From Giardia intestinalis (taxonomy: Eukaryota), in assembly GCA_000002435.2 (NCBI GenBank), contig CM018791.1: 64,000 nucleotides of DNA; one strand, given 5' to 3'. The translations under genes and the position numbers were made by a program. Positions within the stretch are counted from its first letter, which is position 1; every line of letters begins with the position of its first letter. This document shows, piece by piece, positions 1 to 64,000 of this stretch. The notes beneath the pieces are model-generated. The model was not told where the DNA came from. It did not search any database and was given only the letters and a program-made list of their open reading frames with translations.

Positions 1-2
1 TC

Positions 3-398
3 TACGGAGTTGATGGAAAGTCTTACATTCATTATGAATACGACACGCAGACAAAGGCCAACAAGTGCGAGGCCATAACGTTCTGGACGTTTCTCTGGGT
101 GCTCCCTTTATTCTGGGTAATAGTTCTCATAATTAACATTGTCTCGTCCACAATAAAGATAATAACATTCAAATTTAACGCTACTATCATACTATACGCG
201 ATTTCACAGGGCATATTTAGTTGTTTCTCCATCTACAAGTTCATGATGACGCGCGTAGCTCGTTCAGCAAAGATCAGAGAAGAAAGGAGGACGGGTAGAA
301 CAGCTCCCGCTCCCATATCTGCCCCTCAGAATAACGACTACACTGCCCCTCAGCCCCAGCAACAGCAACAGCAACAGCCTGATCAATTTGTGTTTTAG
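3..398 (+). CDS. possible 3' end of a gene entering from upstream of the window (hydrophobic segments followed by a Gln-rich tail); coding status uncertain
   Basis: The frame is open from the window edge to TAA at 396-398. The ORF-track start at 99 is a GTG, not ATG. A Q-run is encoded by CAG/CAA repeats at about 357-377. The region is unusually AT-rich for a Giardia CDS, and competing minus-strand ORFs exist. Confidence 0.3.
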   Translation, partial: YGVDGKSYIHYEYDTQTKANKCEAITFWTFLWVLPLFWVIVLIINIVSSTIKIITFKFNATIILYAISQGIFSCFSIYKFMMTRVARSAKIREERRTGRTAPAPISAPQNNDYTAPQPQQQQQQQPDQFVF

Positions 399-713
399 TA
401 AATGGCTCCGTGGCTTGGTCGCTAGAAGCCCTATTTCCATATGACAGTATTGAATCTTGTGACACATAGTCGGCTCCTTCTTTCTTGGAAGGTAAGGAAG
501 CCAAGTGGATACGCCGGCAACAAGTTTGGAATAGCACAGGTTGCTGGGCAAAGAAGAATAGCAATACAACTGACTGGCCAGAAAAAGAAGCACAGGTTCG
601 TCGGAACGTCAGCTCGATCACAACGCTACGGAGGTGTTAACAAAAAACGAACGACGCAGTATGAGTGCTAAAAGAAGTTGGCCCTCGGTAATTAGCCAAG
701 AGGGAAGCCGCTG

Positions 714-2087
714 ATGCGTAAATCAGTGCCGCAAAATATAATGATATATGACGGCGATGAAGTGTGCGACGTTTGCCTTTGTGGAGACTTCAATAGCGAC
801 AACCAGATAGTATTTTGCGACTCGTGTAACTGTGCTGTCCACCAGGCGTGTTATGGGATTTCTGACGCCGAGGTTGCTGCAGATCGCTGGCTCTGCAAAG
901 CCTGCGCCCAGGAGTTCGAAGGCCCCTGCTTTCTCTGTGGATTCTCCTTGTCTGGCTTTAGCAGCAAGGAGTATGTCATAATCGGGAGGCCAGCGGCGAC
1001 GAGGTTTGTTCACTGCCTATGCTTCCGGATATTTCCCTCTCTGGTGTATTCCCCGGACGACTCAACAATTCAGATAACCCCCGCAGCCCACTTACGATTG
1101 GAGTCCATGCGGGAGCAATTTAAGAAACGGCCTTGCCTTTGGTGTGCGAGCAAGCCGACCAGCAACGGGATCACGATGGTATGTCGTGCCCCAACTGGAT
1201 GCACTAGTAGCTACCATCCCCTGTGCCTGGTCCTAGCGGGCGGGGGAATATGGGAGGAGGGGTTCGATACATACGATGTTATCCATGCCCTATGCCCCAC
1301 GCACGTAAGCTACAATTGGGCAACGTGGCGACAACAGAAAGTGGCCAGCGGCTCTTTTGACAACGCCATGGCTGAGGTCCAGAGCCTGTTGTTAAATCCT
1401 CCCCTTAAGCAGTCGCTGCGTCAGAACACTGCGACCGCCTACAAGATAGGGGCCCACACTGTGCGAGACTATGGAACCGTTTCAACGGAAGGCTTCATGC
1501 TTATGGGGTTTCTCGACGATGTGCATCAGGAAGCAGCCGCCCAGTATCCACTCTGCGTCACGTCGTATCAGGGTAGGGCCTCTGAACCGTATGCTTTGGG
1601 CACACACGAAGCAGCCCTTCTTAAGCATCTTCAAATAACTGCAAGACTAACGACGTCATGCCCGCGATGCATCCGAGCAGGGGATTCCCTTCGACTGATT
1701 GACGATGGTGCTCTTGTTACTGCTTTGGAGCGTCAGTTTGCGAGCTGCAGCTCTCTATCCGAGCTGCTGGCGCAATCTCTTGCGTGCGTATCTGCAATTA
1801 GCTCCTCCATATTTGCTTCCCTGTCCCTAGTTCCAGGTATGCTTTTGTGGCGGTCGTTCTCCTCGGACAAGGCGTTGTTGGGCTCGGATGCCCATCCACA
1901 GACCCTCGATGGATATGATGCCACTTTTACCATTCCCTGCCTCGAGCTTTACTTGGCAGTTCTACAGCATCCAGTGACCATCTTTCTGATCCCTGGAGAC
2001 GGTGACACCGACACCGTGAGTGCAACGATTCTACGACCTCCAGTCGCAGTCACAGGCTGCAACCTTCTGTTAAGAAAGGGCAGTTAG
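714..2087 (+). CDS. PHD-zinc knuckle-PHD (PZP-type) zinc-finger protein, a BRPF/JADE-like chromatin reader
   Basis: ATG start. The N-terminus carries a C4HC3 pattern: CDVCLCGDF...VFCDSCNCAVHQAC...WLCKAC. A Cys/His knuckle follows (CFLCGF...HCLC), then an extended PHD (CLWCAS...CRAPTGC...YHPLCL...HALCPTH). 457 aa. Confidence 0.7.
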   Translation: MRKSVPQNIMIYDGDEVCDVCLCGDFNSDNQIVFCDSCNCAVHQACYGISDAEVAADRWLCKACAQEFEGPCFLCGFSLSGFSSKEYVIIGRPAATRFVHCLCFRIFPSLVYSPDDSTIQITPAAHLRLESMREQFKKRPCLWCASKPTSNGITMVCRAPTGCTSSYHPLCLVLAGGGIWEEGFDTYDVIHALCPTHVSYNWATWRQQKVASGSFDNAMAEVQSLLLNPPLKQSLRQNTATAYKIGAHTVRDYGTVSTEGFMLMGFLDDVHQEAAAQYPLCVTSYQGRASEPYALGTHEAALLKHLQITARLTTSCPRCIRAGDSLRLIDDGALVTALERQFASCSSLSELLAQSLACVSAISSSIFASLSLVPGMLLWRSFSSDKALLGSDAHPQTLDGYDATFTIPCLELYLAVLQHPVTIFLIPGDGDTDTVSATILRPPVAVTGCNLLLRKGS

Positions 2088-2600
2088 TAATCCATGTGGT
2101 GCAATTGCGCTACGTAAAGAGGCATGTTTTCCTTTATACCTGATTGACATGGACACCCTGAAATAATGTGCCTATCGATTCACATTGGATATAACTGAGA
2201 CACACATGCCTTAGAGCGCACGGATTGGTGCTTGTGAGCGAGGCTCAGCTTAGCTATGCTATGAGCAATACAGTGGCCCCTGAGCAGCCTGAAGGATGAC
2301 ACGCTTTTCGCCGATTGCTCGGTTTCTCCGCGCCTTAACTACCTCACCTTGTCCCTAGAACCGCTCGTGTCTATGCCCACTTCGGCAGAGAGTTGACTTT
2401 GATGGTTCACTCTGCAGATAAGGCTGTGTTGCCAGACAGAGTTCTGTATCTATGAAGGATGCAAAAACTTTCGGAGATTTGTCTTTGTCTACAATTTCTC
2501 GACGAGGAATATCTCAGCAGCAAATGCTCAGCGTATGCAGTGAAGGTTCTCGCCGTATTTTACCTTCGGCCTCGAGTTAATTTATTCTCGTTCAGAACCG

Positions 2601-5600
2601 ATGCTATCGGTTTTGTATCAAAATGCTATCTCTGAGGCGGAGGATCGGATGCAGGAGCTCGAGGACATCTTACATGAAACGGCAGCCCTTAGCTGCTCTC
2701 CAAACGGGGCAATCATGCTGAAAGATCTCATACAGACCTACAGAGCTCACATGAATGGCCGTGGCATATATGACGGCGAGGAGGGCTCGCTTTACTGCAG
2801 AATATTAAAGCTGAGCACCATGGTTGACGAGGAATTCTGCGCTCTTGCTTTGCGATTGAAGTCGAAGTCTAAGGCGCGCAACTGCGATTCCGCTGGGTCC
2901 CGATTGAGCGTCATCCCACATAGCGAGGGCGTGCCTTACGACCTTTGGAAGAAGTGCCTCAAACAGTATAAGGCTGAGCTGGCCCTTAATATTCTTGTAG
3001 ATGCGTACTCTCACTCTCGATCCAAGCGCCTTGCATTTCAAGGCTTAGTGCATGCTTACAACAGTAGAGCCAGCATGCTACTTCAGCGATCTTCATTCAG
3101 TTTGACCGAACCTGTAGAGGACTACTATTACCAAAGCACTTACTCTTCTGAAACCTCATTAACTCCCGATTCTGCTCTCCAAGATCAGAAAGCATTGCAA
3201 CCGGGTTTACCGGCTAATGAGGTCAACGCTTGTCAAGTTAGCGGGTTTCCATCCGATATTTGCGCTTTCAGCAGTAATCTGGTCGGCGCTAACCAGGCAT
3301 TTCCAAGCCTCGAGTTTCTGAACAGCGTTGCGGCCTCCAATCCTTTTAGAACTCGTGACGACGCAATGATGTCATCTGGCAACTCTGGATCCCAGCTTTT
3401 AGACGCAATAGGTGCAGTTGCAGGCCTGTATACGCAAAGCGAATTCCTTAGTTCACAACTTGGCCACCTCAGCGAATCAAAGGTTGAAGCAATTACTGTC
3501 CGCGAGGAAAAGCTACAAGCCTATGCAGACTGGTTTCAGAAAAAGATTTCACTCAAGCGCACACAACAGGCTTTGACCGCATGGAGACAGAAGTATCTAC
3601 GTGGCCTCGATCTGGAGGCACAGGTCCGCGAGAGCGTACTTCGTGCCGATCATCTCCTTGCGCGTACATTTGGTGCCATGCGATTGCACTTCTTGCGGTG
3701 GCAGCGGCTACTTCCCATTGCAAAAGAGTTTCATAGAGCACACCAGGCTCAATTTATAGCCACTGCCTTCAGTGCTTGGCGAGAGGCCACACGACTCATA
3801 AGCCCATATATTCTTCTCGAGCGACTCTATGAGGGAAGTGACAGACAGCTCCGCGATAGCAGGCGCACTCTTCCTCGAGACCTCGCTCTTTCGTCTGGCT
3901 TACAAGACCCCCGTCCATTGGAGACTAGCATGTCATTTTTATCTGTTTTGGGGATAACACCCCAGTTCATAGAGCAACGCCAGAAAAATCGGGTCCTGCA
4001 ATTTATTCGCTGTGCCCTTTGGCTCACGGCATACGTCCCCTCTTTGAGGAATGCCCACGCTGTGCTACTAAATGTGCACGCGCGCAGCCTTTATACGGCA
4101 TATCTGCAGGCGCTGAAAGAGGAAAGCGATCAACAAGGTCTTCCGGAAAAAGACCCCCAGGTCAGAAACAACGCAATGGTAGTCTTTCTTCAAACGCTGT
4201 TCTCTATGAAGCCTCATTTAATTTCTGGCATGCTTCCCATTACTATTAGCTCCCTGCGCCGAAACGTCGATTATCTGCGCGCCATACACGCCGCCAATGC
4301 CTATCAGCTTTTCGTCATGGAGGCCGGCTTCAACGCCTTTCGGAGGCACGCACACACTTCCAAGCTAGCGCTCTCCAAGCGCATAAAAGCTATTACGTTT
4401 GCGCGGTTCCGAAAGGGAGTGCGCTTGTTCCAATTTGATTGCATCGCACTTGAGCGGTACAATCAATTTCTGATCGGTCGTTTGTTTGATGCTATGCGTA
4501 CTAAAGTGCACTTTTCGCGCACAATGCAAACTATTGCTTCGCGTCTGAACTTAAATCTTATGCGGCGAAGCCTTAGGATGATGCATGACGTTTATCTCTT
4601 CCAACTTGTGCTTAGTCGAAATGAGGAGGCGCTTGTTACAAGGTCCAACTATACGCTCTTATCTACCGCATTTAGAAACTTGCATACACGATATGTAATC
4701 CTCTATCTGGTGCGATACCAGAATGCATCCATCTTGCGTGACTACTATCTCTATCGGAGAGCCTTTGAGTCCATTCTGCAAGTCCACGATCGACAGATGC
4801 GTGGAGAAGCCATTTACTCTAAAAGCTGTCTCAGTCTAATGCACCGCACGCTTTCAGGTATACTAGAGGCATCCAGTACCCAAAGACTTCGGTACGAACT
4901 AGCGTCTGGTCATTATACAAATATACTAGTCCGGGTACGGAATACTGTTTTTAGGCAGTGGAGGTGGCGCACAGCCGATGTGCGTGATTTGATACTTATA
5001 GCCGGGGAGCAGATAGCAGCTGTCGAAAGAGACTACAAGGCGCGCGCGTTTCAAGCATGGAGAGGAGTTTTCCAAGAGTTCCGGTCTTGTGAGCAATACC
5101 TGTCCCAGAAAGAGGGCACTCGGGTTCTTCGCACGGCGTATCGTGAGCTTTCTTGGCTATTTGGTCTTGCTCGAACAGCTGACAGACATAACAACATCCG
5201 TGAGCACCAGCGCAACATCTATGTGGCGGGAAAGATATTTCGGTCTATGCGCCAACTGTCTGCCCAAAAGGCTTTCAAGCGCAAAGAGATCGCAGAGGAG
5301 CTCCGTCGTAGATATAATGGCTACCTGCTTAAGCAGGCCATGCAAACGATCCTCTTGGCAATAAAGGGAATCGCTTTAACCCGGTTGGTCAACAGATGCC
5401 TTCTTCAGAGGTTCTTTTCCAATCTTGTGCAACAACACAGAGAGCTCATTCGTGAGCGGAATACAGAGCACAGAGTCAAAAACGGACTGGCACACTTGTC
5501 TGCCGAACAGATTGAGCGGCTAAAATCCAATGTGGCGACCTTGCTGAGCACGTTTGCCGATAGTGAGAAGACCTTCAATCACCAGCTCAATGCACACGTA

Positions 5601-7100
5601 TCTAAGGGAGATTTGATGAGCCTTCGCGGGTATCTTCTACAGTGGAAGCTCTATGCCAAAAAGAGCAGCAAACTTACTCAGCAGGAGGGCGCGGTAGTCA
5701 GCATTGTTACGACCCATGTGCTGAGCCTTGCGTGGCGTTCATGGCGGGCAGCCCTCGCCCTTGTCCAAAAAGGGCATGACATAGAGGTTCTGGTGGACGC
5801 TCGTCTATTGCGCCAGGCATGGGTGTGCATGCAAGCCTTGCTTTTTCATCTTCAGTACTGCGAAGTAGCTATTGAGCAGCGGACTCGCACCAGGTTACTG
5901 CGCTATACGCTTGATCATTTAGTTTATTCCCTGTCACTTTCACGCAGAGTTGTCAGTGTCTCCAGGCTAGCATACGTCCGAAGTGCGCGCGCTGTTTTTG
6001 CAGCACTAAGACACCGGCTAGCAGCGCTGCAGAAACTTCATAGCCTTATTTCTGCCTCTGCACGGAGGGCTGTTCTGCGCGTATATTTTAGACACTTAGC
6101 AGAGATATATCATACAAATCAGCGCATCAATCTACTAACTCGTCGATCCAATCTTTCGTGTCTAAAGAGAGCGTTTGCGCAGCTTGTTAACTCACATAGA
6201 CTCAGGGTCTTAGAAGCTAACCTTACATCACTTACTATCTGTCGCCTAAAGCGCGCAGCATTTTCTGTATGGACTCACAAGAATCGCAGGTCCGCACAGC
6301 TCCAACGAAGCTGCGATATGGCTCGCATTAGTATGGATAGCTGCTTAACTAAGCGGGCGTTCTTCGTGTGGGTCACGCGCTGCAAGCACCGCCTTAAGAT
6401 TGCTGCCTTGCAGGAGGATCTTTGTAGACGCCTGAACAAGCACCTTCTTCGCCAAGCATACGAGACCATCGTGGCCCGGGCAGAGGAGTTCCTCTTAAAT
6501 GAACAGTTGGTGCGAGGACTCTACTACTTACGTACTATGCGGGCATCCATGGATGCCCTGGTGACCTATGCTGCTGCCAAGAAGACTCAACGCACCGAGG
6601 CCGAGGCAGCTGCCGATGTCTTTAGAAGAACTGCACTTCTTAGACGATGCATGCTTTCTGGGCGCCGGAACTTAGCCAACAAGCAAACCATGCTTGCAGC
6701 GGCAGTGCGCTATGAGGAGACTCTAAAGCGGAAGGAACTTTCACTGATCTTTCAGCATTGGTTCGACAAAGCCCAGTTTCTTGCCGCTGCGGAAAGGCGA
6801 GTCTTGCCACTTTCCTATCGGTGGGCGCTCCCTGTCCACTTTTGGGCCTGGCTGTCTCTTGCACGGGCCATCTTACATCATAGACGGTACACAAAGCAGA
6901 CGTACCTCCGTCATTTACATAGGTACACTGATGCAGTAAACCGCATGAAAAGGCAAATGCGGACAAATAATCTACTAAAGCAAAAGGCAGACCACCTCAT
7001 CTCTGTGCAAAATAGAAAGTGCATGTTCGACGCGCTTCGCACAATGATGGATCAGTACTCCCGCCGGACTGGGGAGTGTGAGCACTGGCTGCTCACATAG
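2601..7100 (+). CDS. large alpha-helical repeat protein with Sfi1-like tryptophan repeats (candidate centrin-binding, basal-body protein)
   Basis: 1499-aa ORF with ATG start. It contains more than 20 copies of an [FL]xxW[RK]-type motif spaced roughly 30-35 residues apart. Examples: ALTAWRQKY, TAFSAWREA, RAFQAWRGV, FLRWQRLL, SLAWRSWR, AAFSVWTHK, RAFFVWVTR, LLQWKLYA. This resembles the Sfi1 repeat consensus A-x7-LL-x3-F/L-x2-W-K/R. Confidence 0.6.
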   Translation: MLSVLYQNAISEAEDRMQELEDILHETAALSCSPNGAIMLKDLIQTYRAHMNGRGIYDGEEGSLYCRILKLSTMVDEEFCALALRLKSKSKARNCDSAGSRLSVIPHSEGVPYDLWKKCLKQYKAELALNILVDAYSHSRSKRLAFQGLVHAYNSRASMLLQRSSFSLTEPVEDYYYQSTYSSETSLTPDSALQDQKALQPGLPANEVNACQVSGFPSDICAFSSNLVGANQAFPSLEFLNSVAASNPFRTRDDAMMSSGNSGSQLLDAIGAVAGLYTQSEFLSSQLGHLSESKVEAITVREEKLQAYADWFQKKISLKRTQQALTAWRQKYLRGLDLEAQVRESVLRADHLLARTFGAMRLHFLRWQRLLPIAKEFHRAHQAQFIATAFSAWREATRLISPYILLERLYEGSDRQLRDSRRTLPRDLALSSGLQDPRPLETSMSFLSVLGITPQFIEQRQKNRVLQFIRCALWLTAYVPSLRNAHAVLLNVHARSLYTAYLQALKEESDQQGLPEKDPQVRNNAMVVFLQTLFSMKPHLISGMLPITISSLRRNVDYLRAIHAANAYQLFVMEAGFNAFRRHAHTSKLALSKRIKAITFARFRKGVRLFQFDCIALERYNQFLIGRLFDAMRTKVHFSRTMQTIASRLNLNLMRRSLRMMHDVYLFQLVLSRNEEALVTRSNYTLLSTAFRNLHTRYVILYLVRYQNASILRDYYLYRRAFESILQVHDRQMRGEAIYSKSCLSLMHRTLSGILEASSTQRLRYELASGHYTNILVRVRNTVFRQWRWRTADVRDLILIAGEQIAAVERDYKARAFQAWRGVFQEFRSCEQYLSQKEGTRVLRTAYRELSWLFGLARTADRHNNIREHQRNIYVAGKIFRSMRQLSAQKAFKRKEIAEELRRRYNGYLLKQAMQTILLAIKGIALTRLVNRCLLQRFFSNLVQQHRELIRERNTEHRVKNGLAHLSAEQIERLKSNVATLLSTFADSEKTFNHQLNAHVSKGDLMSLRGYLLQWKLYAKKSSKLTQQEGAVVSIVTTHVLSLAWRSWRAALALVQKGHDIEVLVDARLLRQAWVCMQALLFHLQYCEVAIEQRTRTRLLRYTLDHLVYSLSLSRRVVSVSRLAYVRSARAVFAALRHRLAALQKLHSLISASARRAVLRVYFRHLAEIYHTNQRINLLTRRSNLSCLKRAFAQLVNSHRLRVLEANLTSLTICRLKRAAFSVWTHKNRRSAQLQRSCDMARISMDSCLTKRAFFVWVTRCKHRLKIAALQEDLCRRLNKHLLRQAYETIVARAEEFLLNEQLVRGLYYLRTMRASMDALVTYAAAKKTQRTEAEAAADVFRRTALLRRCMLSGRRNLANKQTMLAAAVRYEETLKRKELSLIFQHWFDKAQFLAAAERRVLPLSYRWALPVHFWAWLSLARAILHHRRYTKQTYLRHLHRYTDAVNRMKRQMRTNNLLKQKADHLISVQNRKCMFDALRTMMDQYSRRTGECEHWLLT

Positions 7101-9081
7101 GGCCGACTGTATCTAGAAATTCGTCTTCAAAACGTATAACCTGTTTAATTTGTGCCTGCGTTCCCTCCTTGAGGAGCCCGAAGATCTCGCGCAGTAGGGT
7201 CTGGTAGTGATTAATCCAGGTGTCTGGGACCCTGGATTCGTCACAGTTTTCGCTTGTATTAACAAGAAGGGTGTTTATAGAAACTCGTTTCTTCATGTTT
7301 TCTGTTGACTCTGCATAGAGTTCGTAGCTGAAGTAGGACTGTACAGACGTGCACAGCAGCTGTAAATGCCCCCGAGTGTCCATGCCCAGATACATGCCAT
7401 AGACGATATCTCGAAATATGCCGTAAAAGGTGTACAGCTCCAAGTCGCTCTCTATGTTCAGGAGCAATTCGGCAAATATGTTTGGGGGCATCACGTCGTT
7501 GTGAAAGGCGTCCCAGAGCTGCAGGGCAGCGTGCTGTGCAGGCCCTGCTTTCAGTTTTTGATGTAGATAGCCCCTTCTGGCGTCCATGATAGATCGTATA
7601 CTAGGAATGAGCTGCTCTATAATTCGCATTCTACTTCCACCACCCTGTCGTATGCCTGATACCAAGGTGGCTAGCTCTGCGGTTCTATCCGGGGGATCGT
7701 ACACAGAGCGGACGGCGGACTCCATTTGGACCTGCTCCTTAACTGCGGTCACCACTTTTTCACGCACAGCGCTGGAGCTCTGAGGCGCATGCTGAGCAGA
7801 ATGGTCTAGAATGGTGTGCGCCATGCTGACTGCCTTTAACTGAGATAACTTGTCTAGTGCAACCTTGCGAGCAGGCATTCTGGGCTCTTCTATTTGTGCT
7901 ATGCTAGGGGATTCCTTTATGGAGACTGCATGTTCCTCTGCCTGTTCTGGATGCTTTTCAACCATTTGCTTATCGGCCTTTGCCAATTTAGCCTGCGCTG
8001 GCTCCGTATGCGTAGGAGATGCCGCACTCTCCAGGTTGTTCCCACACTTTCGTGCAAGGCTCTTTAGCTTTGCCTTGAGAGTTTCATAGTCCTGTAATAC
8101 TTGAATTTCGCTCATATTTGGAGATATTCTGTACTCGTCAGTATCGCCCTTCAAAGCATGCTGTGTGACGTGCTTGAGACTATGAAAATCTGCAAGGCAT
8201 GGAAGAAATGCCACGGCCAGCGGCCAGCGAAACCCCGGTAAAGGCATGGTCTTTTTGCCGCATTTGGCGAACTTCTCTGCTAAGAACTGTCCGTTGGGTC
8301 TGGTTTCCATGTTAGACTGGTAACTATTCAGCAAGCTAACTAATTGCCTGATGAGCTTCCTGGTTTCGGCTTGGGGAAGTCCGTAAATGGTCCTTTCCGA
8401 AACCGGGGTCCAACCTCGTTTAGTGTATACGACAACTGGGTATGTTTGTGGTGCCTTGGAGTATGTAAGAGTGTATGAAGACTTTTGTGACTGCCGCGAA
8501 TCAGTCGTGGCTAGGCACTCATATTTGGTCAGCCCCGGCGACCACGCGATAGCTGTATTCGACATCAGCTTCTCCTTGTTCTCGTTAAAGATGCGGTTCA
8601 CAGAGGTGAGCACATAGGGGAGCCACTCTTCCTCCTTGTCGACATCAGATATTGTCCGCTGCAATGAAACGCGCGCACTCCCATCGCGCCGCTTCAGGAA
8701 GATTCCTCCGCTCCCGTCCAATTCGAAAGAGAAGCGTAGATCCATCTCCTCATTTTCGAACGCCCCCTGTTGGGAGCCCAGAGTCGACTTTGTCAGAAGA
8801 TCCAGGAGCGAAACTGGCAAATGCAGCGTAATCCCGTTCTCGCTGCGCAAACTCGCCCACATCCGCTCTATGCAATCCAGAAAAGATACTGCGTCATTGT
8901 TCAGTTTGTTCCGGAGCCTTTTGGCAAGTTGTGTCCCTGCTGATCCGCCTAAAAGGGTTAACACGCTCTGCAATGCAGATATGACTATCTTGCACTCTTC
9001 AGATGAATATAATTTTACTGACTCCTCATCATTGTCTGTGTCCTGACGTAGGAAGAGATAGGTTTGCTCGGTGAACTCCAT
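7093..9081 (-). CDS. hypothetical protein (662 aa)
   Basis: Long ORF with ATG start in an A-rich context (AAAACAAAGCTTAATGG). It is convergent with the previous gene and overlaps its 3' end by 8 bp. No recognisable motif. Confidence 0.6.
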   Translation of the reverse strand: MEFTEQTYLFLRQDTDNDEESVKLYSSEECKIVISALQSVLTLLGGSAGTQLAKRLRNKLNNDAVSFLDCIERMWASLRSENGITLHLPVSLLDLLTKSTLGSQQGAFENEEMDLRFSFELDGSGGIFLKRRDGSARVSLQRTISDVDKEEEWLPYVLTSVNRIFNENKEKLMSNTAIAWSPGLTKYECLATTDSRQSQKSSYTLTYSKAPQTYPVVVYTKRGWTPVSERTIYGLPQAETRKLIRQLVSLLNSYQSNMETRPNGQFLAEKFAKCGKKTMPLPGFRWPLAVAFLPCLADFHSLKHVTQHALKGDTDEYRISPNMSEIQVLQDYETLKAKLKSLARKCGNNLESAASPTHTEPAQAKLAKADKQMVEKHPEQAEEHAVSIKESPSIAQIEEPRMPARKVALDKLSQLKAVSMAHTILDHSAQHAPQSSSAVREKVVTAVKEQVQMESAVRSVYDPPDRTAELATLVSGIRQGGGSRMRIIEQLIPSIRSIMDARRGYLHQKLKAGPAQHAALQLWDAFHNDVMPPNIFAELLLNIESDLELYTFYGIFRDIVYGMYLGMDTRGHLQLLCTSVQSYFSYELYAESTENMKKRVSINTLLVNTSENCDESRVPDTWINHYQTLLREIFGLLKEGTQAQIKQVIRFEDEFLDTVGPM

Positions 9082-9148
9082 TAAGCTTTGTTTTATGCAT
9101 TATGGCGTATTATTTTAGCTGTTCACTGCATTCTGGAACACATACGAA

Positions 9149-9883
9149 ATGACCCATGTGGCGCTAGACGACGAGGCCCGGCATGAGATCTATCTATGGG
9201 TCGACGGAATACCCCTTTCAAGGTCTAAGGGCTACATCTCGCGCGACTTTGCCGATGGCGTGCTGCTTGCAGAGGTTATCCATCACTTTCTCCCCAAGCT
9301 TGTGGAGCTTCACAACTATCAATCTACGACTAACTCCGAGGCCAAGAGAAAGAACTGGGAGACCCTACAGCAGAAGGTGCTCAAAAGGCTCCAGCTTAAG
9401 CTGAGCGCCGACGAGATTGATGCGCTCATTTCTGCAAAGCCAGGCGCAATTGAACGCGTGCTGATCCGGGTTCGCTCGGCCATTATGCGCGTAAGTGCAA
9501 GAAGCGAGGAGCATCCTTCGAGATCCGACCCGCGAGGAGACGAGCATCGCCTTCAAAGGCATCTTTCGGCCCCCAGTCGCTCAGCTCCTTCCGTAGCTAC
9601 TGCTTCTGCTGCAAACCAGCAGCATACGCCCGCTCCTGCACCTACCCTTCGAGTGGCTCCTCCTCCCCAGCCCCCTCCAGTCAGCAACACTTCTATTGGC
9701 TTGGCCGACCTGCACGACGGATCAAGCATTGCTAACGGAGACCTCATGGAAGAGAACACTCTCCTCAAACAGAAGATTGCCACGTTGGAAAAACTTCTTG
9801 CGGTGAAGAACGAGCGAATACTAGCCCTTGAGAGGAAAATAGAGCATCTTGAAGTAAAGCTCAAGCAGCGCAATGGCGCATAA
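9149..9883 (+). CDS. SPEF1/CLAMP-like calponin-homology domain protein with a C-terminal coiled coil (ciliary, microtubule-associated)
   Basis: The N-terminus matches the SPEF1 CH domain: WVDGIPLSRSKGYISRDFADGVLLAEVIHHFLPKLVELHNYQSTTNSEAK...NWETLQQKVLKRL. A proline-rich linker follows, then a heptad coiled coil (LLKQKIATLEKLLAVKNERILALERKIEHLEVKLK). Confidence 0.65.
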   Translation: MTHVALDDEARHEIYLWVDGIPLSRSKGYISRDFADGVLLAEVIHHFLPKLVELHNYQSTTNSEAKRKNWETLQQKVLKRLQLKLSADEIDALISAKPGAIERVLIRVRSAIMRVSARSEEHPSRSDPRGDEHRLQRHLSAPSRSAPSVATASAANQQHTPAPAPTLRVAPPPQPPPVSNTSIGLADLHDGSSIANGDLMEENTLLKQKIATLEKLLAVKNERILALERKIEHLEVKLKQRNGA

Positions 9884-9888
9884 CTCAT

Positions 9889-11808
9889 TTACTCTAACAG
9901 GGCCGCTGATGACCTGTCCCACAAGGGCTTTAGTTTTTCCCCAAGCTGATCCCATGGAAAGTCATCCTTCTTGACCTCCTGTTGGTTTGATTCTGAAACA
10001 ATGGGATTCGTGGCCTCTCGAGCTTCCCTGACTTCTTTGATTGGCGCTCCGCTTTCATTGGAGGCCGCCCCTATACTGTACTCCCTGCCATCCGTATACA
10101 TCGGAGCAGGGGCTGTCTTGAAATAACCTACCTCACCGGATTCAGGTTCAGCTCCGGACTGAGACATAGCTAAACCGGGCATGGTGGTTGTTCTTGTGGA
10201 GGAGAAGCCGTCCAGGAACTCTAGAGGCATTTTGACGGCCTGCTGAGAGGAGAATGGATCGATCTCTCCGAAGGATAATGGCGTCTCGTTGCGATTAATA
10301 CCGACGGCATTCTGCATGCCGCCGTACGGTGCGTACGCAGTAAACGAAGCATCGACTCCGAGTGGCATGGTATGCTGCATACTGTTGGGTACGAAGTTCA
10401 AGAAGCTGGGCACATGATGCATCTGCCCTTGAAAGCACATGCCCATGTTCGATATGGAGTTACCGCCGTTGCTCATATTGGAAGGGTACCCAACGTTAAT
10501 GCTATGATTGCACGACATGCTGGTTCCGTTGTGCGACAGTCCAGCGGGGTACTGACGGTGGTCATCGGTAGGTGGTACAGACTGCTGTCCCGCAGGAGGG
10601 ATGTTTTCGATGTACAGACCCGCTGAATGAGGCTGCTGCAGAGGAGTCCCGTTATCAGCAACCATGATAGGGGACGATTCATAACTTAACCGGTTACTCC
10701 GATGCGGAAACATGTTTCCTTGGGGGGCACCCACATAGTTATTAAGCGGCTGATCCTGCCTGAGCTGTTGATACATGGTCAGAGGAATGTGCTTAGAAAA
10801 ATCCCCGGAGGCAAGGGTATTGACCCCGCGCCAGTTCGGCGCATGCTGGGCCTGTGTTCTAAGATAATAAGAATTGGGGATCAAGGACGGGTCTGGAATG
10901 CTCGATAAGCCCAGGCCGCTGCCGTCCAGCACTTGCTTATTACCTCCAATGTCAATAGACGGAAAGGATAACCGCATGTTGTCACTGAGATGGGAGTCCA
11001 GACTTGCCCCCTCGCCCTCTTCGTATCCAACCGGGGTCTGCACCTCGGTGCCGTATGTGCGCGGCGTATAGTAGCCAGGGGTAGACGCGTGTGAGTGCAT
11101 TGTGCTGGTAAAGCCTACACTATGCGCTCCTGGGCCTATGTTAATATCGCTGTGGGACCCCCTGCTTTGTGGCGTGAGGGCTCCCATCCTGGATCCCGGC
11201 AAGCCAACAATGCTAGATCCGTGCGTTTTCTGCCCGTTGTATGCTACGTAATTCGGAGATGACGCGCCAGAAGTGCCCGAGTACATTAGCGTGCTTCCCT
11301 TCGTCCGACGCGCACAGAACTCATCTGTTATGTCTAGTCTTGTCTTCTTTCCAGAAAGAGATACTCCTGCCTTCATCATCGCCATCTTCACCGCCTTACT
11401 CCGGAGGATATTGTTATATGTCATAGTAAATTCCGCGCGATGGTACTCCTTGCTCATTCTGCTCTTGATTCGTGCTTGAAAATCGCTTGCCAGAATGCTT
11501 TTGTCCTCGATCCCTTTCAAGATCATATCTCTAATTATCTCTTTGTCATCAAAGGTGACCTTGGCATCTATAATCTTACGCAGATGGGTTTCATAATACC
11601 AGTGGTACGCACGGTTTCGATCGATGTTGACTGCTGAGGACACCTCCAGCCAGTTCACCCGCATTTGCGAAACATACCGATGAAGTATAAGAGGCTCGTT
11701 AAAAATAGTTTCAAACGGTGGGTGGTGGGGATTATTCCGCTCGATATATTTGGCGAGGGAACGCAAAATATCACGGTGCTGCTCGTCGTACGTAGAAGGA
11801 ATTGGCAT
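9889..11808 (-). CDS. hypothetical protein with a structured N-terminal domain and a long S/G/P/N/Y-rich low-complexity C-terminal half
   Basis: The ORF-track start at 11862 is a TTG. The first ATG is at 11808 (MPIPSTYDEQ...), preceded by GAATCAAAAAATAAAACCAGATACCAC. It is convergent with the SPEF1-like gene, with only 5 bp between the stops. Confidence 0.55.
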   Translation of the reverse strand: MPIPSTYDEQHRDILRSLAKYIERNNPHHPPFETIFNEPLILHRYVSQMRVNWLEVSSAVNIDRNRAYHWYYETHLRKIIDAKVTFDDKEIIRDMILKGIEDKSILASDFQARIKSRMSKEYHRAEFTMTYNNILRSKAVKMAMMKAGVSLSGKKTRLDITDEFCARRTKGSTLMYSGTSGASSPNYVAYNGQKTHGSSIVGLPGSRMGALTPQSRGSHSDINIGPGAHSVGFTSTMHSHASTPGYYTPRTYGTEVQTPVGYEEGEGASLDSHLSDNMRLSFPSIDIGGNKQVLDGSGLGLSSIPDPSLIPNSYYLRTQAQHAPNWRGVNTLASGDFSKHIPLTMYQQLRQDQPLNNYVGAPQGNMFPHRSNRLSYESSPIMVADNGTPLQQPHSAGLYIENIPPAGQQSVPPTDDHRQYPAGLSHNGTSMSCNHSINVGYPSNMSNGGNSISNMGMCFQGQMHHVPSFLNFVPNSMQHTMPLGVDASFTAYAPYGGMQNAVGINRNETPLSFGEIDPFSSQQAVKMPLEFLDGFSSTRTTTMPGLAMSQSGAEPESGEVGYFKTAPAPMYTDGREYSIGAASNESGAPIKEVREAREATNPIVSESNQQEVKKDDFPWDQLGEKLKPLWDRSSAALLE

Positions 11809-12092
11809 GTGGTATCTGGTTTTATTTTTTGATTCAAAAAAAGGTTCTTTGCGGAGGTACAACTAGATCACACAAGCTGGCCCCAGATGCTCCGTCACAG
11901 TTCTGTAACCCACTGATGTAACTTCTATGAAGAAATCCAAAGTACTGATGGGTGGAACATAAGAAGATGGCAGTCCTTTTACGTTCGTGCCCTCCACACT
12001 GCTGTGATACGAGCGATCCACCCGCTGACAGGGCTTGTCAACTTGACCATGTACAGCCTGACAGTGGAAATTCTAACTGAATCAATGAAACA

Positions 12093-14513
12093 ATGAAAAA
12101 ACTGGACCCCAGATTACTAGGCACCTCATCTAATGTTAATGAAAGGTGGTCAGGAAGTTCGTCTAGGCGGAGTGAGCTAGCTGCAGCCCGGAAGAGACTC
12201 ATAAATTTAAGTAACTACTATGGGACGTTGGAAACGCATAGCCACTCCTCATCTAAGTCTGAGGATCTTCTGGAGTCACTAGCCAACCTCTGCAGCGGTG
12301 ATAACGTAAATAAAACATTCGCACAGCTGATATCTAATAAGCAGAAGTGCCTAGAGCTTAAAGAAGCGTCAATATACTTCCCCGTCTCAGAGATGCTTCA
12401 ATTAATTCATATAGAAAATACGCAGCATACTAGCAATGTCCGTAACGAAGCCCGGGAGCTGCTGAAGAAGCACTCTCCGCAGGACGTTATTCTTTCCTGC
12501 TGGACTGGCCTCCTGAATCTTCTCCTATCCAAAGAGCACACTCCCAGTGGATATCCAGAGCCAGCATTCGGCTCTAACTTCTCCACATACGTATCTGAGG
12601 ATCTCTGTGCAGCCGATCACGACTCCACAAACTTCTCGGATCAGTGCTTCGACGGCTGGACAGACTTGCTTCAAATTCTGGGAGAGGTCGACCAGATCTA
12701 TATTCGTATAGATATGCACGGCGAACCTGAATTGGCACAAAGCATACCAGGCCTGCCTACCGTCCTAGAAAACGTAGCGCTTACTCTCACGGACGTCCTC
12801 TGCACAAAGATCCAGGATCGTGATAATGAAATGCACTGTCTCCTCAATCTGATAGTATACGACATCTCGCTAAACTACTCTCCGATCCAGCACAACGGCA
12901 TCCTTCAGGGCATTCGGACTCTCTTGCTCATAGACTGCAGAAAGGACGAGGTAGACGACGACACGCACTACGATTTTTTCTCTTATCCAAACATAGAAAC
13001 CTTTGGTCTTCTTAACTCGACAATACCGCTGGCATTAGTCAAATGTCTTGAAGGCTCCACGCCGCCAATAGTAAGAGCAGGCGCGTCTTCGCAATACACG
13101 CAGACAGGGATCAAGCGCCTCTGGCTCAACGAGTCAATCATATGCGGAGATGTACGTTCCGATGAGGAGCCTCTCACACGAGCAAAATTAGCACTACACT
13201 ATCTGCTGACTTCTGTAACAAATCTCACCCTTTCCCGTCAACTGCGTGACTTGTGTCTACCGGCAGACCTTCCTCTGGAAGCCTACGAGTTCCTCCTTGA
13301 CCACGGTATATCGGGGATTCTTTTCATGAACCTCAGGAATCTGACTATACATAAGCTCAATCAGCCAGTAAGCCTTGCAACGTATATACCAGACCAGACG
13401 AAGGGGCGAGCTAATCTTGAAACCTTCTACGCTAGCCGCCTCCAATCGAATAACACAACCGTCGCGGAATTCTTGGCCAGCTCTAACCTTGAAGGATTGC
13501 TAATTGACCCCTACCCTGCTCTTACCTTTAATTCTGAGGAACAGAACAGGTACCAGGGGGCTCTTTCTTTGTTTGCACGCAAAGCAACGGCGTCGACTAT
13601 CCGTCAAGATGCTTGTTTCTCTTCTCAATCCATCCACCAACGATGCATAACCTCCGCTGCAGCGCGGTGCATTCCTAATACAGAGTTCTCTGCAGACGAG
13701 CTGATGATGCTCGACAGAAGGGTTCCGGCCAAGTGCGGCATACTGCTTTGCGGTGCATTAGAGACAGATGTAGCTCTTAGCATAGCGACTTCTTTGTCTT
13801 ATCTTCTAATTCCTTACGAGGCAGGCAAACTGGACTACTCTCCCACCTGTCGCCTGGTGACAGAAACACTGGTCAGACTACACGCCCTAAGTTTGCAATT
13901 CAGTAATGACTGTTATACTTGCAAATCACAGGTGTTATGTTACACTCCTTTTGCTCATGTAACACGAATAGTAGACCCAAATCACGAAAGACTGAAGCAC
14001 ATGCGTGCGATTCTTACGACTTATACATCAGGGACCCCTGGGCCCGAAATCGGAGATCCAGTCAATGAAGCTTTGGCAAATCTTTGCCTTGATACATTGG
14101 AACACTGTTTGAAATTTCGCGAAAGAGACGATCTGGATTTCAGCTGTAGAAGCCAGGGAACGGACTCTAAAACTGGCCCTACCATCACCCTTGTTGCCGG
14201 CTCGGGGAGTGTCCACACCATTGTTGCGCTTACCCTGGTCATCTTGCTAGAGATGGGCTTTGCAGGACCAATGTCCATTGACTTGCGTCCAGGCATCCTT
14301 CTCGCGAGTATGCGTAATTCACAAAACTATATTGAGAAGTATCTTTCCCAGATAGCGTTGTTTCCATTTATCAAAAAAATAGCTCTTCCGGCGGACGCCA
14401 CGATGCTTCGCTTGAACAACGCCTCTCGGAAGTTTGTGGTTTTTGATGAGGACAACAATGAAAAGCCTTTTGCAACGCAGGTCCATGGAGCTAGGCGGAT
14501 TTTCAAAAGGTAG
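12093..14513 (+). CDS. hypothetical protein (806 aa)
   Basis: Long ORF with ATG in an A-rich context (ATGAAACAATGAAAAAACTGG). It is divergent from the 9889-11808 gene, with about 284 bp between them. No recognisable motif. Confidence 0.6.
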   Translation: MKKLDPRLLGTSSNVNERWSGSSSRRSELAAARKRLINLSNYYGTLETHSHSSSKSEDLLESLANLCSGDNVNKTFAQLISNKQKCLELKEASIYFPVSEMLQLIHIENTQHTSNVRNEARELLKKHSPQDVILSCWTGLLNLLLSKEHTPSGYPEPAFGSNFSTYVSEDLCAADHDSTNFSDQCFDGWTDLLQILGEVDQIYIRIDMHGEPELAQSIPGLPTVLENVALTLTDVLCTKIQDRDNEMHCLLNLIVYDISLNYSPIQHNGILQGIRTLLLIDCRKDEVDDDTHYDFFSYPNIETFGLLNSTIPLALVKCLEGSTPPIVRAGASSQYTQTGIKRLWLNESIICGDVRSDEEPLTRAKLALHYLLTSVTNLTLSRQLRDLCLPADLPLEAYEFLLDHGISGILFMNLRNLTIHKLNQPVSLATYIPDQTKGRANLETFYASRLQSNNTTVAEFLASSNLEGLLIDPYPALTFNSEEQNRYQGALSLFARKATASTIRQDACFSSQSIHQRCITSAAARCIPNTEFSADELMMLDRRVPAKCGILLCGALETDVALSIATSLSYLLIPYEAGKLDYSPTCRLVTETLVRLHALSLQFSNDCYTCKSQVLCYTPFAHVTRIVDPNHERLKHMRAILTTYTSGTPGPEIGDPVNEALANLCLDTLEHCLKFRERDDLDFSCRSQGTDSKTGPTITLVAGSGSVHTIVALTLVILLEMGFAGPMSIDLRPGILLASMRNSQNYIEKYLSQIALFPFIKKIALPADATMLRLNNASRKFVVFDEDNNEKPFATQVHGARRIFKR

Positions 14514-14583
14514 CCGTGGTAATTGGTAAATGTTACCATTTAGCGAAATTTTGTGATACAAAATTAAAAGGTCGGCCGCGTCC

Positions 14584-17500
14584 ATGCACCCAGTCGGAAG
14601 CATGGATAAGGTGCACCATCTCAACTCGCGGATCATCACACTGACTGCGACTGTTGCGAGTCTGCAGACCGCAAATGGGCAATCTCAGCAAACAATCGAG
14701 AGACTCGGCCGTGAGCTGCAAGCGGCGCGCACGCAGATATCAGAGCTAAAGCACGAGTTACAAGAGAGTGAGGATTTGATGTACGCTGGGTCACGGACAT
14801 GCGAGAAACTCTCCAACGAAATCGCCCGCGTCCGCGGTGAAAACGCAAAGCTCCAAGATGAGTTAGCAGAAGCAAAACGGCAAGCCTCTGCAGCTCTCCA
14901 CGAGAAGTCCCAGAACGAGAATCTCCTTGCCAGTACTGTAATGCATCTTCATACAAAGCTTCAAGACGCCGAGAAAACCGAGGCTCTCCTTTCAAACTCA
15001 ATAGCATCTCTTCAATCTCAGCCGTCCGCTCAATTACAACAGGCACAGGCCCTTTTTGAAAAATGCTGCGTGCTAGAAGGAGAAAACACTAGACTGAAGG
15101 ATGTAATTCATCGTTATGAAGCTACCGCGCAGGAACTGCAGACCCGGCTGTCCGTGCTGTCCAGCGACCACCTGAAGCTGGAGTTCGAGTACAAGACGGT
15201 CCAGAAACAGAGGGAGCTGCTTGCAGTAAACTTGAGGGAGCTGCAGTCCCGGGCCTTGCACCTGATGACAAAGGCCAGCGTCCTCGAGCTGGAGGCCCAG
15301 AGCAAGCAGCTACAGATGCAGGCGGACTCTGCAACCGAGATCAGCGTTACGCAGGACGGCCGGCGGCCCCTGAGCGCAGCTTCGGAGGGCGTGTTCGGGG
15401 CCCTGAGCCTCCACCCCGACGAGCCGAGCACAGACCTGCCACCGCGCGCAGGGTCGACCATCTCTGCCCCCCGGGGCGCGTCGCAACCCCTGCCAGCGTA
15501 CGAGGAGGAGAACAAGCGCCTGCAGGCAATCGTGGAGGACCTGTCTGCAAAGGTCTCCCAGCTCTCTGAGTGTAGTGCACAGGCGCAGAAGGCGCTGGCA
15601 GAAAGCACGCGGCTCCGGGAGGAGCTGAGGGAGAAGGACCTCCTCATCAGCGAGCTACGCAGCCAGTCCCCCGTTAGCGTGCAACACAACGCTCCAGTGA
15701 TCACAACAATTATTCCCACCGACCCAACGGAAGACCTGCATGTCCTCAACGAGAAGTACGTCATCGAAATCACAAACTTGAAGAGGACTCTGCGAGAAAA
15801 GGAGAACGAGGAGATCCTGCTTCGGCAGAGATCCGATCAGTTGGCGTCCGACCTCTCAGAGCTCCAGTCTAGGATGATGTCTCATCCATCCCAAACATCA
15901 GACCATCTTGTTGAGAAGATTGAGACCCTCAGCGCAGACAATGCAACGTTGCGGGCCGCGCTAGCTAAACTTGAAGAAGAGCAAGTATCTCTCGCCGCTG
16001 ACCGTGTGCGGCTCAAACGCCGTGTCAATGAGCTAGTAGCATATAGCAAGAAGATACGCGCGATCCTTCAGAGTGTGCACGGTAAGCTTATGTATGCCGG
16101 CTCTAAGGGGTACCTGTACCGAGAGGAGATCGATGCATTGGTGATGGAGATATCTGGGGCATTTATGGATAAAGTTAGTCTTCAAGAAGCCACTTTAACT
16201 GCCAGTGAAGCTAACACTCCCACGCTCTCGGGGGTGTCACAGCGACGAGGATCTATTGTGAATGCAAACCAATCTCCTCCAAGAATACCACCTCGTAGTG
16301 AAAAGTCACGCAAGCCATCTGCCTCCGAGCGTGAAGACTGTGGTCCATCAATTACGGACTCATTGGCGGAACCGATGATTCTCCAGCCGGTGGTTCCTAG
16401 ATCCCTTGGTCGGAGCACCGGGCCTCGAAAGAGGGAGTCTGAGGAAGAAAGTCGCGTAACTCCGCGGCCAGGAAACTCCCTTGCAGAGTCTAGTTACAAG
16501 CGCATCACATCATCTGTTGAGAAGCGTGCACACACTTCATATGTGCGGCGACCCAATGAGTTTGAGGAATACTATGGGAAGAGTGGTCCTATAGAGCCTC
16601 TAGGTTCTGCTTCTGGCCGCAGATTTGAAAGCCCTGCCCTACGGTCCGCTTCCTCATTCTCTGCGCTTCCCGATAGAAACTCCTCTAAGGCAAGCAACAC
16701 TACACTAGGCTCAGTCTCTCTCTTCCTGGCCCAGAAGACCGAATCTCCGGTGTGCATCCAGCAGCACCCTCCGAAGCAGAAGACTCCAGAACGAAGCATG
16801 TCTTCAAACGATTTAGCGACTTCCATCGGACGGCGCAAACCACTCATCTCTGTTGAGTCCCCAGACCTTGAGCTTCAGTGCGAAGACCCGAAGAAAGCCG
16901 TTGTGGAGGTTCATGATCCTGTCCACGATGTGCAGTTAGAAGAACCTGATCAGAGAATATCTGAAAATTATCTGCAGGACGTAGACGATGATGGTTATGT
17001 AAGTAGGGTTGATAGCTACACCGGCCCCACAAACGAGAGCATGGAGCTGGAAGACTTTAACGATGAAAACGTTACCGAAGGCTCAACCATTATTCCTGAT
17101 TCAACAAATAGTGGCGAGCTAGACATCTCTTTGGCGCATGCCATATCCGTGGCCTCAAATCCATCCTATGCAGTCCAGAATGCTACTCTTGGCTCCTATT
17201 TCGAAGAGGAACCGCATGTGGATGAGCATATGCAAAATATCACTGCGAATAGGACCCCAGAGTCCCTCGCACACCACCGACAACAGGCACGAGAAGCGGG
17301 AGAGCTAGTTGGGAGCTTAACCCTCAGCAGATTTGAGGGTGGTACCCCTGTCCGCCCTACTAATGCAACCACTCTTGCAGCAGAAACAATGATCGATAAA
17401 GATATTAACCAATCCAGTGTTAGCATGGCACATGTTAGTCTAGAGCAGAGTCTTACCGAGAGCGGCTTGGCACGGCCACAGATCAGTGTTCCCGATGACA

Positions 17501-18384
17501 GCAGCGACACCTTTGACTTTGGAAAGCTAGGAGTACAGGGGCTACTGGTCCCAGAGCAGGCCAAGACGTCTCCGCTGCGGAAACGAGCAGTTGCGAGGCA
17601 GAGCTTAGCTCAGGAAAGCGAGCACGGCGCTTTTACAAATCAAAGTATCTCCCAGCAGCCTGCAATAGCGTCTGGGTCTCTTTGCAGCGCTAATGATATA
17701 AATAGATTGTCTCCTCCCAGGGCATCTCCTAGTTCTTTTGCACAAAGGCCTCCCCCATCTGGAAGAATTGCGAACGGCTCCTCGCATGATCTGCCCAATC
17801 CGGTGTCATATGAAAGGTCTGCACCCATGACTGACGTGGATCTCAACTATTATTCGGATAGCTACTCTGTACAAGGCCAAGGACTCGGGGAGCCTCATCC
17901 CAGTAGTCAGCAGCGCAGTCTGCAACCATCTGGTCGCAAGATCATCCCGCCCGATGACACCTTGAACGAATTTATCGACAGTCCAGAGATCACTATAAAG
18001 CCCTCCACAGCCCCGCGACTCGACGACATGCAGGATCTCGACCCAGACTCGCACTACCTTCTGGAGGAGAAAAGCGTGCATCAAAAGACGCCAACTACAA
18101 GAAAGCTAGAGGCCTGGGAGATGGACTTTGTCGATGAAAAGAAGCCCGCCGGCAGGGTAGAGGGTGGGATGGCCGACTCTACTCTTGATTACTTGGCCAA
18201 CATGAGCGGAGCTGAAATGGATTTCTATGACAGCAAGCAGTTCGAGGGAGGAGCGTCACTGGAGCGGAGCGCGCAGGGAGGAGCCATGGGGGAGGGCCTG
18301 GCCAGTAGAAGCTTGAGCATAGGCGTCGGGAACGCAGTTAATGAGCCACTCTCCACCTTCAACGAGCTTGACATAGACCTGTAG
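14584..18384 (+). CDS. large protein: N-terminal coiled coil of about 400 aa, then an S/P-rich acidic disordered region
   Basis: 1266-aa ORF with ATG start. Heptad-rich N-terminus (LQ..L...ELK). A GC-rich stretch around 15300-15700 produces long spurious antisense ORFs. The C-terminal half is low complexity. Confidence 0.6.
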   Translation: MHPVGSMDKVHHLNSRIITLTATVASLQTANGQSQQTIERLGRELQAARTQISELKHELQESEDLMYAGSRTCEKLSNEIARVRGENAKLQDELAEAKRQASAALHEKSQNENLLASTVMHLHTKLQDAEKTEALLSNSIASLQSQPSAQLQQAQALFEKCCVLEGENTRLKDVIHRYEATAQELQTRLSVLSSDHLKLEFEYKTVQKQRELLAVNLRELQSRALHLMTKASVLELEAQSKQLQMQADSATEISVTQDGRRPLSAASEGVFGALSLHPDEPSTDLPPRAGSTISAPRGASQPLPAYEEENKRLQAIVEDLSAKVSQLSECSAQAQKALAESTRLREELREKDLLISELRSQSPVSVQHNAPVITTIIPTDPTEDLHVLNEKYVIEITNLKRTLREKENEEILLRQRSDQLASDLSELQSRMMSHPSQTSDHLVEKIETLSADNATLRAALAKLEEEQVSLAADRVRLKRRVNELVAYSKKIRAILQSVHGKLMYAGSKGYLYREEIDALVMEISGAFMDKVSLQEATLTASEANTPTLSGVSQRRGSIVNANQSPPRIPPRSEKSRKPSASEREDCGPSITDSLAEPMILQPVVPRSLGRSTGPRKRESEEESRVTPRPGNSLAESSYKRITSSVEKRAHTSYVRRPNEFEEYYGKSGPIEPLGSASGRRFESPALRSASSFSALPDRNSSKASNTTLGSVSLFLAQKTESPVCIQQHPPKQKTPERSMSSNDLATSIGRRKPLISVESPDLELQCEDPKKAVVEVHDPVHDVQLEEPDQRISENYLQDVDDDGYVSRVDSYTGPTNESMELEDFNDENVTEGSTIIPDSTNSGELDISLAHAISVASNPSYAVQNATLGSYFEEEPHVDEHMQNITANRTPESLAHHRQQAREAGELVGSLTLSRFEGGTPVRPTNATTLAAETMIDKDINQSSVSMAHVSLEQSLTESGLARPQISVPDDSSDTFDFGKLGVQGLLVPEQAKTSPLRKRAVARQSLAQESEHGAFTNQSISQQPAIASGSLCSANDINRLSPPRASPSSFAQRPPPSGRIANGSSHDLPNPVSYERSAPMTDVDLNYYSDSYSVQGQGLGEPHPSSQQRSLQPSGRKIIPPDDTLNEFIDSPEITIKPSTAPRLDDMQDLDPDSHYLLEEKSVHQKTPTTRKLEAWEMDFVDEKKPAGRVEGGMADSTLDYLANMSGAEMDFYDSKQFEGGASLERSAQGGAMGEGLASRSLSIGVGNAVNEPLSTFNELDIDL

Positions 18385-18412
18385 CAACTGCGTCCGTGCC
18401 AAAATTAATTCT

Positions 18413-18991
18413 ATGGCCGCCGCACCAGACCCCATCGCGTCTCCCCGCTATCTGAGTTCGACTGAACAGGCCATGCACTTGTTCAACGATTTGCAGCATA
18501 GCGTAGACGCACATCATCAGCTCATGCAAGCGGTTGAGCGTAAGAGCCTCAAAGACATCCGCGCTCACTTAGACCAAGCAGGGACGCTTGACAAGGCCGG
18601 CTGGTCTGCGCTTGGCCTAGCAGCAAAGATGAGATATGATGAGGGAGTACGAGAGCTCGCCCCCCTTGAGAAGCAGCTCCACATGGATGTGAGACTCAAG
18701 ATGGGATCGATGACGGTTACTAGGCCTACCGCGCTCATTCTTGCTGCATACTACAATTACCAGTCCATTATAGAGATTCTTCTTGACTTTGAGTCTGGTG
18801 CTACGGACGGCGAGGGGCGTGTCGCCCTTGTGCACGCCAGTGCCATGGGTAACCTTGAGGCCGTTAAGCTCTTGGCTCCGCGTGAGGGCGATCTGTACGC
18901 CGAGGACGCCCTCAAGGTCTGCTGCTCTGAAGCAAAAAGTTCTCCACATAAATCCAAAATAGAGGAGTTACTTAGATCGTACATAATGTAA
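18413..18991 (+). CDS. small ankyrin-repeat protein
   Basis: ATG in context AAAATTAATTCTATGG. It begins only about 28 bp after the stop of the previous gene. Ankyrin-like units: ALILAAYYNYQSIIEILL and ALVHASAMGNLEAVKLLA. Confidence 0.5.
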   Translation: MAAAPDPIASPRYLSSTEQAMHLFNDLQHSVDAHHQLMQAVERKSLKDIRAHLDQAGTLDKAGWSALGLAAKMRYDEGVRELAPLEKQLHMDVRLKMGSMTVTRPTALILAAYYNYQSIIEILLDFESGATDGEGRVALVHASAMGNLEAVKLLAPREGDLYAEDALKVCCSEAKSSPHKSKIEELLRSYIM

Positions 18992-19039
18992 TGTAAATTT
19001 ACAATCGCATTACGAGCCATTGATGTAGTGGATTTGCAC

Positions 19040-21361
19040 CTAATCTATGCGACGACCTCGACTCTTCTCGGCAAGCACGCTGTGGTAGATGCTCTTCTTT
19101 TCCTGGAGCTGCTCAAGAGTCGCCTTGAGTATTCTATTTTCGCTTCTGACTTTCTTATACCCTTCCATTATGGAGCGCCGTGCCTCTACACCAAACTGGT
19201 CACGCATTATTAGAGAGTTTTCGAGCTGAAACCGAGCTAGGAAATCTAGGATCTCGTCCAAGGGATAATCGTTGGCATAGAACTGCCGCAAACTAGCTAA
19301 AAGCTGATACAATGCCTGGAGTTTTTTCTCGTCTGATAGGGGCTCGTCTCGGCCTATGGCTTTTCTCAACAAAGCCTTACAATCGTTGGCAAAGTGCTCC
19401 AGTTTCGTCCGGCTCCGTAACACTTTCGGATGGAAGATGTATCGTAGCAGTGTGATGGCTGTGATGTCTATATTTATGTCGTCCTCCATAAAACGTTCGA
19501 GAGAAAGCGGGTAATCTGACGCAAGAACATGGAGGCTTCCGTTTTCTGACTTCAGTGGGGCTGCTTCAGACTCGCGCTTCAGAGGGAAATGGCTACTAGC
19601 AGAAGGATCGATACCGGAAACAGCAGATGTTCCGACTCCCAGCGATGCTGATGCAACCTCTGCAAGAGTGCGCTCAGACTGCTTAACCAATTCTGTCGTT
19701 GTGTAGATTATTGTGTTCGAATCTAACGTAGCAGAATCTATTTTACAACCGCAATCATAGCAGACAGGTTTTCCCGAGTAAAAGAGCTGAAGCTGGCCAG
19801 ACATCTCGCGGAGCCGCTTGTTTTGCTCTGCTGTAAGTAGCTGAAACTTGACTAGTGTATTTGCAAGGTTGTTCGTGTCCATCATAAGACTAACAAGGCG
19901 TTCCTTATACATCTCCGTCTCCTCGCTCCGTGCGCTTAACTCCTGCTTTGAGTCTCCAAGCATACGTTGCAGGCTACTGACAGACATCTGCATGCGCTTG
20001 TTCTCCGCCGCCAACTCCTCGTTACAGTTACGGACAACAGCGCACGAACAGGACCTTTGAACTTCTATGAGTTGGTCTCTGGCCAATGAGAGCTGGGTGG
20101 TCAGATCGTTGATGGTTTGCTGGCTCTCTTCTAAAAGGGCTCGTTGAACTTCTATCTCCTGTTTCAAAGACCCTTGTTTAGAGGTGACTTCCTTGAGGTT
20201 CCTTTCTGTGTCTGCAAGCTTTTGTTTATAGTAACCTAATTGACTTTCCAGACTGTGAATCATCGCGATATTTCCAGACTGGTCAGCTATCGCAGAGGAA
20301 TGGACAGTACTCGTGGTTTGACTGGACACAAAAGAATGCACGGCATCGCCTAAAATCTGAAGCTTAGCAGCTAAGTTATTTAGATTGAGCGGATCCGTAC
20401 GAATATCGTGGTCGATCTGGGTAAGTTGAGCAGGAAATGGCGAGCCTGTTGGGCAGGGCACCAAATCAGCCAGTCTACGTGCTGCCAGTGAAAGCGTGTC
20501 TGCACCTTCAGAGAATAGTCGCACTCGCTCACTAAGGGTCTTCAGCGTAGCGGAATACAAGCCAATGTCCGCTTCAAGCCCTCGTAGCTGCTTTTCCTTC
20601 AATCTCACAATTGCAACGGCAGTATCCTCATTTGTCTGCTGGTCCTTGAGAGCGTAGGGGCATATCTGTAAATGACTTTCCATATCAGAAAGCAGACCCT
20701 TGTAAATGCATCCTTCGGAGAGGAACGCGCAGTTGAATGTAAATCTATTACGTAGCTTTTGATACATCTCATGCTGATAGTTTGCAAATGTAACTTCTGC
20801 CGCGCAGAGGGAACACGTAGTAATGTAACGAGGTTCAGAGCGAGAAAGAGGACCCACAGAACAAGTTGTGCCCCGCTCCAAGCAGTTCCTGCATATGGTA
20901 TGGCCACATGGGTGCAAAACAACAGGCAAGAGCATCAGCTTCTCGCAAGCTGGGCATAGATAGTCCTCAAAGGAAGAAAGCTCTAATTGCCTCGAATCAT
21001 CGTCTATGTCTGTGACTCCCGCGTAGTTATCACAGAAGATGGTGAACTCACGAATGGTATTCCCGCTGGTATAGAGCTTTGCAGGTGGAAGAAGCTCAGT
21101 TAGCGGGGTGCTCCTTGTCAACACACCTTCCAAGACCCGGTAGAGGTGGACCTTGAAACGTATGTCTGTGTCTAATTGGGCCAGCGGTTGATTGTAGAGG
21201 GCTTCGTCGATTTGCTTGCACACATCTCCAAAGATGAGCTCAAGGACCCCAAGGGGGACTTGAAAAAGAGAACTGTAGTGTAGCAGAATGCTCTGTATTG
21301 AAGAAAGCGGAGAAACTGCGCCCGCAGGCGGGAGGGACGGCCTGTCGGCGCAAAGGGCCAT
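19040..21361 (-). CDS. RING/zinc-finger plus long coiled-coil protein (possible E3-ligase-like or TRAF-like architecture)
   Basis: The ORF-track start at 21412 is a TTG. The first ATG at 21361 (MALCADRPS...) has a classic AT-rich initiator (AAACATTTTAAAATTATGGCC). The Cys/His cluster reads CPACEKLMLLPVVLHPCGHTICRNCL...CSLCAAEV. The C-terminal half is heptad-rich. Confidence 0.6.
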   Translation of the reverse strand: MALCADRPSLPPAGAVSPLSSIQSILLHYSSLFQVPLGVLELIFGDVCKQIDEALYNQPLAQLDTDIRFKVHLYRVLEGVLTRSTPLTELLPPAKLYTSGNTIREFTIFCDNYAGVTDIDDDSRQLELSSFEDYLCPACEKLMLLPVVLHPCGHTICRNCLERGTTCSVGPLSRSEPRYITTCSLCAAEVTFANYQHEMYQKLRNRFTFNCAFLSEGCIYKGLLSDMESHLQICPYALKDQQTNEDTAVAIVRLKEKQLRGLEADIGLYSATLKTLSERVRLFSEGADTLSLAARRLADLVPCPTGSPFPAQLTQIDHDIRTDPLNLNNLAAKLQILGDAVHSFVSSQTTSTVHSSAIADQSGNIAMIHSLESQLGYYKQKLADTERNLKEVTSKQGSLKQEIEVQRALLEESQQTINDLTTQLSLARDQLIEVQRSCSCAVVRNCNEELAAENKRMQMSVSSLQRMLGDSKQELSARSEETEMYKERLVSLMMDTNNLANTLVKFQLLTAEQNKRLREMSGQLQLFYSGKPVCYDCGCKIDSATLDSNTIIYTTTELVKQSERTLAEVASASLGVGTSAVSGIDPSASSHFPLKRESEAAPLKSENGSLHVLASDYPLSLERFMEDDINIDITAITLLRYIFHPKVLRSRTKLEHFANDCKALLRKAIGRDEPLSDEKKLQALYQLLASLRQFYANDYPLDEILDFLARFQLENSLIMRDQFGVEARRSIMEGYKKVRSENRILKATLEQLQEKKSIYHSVLAEKSRGRRID

Positions 21362-21386
21362 AATTTTAAAATGTTTATTGTGACAG

Positions 21387-21971
21387 CTAGGCCATGGACG
21401 ATATACTTGCAATGGACGAGAACGACGACGCCTCTATAACTGGCCCCAGAAACTCATAGAGCGACTTTATTGGTTCTGCGACAGACTTCTTCATCACGCG
21501 ATCTTTCAGCCATTGAGTTCTCCTGGCCGCTGCGGCTCCAAGCTTTTTCTGCAGATGCTCTCCTTGCTCCCTTCGAGATACCTTTTCCTGCACGGCTCGA
21601 AATATCAACTTGTCACGCATGTGCGCATAGTACCTGCTAATGTTGTTCTTCTTGTAGGCAAGCCTTGTATTGCGGATCAGAAGGGCATTCAGCTGACGAA
21701 GGGCAATCTCCTGGGCTAATTTGTGGCGCTGCTGGTGATCGGCAAGGACGGCGGCCGCTCGCTTGACGGTGACTCCGCACGACTCCAACTGCGCTCTAAT
21801 AGCCTTCGCAGTAGTAGCTGCCTTGGCCCTGCCATCAGCAGCACTGAGTTTCTGGGCCAGTTGCTCGTGGGTTAGGGTAACAGGTGCCATTACCAAACGA
21901 GCATAGAGGTTTTCCCTCAAGGGCAGACCGGGCCTGGTGCCTGTCTCTATCTCAAATGCTACTGCGCTCAT
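21387..21971 (-). CDS. hypothetical basic protein (about 194 aa)
   Basis: Two in-frame ATGs. The second, at 21971, has the A-rich context GGGAAAATAAAATGAGC. This gene lies in tandem about 25 bp upstream of the RING gene start and is divergent from the gene at 22039. Confidence 0.45.
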   Translation of the reverse strand: MSAVAFEIETGTRPGLPLRENLYARLVMAPVTLTHEQLAQKLSAADGRAKAATTAKAIRAQLESCGVTVKRAAAVLADHQQRHKLAQEIALRQLNALLIRNTRLAYKKNNISRYYAHMRDKLIFRAVQEKVSRREQGEHLQKKLGAAAARRTQWLKDRVMKKSVAEPIKSLYEFLGPVIEASSFSSIASISSMA

Positions 21972-22038
21972 TTTATTTTCCCTTCCTCGCATGCCTCTGC
22001 GTCTACTATGGGTGCGACCCTAATAAAAAACTCCCTCC

Positions 22039-22467
22039 ATGGATGCTAACGCCCACCCGGCTCTTCTGAAGAGGCAGCAAGTAAACGAGAATATCCTGCA
22101 GATGATGCAGGAGTTAACTGAGGCGCTTCTTCAGCAGAGGAATAGCTTTCTGCGGGAGCGGGAGGGGCTTGAGAACCGGATAGTGGCCCTGGAAACGGAA
22201 AACGAGGTGCTGAGGAAGAGCGTAGACACTCACCTTGTTGTCATAGATGATCTGAAGTTCGAGATAGAAACTCTTCGTGCCAAGCCGGTAGTAGCTCCAA
22301 CCCCGCCTACAAGGACTCCGCAGCGACCGCCCCTTCCACCCACAGATACTACTGCCCTTGCGAAGCAAGCAGTGGACGGCCTCAATGCCATGGAGTCGTC
22401 TCTGACGGCGGACCCGGAACTCGCCGCCCTGATCAAGGCCTACCGGTCCCGGAATAATATACAATGA
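22039..22467 (+). CDS. small coiled-coil protein with a Pro-rich tail
   Basis: ATG in AT-rich context (TAATAAAAAACTCCCTCCATGG). Heptad region LENRIVALETENEVLRK. Its stop lies 9 bp from the stop of the convergent Hop gene. Confidence 0.45.
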   Translation: MDANAHPALLKRQQVNENILQMMQELTEALLQQRNSFLREREGLENRIVALETENEVLRKSVDTHLVVIDDLKFEIETLRAKPVVAPTPPTRTPQRPPLPPTDTTALAKQAVDGLNAMESSLTADPELAALIKAYRSRNNIQ

Positions 22468-22476
22468 AGTGCACAT

Positions 22477-24240
22477 TCACTGACCGGTGCGTATGATCCC
22501 TGCGTTGATAAGCTTCTCTATACGAGAAGAGATGTTGGGATCGCTGAGATACTGCTGCGCCGCCTGAGGATTTGTTGAAATCTGCTTGATGACTTCGGCG
22601 AGGCCTGGATCTGATGCAATCTTCTGTATTTCCTCGTCGGCCATTGCAATCTCGGTCACCTCCTTGGCCTCCTTGCTGTCTGGGTTGCGCTGGAGCTCCT
22701 GGATCTTCTCGGTCGTCTTGCGATATCCCTCTAGGGCTTCCTGATTGTTGTACTTTTCATGCTCAAGCACCTTCTTGTATGTCTCCACTGCCTTGTAGTA
22801 CTGGCGACGGAGCCTCTCGATTTGGCCCTTGCGCAAAAGAGCCTTTGTGTTGGTCGTATCTTTGATGAGCGAAACAATGTGATCGGCGTCATCATATGAA
22901 AGGTTCATTTGGCCCAATTTGAAGTATGCGTTAGCTCTGTTATTGAGAAGGGAGGTCAAGAGTGTTTTGTTGGCTGTAAACTTCTCATTGTCGTCTCTGT
23001 ACTCGCGCTCTGGATCCAGCGGAAGAGCTTTGAGTCCCTCGGTGTACTTGTCCACGGCCTCCTGGTACTTTCCGGCCTTGAAAAGCTCGTTACCCTCGTT
23101 CTTAGCTCTCTCTGCCTTTTCAGGACTATACGCGTTCTGCTTCTTGATGAGCTCCCACTCGTCCTCAACCTTCGTCAGCAAGGCCAGCGTCTGCTTCGAC
23201 CTGTGTTCAAGCATAGCAGACTTCAGCGTCTTTATTGCCTTCTCGTAGTCCTTGCGGGCGTACTGCGCCGAGGCCGCCTTCGTAAGGGCTTTTCCAAGCT
23301 CTTCAAACGTCGCTGTCCCAGGGTTGTCGCGTCCATAATTGTACGCCTCCATTGCCTTCTCCTCCGCCTCAGTTATCTTCTCCATCTTCAGTAGGGCCGT
23401 GCTGATGTTATTTAGGAAGAGTATGCTCTTGTGCTTAGCAAAGGCAGCCTCATACTTCTCGATGGCCTCAGCATACTTCTTTTCTTTAAATAGATCGTTC
23501 CCCTCGTCTTTCAATTTATTGGCCTCTATTTCCTCAGGGGTGAGAACCTTCTCTGGCTCCTTTGGCGCAGGTGGTTCAGGGTTAGCGGGTTTGGCATCAA
23601 AGGAAGGCGCGCCCGGAGCCTGGGGCATGTCCTTCATCATGTCTGGGTCGATTCCCATGGCCACAAGCATGCACTCCATGAGGCGCGGGTCGGCTCCGGC
23701 GACTTGCATCATCATCTGGGGGTTTGACGCTACAAGAGTGAGCTTCTGCTCCAGAGAGGGGTCATCGGCAAGGTACTTCGCCGTCTTCGGGTTTGCCCTT
23801 ATCTTGGCCATCCCCTCTGCATTGAACATGTTACGCATAAACGCTCCTGGATCTCCAGCGCCCGGGGCCCCGCCAAATCCACCAGCACTGGCCTCCAAGG
23901 AGGAAAGGCGCTGGCTAAGCAAAGGCTCTGTATTGCCACAACTTTCAATTCCATCGCGCAGTACCTCTACGGCTTCCTCGCGCTTTCCCATGGCGGCAAG
24001 GGCGTCCGCTTTGCGCAGAAAGCCCTTTCCAAAGCTTGGCTTTAACTCGATACACTTCTCTGCATCCGCGACAGCAGCGTCGTAGTCCTCCAGCTGGTGG
24101 TAGATGTTCGCACGGTTACTGTAGTAGACGTGGTTAGACCCGTCGATATTGATGGCCTTGGTGTAGCAGTCGATGGCGTCTGCCAGCCTCCCCTCTTTGG
24201 CCGCTTGGTTTCCCTGGGCCTTGAACTCCTCTGCAGACAT
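22477..24240 (-). CDS. Hsp70/Hsp90-organizing protein (Hop/STI1), TPR co-chaperone
   Basis: The ORF-track start is a TTG. The first ATG is at 24240 (MSAEEFKAQGN...), after an A9 run. There are three TPR clusters: YYSNRANIYHQLEDYDAAV, YARKDYEKAIK, YFKLGQ. A DP domain follows, with C-terminal DPGLAEVIKQI...NISSRIEKLINAGIIRTGQ. Confidence 0.85.
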   Translation of the reverse strand: MSAEEFKAQGNQAAKEGRLADAIDCYTKAINIDGSNHVYYSNRANIYHQLEDYDAAVADAEKCIELKPSFGKGFLRKADALAAMGKREEAVEVLRDGIESCGNTEPLLSQRLSSLEASAGGFGGAPGAGDPGAFMRNMFNAEGMAKIRANPKTAKYLADDPSLEQKLTLVASNPQMMMQVAGADPRLMECMLVAMGIDPDMMKDMPQAPGAPSFDAKPANPEPPAPKEPEKVLTPEEIEANKLKDEGNDLFKEKKYAEAIEKYEAAFAKHKSILFLNNISTALLKMEKITEAEEKAMEAYNYGRDNPGTATFEELGKALTKAASAQYARKDYEKAIKTLKSAMLEHRSKQTLALLTKVEDEWELIKKQNAYSPEKAERAKNEGNELFKAGKYQEAVDKYTEGLKALPLDPEREYRDDNEKFTANKTLLTSLLNNRANAYFKLGQMNLSYDDADHIVSLIKDTTNTKALLRKGQIERLRRQYYKAVETYKKVLEHEKYNNQEALEGYRKTTEKIQELQRNPDSKEAKEVTEIAMADEEIQKIASDPGLAEVIKQISTNPQAAQQYLSDPNISSRIEKLINAGIIRTGQ

Positions 24241-24262
24241 TTTTTTTTGGTGAATCAATTAA

Positions 24263-25921
24263 TCAAGTTTCGATGAAGATCTCGCTTGAAAGATCTATCT
24301 CTGTGAATTCGTAGAACGAGAGCAAGGAAGCATCGTACCCACTGAAGGCGAGCCAAACTAGTAGCGATTCAGCCCTAGTCGCCCCGGATACTTGAACCAG
24401 AAAGCTGGAGAAATGTCCCGACAGAGCGTCCTCAGATGCTGCACACACGCCACTATCATGTGTTCCGCTGCTAGTTGCTGAATCAGCCAACAGATAAACT
24501 TTACATGCAGTCATGCTTGGCCGGCACAGCCTGCAGAGCTTCTCCCTAGTTATCTTATGGACACAGATGTATCGAGTATCGCACAGATGGCCTGCATGCG
24601 GCAGATGCTTCGGAGAAAAGGACTTCGCAAGGCACATATATCTCTCTTTCAATGGAGGCAATAAAGCAGTCGCGAAGACTCCCTTTGTAGAAAGATGTGA
24701 TATACTTTTTTCAAGCTGCGGGGCGCCTCTACAAGGAACTACAACGCTGACCAAGTTGGGAGTAGCGCAAATAAAAATGCTTGGAAGATCCGTAACATAC
24801 GCAGTGTCTAACGCACAAACAAGGCACTCCAGTGCTAGAAGCGTCCGGGCTTGCACCTCTTCGATGCTTTCAAAGGTGTTGACTGTACTCTCCTTAGCAA
24901 AGAGATTAATAATCAATAGTGGAAATATTCCCTGTGCTGCTTGGGTACTCAATGAAGAGCCGTGGTAGAATTGGGTGGGCAGCACAACAAAAGAAGGAAC
25001 CATATAGGGTGTCTCCAATGCACTGAGCACCTGTGATGCCTGCAGCTGTGCATGAATGTATGTTTTCTTTGCAGATGATGTCTTATTTAATAGCGTTACA
25101 TCGTCGTCAACACCAGTGCACGCCACGAGGTCTAGATCAGGTTCTTTCAATGACTCTGACTGGACCGTACTGATGTCACAAGCAGTAGTCATTGTATCCT
25201 CTATTACTGCCATTTCTATGTGAACGTGCGGCGAAGGACGTGGTATAGACTTTGTTAATTGCTTAGTCACTGGGGTTGGCTGATGCAAGGACTGCTCAGT
25301 TGACGCTGTTTCGGACTCTATAGGCAATGAAGCACTCTTTTTGCTGATTGGATGGGACTGCTTTGACGGTGTTAGTGAGTTTAAGTGGCGGTTGAAGGAA
25401 TCTGTGATGTGTATGTTTGAGCCTCGCTGCTTGAAGATAGTGGATGACACAATCAGATCATCATCCTTTAGCCTGAGTAGATCAAAGCCCCCGAGATCCC
25501 GAAAAGAAGGGTGCAACGGGCGTGTCTCTGGAAGGGCCAGAGCTCCACTCTTGTCTGCGGTGTGTCGCAGATACGGCTCCAAGAGTTCAACGAACTTTAT
25601 GTGTCCCAATTGAGTTGCCAGGTGCAAAGCAGTGGTTCCATCCGGCTTGCTAATACAGTACTCGGCACTGACTAGAAGCCGCGCCGCCGCAATGTTATAA
25701 TAGCGCACGGCAATCATTAGCGCTGTTTCATTCTGGGCATTTATCAGGGTGCTTTCAAATGGCTCCAAAATCTTAACAGCATGATCGTCTCCAAGACGGA
25801 CCGCTATCATCAAGGCTGTTTCTCCGAGATGGTTCCGTGTTCCGGCCATGTGCGGAGTTAACTGCTCTATTTCCCCATAGCTTCCATTGGCTATGGCGCC
25901 AAACCACTCCCGATTCCCCAT
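24263..25921 (-). CDS. ankyrin-repeat protein (resembling the Giardia Protein 21.1 family) with a long non-repeat C-terminal region
   Basis: Ankyrin units: GETALMIAVRLGDDHAVKILEP, NETALMIAVRYYNIAAARLL, GTTALHLATQLGHIKFVELLEP. I chose M51 of the track ORF (MGNREWF...) because it has the context TTTTAAAATGGGG and because a divergent gene starts 7 bp away. Confidence 0.6.
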   Translation of the reverse strand: MGNREWFGAIANGSYGEIEQLTPHMAGTRNHLGETALMIAVRLGDDHAVKILEPFESTLINAQNETALMIAVRYYNIAAARLLVSAEYCISKPDGTTALHLATQLGHIKFVELLEPYLRHTADKSGALALPETRPLHPSFRDLGGFDLLRLKDDDLIVSSTIFKQRGSNIHITDSFNRHLNSLTPSKQSHPISKKSASLPIESETASTEQSLHQPTPVTKQLTKSIPRPSPHVHIEMAVIEDTMTTACDISTVQSESLKEPDLDLVACTGVDDDVTLLNKTSSAKKTYIHAQLQASQVLSALETPYMVPSFVVLPTQFYHGSSLSTQAAQGIFPLLIINLFAKESTVNTFESIEEVQARTLLALECLVCALDTAYVTDLPSIFICATPNLVSVVVPCRGAPQLEKSISHLSTKGVFATALLPPLKERYMCLAKSFSPKHLPHAGHLCDTRYICVHKITREKLCRLCRPSMTACKVYLLADSATSSGTHDSGVCAASEDALSGHFSSFLVQVSGATRAESLLVWLAFSGYDASLLSFYEFTEIDLSSEIFIET

Positions 25922-25931
25922 TTTAAAAATG
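25919..25931. promoter_or_regulatory. shared bidirectional AT-rich initiator: CAT-TTTAAAA-ATG. The two start codons of divergent genes are 7 bp apart.
   Basis: The minus-strand ATG of the ankyrin gene and the plus-strand ATG of the tail-anchored protein gene flank a 7-nt TTTAAAA spacer. Giardia promoters are known to be short, AT-rich and close to the start codon. Confidence 0.5.
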
Positions 25932-26249
25932 TCGTCGAACAACGCACGCGCTGTTGCAGAGACCCTGGAGGCCAAGAAGAAAGAGGTTGTCGAAGACGGC
26001 CTCTCAGTCGCCAGGATACTCAAAAAGAACGTGATTGCGATTAACAAACACTTGCAGGAAGAGGATGCCATGGTTGTTGACGAAGTTCACTCAAAGACAA
26101 GAGAGAACCAAGCAAAACTAGAAGCAGAAGCCCTGGCCTTGAAAAAGTCGTTGGTACAGGTGGTGGCTGGAACGAAGCAACGAAGGCAAATGTTCGGCTT
26201 CATCTTGCTGACGATCATTGCTGTGGGGCTTCTTTGCCGCGTTACCTAA
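25929..26249 (+). CDS. small tail-anchored coiled-coil protein (about 106 aa), possibly a SNARE-like or translocon-accessory protein
   Basis: ATG inside TTTAAAAATG. Predicted helical/coiled region, then one C-terminal hydrophobic helix (MFGFILLTIIAVGLLCRVT) at the extreme C-terminus. Confidence 0.45.
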   Translation: MSSNNARAVAETLEAKKKEVVEDGLSVARILKKNVIAINKHLQEEDAMVVDEVHSKTRENQAKLEAEALALKKSLVQVVAGTKQRRQMFGFILLTIIAVGLLCRVT

Positions 26250-26309
26250 AACTCTCTAGGTTACAACGAAAATTCTAAACATTCTGTTCTCACATAATGT
26301 TGCACATGT

Positions 26310-29300
26310 TCAAGATTGCTCTGTCGGCTCGTGGCCACTATCTCTAAATGTAGCTGTAGGAGTGTAAAAAGTCCTTGACGGAGTGGCAGGATCCGTTGTA
26401 GGAGTTCTGTCTTGCGATGTTGCTAATAATCTTACCCTTTCAGACATCTCTGCATTGTTCTTAATGCGTTTGGTTATTCGAATAGCGATAACGACGATAA
26501 TAATGAGTGTGCCCACTATTGCAATGGCAGCAAACACGACTATGTAAATCCCTTTTGGGTTCTTGACACTTTGCCTTTCACACGCCCCGTCGACGCCAGT
26601 TTGCAAATATCCGTCCATGCACTGGAGGCATGTACTATATAACACACCCCCACAAAACTTGCAGTTAGATATGTTACAGTCCGACGAGTAAAGACAGGTG
26701 CCCTTTATCGGAAGAAGATCTGCCTCTATGCACATAGTGCATTCCAGCTCTGTGCACTGCTTGCACCCCGTCTCGCAGTACATACAGATTCCATAGATGG
26801 AGGAGACGTACGACCCCACCTCGCATACTGCACACCAGTACGGGTTGTTAGGGAGGCACATGGAGCACCGGGCAATGTAGCAGTAAAGGGTATCCGACGA
26901 TACGCAAATTCCATTAGTATTAGGTGTCATGCTGTTGTCGATGCAGACCAGACAATGTGTGGGATCATCGGTTTGACAGAACAGACATGTGCTAGTATCT
27001 GCGCAAGTAGACGAGTAATCACACGAGCCCGCAATGGGCTGTATCTCGGCAACTGAGCACTGGGTGCAAAAGGTATCTGTCGTGCACACATAACAATTGG
27101 GTGGGCAGGGCAGGCACTTGTTTGTTTCCTTGTTCAGCCAGTGCCCCCGCGTGCACCGCTCACACAGCATTCTATTGTCGACGTTGCAAAGAAGACAGTC
27201 TGGTTCCGCCAGGCATACATTGATGTTGACGCAATCTCCTCCTTGCGCCTCGTATCCAGGGTCAGCACACTTAGTGCAAATAGCAGGGGACTCCGGGCAT
27301 GCAATGCACCCCTCCTTGCACACTTGACACTGCCCCTGGTCTGTCAATCGTCCTCCGGAGCATATTATACAGATAAATTGAGAGGTCGGGTCACACACGG
27401 AACAAAGTTTGACAGAGCATTCTCGAGTAGTCCATATGAGCTCACCGTGGCCCGGAGAGTCTGTTGCATTCCACACATTTGTGTAATCCCAGCATAAATC
27501 ACGCAAGCATACGGGAAAATAAAAAGTATATCCTTCTGCCCCAACATCATCATCATCGTCGTCGTCATCATCATCGTCATCGTCATCACCAATATTATTG
27601 CCGCTAATACCTAAGGTCTGATTTGCAAGATCAAAGGAACGGCTAGAAGTGTACGTTATGCTCTTATCAAAACTGTTCAAAATATAGGGAAGCGCCGTGA
27701 GCACTGGCGGTGCATTTAGAGTTCTCGCGGTCCAAAGCTCCACGTTGCCAAATGCCCACCCCCTGTTCAGATAAAAGTTAAGAGTGCGCATATTTTCTGG
27801 ATCAAACAGATAGTTGTTATTTTGCTCTATGTACTTGTTATTCGCCACAATCAACTGATTGCAATTTATGCATTCTCCTCCTTCTCCAAACACGTAAATC
27901 GTGCCAGGTGTCGAGGCAGGATCTCCAGTGTATGTATAGCTAAGATTGAATATAATTCTATGGAAAAGTGAAGATGGAAGAGCAGGTACCTGCGAAATAA
28001 CACACATGCAGTTGGCTCTTTCGAAATTGATAATGTCTCCGTGAAGATGCACCCTCCCGTAGAAGTCACTAATCTCTATGCCCTGCCGAGCTAAGTCTAC
28101 AAGGCCCACAAGACAGGTCTTAGACCCAGATGGCCTTCGGGAGAAGTCCAGATGCAATGAGATATCCATCCAGCACTGCGTCACATAAAGTTGCCTATTA
28201 GTAGCTACACTAGAGGACGCCGTGGCCTCTGTGATGAAGCCTCCTAGATCCAGTGTATGCTCCGTCTCCATCTTGTAGTTGAACTTGCTTATTTTGAGAT
28301 ATGAACGCTCTATAGACGTTTTAGCATTCTTATATGAAAAAAGGCCAACAAAGAAGCCAAACTTTGTTCCCTGAGATGACGCTAAAACAAGGGTTGCGTT
28401 TTCGAACTGAAGGAAGGAGTTGGACACAATTGAGTTGGCTATTTCGCCTGCAAAACAGCCTTTCCTCACGCCAGAAGAGTCCAAAGTGAAGTTTTCAGCG
28501 AGTATATATGAATTATTAACCAACGAATTCTGATTGAGCACAGCAACAAATCCGCCAGTCCCAAGATTCGTCGCAGACGACGCTGTGTAGTTGGTGACGT
28601 GAACGGCACACTCAGAAATGCGAACATTTTCAGCAACTCCGATAAATCCACCAGAAGGACTGGACAGCCAGAGATGATTGTATGAGCACATGCACCGTGT
28701 AAAGTCACCATTTAGAGAATGGGCTGCAAAGCCTCCAGAAGCAGCTAGCTGGCCGCGAACTATAAAAGACTCATAGGTTGCCTTGGTGTTCTCAATGCTG
28801 GTACAGCCAGCACAGGATGGCAGCAAATCTCCTATTACTCCGCCAATATAAGAAGTAGCACTACAATCGTTGACGAACACGTACATTCCCGCAACACTGG
28901 ACGACATTATAGACCTAGATTGAATAGCAGCAATGCCGCCATAAAAGACCTGGAGCGATGCTGCCCAGATTGTCACATTAATATTGGTGGCACTGAAGTC
29001 TAATAGAGGTCGCTCGGATTTGGCCACCATTCCCCCTACATGAATGGGCGTGGCAGCAGGGTCAGTAGGGCGTGGCATATTCAACGTTCCTATAGATATC
29101 TCTCCATTATACGTGAACCCTTTTGCTACAAGGCCAGTTTGCCCAGTCTCTACAACAGAGTCTAAGCTGCCAAGAACGCCGCCCACGAAAAGGTTCCCAA
29201 CGGTGATTTTGATGGATAAGTTAACCACAGACTCTATATTGCCGCCTATATTTTGGGCGCGACCTGCAAAGCCGCCTATGTAATGCGCAATAGTGGGATC

Positions 29301-29720
29301 TAGCTCGACGTTACAAGTAATTGTCCCCATAACCGTAACATCCGTGATTGATGTGCTATCGCACGCCCCCGCAAAGAGACCGGCTTTTTCTGTCTGCTGA
29401 TGAAGATCGTTTATTGCAGTTACTAGACGGAGCCGCCGAACTGTGCCCGTGAAGGTTTGAAAAAGACCCATGTTTCCCTTGGTCGGGACGAGTTTAAGGA
29501 TGGCTAGGTAATAATTTTGGCCGTCAATTGTTCCTGTGAAGCTGGGTATAGGGGTGAATGCCCGCTTCACTTGAACATTACTTGTAAATCTGAATTCCGC
29601 TCCTGGACACTCTCGCAGCTTTTCAAGTGACGTTTCGTCGTAGATCTCAAACGGGCCGTCACACGCCGCTGCCAGAGCAGAATAGAGTGTAGACAAAAGA
29701 AGAACTGAGATGCGTATCAT
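26310..29720 (-). CDS. high-cysteine membrane protein (HCMP): signal peptide, large non-Cys N-terminal domain, poly-Asp tract, VSP-like CXXC/CXC-rich region, one TM and a cytoplasmic tail
   Basis: N-terminal signal MIRISVLLLSTLYSALAAAC. About 400 aa of dense CxxC motifs (CSVCDP..CIICSG..CQVCKEGCIACP..CTKC...). TM segment IYIVVFAAIAIVGTLIIIVVIAI. The tail is longer than a VSP tail and does not end in CRGKA. Confidence 0.8.
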   Translation of the reverse strand: MIRISVLLLSTLYSALAAACDGPFEIYDETSLEKLRECPGAEFRFTSNVQVKRAFTPIPSFTGTIDGQNYYLAILKLVPTKGNMGLFQTFTGTVRRLRLVTAINDLHQQTEKAGLFAGACDSTSITDVTVMGTITCNVELDPTIAHYIGGFAGRAQNIGGNIESVVNLSIKITVGNLFVGGVLGSLDSVVETGQTGLVAKGFTYNGEISIGTLNMPRPTDPAATPIHVGGMVAKSERPLLDFSATNINVTIWAASLQVFYGGIAAIQSRSIMSSSVAGMYVFVNDCSATSYIGGVIGDLLPSCAGCTSIENTKATYESFIVRGQLAASGGFAAHSLNGDFTRCMCSYNHLWLSSPSGGFIGVAENVRISECAVHVTNYTASSATNLGTGGFVAVLNQNSLVNNSYILAENFTLDSSGVRKGCFAGEIANSIVSNSFLQFENATLVLASSQGTKFGFFVGLFSYKNAKTSIERSYLKISKFNYKMETEHTLDLGGFITEATASSSVATNRQLYVTQCWMDISLHLDFSRRPSGSKTCLVGLVDLARQGIEISDFYGRVHLHGDIINFERANCMCVISQVPALPSSLFHRIIFNLSYTYTGDPASTPGTIYVFGEGGECINCNQLIVANNKYIEQNNNYLFDPENMRTLNFYLNRGWAFGNVELWTARTLNAPPVLTALPYILNSFDKSITYTSSRSFDLANQTLGISGNNIGDDDDDDDDDDDDDDVGAEGYTFYFPVCLRDLCWDYTNVWNATDSPGHGELIWTTRECSVKLCSVCDPTSQFICIICSGGRLTDQGQCQVCKEGCIACPESPAICTKCADPGYEAQGGDCVNINVCLAEPDCLLCNVDNRMLCERCTRGHWLNKETNKCLPCPPNCYVCTTDTFCTQCSVAEIQPIAGSCDYSSTCADTSTCLFCQTDDPTHCLVCIDNSMTPNTNGICVSSDTLYCYIARCSMCLPNNPYWCAVCEVGSYVSSIYGICMYCETGCKQCTELECTMCIEADLLPIKGTCLYSSDCNISNCKFCGGVLYSTCLQCMDGYLQTGVDGACERQSVKNPKGIYIVVFAAIAIVGTLIIIVVIAIRITKRIKNNAEMSERVRLLATSQDRTPTTDPATPSRTFYTPTATFRDSGHEPTEQS
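27546..27587 (-). repeat. (GAY)14 trinucleotide run encoding D14 inside the HCMP ectodomain
   Basis: Plus strand reads atc/gtc x14. The protein reads IGDDDDDDDDDDDDDDVGAEG. Confidence 0.8.
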
Positions 29721-29879
29721 GTGTATCTAGCTTTCAAGGCCTTATGCTTAACAAATTTACTTGTATTCGATGTCAAAAATATTGCACACTAGTTGTTTTA
29801 AGAGGAGGTTGCGCGGCGGTTGAATAAGATTAACAAACAGTTATGCACTACTAGAACCTGAGAGAGATTGATGGGTGAA

Positions 29880-31010
29880 TCACTTTATAGTGGATTTTTT
29901 AACAAATTCCCTCAACACATAGACTGCTACGTCGTGGTCTGCCGCCACTTCATCGAGACTTAGTGCAACGGTTCGCTTTTTAACGGTACCGTCATTCATG
30001 GGATGGGTAAAGAGAATGGAGGCCTCATTAAAGCCCCCGGGTGACGCCTTGGAAGATTGCTTGATACTAATGCGACATGCCTTGGCTTCTATTATTGTGA
30101 GCACTTCTCTGAGACGGTTGCTAAGGTCCATCTCAATGGGGAGCTTGTTGGATCCAACTTTGTAGGCTCCTGTGAGCGCCCTGTCGATTACAGTGGCAAC
30201 AGGGTTGTACGACTGCTTTGCCGTCTGATCCTCCGAGCGTTTTGAGATGGACTCTATACCCTCATCTGCGTCATGAATGTCATCTGTATCACCTTCGGAC
30301 GATTCTCTGGGCGCAAGGCTGGACTTGCTGATGCTTGCAGTCTTAGTTTCCAAGTCATTGACATGAAGGCTCGCCTGGTTGGCGTCAGGGGTAGGTTCCA
30401 CGGACTGGCCTCCTTGCTTCTTCGGCTTGGGCTCGTGGAGCGCTTGAGACGAAGCGGAGTCGTCAGCTAAGGAGTTGATGATGATGTACTTTCCCGACTG
30501 AGCCATCTCCTTTCCAGCATTAGTCTCTTTTATAGATTTCCAGGCCAGGAGCGCAGCAGACCTACTCAGCTGCTCCATGGCCTTGATCAAAGTGATCCCG
30601 CTAGCGGCATTTCGCTTGCAATAGTCGTCTATGTATCGAGGATGGAGCCCATCCAAAGGTAGCCAGTTTTCCTCAGACCGAGGATCTGACGCAGGGAAGC
30701 CCTTCCAATCAACCAAGGCCTTCAGCGCTTTTCCACGGACGGCAAGGTCTTGGATCCGTTTGACAGCCCACATTTCGTCCCACTCTGGAACGTGATACTT
30801 ATTGTAGAAGGACTCGAGCTCATCCTGAGTGACACCTGACTTCTTGAAGGCATCATTTTCAGTGCAAAGACTTGAGTGAATGGTCCAGAAATTGACCTGC
30901 TTGCCGGGATTATTGTACTTGTAGAGGTTAACTTCTCCAGCGATGATATCTACGTCGATACCTCCAAACTTGGAGGGAGGCAACCCTCTGCTTCTTTTTT
31001 GGCGTGGCAT
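29880..31010 (-). CDS. chromodomain protein (HP1-like architecture: N-terminal chromodomain, acidic/Ser-rich hinge, possible chromo-shadow-like C-terminus)
   Basis: ATG start with a basic N-terminus (MPRQKRSRG). The chromodomain match is WAVKRIQDLAVRGKALKALVDWKGFPASDPRSEENWLPLDGL..RYIDDY, aligned against the consensus Y.VEKIL.RR...G...YL.KWKG.....NTWEPE.NL. The C-terminal PGGF...VAVYVLREFV is weakly chromo-shadow-like. Confidence 0.55.
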   Translation of the reverse strand: MPRQKRSRGLPPSKFGGIDVDIIAGEVNLYKYNNPGKQVNFWTIHSSLCTENDAFKKSGVTQDELESFYNKYHVPEWDEMWAVKRIQDLAVRGKALKALVDWKGFPASDPRSEENWLPLDGLHPRYIDDYCKRNAASGITLIKAMEQLSRSAALLAWKSIKETNAGKEMAQSGKYIIINSLADDSASSQALHEPKPKKQGGQSVEPTPDANQASLHVNDLETKTASISKSSLAPRESSEGDTDDIHDADEGIESISKRSEDQTAKQSYNPVATVIDRALTGAYKVGSNKLPIEMDLSNRLREVLTIIEAKACRISIKQSSKASPGGFNEASILFTHPMNDGTVKKRTVALSLDEVAADHDVAVYVLREFVKKSTIK

Positions 31011-31038
31011 GGGAATCTAACTGGCTCGGAAGGCGGTT

Positions 31039-33441
31039 ATGTTTTTTGGTTGCTTAATTTATTTGCCAAGTAGCGACGCCCTCCCCATGCTCAAAGCCTC
31101 TTTAGAGCAGCTCAGGAACGATCAGAAGATGACCCAGAGCCTCATATCGCATTATCGTGCACAACACATGGCTCAGATATGTCTCTGTCTTAAGAAGGCT
31201 CTCGACGCTCCTGCTTCCGAGGCTGTCGATCAACTCAAAAGAGCCATAGCATCCTTCGGCCGAATAAACGAGTCAGGCGCCTATTTTGAAGAGATTCGGC
31301 AGCTGCAATCTGGAGTACAGACAATCATTAATCGTGAAAAGCTCATTAGGCAGTACAATGAGGAACGGCTTGAAGTGTGTATAAAGGCTGCAGCCCGAAA
31401 AATGCGCTCCTGCGCTGTCTTTCCCGATGCTGAAACAGGCAGAAAACACCCAAGCCAAATGAGCGGCTTTAGTAGTGACGGGGCTCATCAGCAGCTGTAT
31501 ATGAATCTACTGACTATTCCAGACTACTTAGATGCTGTTAATCTGCTTGCTGTCTGTAGAAAGATCTATGTGTTGGATAGTTGTGTTTTCAGCGCTTTTT
31601 ACACTGCCATTTCAACGGCTCTCCTATTACAGGACTCCTCCCTTGTACACTTATTAGGTAGAGACTACCGCACTTGTATTCGTATCCTCTACTATCATGC
31701 TCTGTTTGAAGAGGCGGGAACTACCCTTGACTTCGCAGGATTGGGTACCAAGCTTTGTGAGTACATTCAGGAACTGTGCCTCACAACACCCCAGCTCCTC
31801 ACCAAGCTCAGCGTAGTGACTGCAGATGCCATAGCACAGGCGCTCAACTTCCAGGCTTTCGGGGCTGCCTTTTCTTCTGTGATTACCACTAACATTCTGG
31901 ACGAACTTCGCGATACTGTATACACCTTAGAAGGGAGTATTAAGCGCATCACAGCCACCACAGCTTCTGTGCAGGATTGCTTACAATCCCGACACATTCT
32001 AGAGAAGATTACCATGCAAGATAAGACAGTGTGCATTGACGCTCACCCCAGCTACATCTCAGACAGCCAGGATCGTTTGCTGGTTGCTCAAAGTATCGTT
32101 AACCGTCTAGCGTTCTCGCCTTCCTTTTTAGCCGTAACCAAAGACATTGATGCTGGTAGTGTTTCTGGATCTTTGGCAATGGAGTTGACAACCGCTCAAC
32201 TAGCTGTAGTTCAAAGGTCTATTTTTGCTCTTTTTGGAGTGTCAGGAACAGTTGAGCTTTCTTTGCAGTACGACAGTATGCTTGCGTACGGAACACGCTC
32301 ATTTTATGCCCCTGCGCTGATGCGGCTGTACTCCATTATCTTAGAGTATTCAGTTGCTCTTGCGCGTCTTGAAAGCATCTATAAGCACCACGGCGTATCA
32401 TGGCAGCCGGACTTGGCCAAGGCATTATTTCTTGATGGCCTTTCTCGCATGCTGTCCTCATTTGGGTATGTGGATTGCTCTCTAGTGGTAACCATTGACG
32501 AAGACCTCTGCACCAGAGGTGAAAATTCTGATGCCATAAGGGCTCTGCGTGCATTCAATACAGAACTGAGCTTAGATGTTAAGAAGCCTCTTGCAGCAGC
32601 GTGCCTCCAGGCCAGTCGCTATGGACTCCTCACCTATGCGTCTCTTCTATTAGGATATCCTCCTTCAACGGAGCATACGTTATCTCTAGAGACCTCAGTC
32701 ATCTGTGCCTATAAAACCGCGATTGAACGACTCTGCCGATGCTGTCTTTCAACGATTCTTGGAGGAAGCGTTCAGCCCAGCGAATCTCTTATAAATAAGT
32801 CTGCCCATCTTCTTTCATTTGCCGCGGAACTACTGATCACAACATTTGTAGGCTGTCCCCTGTTGGAGCAGTATCTGAAGACACCACACGGACTGTGCAT
32901 ATCCTTAATCGCACTAGTAAGTCAAGCTGTCGTTACAGCTCTCATCACAACCAGTGATCTTCGCCGCCCTCAAAGATCAACGGCCTGCAGCTTTCTCAGC
33001 TCGCTTTCCAGGTTCATGTTACACCTTGGCAGCACTGGGCCTAGATCGTTGGTATACTCCTGTCTTGGCGATAGAAGATATGACTCCAGCATGTACGTAT
33101 CTGCTGTGCCGTCATCATCGGAGCACGAAGAGATGTGTGTGGCGTATGAAACATATGGTGACACATATTACCTTCAGACGTGTATCCCGCTAATTGTCTT
33201 AGGTATAGCAGTAAAGCGCCAAAGGGCACTCGCAGCATTCTACAGCACTAAGGGGATTGATTCACTCACTGAGCTAATAAAGGTCGAACAACAGGGCAAG
33301 GATGCACATAGATTATTCATGCCCGGGGACCTGTCGGCCATCATCAGAACGTCTTTAGAAGATGACAATGAGGCTTCTGAGGCGGCAACTCAGGAGCTTA
33401 TCTCATTCATCAAGTCCGGGGCATTTATATGGAGTGCATAG
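31039..33441 (+). CDS. hypothetical alpha-helical protein (800 aa)
   Basis: Long ORF with ATG at 31039; an alternative ATG at 31087 gives MLKASLEQ. It is divergent from the chromodomain gene, 28 bp between start codons. No recognisable motif. Confidence 0.55.
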   Translation: MFFGCLIYLPSSDALPMLKASLEQLRNDQKMTQSLISHYRAQHMAQICLCLKKALDAPASEAVDQLKRAIASFGRINESGAYFEEIRQLQSGVQTIINREKLIRQYNEERLEVCIKAAARKMRSCAVFPDAETGRKHPSQMSGFSSDGAHQQLYMNLLTIPDYLDAVNLLAVCRKIYVLDSCVFSAFYTAISTALLLQDSSLVHLLGRDYRTCIRILYYHALFEEAGTTLDFAGLGTKLCEYIQELCLTTPQLLTKLSVVTADAIAQALNFQAFGAAFSSVITTNILDELRDTVYTLEGSIKRITATTASVQDCLQSRHILEKITMQDKTVCIDAHPSYISDSQDRLLVAQSIVNRLAFSPSFLAVTKDIDAGSVSGSLAMELTTAQLAVVQRSIFALFGVSGTVELSLQYDSMLAYGTRSFYAPALMRLYSIILEYSVALARLESIYKHHGVSWQPDLAKALFLDGLSRMLSSFGYVDCSLVVTIDEDLCTRGENSDAIRALRAFNTELSLDVKKPLAAACLQASRYGLLTYASLLLGYPPSTEHTLSLETSVICAYKTAIERLCRCCLSTILGGSVQPSESLINKSAHLLSFAAELLITTFVGCPLLEQYLKTPHGLCISLIALVSQAVVTALITTSDLRRPQRSTACSFLSSLSRFMLHLGSTGPRSLVYSCLGDRRYDSSMYVSAVPSSSEHEEMCVAYETYGDTYYLQTCIPLIVLGIAVKRQRALAAFYSTKGIDSLTELIKVEQQGKDAHRLFMPGDLSAIIRTSLEDDNEASEAATQELISFIKSGAFIWSA

Positions 33442-33443
33442 GA

Positions 33444-34454
33444 TCAGGCCTTCGCCACATACTGCGGCTGCTCCTTGCAGTACCGCTTCAAGCCAAAAAA
33501 CTCCTTAGGTCTGTATTTTCTGTCTACGTCGTCGACAAACTTAGTTATCTGATTCCATGTGTTCAGACTGAGAGAAGGTTTCTCTTTAGCAAAGACAGTA
33601 CTTTTTACTACACCACTGTTAAATTTGTGCAGGGCTTTTAAAAGGCCCTGCAGAACTGCCTCTATGTGGAAGACATGTGCTTTGCTGATGTCTTCTGATA
33701 TGTTTACGTCGCGAACTCTGTCCAGGACAACCTGGATCAATACATATTCATACCTTTTACCAGTGCATGCGTGTATAATGAGGAAAAAGTATACTATCGC
33801 CGAGATGAGGTCATAGTATCTTTCGTTTTTCTTGGCCTCTTCGGTGGTAACAAACACACGCAGCAGCTCACGTATTTTCGTACGCTTCTCCGACTCAGAT
33901 TCGTAAAGGCCCAGAATGTAAGGACACATCATAACCATAGTGATATGGAAGATTACGTATATCTGGGGATCGTTCTCTATCTGTCTTTGAAAGAGGGTTT
34001 GCAACTCCTTGCAGAAATTATCACTTGGATCTTCATCTATGAACGGGTACACCTCCCACACGTATCCCAGGAGCTGCTGAACAAACACAAACGCAGGGAT
34101 GTTACAGGATCTACCGCTAGACTGTGCATTTCTGTGTTCACGAAGTATTTCCCTAAAGGTGTTCTCATTTTCTGCAGAGGCCAATCTATTGAACGTTTTC
34201 TTCAGCAACCCTAGATACCGTAAACCCCTTTCGAGATCTTTGCGGGTGTCGGGACCAGCGACGTCCTGTTCCGGTGCTAGGTAACCCCGTATGCTCTGAG
34301 AAATTCCTTGATAAAGAGGAGATCCAATGTGAAAGGCATTTCTGTAAATAGTTGCCGGGCTGGAATCCTCGTATTCAGTGGGTGGCTCGATTGCAGCTAG
34401 TGCCTCTGCTGGTTGCATAATCTCTTCGGCGTTCATCCGGAGATCAAGGTCCAT
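33444..34454 (-). CDS. hypothetical protein (336 aa)
   Basis: ATG in A-rich context (GCTAAAAAGTTACAGCGGGCATGG). It is convergent with the previous gene, with only 2 bp between stop codons. Confidence 0.5.
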   Translation of the reverse strand: MDLDLRMNAEEIMQPAEALAAIEPPTEYEDSSPATIYRNAFHIGSPLYQGISQSIRGYLAPEQDVAGPDTRKDLERGLRYLGLLKKTFNRLASAENENTFREILREHRNAQSSGRSCNIPAFVFVQQLLGYVWEVYPFIDEDPSDNFCKELQTLFQRQIENDPQIYVIFHITMVMMCPYILGLYESESEKRTKIRELLRVFVTTEEAKKNERYYDLISAIVYFFLIIHACTGKRYEYVLIQVVLDRVRDVNISEDISKAHVFHIEAVLQGLLKALHKFNSGVVKSTVFAKEKPSLSLNTWNQITKFVDDVDRKYRPKEFFGLKRYCKEQPQYVAKA

Positions 34455-34514
34455 GCCCGCTGTAACTTTTTAGCTTAACCGGACCACCAGACACAGTTGA
34501 GGACAAAAGCGGAT

Positions 34515-35405
34515 TCACTCTACGTCTGCATAGTGGAAGCCCTCGTGCTCTATGCCACACTCGTCGCCGCCGCGAACGATTCTAAAGTAGCCGTCCTCAC
34601 CCCAGTCAGGGCCCCAGGAGTTGCGGACAGTCCAGTAGTCGAGGCCGGAGTCTGTCACGCCATACCCAATTATCTCTACGGCGTGGCCGCCAAGCCAGAG
34701 CCCCCACCTGTGCTGGTAAACACCGCTCTTGTAATACATGAAGTCCTGCGCGACGTTGAAGGTCGCTACAACGGGGCCGTGAGCGAGAAGGACGTCGATT
34801 GCAGACCCGGACTTCGACCCGCTAGTGGCGACGACGTTCTCCACAGCGGATCCGTCGTCGCACTTCTGGGGGCAAAACTTGACGACAGCATCGTCTCCGG
34901 CCGTGTACCCCACGCAGCTAGCCAGAACAGTCCCCGTGTTGTGGAGGAAATTGAAGGCGTTCACTGGCTCGCCGCCGTTGCAGCCGTGGTCCTTGCGGTC
35001 GCAGTCAAGCACGTACTGAACCGAGTAGCTAACGCCCGTGGCATCCAACCCGCTCCTGCAGCGGTGATCTGCGAAGGTCTGGACGGAGGAGAAGGCCCAG
35101 CAGGATCCGCAGTTGCCCTGATCAACGACCTCTGTGATGCAGTGAGGATACTCGTCGCGGAAGTCATAACTCTCCGGGGCCCCAACAGGAGGCGTGGTGC
35201 TGCGCCTCATGGTAATTGCAGGTCTGGACGTGTCAACAAGGGGACCGAACATAGCCTTGACCTCGTCCAGGGACTTGCCCATAAAACGCTTCGGAAGCTC
35301 CGGGACCCAGGTGAGACCATCGAGCGCCTTAATTGTGTGGAGATCGGCGTGGGAGACAGCCGGAGCGGCAAGAACTGCACCTAGCAAAAGAGAAGCCCCT
35401 ATCAT
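34515..35405 (-). CDS. cathepsin B-like cysteine protease precursor (giardipain/CP2-type)
   Basis: Active-site Cys motif CGSCWAFSSVQTFADHRC. His region GGHAVEIIGYG. Asn/Trp region YWTVRNSWGPDWGEDGYFRIVRG. I chose M65 of the track ORF, which gives the signal peptide MIGASLLLGAVLAAPAVSHA and the context AAATTAAAATGATAGG. Confidence 0.85.
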   Translation of the reverse strand: MIGASLLLGAVLAAPAVSHADLHTIKALDGLTWVPELPKRFMGKSLDEVKAMFGPLVDTSRPAITMRRSTTPPVGAPESYDFRDEYPHCITEVVDQGNCGSCWAFSSVQTFADHRCRSGLDATGVSYSVQYVLDCDRKDHGCNGGEPVNAFNFLHNTGTVLASCVGYTAGDDAVVKFCPQKCDDGSAVENVVATSGSKSGSAIDVLLAHGPVVATFNVAQDFMYYKSGVYQHRWGLWLGGHAVEIIGYGVTDSGLDYWTVRNSWGPDWGEDGYFRIVRGGDECGIEHEGFHYADVE

Positions 35406-35759
35406 TTTAATTTCGATTTTGCCCGTTTGTGTGTACAGGCAAGTATGACAGGTACGTGACTTTTCTACAAATCGTTGTCTGCTTGATGCACTGAGAGGTA
35501 GCGCGGACAAAGATCTAGCTCTGCAAGCTGTTCTGAGCCAAGAGATAGTGATAAAGACTTTAGCTAAAAGCATGTTTGGCTCAATCAATGCATCCATAAC
35601 TGGTGAGAAACTATAAATACCTGCTAGAATACCTTCATATAGAAATATCTATTTAACGAGATAGAATGAATGAGACAGCGGTTTCTTCACTTGCCTGAAA
35701 ACATGCTGCACAGTTACCGATATAACGTGATGCTAGACCGAAGAAGCCAGTGATAAAAA

Positions 35760-36890
35760 ATGTCCAGTCATGATCCGCTGACTCCGACCATTCTCCAGCT
35801 CCACGCGGAACAAGCTAACTATACAGTCAATGGAATTGCCTGGATTCCTCAGTCTGCCAGATTGCTCACCGTTGGAATGACTTCGAGAGGCACAGGGCCT
35901 GTTTCCATCTGGGAGATGAAGAACCAGAAGCTGTCTGTACAATCATCGTGCGAGCATGTGCACGCTGTTAAATGTGTGAGTTTCGGGGCATCAATTAGCC
36001 CGAAGCGGGAGTTCGCCATCGGAGACCATAATGGGGGGTTGGGCGTGTTTGATATTGAGCGTCTCAAAACCCCCATCTTCGCTGCCAAGGCTCATGATGG
36101 AATGGTGCATTGTCTTGACGCGTTTGGTGGGAAGAATCCTGCCGCATATGGCGCCCCAGAAATCGTCACGGGCGGTTCTGATGGCGTTGTCAACGTATGG
36201 GACATAAGGCACCCCACGCCTGTTGTGCGCCTTCGTCCCAACTTGGAGTCTGCTTTGGATGTCGGTTACAAGGATGAAGGCTATGTACGGGTTTATCCAG
36301 AATGCTGGGCCGTATCTTTTGGAGGAGCTTCCTCGCCTACCCATAGATATATCGCCATGGGATATGATAACGGTGATTTGAAGGTTCTTGATTTGCGCGA
36401 GCAGCGTTTAATATACGAGCAGCACTTCCCTAACGGGATTGTTGGGATAGACTACGATAGGCCAGATATCGCTCCCAACAAACTTGTAGCTTCAACCTTA
36501 CAAGGACATGCGTACATAATTGATCAGCGAACATTCCACCAAACGGAGCACTATGCACTGCTAGATTATAAGCCATTTGGTGCTGACTCAACGGCGACTC
36601 TCTGGCGTGTGAGTCACTCCCCGTCATCTCGAGACGTTTTCGTAACTTGTGGTGGGGGACGTTTAGCCCTCTGTAAGTACGAGCCCCCTGCTGAACGCAC
36701 CCGTAAGCTTGAAGACGGCAGTGAGGTCGGCGTAATGGGAACCTGTAAAACAATATGCGACATTCCTGTCAGCCAACAAACTATCACAACCCTATGTTGG
36801 AATAGAGAGAAGCATGGATTGCTAGGATGGAGCGGTGTCGACCAGACTGTCAGTGTAGGCTTTGTCACTAACCTTAGTTCTCTCGAATAA
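35760..36890 (+). CDS. WDR92/Monad-like WD40 protein (candidate axonemal dynein preassembly factor)
   Basis: ATG in context GATAAAAAATGTCC. Blocks matching WDR92 from memory: NYTVNGIAWIPQSARLLTVGMTSRGTG, GAPEIVTGGSDGVVNVWDIRHP, YDNGDLKVLDLRE, NKLVASTLQGHAYIIDQRT. Confidence 0.65.
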   Translation: MSSHDPLTPTILQLHAEQANYTVNGIAWIPQSARLLTVGMTSRGTGPVSIWEMKNQKLSVQSSCEHVHAVKCVSFGASISPKREFAIGDHNGGLGVFDIERLKTPIFAAKAHDGMVHCLDAFGGKNPAAYGAPEIVTGGSDGVVNVWDIRHPTPVVRLRPNLESALDVGYKDEGYVRVYPECWAVSFGGASSPTHRYIAMGYDNGDLKVLDLREQRLIYEQHFPNGIVGIDYDRPDIAPNKLVASTLQGHAYIIDQRTFHQTEHYALLDYKPFGADSTATLWRVSHSPSSRDVFVTCGGGRLALCKYEPPAERTRKLEDGSEVGVMGTCKTICDIPVSQQTITTLCWNREKHGLLGWSGVDQTVSVGFVTNLSSLE

Positions 36891-39262
36891 GTCATATATT
36901 GCTGAGTCTTTTACCTGAAAGTGTGTCAGGACCCGCACGAGTAAATCGCAGGGCATCCGGCGTGGCAGGGCGCCACCCTTCGGGGGCTCGTCCTCAAGGG
37001 GCGGCCATAGCGGGATTGACGCCCTGACCGTCGAGTCTGTGCAGGAGCTGATAGCGTCATTCAAATGGCCTTCAGGCCTGGGAAGCCCCCTCTGGCCACC
37101 GTGTGCGAGATGCCTTGTCGCACAGTGCAGGCGCGTGATAGCAGCTGACAGAGCCGGCGCAAGTTGCAGCCGAGCTGTGGCTCTTGCGCCTCTCCGAAGC
37201 AGGGCGACAGTGTCTAGAAGGCGCGAGGTTCCCGCGGTTCATCTGGAGCCAGCCTTCCCCGCGGGTGCCGGAGGCTACTCCAAGCCAGCCGGGGGTGTCA
37301 CAGAACAAGCATCTTGAGGGCTCCCTAGGTGCAGTGGCAAAGGGACATCCACTGCTTCTTCGCCAGCGGCTTGCCCGGTGGACCACAGGGCCTCCTAGGC
37401 CGCCAAGCGCGAACACAGCTGCGATGAGTGGCTACTGTACGCCATTGTAACACGAGGTAGATGTGCAGGACGTCAGAGGCGTGCTGAGGAAGGCCTCTTT
37501 GTTCTTTGGCTTTCTATGCAGCTGTCCCTGGTAAGGATGTTGAGCCCATGCTCACAAGTCACGGCCCCTTTGAGAGTGACCAAAGCTGGTACTCAAACAG
37601 AGATAGATGGCTGCCTTGCAGATCTCGAATCGCTGCGCATGCCGGCCCAGAGAGGCCCCGATCAGCCCGTCACTAGGGACGAGGATCTCAGCATAGAAAT
37701 CGCCAAAGCCTCCCGCGCCTCGGATGGACCCAGGCGATGGTAATACGGGGTTGAGGGCCCCGCTACACCCAGGCAGACTAAGCACTGCCTCTGAGCATGA
37801 CATCAGGTCAGGGCCCTGTCGCAGATAGAGGGGCGAGGGTAGAAGCCAGCCGAGGCGGAGCAGCTGCATAGACGGGAGCGCAGGTTATTATGGCAGCAGA
37901 CTTCCACAGACGAGGGAGCCCGCGCTCTACTCCAGGATGAAACAGCGACGCCCCAGAGTGCGGCCCCGAACCATGCTGCACCCCTCCTTTTGTGGCGCAG
38001 GAAGACTGCATGCACTTCAACCACGATGCACCCGGCCTTGAATACTGTGCGGAAAGACGGGCGGCCAGTGCGATTCATGCGACGCAAGGAAGATGCCTCG
38101 CCTTCTGGTGCCCTACAATGCGGGGAACATAGCCCTCTGCGCACGGGCTGCCTGCTTAAGGACGGCAAGCACATGGAGCCAGGCGAGAAGAACCGGGCCT
38201 TGATAGCGGCACGGCTGTCTTCAAGGGAAGGGTGATCTCTTGTCTCTTTAAGCAAGACGTGCTGGATCGCACAAGCTTGCGATTGGGTGAGGAAGGCTTC
38301 TGCATGCAACTCTCCGACGCAGCCCAACTGCAAACAGGCGGCAGCGAAAGGACCACGGGTTCCAGTCGTGCAGAAAGAGGATGCGCCTTTCCGAGGTTAC
38401 ACGTAGCCATCGGGCGGGGGCGTTCTCTGCAGATGCTACGTGCTATGTAGGGTCGTGTCGAACCGAAGGACCACTCTTAGATGAGCCAGACCAAGGTGCC
38501 CCCACCCACGCGAGACGGGCCTGTCAAATATATGGCATGCCTGCGAAAGCGAGTGCTGACAGACGGGGGCCTTGGGGGTAGATCTGGCATCCTAGCCCAG
38601 AGAGTGAACGAGGGCGGCCCGCGATACTTGTCCAGCTGAAGTGTGAACGCTATGATGTCTTAGGTTGGACAAGCGGTTCTTAGTGCCTCCCTGAGAGGCT
38701 GTCGAGGAGGCGCTTTTGGATGAGGGGACGGCCCCAGCCAGGCAGACGTGATCACAGAAGAAGGGGCGCTGGAAGCCGGAACAGTAGCTGACGACTGCGT
38801 GTCTGCGCAGTGCAGTGCCCACTGCTGTCAGCCGGCACACGGCGGTCGTCAGGACGCAGAGCTGCAGAGTGCTGGAGGCGCCGGGCGAGGCCAGCCTCGC
38901 TCATGGGATAGTGGCTGCCTGAGCCCCGCAATCCTGCAAGTCTCTGGACGATGGCAACAAGAGGCTTTCTGTGGCACGCGTCTGTCAGGATGGCGCACTC
39001 TGGCCAGACTAATAGTGATGGGATCCAGGACCCAAAAAAGCAATCTGCCTGGATGGCGGTGTGCATCCCAGAGTCGGCGCCGTCTCTCGTGTCCGGCCCT
39101 GTGCCACTTCACGAACATCACGATCGCTGTGTCCCCCACGATGGTCACTCAGACAATCAGACAGATTACAGGATACGATAGCTATGGGTGTCAAGGGCCA
39201 CGAGCACTGGTGACTCTTCTCTGTATTCCGGTAGGACCTTGTAAGAGCATAGCGGTAGACGC

Positions 39263-39269
39263 GTTTACT
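39263..39269 (-). terminator. AGTAAAC polyadenylation signal about 15 nt after the VSP stop (left copy)
   Basis: The minus strand reads TAG-ATGTACTTAGGT-AGTAAAC. This matches the Giardia AGTPuAAPy poly(A) signal within the conserved VSP 3' sequence. Coordinates are accurate to about 1 nt. Confidence 0.55.
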
Positions 39270-39281
39270 ACCTAAGTACAT

Positions 39282-41381
39282 CTACGCTTTGCCTCTGCAG
39301 ATGAACCACCAGCAGAGGAAGCCAACGAGACCCCCAACGACGACGATGACTGCGACGGAGATGCCGGCTATGGCACCTGTGCTGAGCCCGCTCTTGTTCG
39401 TGCTTCCGCCAGTATTGTCGCCGGTATTATCATCCGTTTCGAAACATATGAACTTGCCGTTAACAGGTGTCGCGCACTGCCTGCATCCAGCCAGCCCCTC
39501 GGAGCACTTTCTGCACGGCCCATTACTGCTACTCTCCTTGTAATATCCAGGAGCACATACCTTGCATGTAGTAGCACCGGCTTCGCAGGTGTAGCAACTT
39601 TCGTGGCATTTCGTGCAGGCACTGCCAACCTTCACATATCCGTCCATACACCTAGAACAGTCCTTAGTGGTGGTGCATTCAGCGCACCCAGTGTAGCAAG
39701 TCACAAGGCTCTCGCCTGTCAGGCTAAATCCTTCTTCCGGAGTCTTGCAGATTCCGCCTGTACTCTGCGCACTCAAGCACACTGTCGACCCCGGAAGCTG
39801 GCTGGTGGAGTAGCAGCCGCCGTTCATCTTGAAGAAGCCGTCTGCGCAGACATTGCACACGCCACCGGTAATGCTTCCATCTTTGCACTTATCTGTGCGA
39901 CTGGCTTTAACAGCACAGACGCCGTTCTGGGGATACTCGTTGTTTTGACTACAGACAGAGCAGTATTTTGTCCCCTCAACAGTCAGACCGCACTCCCTGC
40001 ACTTGCCTGTGCCTGTGCCCGCCGCGCACTCGGCCCCACATGTGCCAGTGTTTCCTGTGGATCCGTAGGTGAGCGTGCTTCCAGACTTACAGCTTGTGCA
40101 ATCATTGGCAGTATTTCCGCTACATGTCTTACAGCTGGAATCGCAAGGGGAGCACGCTTCGCCGTAGAAGCCGTCCTTACAGAGACCGCACCCGCCATTT
40201 TCACTGCACGCGAGACAGTTGGCGACCTCGCACTTCTTGCAGACCCTCTTGTTGCCCTCTGTGCTACTGTAGTAGCCTAGAATATATTCGCAGTGGTCTA
40301 TGCACTGGTTTGTTGGCGTCAGATACTTGTTGGACAGACATTCGGTGCAGATCTCTTTGTTTGTTTGTGCACCACTGCATGCCTTACAATCCTGAGTACT
40401 GCATGGATTTGAAGGGGAATCATTTGGCACGCATTGTGTTTCTTCTTCGTTAAGCTTAAATCCATCATTGCACGTGCAAGTATTCTCGGTCTTGGCTTCT
40501 GAGTTATCAGGGCAGCTACTAATGCACGACTTCTTTCCGAGTCCAAATACCATATTTTCCTTGCACGCTGTGCAGGTAACGGAGGTGTCACTTTTGGTGC
40601 ATGTTTTGCAGTTCTCAAACGTTCCTGCCGTGCACGGCTTGCAACTCTTAGGCTCGGTATCATCTGGGTAGAGGGTAGAATCGGTGGAGCATTGATTTCC
40701 TTCTACACATATCCCCGTTAGACTACCGCTTTCCTTCTTTAAATACATCTTACTGGTAGCCTTGCACTTGCTGCACTTCTTTGTGGTTGTCGCCTCTGTA
40801 CATGTAGCGCAGTTCTCGTCGCCGCAAGCTATGCAGGTCGTAGTGCCTGCGCCGAAATAGCCTTCATCACACGCGGTGCATGTAGCAGGGCCAGTATTGC
40901 TTGGAGGATTACATGTTTTACATTGATCTACACCTTGATATTGATCTGCCCCCGTCGTGTCATTACAGGAGATGCACGATTGCTTATTAGCGGCTGCCAC
41001 TGGACTCTTAAAGAATCCTTCCACGCAATCCTTGCAGACTCCTGTTACTTTACCAACTGTCGCCCCTCCTGCTGGGTCGGCACAGATAAGCCCGCCCAAT
41101 TCGCCAGCAAATTCATAACATCCGCCCTTGTACATGAAGTATCCATCGCCGCAAGAGCCACACTTTCCTTGAGCAGGGGAAGCGCATTTAGCAGCTGCTT
41201 GGTCAGTCCCTGCTGGTACACATTCTCCATCAATAAGGTGGTCTGTTTCGGTTTTACACTGTGTGCAAACTTCCGTTTTGCCAATCATATCACACTCACC
41301 ATCTTTACACTTACTTGCAGTTGGCCCACTGCACGATGCTGCAAGAGCACTTATCAAAAGGCAGGGAGCTAGTAGCAACAT
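39282..41381 (-). CDS. vsp: variant-specific surface protein (VSP), left copy
   Basis: CXXC motifs throughout, a GGCY motif (MNGGCY), a C-terminal TM helix and the invariant CRGKA* tail. The ORF-track start at 41468 is a TTG. ATG at 41381 gives a typical VSP signal peptide, MLLLAPCLLISALAASC. Confidence 0.85.
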   Translation of the reverse strand: MLLLAPCLLISALAASCSGPTASKCKDGECDMIGKTEVCTQCKTETDHLIDGECVPAGTDQAAAKCASPAQGKCGSCGDGYFMYKGGCYEFAGELGGLICADPAGGATVGKVTGVCKDCVEGFFKSPVAAANKQSCISCNDTTGADQYQGVDQCKTCNPPSNTGPATCTACDEGYFGAGTTTCIACGDENCATCTEATTTKKCSKCKATSKMYLKKESGSLTGICVEGNQCSTDSTLYPDDTEPKSCKPCTAGTFENCKTCTKSDTSVTCTACKENMVFGLGKKSCISSCPDNSEAKTENTCTCNDGFKLNEEETQCVPNDSPSNPCSTQDCKACSGAQTNKEICTECLSNKYLTPTNQCIDHCEYILGYYSSTEGNKRVCKKCEVANCLACSENGGCGLCKDGFYGEACSPCDSSCKTCSGNTANDCTSCKSGSTLTYGSTGNTGTCGAECAAGTGTGKCRECGLTVEGTKYCSVCSQNNEYPQNGVCAVKASRTDKCKDGSITGGVCNVCADGFFKMNGGCYSTSQLPGSTVCLSAQSTGGICKTPEEGFSLTGESLVTCYTGCAECTTTKDCSRCMDGYVKVGSACTKCHESCYTCEAGATTCKVCAPGYYKESSSNGPCRKCSEGLAGCRQCATPVNGKFICFETDDNTGDNTGGSTNKSGLSTGAIAGISVAVIVVVGGLVGFLCWWFICRGKA

Positions 41382-42070
41382 TGTGGCTCTGCTCAGATTG
41401 TTAGGTACATGCGAATGGGGAACCATTCGTAACCTGACCTCTAGCCATCCAATGCTAGAGCTTACCAATCCAGTAGCATAGCAATTACTTTAGGAATGCT
41501 GATCTATTTATAGAGTACATCACACAAAATAACTATATGACGTTTACTTAGGTAGCCGATGCATCAGTTATCGTATCATTATAGATTTATAGGTTGCACC
41601 ATAAAAGTTATGCGCAAACCTCCACATAGATGCCTAAGGCCACAAGTCGAAGACGAAAGGCAGAAGCTAAAAAGCAATTCCCCGTGACTCTTGACCCCCA
41701 CTTTTGCACCGTCCCCATTCGATGCAGGATGCCTCATCATCCTGTCCTTTCAAGTCTCTATGCGTGATCCGTGGCCTTGTGTTCCGCACTGTGCCTTGCA
41801 TCCTGGTAGTCACCTCCACCGGGTCCTTGCCAGCGGGACCGACGGTCTCACAGCGATCGCGTATGACAGAGCAGTCACCATCTGATGTGCGAGCCCTGTG
41901 ATAGGCCGTGATGTTGGAAGGCGACATCGGTCAAAGAGGAGGCATAGCCACACATTACGAGCCACGATGACATGACACATTGCATAGCATCGTGATATAT
42001 GCGTGCATAACCGGTACACCAATAGGCATAGAAACAGCACACCAGTGCTACCAGGTCATGATGACCACTC

Positions 42071-43380
42071 TACCCACCAGTTATTTTTAAGACTGTGCTA
42101 CTGGAGCCTACCTACAGGCGTAGTCCAGAGACTTCACAAGTAAGTCTCATCCAAGTCATGGCCAGTGTGGAGACAAGGGTTGATCGTTGATGGTATATTA
42201 AGGGAATTTCCCTCCATTTGTATATTAGAGTCTCTTGTATTCCTCGGTCGCTTCATGCGATGTGCGTGTCCAGGGGTGCTCGTGTGTCTGTCCAGGGTTC
42301 AGACCTTTGCAAGGACACACGTTGTCCATTAGTATGCCTCGCTTTTTAATCTGCCGTCTGGTGAACGAGCCTGGGTTGTCACTTCCTTTTCAATAGAAGT
42401 CTCCTCTGTCGCGACGGCTGCTGTCGAGGTCTAGCTTTACTGGCTGGGGTCGTCTCTCGGTGTCCGTCCAGCCGTGGTCCCGGAGGCCGGCGTTCCCTCC
42501 TGTTCGTAGTCCCCCAGGTCAGTGGGTCCAGTCGACAGTTAGAAGCAGGCCGGCAGGAGGAGTTGCCAGGTGGACGCCACAGGGTAGTGAAGGCCAGACA
42601 GAGCGCTCCCGGCGTCGCTGGGCCCCTTGAACTTAATTTACTCTCCACTTCACCGGGGTGGGGTTGTCCCTTGCTACCTGAGCGACCTCCCATGCGAGCT
42701 ACTACCGCCCTGGACAGGTGGATCTCCCGCTTACTCCCAAACAGAGTCCAGAACCCAAAATCCAAACCTAGAATCCGGTGCCGTAATTCCGGCGGAAAAA
42801 GACGCCCTAACGTCCAGCCTTCATCAAACAACAGACCCGCGGCTGCTCCCATGAAAGCGCCACCGAGGAAACCTCATAGAACCCTGAAGCGAAAAGCCAA
42901 GAAGGCACCCAGATGATTTACTCCACCCACCGGTTGCTTCCAGTGGTGTGCTGCTGGGGCCCTCGCCTGCAGGTATGGTCCAGAGATCTCACGGGTAAGC
43001 TCTTGCTCAGTCCCTGACTAGTCCGGAGACGAGGGTTGGTCGTGTATCAATATAGATACCACAGTGGTGGTAGGGAGGAGCTATCTGCGTTCCTCGGCTA
43101 TTCTACAGGAGTACACTCAGACTGGATGTGCACAACGGTTCTTTCAGAGATCAAGCCGTCCTGCAGGCTCGCTGGTCTATTAGGGTGCCTCTCCTTGTTC
43201 TCCCTTCACGGTTGGTGAAGCTCTGGTCTTTGTTGTCATTCTCAATACTGTCCATGTAGATCAGCAGCAGCTATCAGGACTCTCTCCACTGGCTGGGATT
43301 CCACTCGATTGTGTGTCCAGTCTTTGCCCCTTCTCGGTCGTTGTCGACAGGTCCCAGGGGTGGATTCATTCGGTTGTCAG
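42071..43380. repeat. decayed tandem repeat with a unit of about 846 bp: one full unit (42071-42916), then a diverged partial second unit that runs up to the retroelement
   Basis: The segment at 42071 (ccaccagttatttttaagactgtgctactggagcctacctacaggcgtagtccagagacttcacaagtaag...) aligns with substitutions to the segment at 42917 (ccaccggttgcttccagtggtgtgctgctggggccctcgcctgcaggtatggtccagagatctcacgggtaag...). A third partial copy is inverted at about 45780-45958. Confidence 0.6.
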
Positions 43381-45917
43381 AAGTAGGATGACAGGAGGCG
43401 GTCGCTCTGGGTGGCCAGGCTTTCGGCCCGGTCGCGTCTGATCAGCTCCGTCAGGTGCTCGTTCGCCTCTGCAGCCATGTAGGCGATGGCGAAGGCAGCC
43501 CGGACAGAGGTCCACGTGGAGCTCCTCGAGGTGCCCCTTGGACTGGGGTGGAGGGAGCCGTCCGTCCCATGATGATCGGGAGCGTCCCGTCCCTGTACTT
43601 CTTGACCTTCTCGTTGTAGTAGGCGTCCATCTGGCGGGGCTGGATGACGCCCACGTCCACTGCCTTGCACTTGTCGACGAGCCAGATGTCGGGCTTCTGG
43701 TTCTGATCTGAGGTGGCTGTGGGTCTTGACTTCCAGCTCCGGTTGAGCTTCCCCGAGACGCGGAGGCACAGGCACGTGACGATCATGTCGTGCCTCGTGG
43801 CAGCCCGGGCAGGTGCCTCTTTCTGCGCCATGATCGAGCCGCCCTTCTCCTTCAGAGCCCTTTCCTCCTCGGTCAGCACGCCGCACATCTGCAGACAGTA
43901 CGTCGCCACTCTGTCCGGAAGCTGGTGTGCGCGTGAGGAGGCGGTTGGAGTAGGCCCCTTCCCTTGCAGTGCCTGGCCGTCCACCGACAGCTCCACCGGG
44001 TCTCTGGTCCCCTTGTTGACGTCCAGGGAGGCCCACACCCTCCGCAGCTCGTCGTGGTAGAACCCAGGCATGAGCAGGCCCAGGCCGCCCTTCTCCTTCG
44101 GTACGCCAGGAAGTCGACCAGGCAATCGCAGCTTCTGCTGGTTAGTGCTGAAGCTTTGTGCGACGTCTGTCAGCTCCTCGTAGTCCGCCTTGTCCGAGGT
44201 GATCTCGACCAGGGGGGCGTAGTTCACCATCGGGATCACACAGAGTGACACCAGGATGAGTCTCTGGTGGGTGGTTATGGGTGCTCTCTCGATCTTCCTC
44301 AGGGCAGTCTCAGCACCTGCGATGGCCTTTGGGGCGAGGCTTGCAGGAGTGGGGGACGCCAGGTGGTTGAGGAAGGTCACCTCCTCGCCCGCCATGGTGG
44401 ACTTGCATTGTCGCTCCTGATCGTCAGGCCCATGGCGGCAGCCTCTGCTGTGGCCAGCTGTGTTATCACATCTGCTGGGTGCCCTTCGTCGTGGAGCGCC
44501 ACGATGTCATCGCTAGGCAAGGAAGGTGATGCCCCTCTCCCTGAGGCGTCTCAGGAGGCGCTCGATGGCCATGCAGAAGAGGAACGTGCTGAGCGGGCTG
44601 CCCTGGGGGACGCCGCAGACCTCGCACTTCACGTCCCGGCTGTGCCTCAGGTCGAGGAAGTCCCCGATGTAGTCGACCAGGACCTTCGGGACGCCCGCCT
44701 CGTTCAGGGCTCTGGCGACCTCTGCCCTCGGGAGGGAGTTGAAGGCATTCTTTATGTCGAAGGAGACGGCATGCATCCCCCGCCTGCTGATGAGCTCGTG
44801 GGCCCTCCTCACGCCTACCGCGTACGCGTTCTGCTTGAAGGCGATCTGTTCGCATGAGAGGTAGCTGGCATGCCTGACCAGCCGCTTCGGCAGGACGCAG
44901 TGGAAGATGTTCGTGACCATCCGCCTATCGCGATCGGGGGTATCCATCGGACTCCTTCGGGATGAGGATCGCCCGGAACTCGAACATGGCCGTCGCCTCG
45001 GGGTGGGTGGTCAGCTCGTTGTACGCCTGCGTGAGGTATTTCACGAAGCTGTCGCTCTGCTTCATCGCCTTGAGCTGGACCGACCCGAGGCCAAACACGC
45101 CTGAGGCCTTCTTGTTGAGAGTCCCAACAGGGCCTTCCTCATTTCCTCCTCGGTTGCCGCTCCAGTCCATCGAGTTCATCGATGGAGGGTAGTCAAGGCC
45201 AACGTAGCCTTCGGGAGGACGCATGGGTGTAGCGCGCTGAGGGCGGCCTTGGCCTTCTCTGGCTTGTCTACCATGGGTGTGTCATCAAGGGCGCGGAGAG
45301 CCTTAGCAACTGCCCCGAAGCTCAGCGCGTTATTCACCCTGTTTGCTATCCGGCGTCTCGCCTTCTCGGGGTCCGGGTCTGCCTTACTCTGGGACTGCTC
45401 CGTGGTGTTGCTTGAGTCCTCCAGGCCTCCTACCAGGGCGTTCAGGCCCCTGATAGCGGGGAGCGCTACCCCAGTCCCGGCTTGCTCGATGCTCGCGATC
45501 GTGCGCGCACCCTGGTGGATGAGCATGGCAGCTGTCCGGTTCGGTATATGGGCCGGAATGATCAGCTTGTCGTCGCCCGGTACTCTGTGTCTGTCGTCGT
45601 TTGCTTCTCTCAGGTGCTCGGTCAGTTGCTTGGCGCTCTCACATGGTAGGCCACAGAGCCAGCGTGTGTGTCCTGCCGAGAGGGCAAACGTCTTCGGAGT
45701 GGTCTCCCAAGTAGAGACTCAAGGCTTGCTGTTTGGGGTCTCGGAAGTACGATCTTGCGTTCATGATGTGGATCGGGTCCTTGCGGGCTCTCCTTCGTTT
45801 CAGGCCCAGCTGTGCACACGCCCGCGGAACAACCGAGGAACGCAGATAGCTCCTCCCGTCCACTACTGTGGTCATTATCATATTCCATAGCCAACCCCCG
45901 TCTTCGGACATCGCCAA
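43377..45917 (-). mobile_element. degenerate non-LTR (LINE-like) retrotransposon, GilD-like, filling the palindrome spacer
   Basis: On the minus strand, an RT-like frame is split across at least 5 reading frames. Motif A is SFDIKNAFNSLPR. Motif B is GVPQGSPLSTFLF. Motif C is decayed to SDDIVAL and follows a frameshift. Downstream is a PD-(D/E)xK-like KPDIWLVDKCK, consistent with a restriction-enzyme-like endonuclease. There is no intact ORF. Confidence 0.7.
43451..45526 (-). pseudogene. frameshifted reverse transcriptase/endonuclease ORF of the retroelement
   Basis: The ORF-track fragments 45176-45526, 44925-45224, 44513-44947 and 43451-44395 are all on the minus strand but in different frames. 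A frameshift lies exactly between GITFLA and SDDIVAL, at about 44500. Confidence 0.7.
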
Positions 45918-47549
45918 AAATTGAGCGGGAATTTACTCGCGAGATTTGCGGACAGCGCCCGCAGGCGAGGGCCCCAGCAGCACACCACTGGAAGCAACCG
46001 GTGGGTGGAGTAAATCATCTGGGTGCCTTCTTGGCTTTTCGCTTCAGGGTTCTATGAGGTTTCCTCGGTGGCGCTTTCATGGGAGCAGCCGCGGGTCTGT
46101 TGTTTGATGAAGGCTGGACGTTAGGGCGTCTTTTTCCGCCGGAATTACGGCACCGGATTCTAGGTTTGGATTTTGGGTTCTGGACTCTGTTTGGGAGTAA
46201 GCGGGAGATCCACCTGTCCAGGGCGGTAGTAGCTCGCATGGGAGGTCGCTCAGGTAGCAAGGGACAACCCCACCCCGGTGAAGTGGAGAGTAAATTAAGT
46301 TCAAGGGGCCCAGCGACGCCGGGAGCGCTCTGTCTGGCCTTCACTACCCTGTGGCGTCCACCTGGCAACTCCTCCTGCCGGCCTGCTTCTAACTGTCGAC
46401 TGGACCCACTGACCTGGGGGACTACGAACAGGAGGGAACGCCGGCCTCCGGGACCACGGCTGGACGGACACCGAGAGACGACCCCAGCCAGTAAAGCTAG
46501 ACCTCGACAGCAGCCGTCGCGACAGAGGAGACTTCTATTGAAAAGGAAGTGACAACCCAGGCTCGTTCACCAGACGGCAGATTAAAAAGCGAGGCATACT
46601 AATGGACAACGTGTGTCCTTGCAAAGGTCTGAACCCTGGACAGACACACGAGCACCCCTGGACACGCACATCGCATGAAGCGACCGAGGAATACAAGAGA
46701 CTCTAATATACAAATGGAGGGAAATTCCCTTAATATACCATCAACGATCAACCCTTGTCTCCACACTGGCCATGACTTGGATGAGACTTACTTGTGAAGT
46801 CTCTGGACTACGCCTGTAGGTAGGCTCCAGTAGCACAGTCTTAAAAATAACTGGTGGGTAGAGTGGTCATCATGACCTGGTAGCACTGGTGTGCTGTTTC
46901 TATGCCTATTGGTGTACCGGTTATGCACGCATATATCACGATGCTATGCAATGTGTCATGTCATCGTGGCTCGTAATGTGTGGCTATGCCTCCTCTTTGA
47001 CCGATGTCGCCTTCCAACATCACGGCCTATCACAGGGCTCGCACATCAGATGGTGACTGCTCTGTCATACGCGATCGCTGTGAGACCGTCGGTCCCGCTG
47101 GCAAGGACCCGGTGGAGGTGACTACCAGGATGCAAGGCACAGTGCGGAACACAAGGCCACGGATCACGCATAGAGACTTGAAAGGACAGGATGATGAGGC
47201 ATCCTGCATCGAATGGGGACGGTGCAAAAGTGGGGGTCAAGAGTCACGGGGAATTGCTTTTTAGCTTCTGCCTTTCGTCTTCGACTTGTGGCCTTAGGCA
47301 TCTATGTGGAGGTTTGCGCATAACTTTTATGGTGCAACCTATAAATCTATAATGATACGATAACTGATGCATCGGCTACCTAAGTAAACGTCATATAGTT
47401 ATTTTGTGTGATGTACTCTATAAATAGATCAGCATTCCTAAAGTAATTGCTATGCTACTGGATTGGTAAGCTCTAGCATTGGATGGCTAGAGGTCAGGTT
47501 ACGAATGGTTCCCCATTCGCATGTACCTAACAATCTGAGCAGAGCCACA

Positions 47550-49649
47550 ATGTTGCTACTAGCTCCCTGCCTTTTGATAAGTGCTCTTGCAGCATCGTGC
47601 AGTGGGCCAACTGCAAGTAAGTGTAAAGATGGTGAGTGTGATATGATTGGCAAAACGGAAGTTTGCACACAGTGTAAAACCGAAACAGACCACCTTATTG
47701 ATGGAGAATGTGTACCAGCAGGGACTGACCAAGCAGCTGCTAAATGCGCTTCCCCTGCTCAAGGAAAGTGTGGCTCTTGCGGCGATGGATACTTCATGTA
47801 CAAGGGCGGATGTTATGAATTTGCTGGCGAATTGGGCGGGCTTATCTGTGCCGACCCAGCAGGAGGGGCGACAGTTGGTAAAGTAACAGGAGTCTGCAAG
47901 GATTGCGTGGAAGGATTCTTTAAGAGTCCAGTGGCAGCCGCTAATAAGCAATCGTGCATCTCCTGTAATGACACGACGGGGGCAGATCAATATCAAGGTG
48001 TAGATCAATGTAAAACATGTAATCCTCCAAGCAATACTGGCCCTGCTACATGCACCGCGTGTGATGAAGGCTATTTCGGCGCAGGCACTACGACCTGCAT
48101 AGCTTGCGGCGACGAGAACTGCGCTACATGTACAGAGGCGACAACCACAAAGAAGTGCAGCAAGTGCAAGGCTACCGGTAAGATGTATTTAAAGAAGGAA
48201 AGCGGTAGTCTAACGGGGATATGTGTAGAAGGAAATCAATGCTCCACCGATTCTACCCTCTACCCAGATGATACCGAGCCTAAGAGTTGCAAGCCGTGCA
48301 CGGCAGGAACGTTTGAGAACTGCAAAACATGCACCAAAAGTGACACCTCCGTTACCTGCACAGCGTGTAAGGCAAATATGGTATTTGGACTCGGAAAGAA
48401 GTCGTGCATTAGTAGCTGCCCTGATAACTCAGAAGCCAAGACCGAGAATACTTGCACGTGCAATGATGGATTTAAGCTTAACGAAGAAGAAACACAATGC
48501 GTGCCAAATGATTCCCCTTCAAATCCATGCAGTACTCAGGATTGTAAGGCATGCAGTGGTGCACAAACAAACAAAGAGATCTGCACCGAATGTCTGTCCA
48601 ACAAGTATCTGACGCCAACAAACCAGTGCATAGACCACTGCGAATATATTCTAGGCTACTACAGTAGCACAGAGGGCAACAAGAGGGTCTGCAAGAAGTG
48701 CGAGGTCGCCAACTGTCTCGCGTGCAGTGAAAATGGCGGGTGCGGTCTCTGTAAGGACGGCTTCTACGGCGAAGCGTGCTCCCCTTGCGATTCCAGCTGT
48801 AAGACATGTAGCGGAAATACTGCCAATGATTGCACAAGCTGTAAGTCTGGAAGCACGCTCACCTACGGATCCACAGGAAACACTGGCACATGTGGGGCCG
48901 AGTGCGCGGCGGGCACAGGCACAGGCAAGTGCAGGGAGTGCGGTCTGACTGTTGAGGGGACAAAATACTGCTCTGTCTGTAGTCAAAACAACGAGTATCC
49001 CCAGAACGGCGTCTGTGCTGTTAAAGCCAGTCGCACAGATAAGTGCAAAGATGGAAGCATTACCGGTGGCGTGTGCAATGTCTGCGCAGACGGCTTCTTC
49101 AAGATGAACGGCGGCTGCTACTCCACCAGCCAGCTTCCGGGGTCGACAGTGTGCTTGAGTGCGCAGAGTACAGGCGGAATCTGCAAGACTCCGGAAGAAG
49201 GATTTAGCCTGACAGGCGAGAGCCTTGTGACTTGCTACACTGGGTGCGCTGAATGCACCACCACTAAGGACTGTTCTAGGTGTATGGACGGATATGTGAA
49301 GGTTGGCAGTGCCTGCACGAAATGCCACGAAAGTTGCTACACCTGCGAAGCCGGTGCTACTACATGCAAGGTATGTGCTCCTGGATATTACAAGGAGAGT
49401 AGCAGTAATGGGCCGTGCAGAAAGTGCTCCGAGGGGCTGGCTGGATGCAGGCAGTGCGCGACACCTGTTAACGGCAAGTTCATATGTTTCGAAACGGATG
49501 ATAATACCGGCGACAATACTGGCGGAAGCACGAACAAGAGCGGGCTCAGCACAGGTGCCATAGCCGGCATCTCCGTCGCAGTCATCGTCGTCGTTGGGGG
49601 TCTCGTTGGCTTCCTCTGCTGGTGGTTCATCTGCAGAGGCAAAGCGTAG
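47550..49649 (+). CDS. vsp: variant-specific surface protein (VSP), right copy. It differs from the left copy at 2 residues (Ser/Gly and Glu/Ala) plus one synonymous change.
   Basis: Same features as the left copy, ending ...CWWFICRGKA*. The track start at 47463 is a TTG. ATG at 47550 gives MLLLAPCLLISALAASC. Confidence 0.85.
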   Translation: MLLLAPCLLISALAASCSGPTASKCKDGECDMIGKTEVCTQCKTETDHLIDGECVPAGTDQAAAKCASPAQGKCGSCGDGYFMYKGGCYEFAGELGGLICADPAGGATVGKVTGVCKDCVEGFFKSPVAAANKQSCISCNDTTGADQYQGVDQCKTCNPPSNTGPATCTACDEGYFGAGTTTCIACGDENCATCTEATTTKKCSKCKATGKMYLKKESGSLTGICVEGNQCSTDSTLYPDDTEPKSCKPCTAGTFENCKTCTKSDTSVTCTACKANMVFGLGKKSCISSCPDNSEAKTENTCTCNDGFKLNEEETQCVPNDSPSNPCSTQDCKACSGAQTNKEICTECLSNKYLTPTNQCIDHCEYILGYYSSTEGNKRVCKKCEVANCLACSENGGCGLCKDGFYGEACSPCDSSCKTCSGNTANDCTSCKSGSTLTYGSTGNTGTCGAECAAGTGTGKCRECGLTVEGTKYCSVCSQNNEYPQNGVCAVKASRTDKCKDGSITGGVCNVCADGFFKMNGGCYSTSQLPGSTVCLSAQSTGGICKTPEEGFSLTGESLVTCYTGCAECTTTKDCSRCMDGYVKVGSACTKCHESCYTCEAGATTCKVCAPGYYKESSSNGPCRKCSEGLAGCRQCATPVNGKFICFETDDNTGDNTGGSTNKSGLSTGAIAGISVAVIVVVGGLVGFLCWWFICRGKA

Positions 49650-49661
49650 ATGTACTTAGGT

Positions 49662-49668
49662 AGTAAAC
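49662..49668 (+). terminator. AGTAAAC polyadenylation signal after the right VSP copy
   Basis: TAG-atgtacttaggt-AGTAAAC immediately 3' of the stop. Confidence 0.55.
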
Positions 49669-52114
49669 GCGTCTACCGCTATGCTCTTACAAGGTCCTAC
49701 CGGAATACAGAGAAGAGTCACCAGTGCTCGTGGCCCTTGACACCCATAGCTATCGTATCCTGTAATCTGTCTGATTGTCTGAGTGACCATCGTGGGGGAC
49801 ACAGCGATCGTGATGTTCGTGAAGTGGCACAGGGCCGGACACGAGAGACGGCGCCGACTCTGGGATGCACACCGCCATCCAGGCAGATTGCTTTTTTGGG
49901 TCCTGGATCCCATCACTATTAGTCTGGCCAGAGTGCGCCATCCTGACAGACGCGTGCCACAGAAAGCCTCTTGTTGCCATCGTCCAGAGACTTGCAGGAT
50001 TGCGGGGCTCAGGCAGCCACTATCCCATGAGCGAGGCTGGCCTCGCCCGGCGCCTCCAGCACTCTGCAGCTCTGCGTCCTGACGACCGCCGTGTGCCGGC
50101 TGACAGCAGTGGGCACTGCACTGCGCAGACACGCAGTCGTCAGCTACTGTTCCGGCTTCCAGCGCCCCTTCTTCTGTGATCACGTCTGCCTGGCTGGGGC
50201 CGTCCCCTCATCCAAAAGCGCCTCCTCGACAGCCTCTCAGGGAGGCACTAAGAACCGCTTGTCCAACCTAAGACATCATAGCGTTCACACTTCAGCTGGA
50301 CAAGTATCGCGGGCCGCCCTCGTTCACTCTCTGGGCTAGGATGCCAGATCTACCCCCAAGGCCCCCGTCTGTCAGCACTCGCTTTCGCAGGCATGCCATA
50401 TATTTGACAGGCCCGTCTCGCGTGGGTGGGGGCACCTTGGTCTGGCTCATCTAAGAGTGGTCCTTCGGTTCGACACGACCCTACATAGCACGTAGCATCT
50501 GCAGAGAACGCCCCCGCCCGATGGCTACGTGTAACCTCGGAAAGGCGCATCCTCTTTCTGCACGACTGGAACCCGTGGTCCTTTCGCTGCCGCCTGTTTG
50601 CAGTTGGGCTGCGTCGGAGAGTTGCATGCAGAAGCCTTCCTCACCCAATCGCAAGCTTGTGCGATCCAGCACGTCTTGCTTAAAGAGACAAGAGATCACC
50701 CTTCCCTTGAAGACAGCCGTGCCGCTATCAAGGCCCGGTTCTTCTCGCCTGGCTCCATGTGCTTGCCGTCCTTAAGCAGGCAGCCCGTGCGCAGAGGGCT
50801 ATGTTCCCCGCATTGTAGGGCACCAGAAGGCGAGGCATCTTCCTTGCGTCGCATGAATCGCACTGGCCGCCCGTCTTTCCGCACAGTATTCAAGGCCGGG
50901 TGCATCGTGGTTGAAGTGCATGCAGTCTTCCTGCGCCACAAAAGGAGGGGTGCAGCATGGTTCGGGGCCGCACTCTGGGGCGTCGCTGTTTCATCCTGGA
51001 GTAGAGCGCGGGCTCCCTCGTCTGTGGAAGTCTGCTGCCATAATAACCTGCGCTCCCGTCTATGCAGCTGCTCCGCCTCGGCTGGCTTCTACCCTCGCCC
51101 CTCTATCTGCGACAGGGCCCTGACCTGATGTCATGCTCAGAGGCAGTGCTTAGTCTGCCTGGGTGTAGCGGGGCCCTCAACCCCGTATTACCATCGCCTG
51201 GGTCCATCCGAGGCGCGGGAGGCTTTGGCGATTTCTATGCTGAGATCCTCGTCCCTAGTGACGGGCTGATCGGGGCCTCTCTGGGCCGGCATGCGCAGCG
51301 ATTCGAGATCTGCAAGGCAGCCATCTATCTCTGTTTGAGTACCAGCTTTGGTCACTCTCAAAGGGGCCGTGACTTGTGAGCATGGGCTCAACATCCTTAC
51401 CAGGGACAGCTGCATAGAAAGCCAAAGAACAAAGAGGCCTTCCTCAGCACGCCTCTGACGTCCTGCACATCTACCTCGTGTTACAATGGCGTACAGTAGC
51501 CACTCATCGCAGCTGTGTTCGCGCTTGGCGGCCTAGGAGGCCCTGTGGTCCACCGGGCAAGCCGCTGGCGAAGAAGCAGTGGATGTCCCTTTGCCACTGC
51601 ACCTAGGGAGCCCTCAAGATGCTTGTTCTGTGACACCCCCGGCTGGCTTGGAGTAGCCTCCGGCACCCGCGGGGAAGGCTGGCTCCAGATGAACCGCGGG
51701 AACCTCGCGCCTTCTAGACACTGTCGCCCTGCTTCGGAGAGGCGCAAGAGCCACAGCTCGGCTGCAACTTGCGCCGGCTCTGTCAGCTGCTATCACGCGC
51801 CTGCACTGTGCGACAAGGCATCTCGCACACGGTGGCCAGAGGGGGCTTCCCAGGCCTGAAGGCCATTTGAATGACGCTATCAGCTCCTGCACAGACTCGA
51901 CGGTCAGGGCGTCAATCCCGCTATGGCCGCCCCTTGAGGACGAGCCCCCGAAGGGTGGCGCCCTGCCACGCCGGATGCCCTGCGATTTACTCGTGCGGGT
52001 CCTGTCATATCTACTAGCAGATCACTATGGCAAAGTACTAAAACTACCCGGTGGATGAAGCAGGTTTTCTCATAGATCTGTCATCAAACAAACAAGTGCA
52101 ACGATATCTTTACA

Positions 52115-55100
52115 TTAGTCAATCATCCCAAGACTCTTGTCCAGCTGAGCTATTAGATTCCGTATATCTTCTTTAGCCATTGTGGTAGGCGGCATACTGG
52201 GTTGGGATCCAGTTGTGCTAAGAGGATACACAGACACACTAGTACTCGGTCGGGTGAAGGAAGTCATGCTTGGTGGATTGGTTCCGTAGCCTGGGCTGCT
52301 TAGGCCAATGTTCAAAGGACCCGCAGTTAATGAGGTTGGTGGGGCCCCAGTAATATTGGCTATGTCTCGCGCAAGGCCACTTTCAATAGACGTTCTCTGT
52401 TCCAAAAGATTAATTCTGCTTTCTGCTTTGCGGCGCCGTTCCTCTGTATCAAAAAGCATCCGATCTTCAACAGCCTTCCTAGCCTTGATCTCTTCCTCTA
52501 GTTGCAAGCTAAGGCGGCCTATCATTTCGTCTCGCTCTACTAGACCATTATGTTTAGCAGTAAGATCGCTTGTCAAATCGCGGATCTTAACTTGTAATTG
52601 CTCGATTTCTTTGTTGAGAAAGTTCACCATGTTGTCCATGTCTCTACGCTGATTATCATTTATGCTCAGCTGTCCTTCGAAGTTTGCAGACATGACCTTG
52701 TACTGAGCGATTGTGTTAGTCATCTCGCGGATCTGAAGGTTGAGTTCATTGATATTGAGCTCATATTGTTTTGCACTTTCTGACGCCCTCTCTAGCTCTC
52801 TCTTGTACATCTCGACGTCTGAGCGGATCTGATCATTGTCTTTATGTAGCTCCTGGTTCTGATATTCTGCGTTATTCAGCTTGAACTTTATTTGATCTCT
52901 GTCCTTGACAACGGATTCATACTCATCAATGGCCACGAAATCGGTCTTCATCTCAGTCTGCATTCCCGAAAAGCGTGTTCCGAGATCGAGTAGTTGGCAA
53001 TTGAGGTCGTTGATTTTGTTACGGAGAATCTCGTTTTCGCCCTGAACCTGTGTGACAAAGGACTCCTTTTCGGTGAGTCCATTATACAGATTATCATTTC
53101 TCTTGATCATGTACTTGCAGATATCCATTGCCAACTCTGCAAGAGTGAGCGGTCGCTGTACATATATGCCCAAGCTTATACCACCTAGTGTGCGACCAGA
53201 CATGATACTTGTGTAGCGGAGAGAAGAGTATACAGCCGTTGTAGGATTCGGTGCAAGAGCCATGACGTCGAGAAGCTTCACAATGGCGCGAGCCCGATCG
53301 TCTCGTGCAGACATAGCAAAACCACCATACCTGTAGTCTGAAAGAAGACGCACGTGATTCTGAAGGGCCTGGCAGAACTTGGCAGATAGCTCGAGGATGG
53401 GTGGCGGTGTCACTTCAACTCCGGCTAAAGTCGTCGTGGTTCCACCTATCGCAGTTCCGGAAAGGCCACGGGTGCTCGCCAGTGAACTATATGTGGTGGT
53501 GCCAAGAGGCCCAGCTGTTGCTGTTCCGGAGAAGGTCGCATTAGTGGGAGGGAGGAGAGGAATCGAGTTGACCTGGAGCAAGTTGTTAAGTCTTTCTTCA
53601 ACGGATCGGGTGTAGCTTCTATGATCGCCCATTGTTTGCTCTAAGCGTGACAAAAAGGTGATAACGTGGACGGCAACACGTAACTTTGACACAGTCCTGT
53701 TAAGACGGTTTTTCTTTGGATCAGAAGACTCCTCGTAACGAAGAAGAATCTCTCTTGTACTTGATATCTCGAATAGGGCTCGGTTAAGAAGTGTGGCAGC
53801 CAGCTCTTTGGAACAATGGATGCGCTTCAGCCTGTCCTGATCATCGCTGACCTCGCGCAATAAACAAAGAATTGTCTGGCCCGAAACAATCAAATTCGTA
53901 GTTAAAGTATTGTTTTCTGTTTCTAACTGCATCAAGCGTCCCGTTTGCTCCACCAGCTTCCGCTTCCCGCTTTCCAGTTCAGCAAGGCTGTCTGTAGTAT
54001 TGTTTGATAGCTCGCGGTTCTGAAGCTCCAATTGTGTATACTTTGTTCCCAGCTCGTCATTCTCCCTATTGAGAAGCTGAATCTCTTGCTGAAGCTTAGT
54101 TATATATGTTGCTGCATTGGAAGCAACATCTGATACCGATCCAGAACCCTTCGTACTACTCAAGTCTCCGGGAAGCATCGACTGTAGTTGGAGATTGGTC
54201 GCAGTCATGTTGATTCCTGTACTAGCCCCGAATGACTTACTCATTGCTGTACCTGATAAGTCTCCTTGCATGGCCAGGGCGTTCGCGCTTGAGGAAAGAT
54301 ATTTCTTTGATGAAGCCAGACTAGCCACGAGCATTTGAATGGCGCTATTAGATTCAACACGCAGCTTTTCTAGCTCTGTTGCAATCTTGTCGCGCTGAAT
54401 CTTCAACTCATCCATGTCTTTGGAGAGTGAGTCATAACCGGAATTGTTCCGGGCCATGGCTGTCTCCATACGAGCCAGCTCGATCTGGAGGGCCTCCTTG
54501 GCATCCGAAAGCTCTATGTTCTCCCTACGCATGGCAGAGATGTTCTTCTCTGCCTTGAGACAGTCATCTTCCAAGGATTTGACTTTGCTGCATTCGGAGC
54601 GCAGCTTAGCCAGGACAGAACTAAAGCAAGAGTAAAGGCTAGTTTCACGGTACTTGTCTAAGTCTGTTGCCGCTTGTGTGGGGTCCTCATTGTTAATAAT
54701 ACATCTGGTATAGTTGCTTATGGCAATACCGGCCTCCCGCTCGCTAGTCAAATGTTGATCAAGAAAGTTTTTCTGATGAAGCAATTGTTCGTTCTCTTCC
54801 GTCAACAGACGCATCTTCTTGCGCAGTTGAGAGGCCTCATCGTCAAGGTTCTTGAAATAGTCCATACGCTTCTTTGTCTCGTTAGAGTCATTTTCCATAG
54901 CCTTCATCTTGGAATCGATGACACTCAGGTCACCACGCGCCTGCTGAAGCTCGGCTTTTGTTCTCATCCACTCTTCACTTTCTTCCTTGTATTTTTCGCG
55001 AAGCATTCTTAGGTCATCTTCTGCGTGCTTCTGCATATTTAACTTCAATTTCAAGTCATCAACCTCCACTTTTAACTGCTTGTTTAGTTCTTTAAGGCTG

Positions 55101-55777
55101 GAAATCTCGTGAGTTGCCGACTCATATCGCGCCGTATGGATCTCTAGATCCTGTGCAGCCTTTCGAGAGACCAAGCGCTCGTCCTGTAGCTCTATTTCGG
55201 TATTAGATAACTTGGTGGTCAGCTGCTTCAACTCCTCAGTGCGAGCTGTCAAGCGAGATTCAAGACGATGCACGAGGTCTTCACGACGGGCATAATCTTC
55301 TCGTAAGCTATTCACCTGAGCCTTTGCTTGCTGTAGGGCTTCGACCAGAGCTTGGCGCTCCCCTGCAGATTCTGCGACTGTGCGACGCAAAGCCATATCC
55401 TTCGACTTGAGCTCCGATGCTATGTGGGCATTATCGCGCTCAAGCGCAAGGGTCTTTAGCCGCGCATTGTTAAGCTCTTTGCCACGAGCTATAGACTCGC
55501 TTGTGACGCTATCCAGGTTAGATTGCATCGTGTGAAAAGCTGGCAGAGGAACTCCAAGAGCTTGGCCCCCTGCACCATCAAAGTGCTGCCGCGCTGCTGG
55601 TTTAATCACTAGCCCGCTCGGATCAGATGTTCCGTTTGGAACGCCTCCAATAGACGAAAAGGAGGCAGATGGGGGATTCAGAGATGACTCTGTAAGTCCT
55701 GTAGACATGCCTGTCAAGAGACTCTTGCGTGCGTTTAGCCGTTCCGCTATGCGATGGGCCAGGGTGGGGTCCGTCAT
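52115..55777 (-). CDS. large coiled-coil protein (1220 aa), likely cytoskeletal
   Basis: ATG in A-rich context (TAAAAAACAGAATTTCTTGTATGACGG). It is heptad-rich nearly throughout, with S/T/P-rich N- and C-terminal ends. The right palindrome arm ends about 110 bp beyond this gene's stop codon. Confidence 0.6.
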   Translation of the reverse strand: MTDPTLAHRIAERLNARKSLLTGMSTGLTESSLNPPSASFSSIGGVPNGTSDPSGLVIKPAARQHFDGAGGQALGVPLPAFHTMQSNLDSVTSESIARGKELNNARLKTLALERDNAHIASELKSKDMALRRTVAESAGERQALVEALQQAKAQVNSLREDYARREDLVHRLESRLTARTEELKQLTTKLSNTEIELQDERLVSRKAAQDLEIHTARYESATHEISSLKELNKQLKVEVDDLKLKLNMQKHAEDDLRMLREKYKEESEEWMRTKAELQQARGDLSVIDSKMKAMENDSNETKKRMDYFKNLDDEASQLRKKMRLLTEENEQLLHQKNFLDQHLTSEREAGIAISNYTRCIINNEDPTQAATDLDKYRETSLYSCFSSVLAKLRSECSKVKSLEDDCLKAEKNISAMRRENIELSDAKEALQIELARMETAMARNNSGYDSLSKDMDELKIQRDKIATELEKLRVESNSAIQMLVASLASSKKYLSSSANALAMQGDLSGTAMSKSFGASTGINMTATNLQLQSMLPGDLSSTKGSGSVSDVASNAATYITKLQQEIQLLNRENDELGTKYTQLELQNRELSNNTTDSLAELESGKRKLVEQTGRLMQLETENNTLTTNLIVSGQTILCLLREVSDDQDRLKRIHCSKELAATLLNRALFEISSTREILLRYEESSDPKKNRLNRTVSKLRVAVHVITFLSRLEQTMGDHRSYTRSVEERLNNLLQVNSIPLLPPTNATFSGTATAGPLGTTTYSSLASTRGLSGTAIGGTTTTLAGVEVTPPPILELSAKFCQALQNHVRLLSDYRYGGFAMSARDDRARAIVKLLDVMALAPNPTTAVYSSLRYTSIMSGRTLGGISLGIYVQRPLTLAELAMDICKYMIKRNDNLYNGLTEKESFVTQVQGENEILRNKINDLNCQLLDLGTRFSGMQTEMKTDFVAIDEYESVVKDRDQIKFKLNNAEYQNQELHKDNDQIRSDVEMYKRELERASESAKQYELNINELNLQIREMTNTIAQYKVMSANFEGQLSINDNQRRDMDNMVNFLNKEIEQLQVKIRDLTSDLTAKHNGLVERDEMIGRLSLQLEEEIKARKAVEDRMLFDTEERRRKAESRINLLEQRTSIESGLARDIANITGAPPTSLTAGPLNIGLSSPGYGTNPPSMTSFTRPSTSVSVYPLSTTGSQPSMPPTTMAKEDIRNLIAQLDKSLGMID

Positions 55778-55824
55778 ACAAGAAATTCTGTTTTTTATCG
55801 AAAAGTGCCATTTACTGGGATCAA

Positions 55825-57348
55825 TTAAACATTGACTGAGCTTCTATTCTTTAGTTCTCGGTTCATAGTTGCTGCCTGCAGTAAAAATGCGTCAAATTCG
55901 TCTTCGTTCTGCGGGAGGGAAAGACCCGCTACCACTGCGGGTCTCACTCGGGAGAAATCTTGGGAAGCAGCTATAGAAGCCGCCTGATTACGTACATTTC
56001 CTGGGAAGGTGCCAGACCTCAAAGCATCTGCTCGTCCTACTGCCGCCTGCGTTGTCTCCGGTTGATGCAGGAAACGTACTGTATTTGGCCGCATTCCTGA
56101 ATCCATGGACGGAGGCCTTGGCCTTGCATGATCTAGTTCATCACGGAGCAGTTTGTTCTCCTGTTCTAAGCTAAAGTTCTTGGCTAATAACGATTCAACT
56201 CTACCCTGAAGCTCAATAATCTCCCCTTGCAGCTCATTCTCACGCAGTCCATTTCTGGCCTTTTCTTCAGATAGTGCTGTCTCCACTAGAGAAAGTTGCT
56301 CTTTGACCGCCTTGAGTCTCTCTTGCAGGGCTGTCTGAACACGCAGTGCTTGGTGGACGGTTTCATGATGGACAGCAACGTCTACGCTAGAGCGAGCATT
56401 GAAGCTACCTTTGTCAACGCCTTCGCCAATGCTTGTCATGGCAATGGAGTTCGAAGATCTGGTTCCCAGCGTACTTGCAACACCAGCGAGGCTATCGAGA
56501 GTCAGAGTCTGTGCTTGTCGTACATAGCTCAGCGTTTCAGCAAATGCCAGTTGCTTTATTGTGTCCTGGAATCTAGTATTGTCGTGGATCAGATTGTAGT
56601 CAACGCACGAAATGGTGAGAATCTGCGTCTCTGAACATGTCATGTTCTTGCCAGGATAAATGGGTTTCATGTGCTGAAGCATTTTTGACTCCCTCAACGC
56701 CAAAAGGGATCGCGTCGTAAGATGTTTATGAAGAGCTTGTAGGAGAGGCAGCTGCTGAGACGAAGCATCAAGGACCTTGAGCTCCGTTGTCGCACCTTTT
56801 TCTTGTATCCGCAAAAGAAAACCTGAGTGAGGATTCTGGACTCGTGCATACTCTTGAACAGCTCTTCCGAGTGTCCGCTCAAGGCAGATAGAATCGTCAG
56901 TGGAGCAGAAGTTGTGCTCCAGTAGTATCTTTTCTTGCATTGGAGCGATCTCGTTGAGGTATATGGCAGTTAACGTTACAAACCCGCCCTCGGTTATCTT
57001 CTTGAGCGCGAGTAGAAGGGTGCGTCTTACAATGGCGATGGATGTGTATGTCTTGCCGCTTGCAGGCAAGCCTAGAACTACAATTCCCATTGACCGCCGT
57101 CCATAAAGAACGTCCTCTGCGATTGATAGACAAGTGCTTTCATAGAATGCAGAAATGGGGTAGGAGGGGGTGAAAATCCTGTCAAACTTGAAGGACCGAG
57201 ACATTGAGAAAGTTAGTGAGCTAAGCTTCAGCGTGCACTGGTCCGTGGAGACCGCTAGTTCGGCAACCTCCTGCCGCCCAGGGACCGCAGACGGCCGAAT
57301 CCGGACCACATTCATTTTTTGGTCTGACCAGCCGGCATCCATGTTCAT
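55825..57348 (-). CDS. kinesin-like protein with a degenerate motor domain, followed by a coiled coil
   Basis: N-terminal kinesin landmarks: NVVRIRP, RSFKFDRIF, and a P-loop GLPASGKTYT that keeps the GxxxxGKT form but not the canonical GQTGSGKT. IYLNEI is present. The switch I SSRSH and switch II DLAGSE motifs are not recognisable. A C-terminal coiled coil follows (LKAVKEQLSLVETALSEE...). Confidence 0.45.
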   Translation of the reverse strand: MNMDAGWSDQKMNVVRIRPSAVPGRQEVAELAVSTDQCTLKLSSLTFSMSRSFKFDRIFTPSYPISAFYESTCLSIAEDVLYGRRSMGIVVLGLPASGKTYTSIAIVRRTLLLALKKITEGGFVTLTAIYLNEIAPMQEKILLEHNFCSTDDSICLERTLGRAVQEYARVQNPHSGFLLRIQEKGATTELKVLDASSQQLPLLQALHKHLTTRSLLALRESKMLQHMKPIYPGKNMTCSETQILTISCVDYNLIHDNTRFQDTIKQLAFAETLSYVRQAQTLTLDSLAGVASTLGTRSSNSIAMTSIGEGVDKGSFNARSSVDVAVHHETVHQALRVQTALQERLKAVKEQLSLVETALSEEKARNGLRENELQGEIIELQGRVESLLAKNFSLEQENKLLRDELDHARPRPPSMDSGMRPNTVRFLHQPETTQAAVGRADALRSGTFPGNVRNQAASIAASQDFSRVRPAVVAGLSLPQNEDEFDAFLLQAATMNRELKNRSSVNV

Positions 57349-57437
57349 TTACAAGTTAGTAAGCCCCCTTACGCAGCAAAACTAAAAGGGAATCTAGAGA
57401 AGAAGAAGACCTGTGTAGCTATAGCCACAAAAGCGTC

Positions 57438-59474
57438 CTATTCCCCTCCCTGACCGAGCTGCCTTGTGGAGGAGCCAGAGGCGCTTTTCTTCGTAGAATC
57501 CTTGTTATATCTGTACTGTGCCAAGGAATCAACAGGCCTTGCCGCCTTAATGATCTCGTAGTACTTCCTTGCCCTGTCAACTCTACGACGAAGCTCCTTG
57601 AATGAGAACCTGTCGTCCTTCAAGTACTCAGAAGGATATGTGTATATCTCGCGCTTCTCGCTCATAAACGTGACGCTTCGGTGCGCGACAACCACCTTGG
57701 AATGGTCAGCGAAGTTAACCTGAAACACCTTGGTATTGAATAGAAGGCAAAGAGTGCCGTCATCGTACAACTTCCACTTCTTAAGGAAGAGCTGTGGCAG
57801 AGGAAGCCCTTTTGTCAGTCGCTTGAAGTCTATCTCTTGATTATTCATGCGCTCTTGCTCAATGACCCTCTTCAGCTCCTCATCCTCCTTGGGACGATCG
57901 GCTGCTGGAATGGGCACAATAGACCTATTTTCAAGGTAGTCTCTAAAGAAGGACAAGAGCTTGAACTTCTTCTCCGAGAGAATGGTAGTCCCCTCTTCGA
58001 ACAAGGCCCTGTCAAAGGCAGCGTCTAGGAGAGACGGAGAATAGTCAACGATGAGAGCGTTGGGAGAGAGAATCGCAGCCGATTCATCGTTAAATATCAC
58101 GCCGATGCTGCCGTTGCTGATCTGGTAGGCAAACCCATACCGGTTGGAATAGTCCACCCAGGACATGATGTAGCACGGTGGGTCTATTTGTGGATACTCG
58201 GCTTCATTGATGCCATACTTATTGACCACACCCTGTGCAGATCCAACGTTCTGCATGGCCATCGCTGTGCTAGCGCGAGAGATGCCTGCTGCGCTCTTGG
58301 TCGTAAGTATTGCATTTTGAGGCTTGTAAAAGTTTGCGGTCCCAGGAGTTGGTATGTGCTCGGTACCCCCAATGGCCTGCGGAGTGGCTGCAATGAAACG
58401 ACCATCCGTTCCTCCGGCGTTCTTGGCCATGTTGATAGTCATCTGCATGTTGCGAGTCGGTGACGCAGAGCACAGAGGTGGAACTTCGTAGGGTTCCGAT
58501 ATGATCCTTGGTGGTAGGCTCTCTGGGATAAAGTACTTGGACGGATTAAGCCATGAGTGGTCCAAGCACTCCTTGACGGTAAACCGCTTGCGGGGATCTG
58601 GAGTTAGCAGGCCTTTGATGAAGTTCTTGAGGTCTTCACTCACAGAGATGGAGCCTGGGAAAGAAAAATCGCAACGAACGATGCGCTTGTAGGTCGTCTT
58701 GATGTCCGCGGCTTCAAATGGGGGCCTACCATATATCATTGAAAAGACAAGACAGCCAAATGACCACATATCAGCCGAAAAACTGTGCCCCTGACCCGAA
58801 TACGCTGGAAGAAGCTGGTGACAGAGATTTACGCAGTCCTCGTCCAAGTTCGGGTCTGGACCACGCCCGCTAGCCTTGCGTTTCATTATGTGCGAATATA
58901 TGACCTCTGAGGGGAGAAAGTTTGGCGTTCCACACATGGTCCAGTGCAGCTCCTCTGGAGTTTCGCACTTGACTGCAAGCCCAAAGTCCCCAACCTTCAC
59001 GTCGAAGTCTTCCATCAAAAAAATATTCGACGTCTTAATGTCCCGATGAATAATGTAGAGGTCGTGGAGATACCAAAGAGCATTGAGGATACGCTTGCTG
59101 AAGAAGCGTGCTTCTGTTTCTGTGAGGTGTTTCCGCCGCCTGATGAGATCTGTCAATGTACCTCCATTACACTTTTCAAGAATAATGTAGTAGTTCATTT
59201 GATCCTTAAAGACATTCAGAACTCTACAAATGTTGGGGTGAACAAGCCCCCGGTGGATGGTGACTTCCGTCACGAACTTATCATAGTACTTCTTCTTCTG
59301 GAGAGCCGAGCGTGGAGTAATTTTGCAGGCGTAGGAGGAGTCAGAGTTAACGTCGTGGAACTCGTAAACGTATGCAAAGCCGCCTTTTCCTAGTAGTTTT
59401 CCGGGACGGTAGGTCACGTTGTGAAAGGGGTCCACGATCTGAGGATGCAGTTCTGGGGCGTTGCTGTGGGACAT
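57438..59474 (-). CDS. PLK: Polo-like kinase (PLK)
   Basis: Kinase catalytic loop HRDIKTSNIFL, then DFGLA, with the kinase domain between them and the polo boxes. C-terminal polo-box region YGFAYQISNGSIGVIFNDESAA and LCLLFNTKVFQVNFADHSKVVV. The ORF-track start is a GTG; the first ATG is at 59474 (MSHSNAPE...), in context AAAATTTTATAGCCCCATG. Confidence 0.8.
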   Translation of the reverse strand: MSHSNAPELHPQIVDPFHNVTYRPGKLLGKGGFAYVYEFHDVNSDSSYACKITPRSALQKKKYYDKFVTEVTIHRGLVHPNICRVLNVFKDQMNYYIILEKCNGGTLTDLIRRRKHLTETEARFFSKRILNALWYLHDLYIIHRDIKTSNIFLMEDFDVKVGDFGLAVKCETPEELHWTMCGTPNFLPSEVIYSHIMKRKASGRGPDPNLDEDCVNLCHQLLPAYSGQGHSFSADMWSFGCLVFSMIYGRPPFEAADIKTTYKRIVRCDFSFPGSISVSEDLKNFIKGLLTPDPRKRFTVKECLDHSWLNPSKYFIPESLPPRIISEPYEVPPLCSASPTRNMQMTINMAKNAGGTDGRFIAATPQAIGGTEHIPTPGTANFYKPQNAILTTKSAAGISRASTAMAMQNVGSAQGVVNKYGINEAEYPQIDPPCYIMSWVDYSNRYGFAYQISNGSIGVIFNDESAAILSPNALIVDYSPSLLDAAFDRALFEEGTTILSEKKFKLLSFFRDYLENRSIVPIPAADRPKEDEELKRVIEQERMNNQEIDFKRLTKGLPLPQLFLKKWKLYDDGTLCLLFNTKVFQVNFADHSKVVVAHRSVTFMSEKREIYTYPSEYLKDDRFSFKELRRRVDRARKYYEIIKAARPVDSLAQYRYNKDSTKKSASGSSTRQLGQGGE

Positions 59475-59620
59475 GGGGCTATAAAATTTTACAGAGCCAA
59501 AAAAATCCAAACTGCTGCTCGGGAGCTCCCACCGCAAAAGCCAAAATTTAAAGGGAAGCGGGTGCGAGCCCCGACTGGACTGAAGATAGAGTTTACACGA
59601 CCGTTCACCTCGGATGACGC

Positions 59621-60166
59621 CTACGCGAGCTCGACCTCGACCTCCGCGTCGCTGACAGGGCAAGGCAGCCTGATGATGGATCGGGACTGCTTCGTATCGT
59701 ACATGGCGCACGTGCTAAACCTCTCTATAACGTCGTCGTGCTCCGAAGTTGTGCCCTGGCTGAAAATCCACTTGACCTTGATTGCAGGGATCTCCTCGGC
59801 TCCGGATGCGTTGCGGACAGTGCAGATTGCGGACATGTGGTTGGGGGCGAGCGACATGATGAGTTCAAGCGTCACTATCTCCCCGGAGTTCTCCTCCGTG
59901 AGCTCCGTCCTCCAGAGGAAGCCGTCCCATCTGTCTAGGCGCTTGATCTCATATAGAAGGGCCTTACGATCGCCCAGGCTGTCGATCCCCATTTGCTTCA
60001 GATCATCCTCGGTGAGAAGCATCAGGGAGCGTCCGCAGACGTCGTGCTTGCGAAGTTGCTGATTGTACTTCTTCATGTCTATGGAGCTGAGCCAGACGGA
60101 TACGTCGTGCTTAGACCAGAACTCTACGGGCCATATCTTTGCAACAGGAGTGCGATCAGCGTCCAT
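59621..60166 (-). CDS. SAM (sterile alpha motif) domain protein
   Basis: The ORF-track start is a GTG. ATG at 60166 (MDADRTPVAKIW...) sits in a strong AT-rich initiator, AAAGCCAAAATTTTGATGG. SAM-like block: WSKHDVSVWLSSIDMKKYNQQLRKHDVCGRSLMLLTEDDLKQMGIDSLGDRKALLYEIKRL. Confidence 0.5.
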   Translation of the reverse strand: MDADRTPVAKIWPVEFWSKHDVSVWLSSIDMKKYNQQLRKHDVCGRSLMLLTEDDLKQMGIDSLGDRKALLYEIKRLDRWDGFLWRTELTEENSGEIVTLELIMSLAPNHMSAICTVRNASGAEEIPAIKVKWIFSQGTTSEHDDVIERFSTCAMYDTKQSRSIIRLPCPVSDAEVEVELA

Positions 60167-60230
60167 CAAATTTTGGCTTTGTCGATTTTGCGGCGCATAC
60201 AATTCCAAATTAAATTTGTTTCTTCCCGGA

Positions 60231-60914
60231 ATGGGTGTCGCCGAAGGGGATGCTGCGCAGGGAGCAGGGGTGCTCGTCGTCCCCGGAGACGGCCTCGTAG
60301 CCGGTTCGTGCACAGGGGGCTCTGAGGCGACGGTTCTTAACGGGGTCTTGCGGGCCACCGCAGTGTGCTACGCCGAAAACAAGGCCGGCGTTCTCAGCCT
60401 TTCCTCCCGTTTTGCACGCCTCTACACCCCGTATGAGGGGGACTCGATAGTGGGGGTGGTCATAGAGAGGGCCATTGATGGATATCTTGTCGACATACGG
60501 GCGGCGCTTCCTGCATTTATAGGCGCCACTGCATTCATTGGGGCGAGCCGTAAGAATCCTGTCCTTTTGAAGCCCGGAGATGCCATCTATGCGCGGGTCT
60601 CCAGCGCTCCCCTCGGCGCACAACCTCAGCTCACTTGCGCCCTTGATGGCCATATGGCTCTCAACACCGTTTCGGCGCACGGACGGGTGGTGTACGGAAC
60701 GCTGGCCATGGGTGCCGAGGCGGGATTGCTCTTTAAAAAACTGGCTAGATTAATTCCCTTCAAGGGCTTCGCAGGTCCGAACGGCCTGCTCTGGGTCACG
60801 GGATCTACCCTCTATGACTCTATTACGGCGCAGCGTTGCCTAGAGGACCCGCTGGAGATGGATGCGATCGCACAGGAGCGGGCTAACCTCATCTCTCGCG
60901 CCAGCACCACATAG
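60231..60914 (+). CDS. exosome cap subunit-like S1/KH protein (Rrp4/Rrp40-like)
   Basis: The track ORF starts at a TTG and overlaps the SAM gene. The ATG at 60231 (MGVAEGD...) follows CAAATTAAATTTG. S1-like block: YTPYEGDSIVGVVIERAIDGYLVDIRAALPAFIGATAFIGASRKNPVLLKPGDAIYARV. Confidence 0.45.
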   Translation: MGVAEGDAAQGAGVLVVPGDGLVAGSCTGGSEATVLNGVLRATAVCYAENKAGVLSLSSRFARLYTPYEGDSIVGVVIERAIDGYLVDIRAALPAFIGATAFIGASRKNPVLLKPGDAIYARVSSAPLGAQPQLTCALDGHMALNTVSAHGRVVYGTLAMGAEAGLLFKKLARLIPFKGFAGPNGLLWVTGSTLYDSITAQRCLEDPLEMDAIAQERANLISRASTT

Positions 60915-60967
60915 CACGTTTGATTGATAAGTTATGTAAACATTTTTCATGTTACAAAAATTAAAAA

Positions 60968-61624
60968 ATGACTAGTACAGGAAATGAGGATACAGCGGGT
61001 GCAAGGATGATACATATCAAAGCCGTAGTGGTTGGAGACGGCTCAGTGGGCAAGACCTGCCTTCTTTTTGTCTATGCGAATAACTCATTTCCAGAGGACT
61101 ACTTGCCAACAGTCTTTGACAACTATTCTGCCAACGTCGTTGTTGACAACTTGACGATAAATATTGGTCTCTGGGATACTGCGGGCCAGGAGGATTACGA
61201 CAAATTGCGACCCTTGAGCTATCCAGGGGCGCACGTATTTTTGCTCTGCTTTAGCGTCGTTTCCAGCACTTCGTTTGCAAACATCAGATCCAAATGGTAC
61301 ACAGAGGTCAAGGAGTACTGTCCAAACGTGCCGATGATCCTTGTCGGAACAAAGTATGACCTGCTGTCCGACGAGGCTTACCTGGCCAAGATGAAAGAGA
61401 AGAACCAATCCCCGGTGTCTGATGAACGTGCAGAGGAAGTTGCAAAAGAGATAAAGGCCATTAAGTACATTAGCTGCAGTGCCCGATGCCAACTTCGCGT
61501 AAAGGACGTGTTTGATAGTGCAATCCGCGCGGCTCTCAAGAATATGGGGATGATGGGTAGTGGGACTTCCAAGGCAGGAAAGAAAAAGGATGGATCTGGA
61601 AAGGGAAAGTGTGTTATATTCTAG
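60968..61624 (+). CDS. Rho/Rac-family small GTPase
   Basis: G-box motifs in order: [29 protein letters not shown]-terminal polybasic stretch plus CAAX (CVIF). ATG in context ACAAAAATTAAAAAATGACT. Confidence 0.85.
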
Positions 61625-61753
61625 TCCTGTAAACTCTTGCCCAACAATGTAACTCTTTCTCGGTTGCTCTGGCCACGCTCTGGCTAGGTGGACCTGAGCT
61701 GCGGGGAGGCTGATAAATTAAATTGAGCAGGAAAAATCAAGCTTTAATCCTCA

Positions 61754-62590
61754 ATGGCCCGGTTCGCGGAGCTGGATGAATCATCCGATGAGCAGGCACC
61801 CACGGTTCGCACATTCAAAGTGACGGTGCTTGGAGATGGGAGTGTTGGCAAGTCTTCCATTTGTAGCAGATTTGCAAAAGATTTCTTCGCTACATCGTAC
61901 AAGCAGACCATCGGTGTGGACTTCTTTTCACAAACTGTGTGCCTCGACGACGGCAACAAGGTTACCTTTAACCTGTATGACATTGGAGGGCAATCAATTG
62001 GCTCCAAGATGCTTTCTGCATACATTTCTGGCACAAACGCACTCATTTTTGTCTATGACCTTACTAACGCCGAGTCTCTGGAGAACGTTGTGGAGTGGTA
62101 TGCCATGGCGAGAAGATCGGTTAAGTCGATGAAAGATGTCGTCGTCTATCTGGTAGGCAACAAGTCTGATCTTGCCACCCTCCGGGTCGTCCGGTCCTTT
62201 CGAAGCAATGAGATTTCTGCTGCCATTAATGCTTCCGCACATTTACTATTGTCGGCCTTGACTGGCGATCGCGTAGGCTTGCTCTTCATCAGCCTAGCAG
62301 GACGTTTGTGCGGAGTGGATGTAACCAGTATGATTCTCGATGGAAAGATGGGTCACACAGTGGAGGTAAGCAAGGATACCGAAGAGACCGTCAGTTGCAT
62401 CAACAAGGATCGATTTCTTGGTAATGCAGACACAGTTGACGGTGCTAGTGCTGTCGCCCGTGCAAAGGATCTGGAGAGTAGAATGGCGAAGAAGATACAG
62501 GAACTTGAGGGACAGGCGACTGGAATCCCTCATCAGACCCTGGTTGGTGTAGAGAGAGCAAAGCGATCCGGTCGGTGCGCTGTGATGTAG
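61754..62590 (+). CDS. atypical Ras-superfamily GTPase (Rab-like) with a DIGGQ switch II and a 50-60 aa insertion
   Basis: GDGSVGKSS; DIGGQ in place of DTAGQ; NKSD. An insertion lies before the SAL/G5 region. The C-terminus ends in CAVM, which may be a CaaX box. Confidence 0.7.
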   Translation: MARFAELDESSDEQAPTVRTFKVTVLGDGSVGKSSICSRFAKDFFATSYKQTIGVDFFSQTVCLDDGNKVTFNLYDIGGQSIGSKMLSAYISGTNALIFVYDLTNAESLENVVEWYAMARRSVKSMKDVVVYLVGNKSDLATLRVVRSFRSNEISAAINASAHLLLSALTGDRVGLLFISLAGRLCGVDVTSMILDGKMGHTVEVSKDTEETVSCINKDRFLGNADTVDGASAVARAKDLESRMAKKIQELEGQATGIPHQTLVGVERAKRSGRCAVM

Positions 62591-62601
62591 AGCCTTTATA
62601 T

Positions 62602-63909
62602 CTAGTCTGATCCAGCAAGAGACATGGTAACTGGAATGCACGTGTTCACCCTACGTCCGTCGGAGCTGCCCTTTACGAGACATCCACAGCACATAATAAA
62701 TGGCCCGTTAATCGCAATCCTATTTGGCTTAATAGAAGCTGCGAAGTCATACAGCTTGTGTATCGTAATGGATTCTGTGCTGTAATTATAGCAGGCCAGA
62801 TACAGGCCACGATTCACCATAATTAAGACGTTATTGGATGGTGTCAGGGTCATCTGTAGTATATTCTCGCAGGGAATTTGAACGAGTTTCTCTGTGCACA
62901 CATTGCATACGTATAAGGAGTGATTGCAGCTGACATATATTAGGTCCATTGCGGAAACAATCTGGCTTGTAGCTCCAATAGAGTTAAATGAGCATGCCAT
63001 CAGCCGCTCTGTGTCGTATGAGGGAGGATAGTTCTTGATAAGCTTGTCTGCCTCACTGTACGAATAGATAACAGGAGATCCTGTGTTAAGGGCAAAGGCC
63101 GTTATGATTAAGACCCCATCCTGCTCATGGGCCGTGAACTGTCCATTAGATACTATACAGTCGTCTATTATGGCAAGGTACCGTAATCTGTTACCTGTAT
63201 CCCACCTGGAAATGACCAATTCATAGTGTTTGGTGGATGGCTCCGGGGCGCCTCGCTGAGACTTGCGCTCCTGGCTCGAGCTCATGTACTGATTCTCTTG
63301 TGCATGCGGAGTAAAATTATTCTTTTCTGCTAGCTTGAGCTTGAGAGATGCTTTAAGATTGTTCTTCCCCGGACAAAGGAAGGGAAGAGTTGAGTTTGTA
63401 TTACCCTGGTCTTTTATTTCTCGGGAGTAGATAATAAGGCTAGACACTGTCTCTACGTGGGCAATTACGTGTCCCGCCTCTGCTGTGAGAGAGCTGTATA
63501 CTTGCTTGGAGAGTAGGGGGTATGCATAGAGCCCCCTGGTTGTGCCGACAAGCACACACGGGGTTGCGGCGCCATTACTATATAATGCCATAGAACAATA
63601 GGAGCCTTGAAGCCTACAGAGAAAGTTGCAAAGGGTTACATTTTCTACTACATTTGATGTCACTAAATAGACGGCATTTCTATCTGTCACATAAACATAG
63701 TTTCCTCTACCAAAGACTGTTATCGCTATAAGCTCTGCAGTTCCTTCCTCACCAGTTTCGGGCCGCAAATTGCAAAGACTTAGCACCCCATCCATCCTAC
63801 AAAATTGTTTTAGAGCGGGCATGAAACCCTTGTCGGCCGCGTTGGCCACAGCTAAGTTTGTCTCCTGTGTAGACATGTTCAAGAACCTTGGAGTTCCAAA
63901 TACCAACAT
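62602..63909 (-). CDS. hypothetical protein, possibly a beta-propeller; the N-terminus may lie beyond the window
   Basis: The track start at 63915 is a TTG; the first ATG is at 63909. The frame stays open to the window edge at 64000 with no stop codon, so the gene may be longer. Confidence 0.45.
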   Translation of the reverse strand: MLVFGTPRFLNMSTQETNLAVANAADKGFMPALKQFCRMDGVLSLCNLRPETGEEGTAELIAITVFGRGNYVYVTDRNAVYLVTSNVVENVTLCNFLCRLQGSYCSMALYSNGAATPCVLVGTTRGLYAYPLLSKQVYSSLTAEAGHVIAHVETVSSLIIYSREIKDQGNTNSTLPFLCPGKNNLKASLKLKLAEKNNFTPHAQENQYMSSSQERKSQRGAPEPSTKHYELVISRWDTGNRLRYLAIIDDCIVSNGQFTAHEQDGVLIITAFALNTGSPVIYSYSEADKLIKNYPPSYDTERLMACSFNSIGATSQIVSAMDLIYVSCNHSLYVCNVCTEKLVQIPCENILQMTLTPSNNVLIMVNRGLYLACYNYSTESITIHKLYDFAASIKPNRIAINGPFIMCCGCLVKGSSDGRRVNTCIPVTMSLAGSD

Positions 63910-64000
63910 GCTCAAGAAGGGGGCTGTCTTTACTGTCGTAGATCCAACGATTCGAAGAACTGTTCTTGTGGCTCAGGGCACGCCCCCAGCAGCAAACAAG

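What the first reader, a model, noticed from the sequence alone, without database searches (positions are those of the whole stretch)
2601..7100. 1499-aa protein built from Sfi1-like tryptophan repeats
There are dozens of [FL]-x-x-W-[RK] motifs with a period of about 33 residues. For example, AAFSVWTHK and RAFFVWVTR are exactly 33 residues apart. Each is embedded in helical, Leu/Arg-rich sequence. This matches the architecture of Sfi1, the centrin-binding scaffold of centrosomes and basal bodies. Giardia has eight basal bodies and several centrins, so a Sfi1-like scaffold is a plausible, testable assignment for this unannotated-looking giant ORF.
Basis: partly seen in the sequence, partly recalled or inferred. 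Interest (0 to 1): 0.5.

Follow-up and report, generated by a model that had tools for sequence, protein, structure and literature searches.

The report
Giardia's divergent Sfi1-like centrin scaffold
This 1,499-residue Giardia "hypothetical protein" (GL50803_0023556) is a long, basic, almost proline-free helix carrying about 28 degenerate copies of the Sfi1 centrin-binding repeat, so it is most likely the parasite's Sfi1-type scaffold for basal bodies and spindle poles; this is a useful annotation, not a new kind of protein.

Summary
The ORF (2601..7100, +) is real and 100% identical to Giardia intestinalis WB GL50803_0023556, annotated "hypothetical protein". There are 5 strict [FL]xxW[RK] motifs and 21 Trp in all, not dozens. 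Still, 5 is about nine times the shuffle expectation, and the quoted pair (W1224/W1257) is exactly 33 residues apart.

The underlying repeat is L-L-x-x-A-F-x-x-[W/L/M/I]. It recurs about 28 times, with spacings clustered at 29-30 and 33 residues. Trp is kept in only 9 copies.

A scoring matrix trained only on diplomonad repeats scores two crystallographically or NMR-defined centrin-binding Sfi1 repeats (human, 2K2I; yeast, 2DOQ) at about 15 bits, in the exact register. Pfam Sfi1 is the top or only hit in 5 of 7 orthologues (two above threshold) and in none of their reversed sequences. The window protein itself gets no Pfam hit.

The repeat region has 2 Pro in 939 residues, pI 11 and predicted helices that span 2-3 repeats.

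Centrin binding and localisation are untested. Novelty is modest: Giardia Sfi1 repeats were used in a 2006 analysis, and UniRef already names the P15 orthologue an Sfi1-domain protein.

The parts
2601..7100 (+). Complete ORF, 1,499 aa plus stop. This is GL50803_0023556, annotated as a hypothetical protein in Giardia intestinalis WB.
   Evidence: ORF list and translation. It is 100% identical to P0006 / XP_037901878.1. Orthologues of the same length align without gaps in assemblages A2, E and B and in two further Giardia lineages, at 66-99% identity. More distant orthologues exist in G. muris (25% identity) and in an unnamed diplomonad (21% identity).
2577..2586 (+). AT-rich stretch TTAATTTATT, 15-24 nt upstream of the ATG. 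It is a possible Giardia-type initiator or promoter element.
   Evidence: Sequence only. The assignment is an inference from general knowledge of short AT-rich Giardia promoters and was not tested.
2601..3488 (+). N-terminal non-array region, residues 1-296. It is acidic (pI 5.2), has 10 Pro, and contains a Ser/Gln-rich low-complexity middle. It holds one minimal motif (YDLWK, W116) and an A-F-x-x-L (residues 145-149) 33 residues later.
   Evidence: Composition. Alignment A3 shows the conserved SSN (224-226) and L149. Pfam finds no family.
3489..3797 (+). First short repeat cluster, residues 297-399. Anchor positions are W311, W328, M360, W367 and W393. The 328->360->393 spacing is 32 and 33.
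   Evidence: Motif list and chain. W311, W328, W367 and W393 are invariant in the six aligned G. intestinalis-complex sequences. The best Pfam Sfi1 stretch of the P15 orthologue covers residues 300-398.
3798..4280 (+). Proline-containing insert that interrupts the array, residues 400-560, with 10 Pro.
   Evidence: Proline positions. Helices are broken or absent in the model (model residues 99-260).
4233..4274 (+). The most conserved motif of the whole family, L-P-x-x-x-S-S-L-R-R-N-[VL]-D-Y (residues 545-558), just before the main array. Its function is unknown.
   Evidence: P546, S551, L552, R553, R554, N555, D557 and Y558 are invariant in all 7 diplomonad sequences.
4281..7097 (+). Main Sfi1-like repeat array, residues 561-1499. 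It has about 25 repeats with consensus L-L-x-x-A-F-x-x-[W/L/M/I]-(R). It has 2 Pro in 939 aa, pI 11.0 and net charge +99.
   Evidence: Repeat chain with anchor residues 580, 632, 661, 694, 725, 754, 787, 820, 857, 942, 1015, 1048, 1077, 1107, 1136, 1166, 1195, 1224, 1257, 1290, 1320, 1354, 1387, 1417 and 1482. Composition. The anchor position is invariant in 21 of 25 repeats across five orthologues, against a 48% background.
4428..5201 (+). Uninterrupted run of 8 repeats. Anchors are M632, M661, L694, I725, I754, W787, W820 and A857 (alternatively L850). Gaps are 29, 33, 31, 29, 33, 33 and 37.
   Evidence: The best Pfam Sfi1 stretch in the assemblage B orthologue covers residues 681-867.
5577..6881 (+). 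Uninterrupted run of 14 repeats. Anchors are W1015, W1048, M1077, L1107, L1136, L1166, L1195, W1224, W1257, I1290, L1320, G1354, W1387 and W1417. Gaps are 33, 29, 30, 29, 30, 29, 29, 33, 33, 30, 34, 33 and 30.
   Evidence: AlphaFold2 on residues 1185-1335 gives two helices of 78 and 67 residues, spanning 3 and 2 repeats, at mean pLDDT 60. The Pfam Sfi1 stretch in orthologue P0004 covers residues 1086-1206.
6204..6401 (+). They are among the better Trp-containing repeats, alongside W820 and W1048.
   Evidence: scores 5.8 and 11.7 bits. W1224 and W1257 are invariant in the six aligned G. intestinalis-complex sequences. W1257 is invariant in all 7 diplomonad sequences.

Best explanation
GL50803_0023556 is the diplomonad version of Sfi1, a filament-forming scaffold for centrin.

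Shown:
- The protein has an acidic N-terminal region, a short cluster of repeats, a proline-containing insert with one invariant motif, and then a roughly 940-residue, highly basic, nearly proline-free helical region.
- In total it carries about 28 copies of a short motif, L(-8) L(-7) x x A(-4) F(-3) x x [W/L/M/I](0), spaced 29-30 or 33 residues apart.
- The motif is statistically the same as the Sfi1 centrin-binding repeat.

Inferred:
- Each repeat presents the 'reversed 8-4-1' hydrophobic triad (L-7, F-3, W/hydrophobic 0) that the C-terminal lobe of centrin clamps.
- The helix would therefore be coated by many copies of Giardia centrin (GL50803_6744) and/or caltractin (GL50803_104685).
- This would form a Sfi1-centrin fibre at the basal bodies and spindle poles, where both centrins are known to sit.
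- There it would act in basal-body duplication, separation or nucleus attachment.

The two spacing classes differ by about one helical turn. That is the same way variable repeat lengths are accommodated in fungal Sfi1.
For: Identity and reality of the gene:
- It is conserved with no indels across Giardia assemblages, and orthologues exist in G. muris and another diplomonad.

Repeats are real:
- The strict motif occurs 5 times against 0.57 expected.
- The degenerate 9-mer occurs 12, 15 and 14 times against about 2 expected in the three divergent orthologues, with a shuffle maximum of 7-8 in 2,000.
- A scoring matrix trained on the other two species finds 15-20 sites per protein, against fewer than 1 in shuffles.
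- The chain gives 28 repeats, with gaps peaking at 29-30 and 33.
- The periodicity control was reached by 0 of 2,000 random placements.
- The anchor position is the most conserved position of the repeat, invariant in 84% against a 48% background.

The repeat is Sfi1-type:
- The diplomonad matrix scores the human SFI1 R17 peptide of PDB 2K2I at 15.1 bits. This peptide was chosen a priori and verified.
- It scores a yeast Sfi1p repeat of 2DOQ at 14.6 bits.
- In both, the best position is exactly the Sfi1 tryptophan.
- The random probability of reaching 12 bits or more is 1.5e-5 per position.
- With the Trp column removed the scores are still 10.4 and 9.8 bits.
- A 33-column profile of 46 diplomonad repeats ranks SFI1p (2doq_D) 4th of 177,635 PDB sequences, aligned LL/F/W in register, although the E-value of 0.61 is not significant on its own.
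- Pfam Sfi1 PF08457 is the top or only hit in 5 orthologues, at 16.2-24.5 bits; two exceed the 22-bit threshold. All hits fall in the repeat region.
- Pfam Sfi1 hits none of 5 reversed sequences and not the 1 shuffled sequence.

Physical properties match Sfi1:
- 2 Pro in 939 aa. Kilmartin 2003 reports 0-2 Pro in Sfi1 repeat regions (PMC2173958).
- pI 11.0 and net charge +99.
- The long model is about 84% helical, with helices up to 80 residues.
- The short model has 78- and 67-residue helices spanning 2-3 repeats.

Literature:
- The consensus AX7LLX3F/LX2WK/R, the 33-residue repeat in non-fungal species, and turn-spaced length classes in fungi (PMC2173958, PMC2063913).
- The 8-4-1 triad (PMC8622359).
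- Two Giardia centrins located at basal bodies (PMC12307541, PMC4931700).
- Sfi1-like proteins are accepted on motif content without sequence homology (PMC10180636).
Against: - The window protein itself has no Pfam Sfi1 hit, even at E <= 10.
- An exhaustive profile search of 1.84 billion representatives found only diplomonad orthologues and no canonical Sfi1 at E <= 1e-3.
- Whole-protein and whole-family profiles do not hit Sfi1p in the PDB.
- Only 9 of 28 repeats keep the anchoring Trp, which is the main determinant of centrin binding (PMC8622359).
- The Ala at -16 of the published consensus is replaced by Ile/Met, and the +1 basic residue is poorly conserved (20%).
- The array is interrupted by a 160-residue proline-containing insert and has about 28 repeats, rather than 20-24 continuous ones.
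- Both structure models are of low confidence (pLDDT 36 and 60).
- There is no localisation, interaction or expression evidence, and no paper names the gene.
- I could not scan the rest of the Giardia proteome, so another and better Sfi1 candidate cannot be excluded.
Confidence: 0.65

Rival explanations
1. It is an Sfi1-repeat protein, but not the functional equivalent of Sfi1 in basal-body or spindle-pole duplication. Instead it would scaffold centrin or another EF-hand protein in a different, lineage-specific fibre. Examples of such a fibre are nucleus-to-basal-body connectors or a contractile element. The ciliate Sfr proteins and the Paramecium centrin-binding protein of the infraciliary lattice are precedents.
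For: - It has more repeats (about 28-33) than the 20-24 reported for Sfi1 proper (PMC2063913).
- Most repeats lack Trp.
- The insert and its invariant LPxxxSSLRRN[VL]DY motif are lineage-specific.
- Ciliates have large families of Sfi1-repeat proteins with distinct locations and functions (PMC5483020).
- A centrin-dependent nucleus-to-basal-body attachment has been proposed in Giardia (PMC4931700).
Against: - Only one such family was recovered from diplomonads in the exhaustive search, so nothing here points to an expanded Sfr-like family.
- Giardia centrins are reported at basal bodies and spindle poles, and at nuclei for centrin 2, not in a separate lattice.
Confidence: 0.2
2. It is a decayed Sfi1 relative. 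The repeats descend from Sfi1 repeats, but most have lost the Trp anchor. The protein would now be a basic helical structural protein that binks few or no centrins.
For: - Trp is at the anchor in only 9 of 28 repeats here, 10 of 29 in G. muris and 7 of 33 in the third orthologue.
- Trp is described as the major anchoring determinant (PMC8622359).
Against: - The anchor position, whether Trp or Leu/Met/Ile, is the most conserved position of the repeat among assemblages: 84% invariant against a 48% background.
- The -3 position is hydrophobic in 28 of 28 repeats, and -7 in 23 of 28.
- According to the centrin review, positions 1 and 4 of the triad need only be hydrophobic.
- The regular spacing is maintained in three species that share only 21-25% identity, which argues for continuing selection on a periodic ligand.
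Confidence: 0.1
3. It is a helix-turn-helix alpha-solenoid (TPR/HAT/Sel1-like repeats of about 30-34 residues) or an ordinary coiled-coil protein. On this reading the resemblance to Sfi1 is due to composition and helical periodicity.
For: - The repeat length is close to TPR/HAT units.
- Conservation follows a hydrophobic stripe at 0, -3/-4, -7/-8 and -11.
- The low-confidence 1,200-residue model breaks helices every 40-60 residues.
Against: - There is no Pfam TPR, HAT, Sel1, IQ or coiled-coil family hit, even at E <= 10.
- There are 2 Pro in 939 residues, so there are few turn formers.
- The short-fragment model gives helices of 78 and 67 residues covering 3 and 2 repeats, with no hairpin per repeat.
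- Reversed sequences, which keep composition and helical periodicity, lose every Pfam Sfi1 hit.
- The matrix recognises true Sfi1 repeats in register even without the Trp column.
- Glu + Lys is only 9.3%, which is atypical for coiled coils.
Confidence: 0.04
4. It is a chance pattern: a few Trp motifs in a large Leu/Arg-rich ORF, with no real repeat.
For: - Long-range segment-against-segment profile alignments are weak (best P = 0.0045).
- A matrix built from the 8 Trp repeats alone, with the Trp column dropped, finds no significant extra copies: 8 against 5.1 +/- 2.0.
Against: - All motif and periodicity tests exceed every shuffle.
- The pattern replicates in orthologues with only 21-25% identity.
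- Motif density is 8-15 times that of the other 25 ORFs of the window.
Confidence: 0.01

Closest known systems
Sfi1 / SFI1 (S. cerevisiae Sfi1p, human SFI1; Pfam PF08457), the centrin-binding filament of the spindle-pole-body half-bridge and of centrioles
   Same: - A tandem array of short helical repeats with the core LLx3[F/L]x2W.
- 33-residue spacing, plus a second length class about one helical turn shorter.
- A near absence of proline, a strongly basic charge, and non-conserved N- and C-terminal ends.
- The diplomonad repeat matrix scores real centrin-bound Sfi1 repeats at about 15 bits in register.
- Pfam Sfi1 is the recurrent weak hit of the family.
   Different: - Trp is kept in only about a third of the repeats.
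- The Ala at -16 and the basic residue at +1 are not conserved.
- There are about 28 repeats instead of 20-24.
- The array is split by a 160-residue proline-containing insert with a diplomonad-specific invariant motif.
- The WB protein itself is below Pfam detection.
- No global homology is detectable, although this is also true between fungal and human Sfi1 (PMC2173958).
PfSlp (Plasmodium falciparum Sfi1-like protein, PF3D7_0710000) and TgSfi1
   Same: [quoted passage not shown]
- The Giardia protein has 6 such motifs, 4.0 per 1,000 aa, against 0.26 per 1,000 aa in neighbouring ORFs.
   Different: - PfSlp is 407 kDa, and its centrin interaction and centriolar-plaque location have been shown experimentally.
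- The Giardia protein is 174 kDa and is untested.
- The Giardia protein additionally shows a regular 29-33-residue array.
Ciliate Sfi1-repeat proteins (Tetrahymena Sfr1-Sfr13; Paramecium PtCenBP1 of the infraciliary lattice)
   Same: They are long arrays of Sfi1-type repeats that scaffold centrins at or near basal bodies (PMC5483020).
   Different: - In ciliates they form large paralogous families with distinct asymmetric locations.
- Only one diplomonad family was found here.
- Repeat numbers and unit lengths differ. This last point rests on my own knowledge and was not tested.
POC5
   Same: It contains Sfi1-like centrin-binding repeats, and a Giardia homologue is reported (PMC2700515).
   Different: - POC5 has only a tandem pair plus one repeat, short coiled coils and a conserved 21-residue box.
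- The present protein has about 28 repeats and none of that organisation was seen.
- The POC5 box itself was not searched for here.

Membership tests
Sfi1 (Sfi1-repeat centrin-binding scaffold) | [quoted passage not shown] | tested here: met
   There are 6 motifs (5 with [FL]), against 0.57 expected from shuffles. Density is 4.0 per 1,000 aa, against 0.26 per 1,000 aa in the other 25 ORFs of the window.
Sfi1 (Sfi1-repeat centrin-binding scaffold) | Extended repeat consensus (A-x7-)L-L-x3-[F/L]-x2-W-[K/R] in a fixed register | tested here: met
   Across the 28 repeats: -8 is L/V/M/F in 19, -7 is L/M/I/Y in 23, -3 is F/L/W/M/I/Y in all 28, and 0 is W/L/M/I/F in 26. The diplomonad matrix scores human (2K2I) and yeast (2DOQ) Sfi1 repeats at 15.1 and 14.6 bits, at the Trp register. 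Not reproduced: the Ala at -16 (here Ile/Met) and a conserved basic residue at +1 (R or K in 12 of 28; 20% invariant).
Sfi1 (Sfi1-repeat centrin-binding scaffold) | Tryptophan at the anchor position of nearly every repeat (the most conserved column of published logos) | tested here: not met
   Trp is at the anchor in 9 of 28 repeats; the rest are L (8), M (5), I (3), F, A and G. The figures are 10 of 29 in G. muris and 7 of 33 in the third orthologue. For this reason I file the protein as a divergent, Sfi1-like member and not as a canonical one.
Sfi1 (Sfi1-repeat centrin-binding scaffold) | Regular repeat spacing: 23-36 residues overall, 33 predominant outside fungi, with length classes one helical turn apart | tested here: met
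   Gaps fall at 29-30 (10 times) and 33 (8 times) in this protein. Pooled over three species, 29 gaps are at 29-30 and 25 at 33-34, with few at 31-32. The random-position control was reached by 0 of 2,000 placements.
Sfi1 (Sfi1-repeat centrin-binding scaffold) | About 20 or more repeats forming a continuous array | tested here: inconclusive
   There are about 28 repeats, with uninterrupted runs of 14 and 8. The array is also broken by a 160-residue proline-containing insert (residues 400-560) and by three gaps of 65-85 residues where repeats score too weakly to call.
Sfi1 (Sfi1-repeat centrin-binding scaffold) | Repeat region is one long alpha-helix (very low proline; helix continuous across repeats) | tested here: inconclusive
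   There are 2 Pro in 939 residues. AlphaFold2 gives 84% helix with helices up to 80 residues at pLDDT 36. The fragment model gives helices of 78 and 67 residues spanning 3 and 2 repeats at pLDDT 60. This is consistent with a long helix, but the models are of low confidence.
Sfi1 (Sfi1-repeat centrin-binding scaffold) | Pfam PF08457 match at or above the gathering score (22 bits) | tested here: not met
   The window protein has no hit at E <= 10. Orthologue scores are 24.3 and 24.5 bits (pass) and 18.5, 16.2 and 16.9 bits (below threshold); one orthologue has no hit. Reversed and shuffled controls gave 0 hits in 6 sequences.
Sfi1 (Sfi1-repeat centrin-binding scaffold) | Binds multiple centrin molecules on the repeats | not testable with these tools
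   No multimer prediction or experiment was available. The Giardia centrins GL50803_6744 and GL50803_104685 are the candidate partners (PMC12307541).
Sfi1 (Sfi1-repeat centrin-binding scaffold) | Localises to the spindle pole, centriole or basal body | not testable with these tools
   No paper names the gene. It is absent from the basal-body protein table of PMC4931700.
TPR/HAT-like alpha-solenoid | A helix-turn-helix hairpin in every unit of about 34 residues, recognisable by TPR-clan profiles | tested here: not met
   No TPR-clan Pfam hit at E <= 10. Predicted helices span 2-3 repeat units. There are 2 Pro in 939 residues.
IQ-motif calmodulin-binding array | Repeated IQxxxRGxxxR motifs (Pfam IQ, PF00612) | tested here: not met
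   No Pfam IQ hit at E <= 10. The repeat consensus is LLxxAFxx[W/hydrophobic], not IQxxxRG.

The most novel reading that the evidence does not exclude
The diplomonad protein is a genuinely altered Sfi1 scaffold with two kinds of binding site: a minority of canonical Trp repeats and a majority of Trp-less Leu/Met/Ile repeats, arranged with two spacings of 29-30 and 33 residues. On this reading it would recruit two different EF-hand partners along one helix, for example centrin and caltractin, or centrin and a Giardia-specific calmodulin-like protein. The invariant LPxxxSSLRRN[VL]DY motif would serve as a lineage-specific docking or regulatory site. My evidence does not exclude this. However, the simplest version, in which Trp repeats go with the 33-residue spacing, was not significant (pooled Fisher p = 0.13).
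Probability: 0.15. Interest if true: 0.55.

Novelty: new member of a known kind. Interest (0 to 1): 0.3.

Why it matters
Giardia segregates eight basal bodies and two nuclei at each division. Its two centrins sit at the basal bodies and spindle poles, yet the published Giardia basal-body inventories I could read list no centrin-binding scaffold.

Assigning GL50803_0023556 as the Sfi1-type partner gives a concrete, testable handle on basal-body duplication and separation, through tagging, knock-down and peptide binding.

It also extends the Sfi1 repeat to a deep-branching metamonad lineage, in a form where most repeats have replaced the 'essential' Trp. That bears on what a centrin-binding site minimally needs.

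The finding is incremental. Giardia Sfi1 repeats were already pooled into the 2006 repeat logo (accession not available to me), and UniRef automatically names the P15 orthologue an Sfi1-domain protein.

Tried and rejected
- **Pfam and PDB searches with the whole protein or the family profile**. No Sfi1 hit; only noise (HWE_HK, TAL effector, parvalbumin).
- **Exhaustive profile search of 1.84 billion representatives** with residues 300-1499 of five orthologues. Only diplomonad orthologues came back, and no canonical Sfi1.
- **Word-indexed search with the 7-sequence family alignment**. Nothing new.
- **Search with the duplicated human SFI1 R17 peptide to fetch real SFI1 proteins**. The query was too short, and then there were no candidates. 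I therefore could not build an independent Sfi1 repeat profile or run a profile-profile comparison.
- **Segment-against-segment hhalign inside the protein**. Best P = 0.0045. The repeats are motif-level only, with no long alignable units.
- **HMM or matrix seeded only on the 8 Trp repeats**. This recovers only the seeds. With the Trp column dropped, the extra hits are not above chance (8 against 5.1 +/- 2.0). The degenerate repeats became significant only with the LLxxAFxx[hydrophobic] definition and cross-species training.
- **Global phase coherence of Trp positions at a single period**. There is no clean 33-residue peak, because the spacing is mixed.
- **Hypothesis that Trp repeats go with 33-residue gaps and Trp-less repeats with 29-30**. 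WB p = 0.07, pooled p = 0.13. Rejected as unsupported.
- **Fold search.** Not run, because both models are low-confidence, isolated long helices and the matches would be meaningless.
- **Synteny of the third orthologue's contig**. Uninformative, and the organism of sample SRR31929897 is unknown.
- **Literature search for the gene identifier**. No paper was found. The supplement of Li et al. 2006 with the Giardia accession is not held. Lauwaet 2011 and Stemm-Wolf 2013 are not held.

Full report
**What is there**

Window 2601..7100 (+) is one ORF of 1,499 codons. Its product is 100% identical to GL50803_0023556 (XP_037901878.1), a "hypothetical protein" of Giardia intestinalis WB.

Orthologues of exactly 1,499 aa align without a single gap in assemblage E (P15, 85% identity), assemblage B (72%) and two further Giardia lineages from raw-read assemblies (70% and 66%). 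An exhaustive profile search of 1.84 billion representative proteins added G. muris GMRT_13804 (1,495 aa, E = 3e-56, 25% identity). It also added a 1,569-aa protein from an unnamed diplomonad-like sample (E = 1e-18, 21% identity), and nothing else. The gene is therefore real, conserved and diplomonad-wide.

The upstream neighbour is a PHD-finger protein. The downstream neighbours are an unassigned 662-aa ORF, which overlaps the stop codon by 8 nt on the other strand, and a SPEF1-like CH-domain protein. As this is a eukaryote, I draw no functional inference from the neighbours.

**Checking the observation**

The claim of "dozens of [FL]xxW[RK]" is not correct. The protein has 21 Trp and 5 strict motifs, or 6 with the published minimal motif [FLW]xxW[KR].

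Five is nevertheless about nine times the shuffle expectation (0.57; maximum 4-5 in 2,000 shuffles). Motif density is 4.0 per 1,000 aa, against 0.26 in the other 25 long ORFs of this window.

The wider claim of a periodic repeat needed more work.
- Long segment-against-segment profile alignments are weak.
- A matrix seeded only on the Trp repeats finds nothing more.
- Reading the G. muris orthologue, which keeps 33 Trp, made the unit obvious: L-L-x-x-A-F-x-x-W, the core of the published Sfi1 consensus AX7LLX3[F/L]X2W[K/R] (PMC2173958). In G. intestinalis the Trp is usually replaced by Leu, Met or Ile.

The relaxed 9-mer occurs 12, 15 and 14 times in the three divergent orthologues, against about 2 +/- 1.4 in shuffles (maximum 7-8 in 2,000). 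Matrices trained on two species and applied to the third find 15-20 sites per protein, against fewer than 1 in shuffles.

Chaining the sites gives 28 repeats in the window protein, including uninterrupted runs of 8 (anchors 632-857) and 14 (anchors 1015-1417). Neighbour gaps fall at 29-30 (10 times) and 33 (8 times). Pooled over the three species the gap histogram is bimodal: 29 gaps at 29-30, 25 at 33-34 and only 4 at 31-32. Keeping the peak heights but randomising their positions never reproduces the 28-34 lag signal (0 of 2,000).

The repeat is real and periodic. It is much more degenerate than described, and it has two spacings about one helical turn apart.

**Is it the Sfi1 repeat?**

Four independent lines of evidence say yes.

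1. *Pfam.* Pfam Sfi1 (PF08457) is the top or only hit in five of the seven orthologues, at 24.5, 24.3, 18.5, 16.9 and 16.2 bits against a gathering score of 22. The hits always fall in the repeat region. The same five sequences reversed, plus one shuffled, give no Sfi1 hit at E <= 10. The signal is therefore directional and not compositional.
2. *PDB ranking.* A 33-column profile of 46 diplomonad repeats, searched against 177,635 distinct PDB sequences, ranks yeast SFI1p (2doq_D) fourth. LL, F and W align in the expected columns. The E-value of 0.61 is not significant alone, but the rank is telling.
3. *Scoring real Sfi1 repeats.* I recalled the human SFI1 R17 peptide, which has been solved bound to centrin 2, and verified it as 2k2i_B. 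The diplomonad matrix scores it at 15.1 bits and the yeast repeat at 14.6 bits. In both, the maximum falls exactly on the Sfi1 Trp. The per-position chance of 12 bits or more is 1.5e-5. With the Trp column removed the scores are still 10.4 and 9.8 bits.
4. *Physical properties.* The array has 2 Pro in 939 residues, against 3-6% Pro in the flanking regions; Kilmartin reports 0-2 Pro in Sfi1 repeat regions. It has pI 11.0 and net charge +99, which suits acidic centrins (that last point is my own knowledge). It is predicted to be almost wholly helical, with helices longer than a repeat. The 1,200-residue model has pLDDT 36, is 84% helical and has helices up to 80 residues. The 151-residue fragment has pLDDT 60 and two helices of 78 and 67 residues covering 3 and 2 repeats.

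The two spacing classes mirror what Li et al. describe for fungal Sfi1, where repeat lengths cluster at values one helical turn apart and 33 residues gives the ideal 60-degree rotation (PMC2063913).

**What argues against strict membership**

- The window protein itself gets no Pfam Sfi1 hit.
- No canonical Sfi1 is retrieved by profile search, and whole-protein profiles miss Sfi1p in the PDB. Lack of detectable global homology is normal for this family, however. Kilmartin found E = 0.096 between Candida and human, and PfSlp was named with "no clear sequence homology".
- More substantively, only 9 of 28 repeats keep the Trp that anchors centrin. The Ala at -16 and the basic +1 residue are not conserved.
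- There are about 28 rather than 20-24 repeats.
- The array is interrupted by a 160-residue proline-containing insert.

Against simple decay, the anchor position is the most conserved column of the repeat among Giardia assemblages (84% invariant against a 48% background). Position -3 is hydrophobic in all 28 repeats. The centrin literature requires only that triad positions 1 and 4 be hydrophobic (PMC8622359).

**Mechanism proposed**

Shown: the repeat architecture and its equivalence to Sfi1 repeats at sequence level.

Inferred:
- Each repeat offers the reversed 8-4-1 triad (L-7, F-3, W or hydrophobic at 0) to the C-lobe of a centrin.
- Many centrins coat a single long helix.
- The resulting fibre acts at the basal bodies and spindle poles, where Giardia centrin (GL50803_6744) and caltractin (GL50803_104685) are located (PMC12307541, PMC4931700).

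I put this at 0.65. The main alternative (0.2) is that it is an Sfi1-repeat scaffold used in a different, lineage-specific centrin fibre, as in ciliates. A decayed, non-binding relative gets 0.1. The solenoid/coiled-coil reading (0.04) and the chance reading (0.01) are essentially excluded.

**Novelty**

Li et al. 2006 included "Giardia lamblia" repeats in their 454-repeat logo. The accession is in a supplement I could not read, so I cannot prove it is this gene. UniRef automatically names the P15 orthologue "Sfi1 spindle body domain-containing protein".

Even so, the WB and G. muris genes remain "hypothetical". The Giardia basal-body review lists no Sfi1, the 2025 centrin paper cites Sfi1 only in its reference list, and no paper mentions the gene identifier.

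This is a new, divergent member of a known kind. It is a sound and testable annotation, of moderate-to-low surprise.

**Limits**

- I could not obtain full-length canonical Sfi1 sequences, so no profile-profile test was possible.
- I could not scan the Giardia proteome for competing candidates.
- I could not model complexes with centrin.
- Some motif definitions were refined after looking at the sequences. The cross-species training, the a priori reader motif and the a priori human peptide are the tests free of that bias.

Noticed in passing
window 36924-43009 and 45922-52007: A perfect (100% complementary) 6,086-nt inverted repeat with a 2,912-nt spacer. Each arm carries an identical 728-aa variant-specific surface protein gene (ORFs 39282..41468 - and 47463..49649 +; Pfam VSP, E = 8.6e-135). 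This could be a recent inverted duplication or gene conversion of a VSP locus, or an assembly feature.
   Followed up: partly
window 4233-4274 (protein residues 545-558): L-P-x-x-x-S-S-L-R-R-N-[VL]-D-Y is the most conserved stretch of the whole protein family. Eight of its residues are invariant across sequences that otherwise share only 21-25% identity. It lies in the proline-containing insert just before the main repeat array. It has no known match, and it might be a docking or phosphorylation site.
   Followed up: partly
window 4281-7097 (protein residues 561-1499), and orthologues P0034 and P0036: Repeat spacing is bimodal (29-30 and 33-34, with almost nothing at 31-32) in all three divergent orthologues. 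I tested whether Trp-containing repeats go with the 33-residue spacing. This was suggestive in WB (p = 0.07) but not when pooled (p = 0.13).
   Followed up: yes
window 9149-9883 (+): A 244-aa protein with a CH_2 / CAMSAP-type calponin-homology domain (Pfam CH_2, E = 1.4e-31). This is the SPEF1/CLAMP type found in flagellar microtubule-associated proteins. It lies two genes downstream of the Sfi1-like gene. The proximity is probably coincidental in a eukaryote.
   Followed up: no
window 7093-9081 (-): A convergent 662-aa ORF with no Pfam hit overlaps the last 8 nt (including the stop codon) of the Sfi1-like ORF. This illustrates how tightly packed this region is.
   Followed up: no
window 2088-2600: There is a 513-nt gap with no ORF of 150 aa or more between the PHD-finger gene and the Sfi1-like gene. 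In strain DHA2 the orthologue is annotated 50 aa longer at the N-terminus (1,549 aa), but in this window the ORF scan finds no in-frame start upstream of the ATG at 2601, so a stop codon precedes it. I did not check whether the gap holds a small RNA or an unannotated gene.
   Followed up: no
protein P0035 (104 aa, from the representative library): This fragment is identical to residues about 1057-1111 of the window protein, flanked by unrelated sequence. It is most likely a frameshifted or chimeric short contig and not a separate gene.
   Followed up: no
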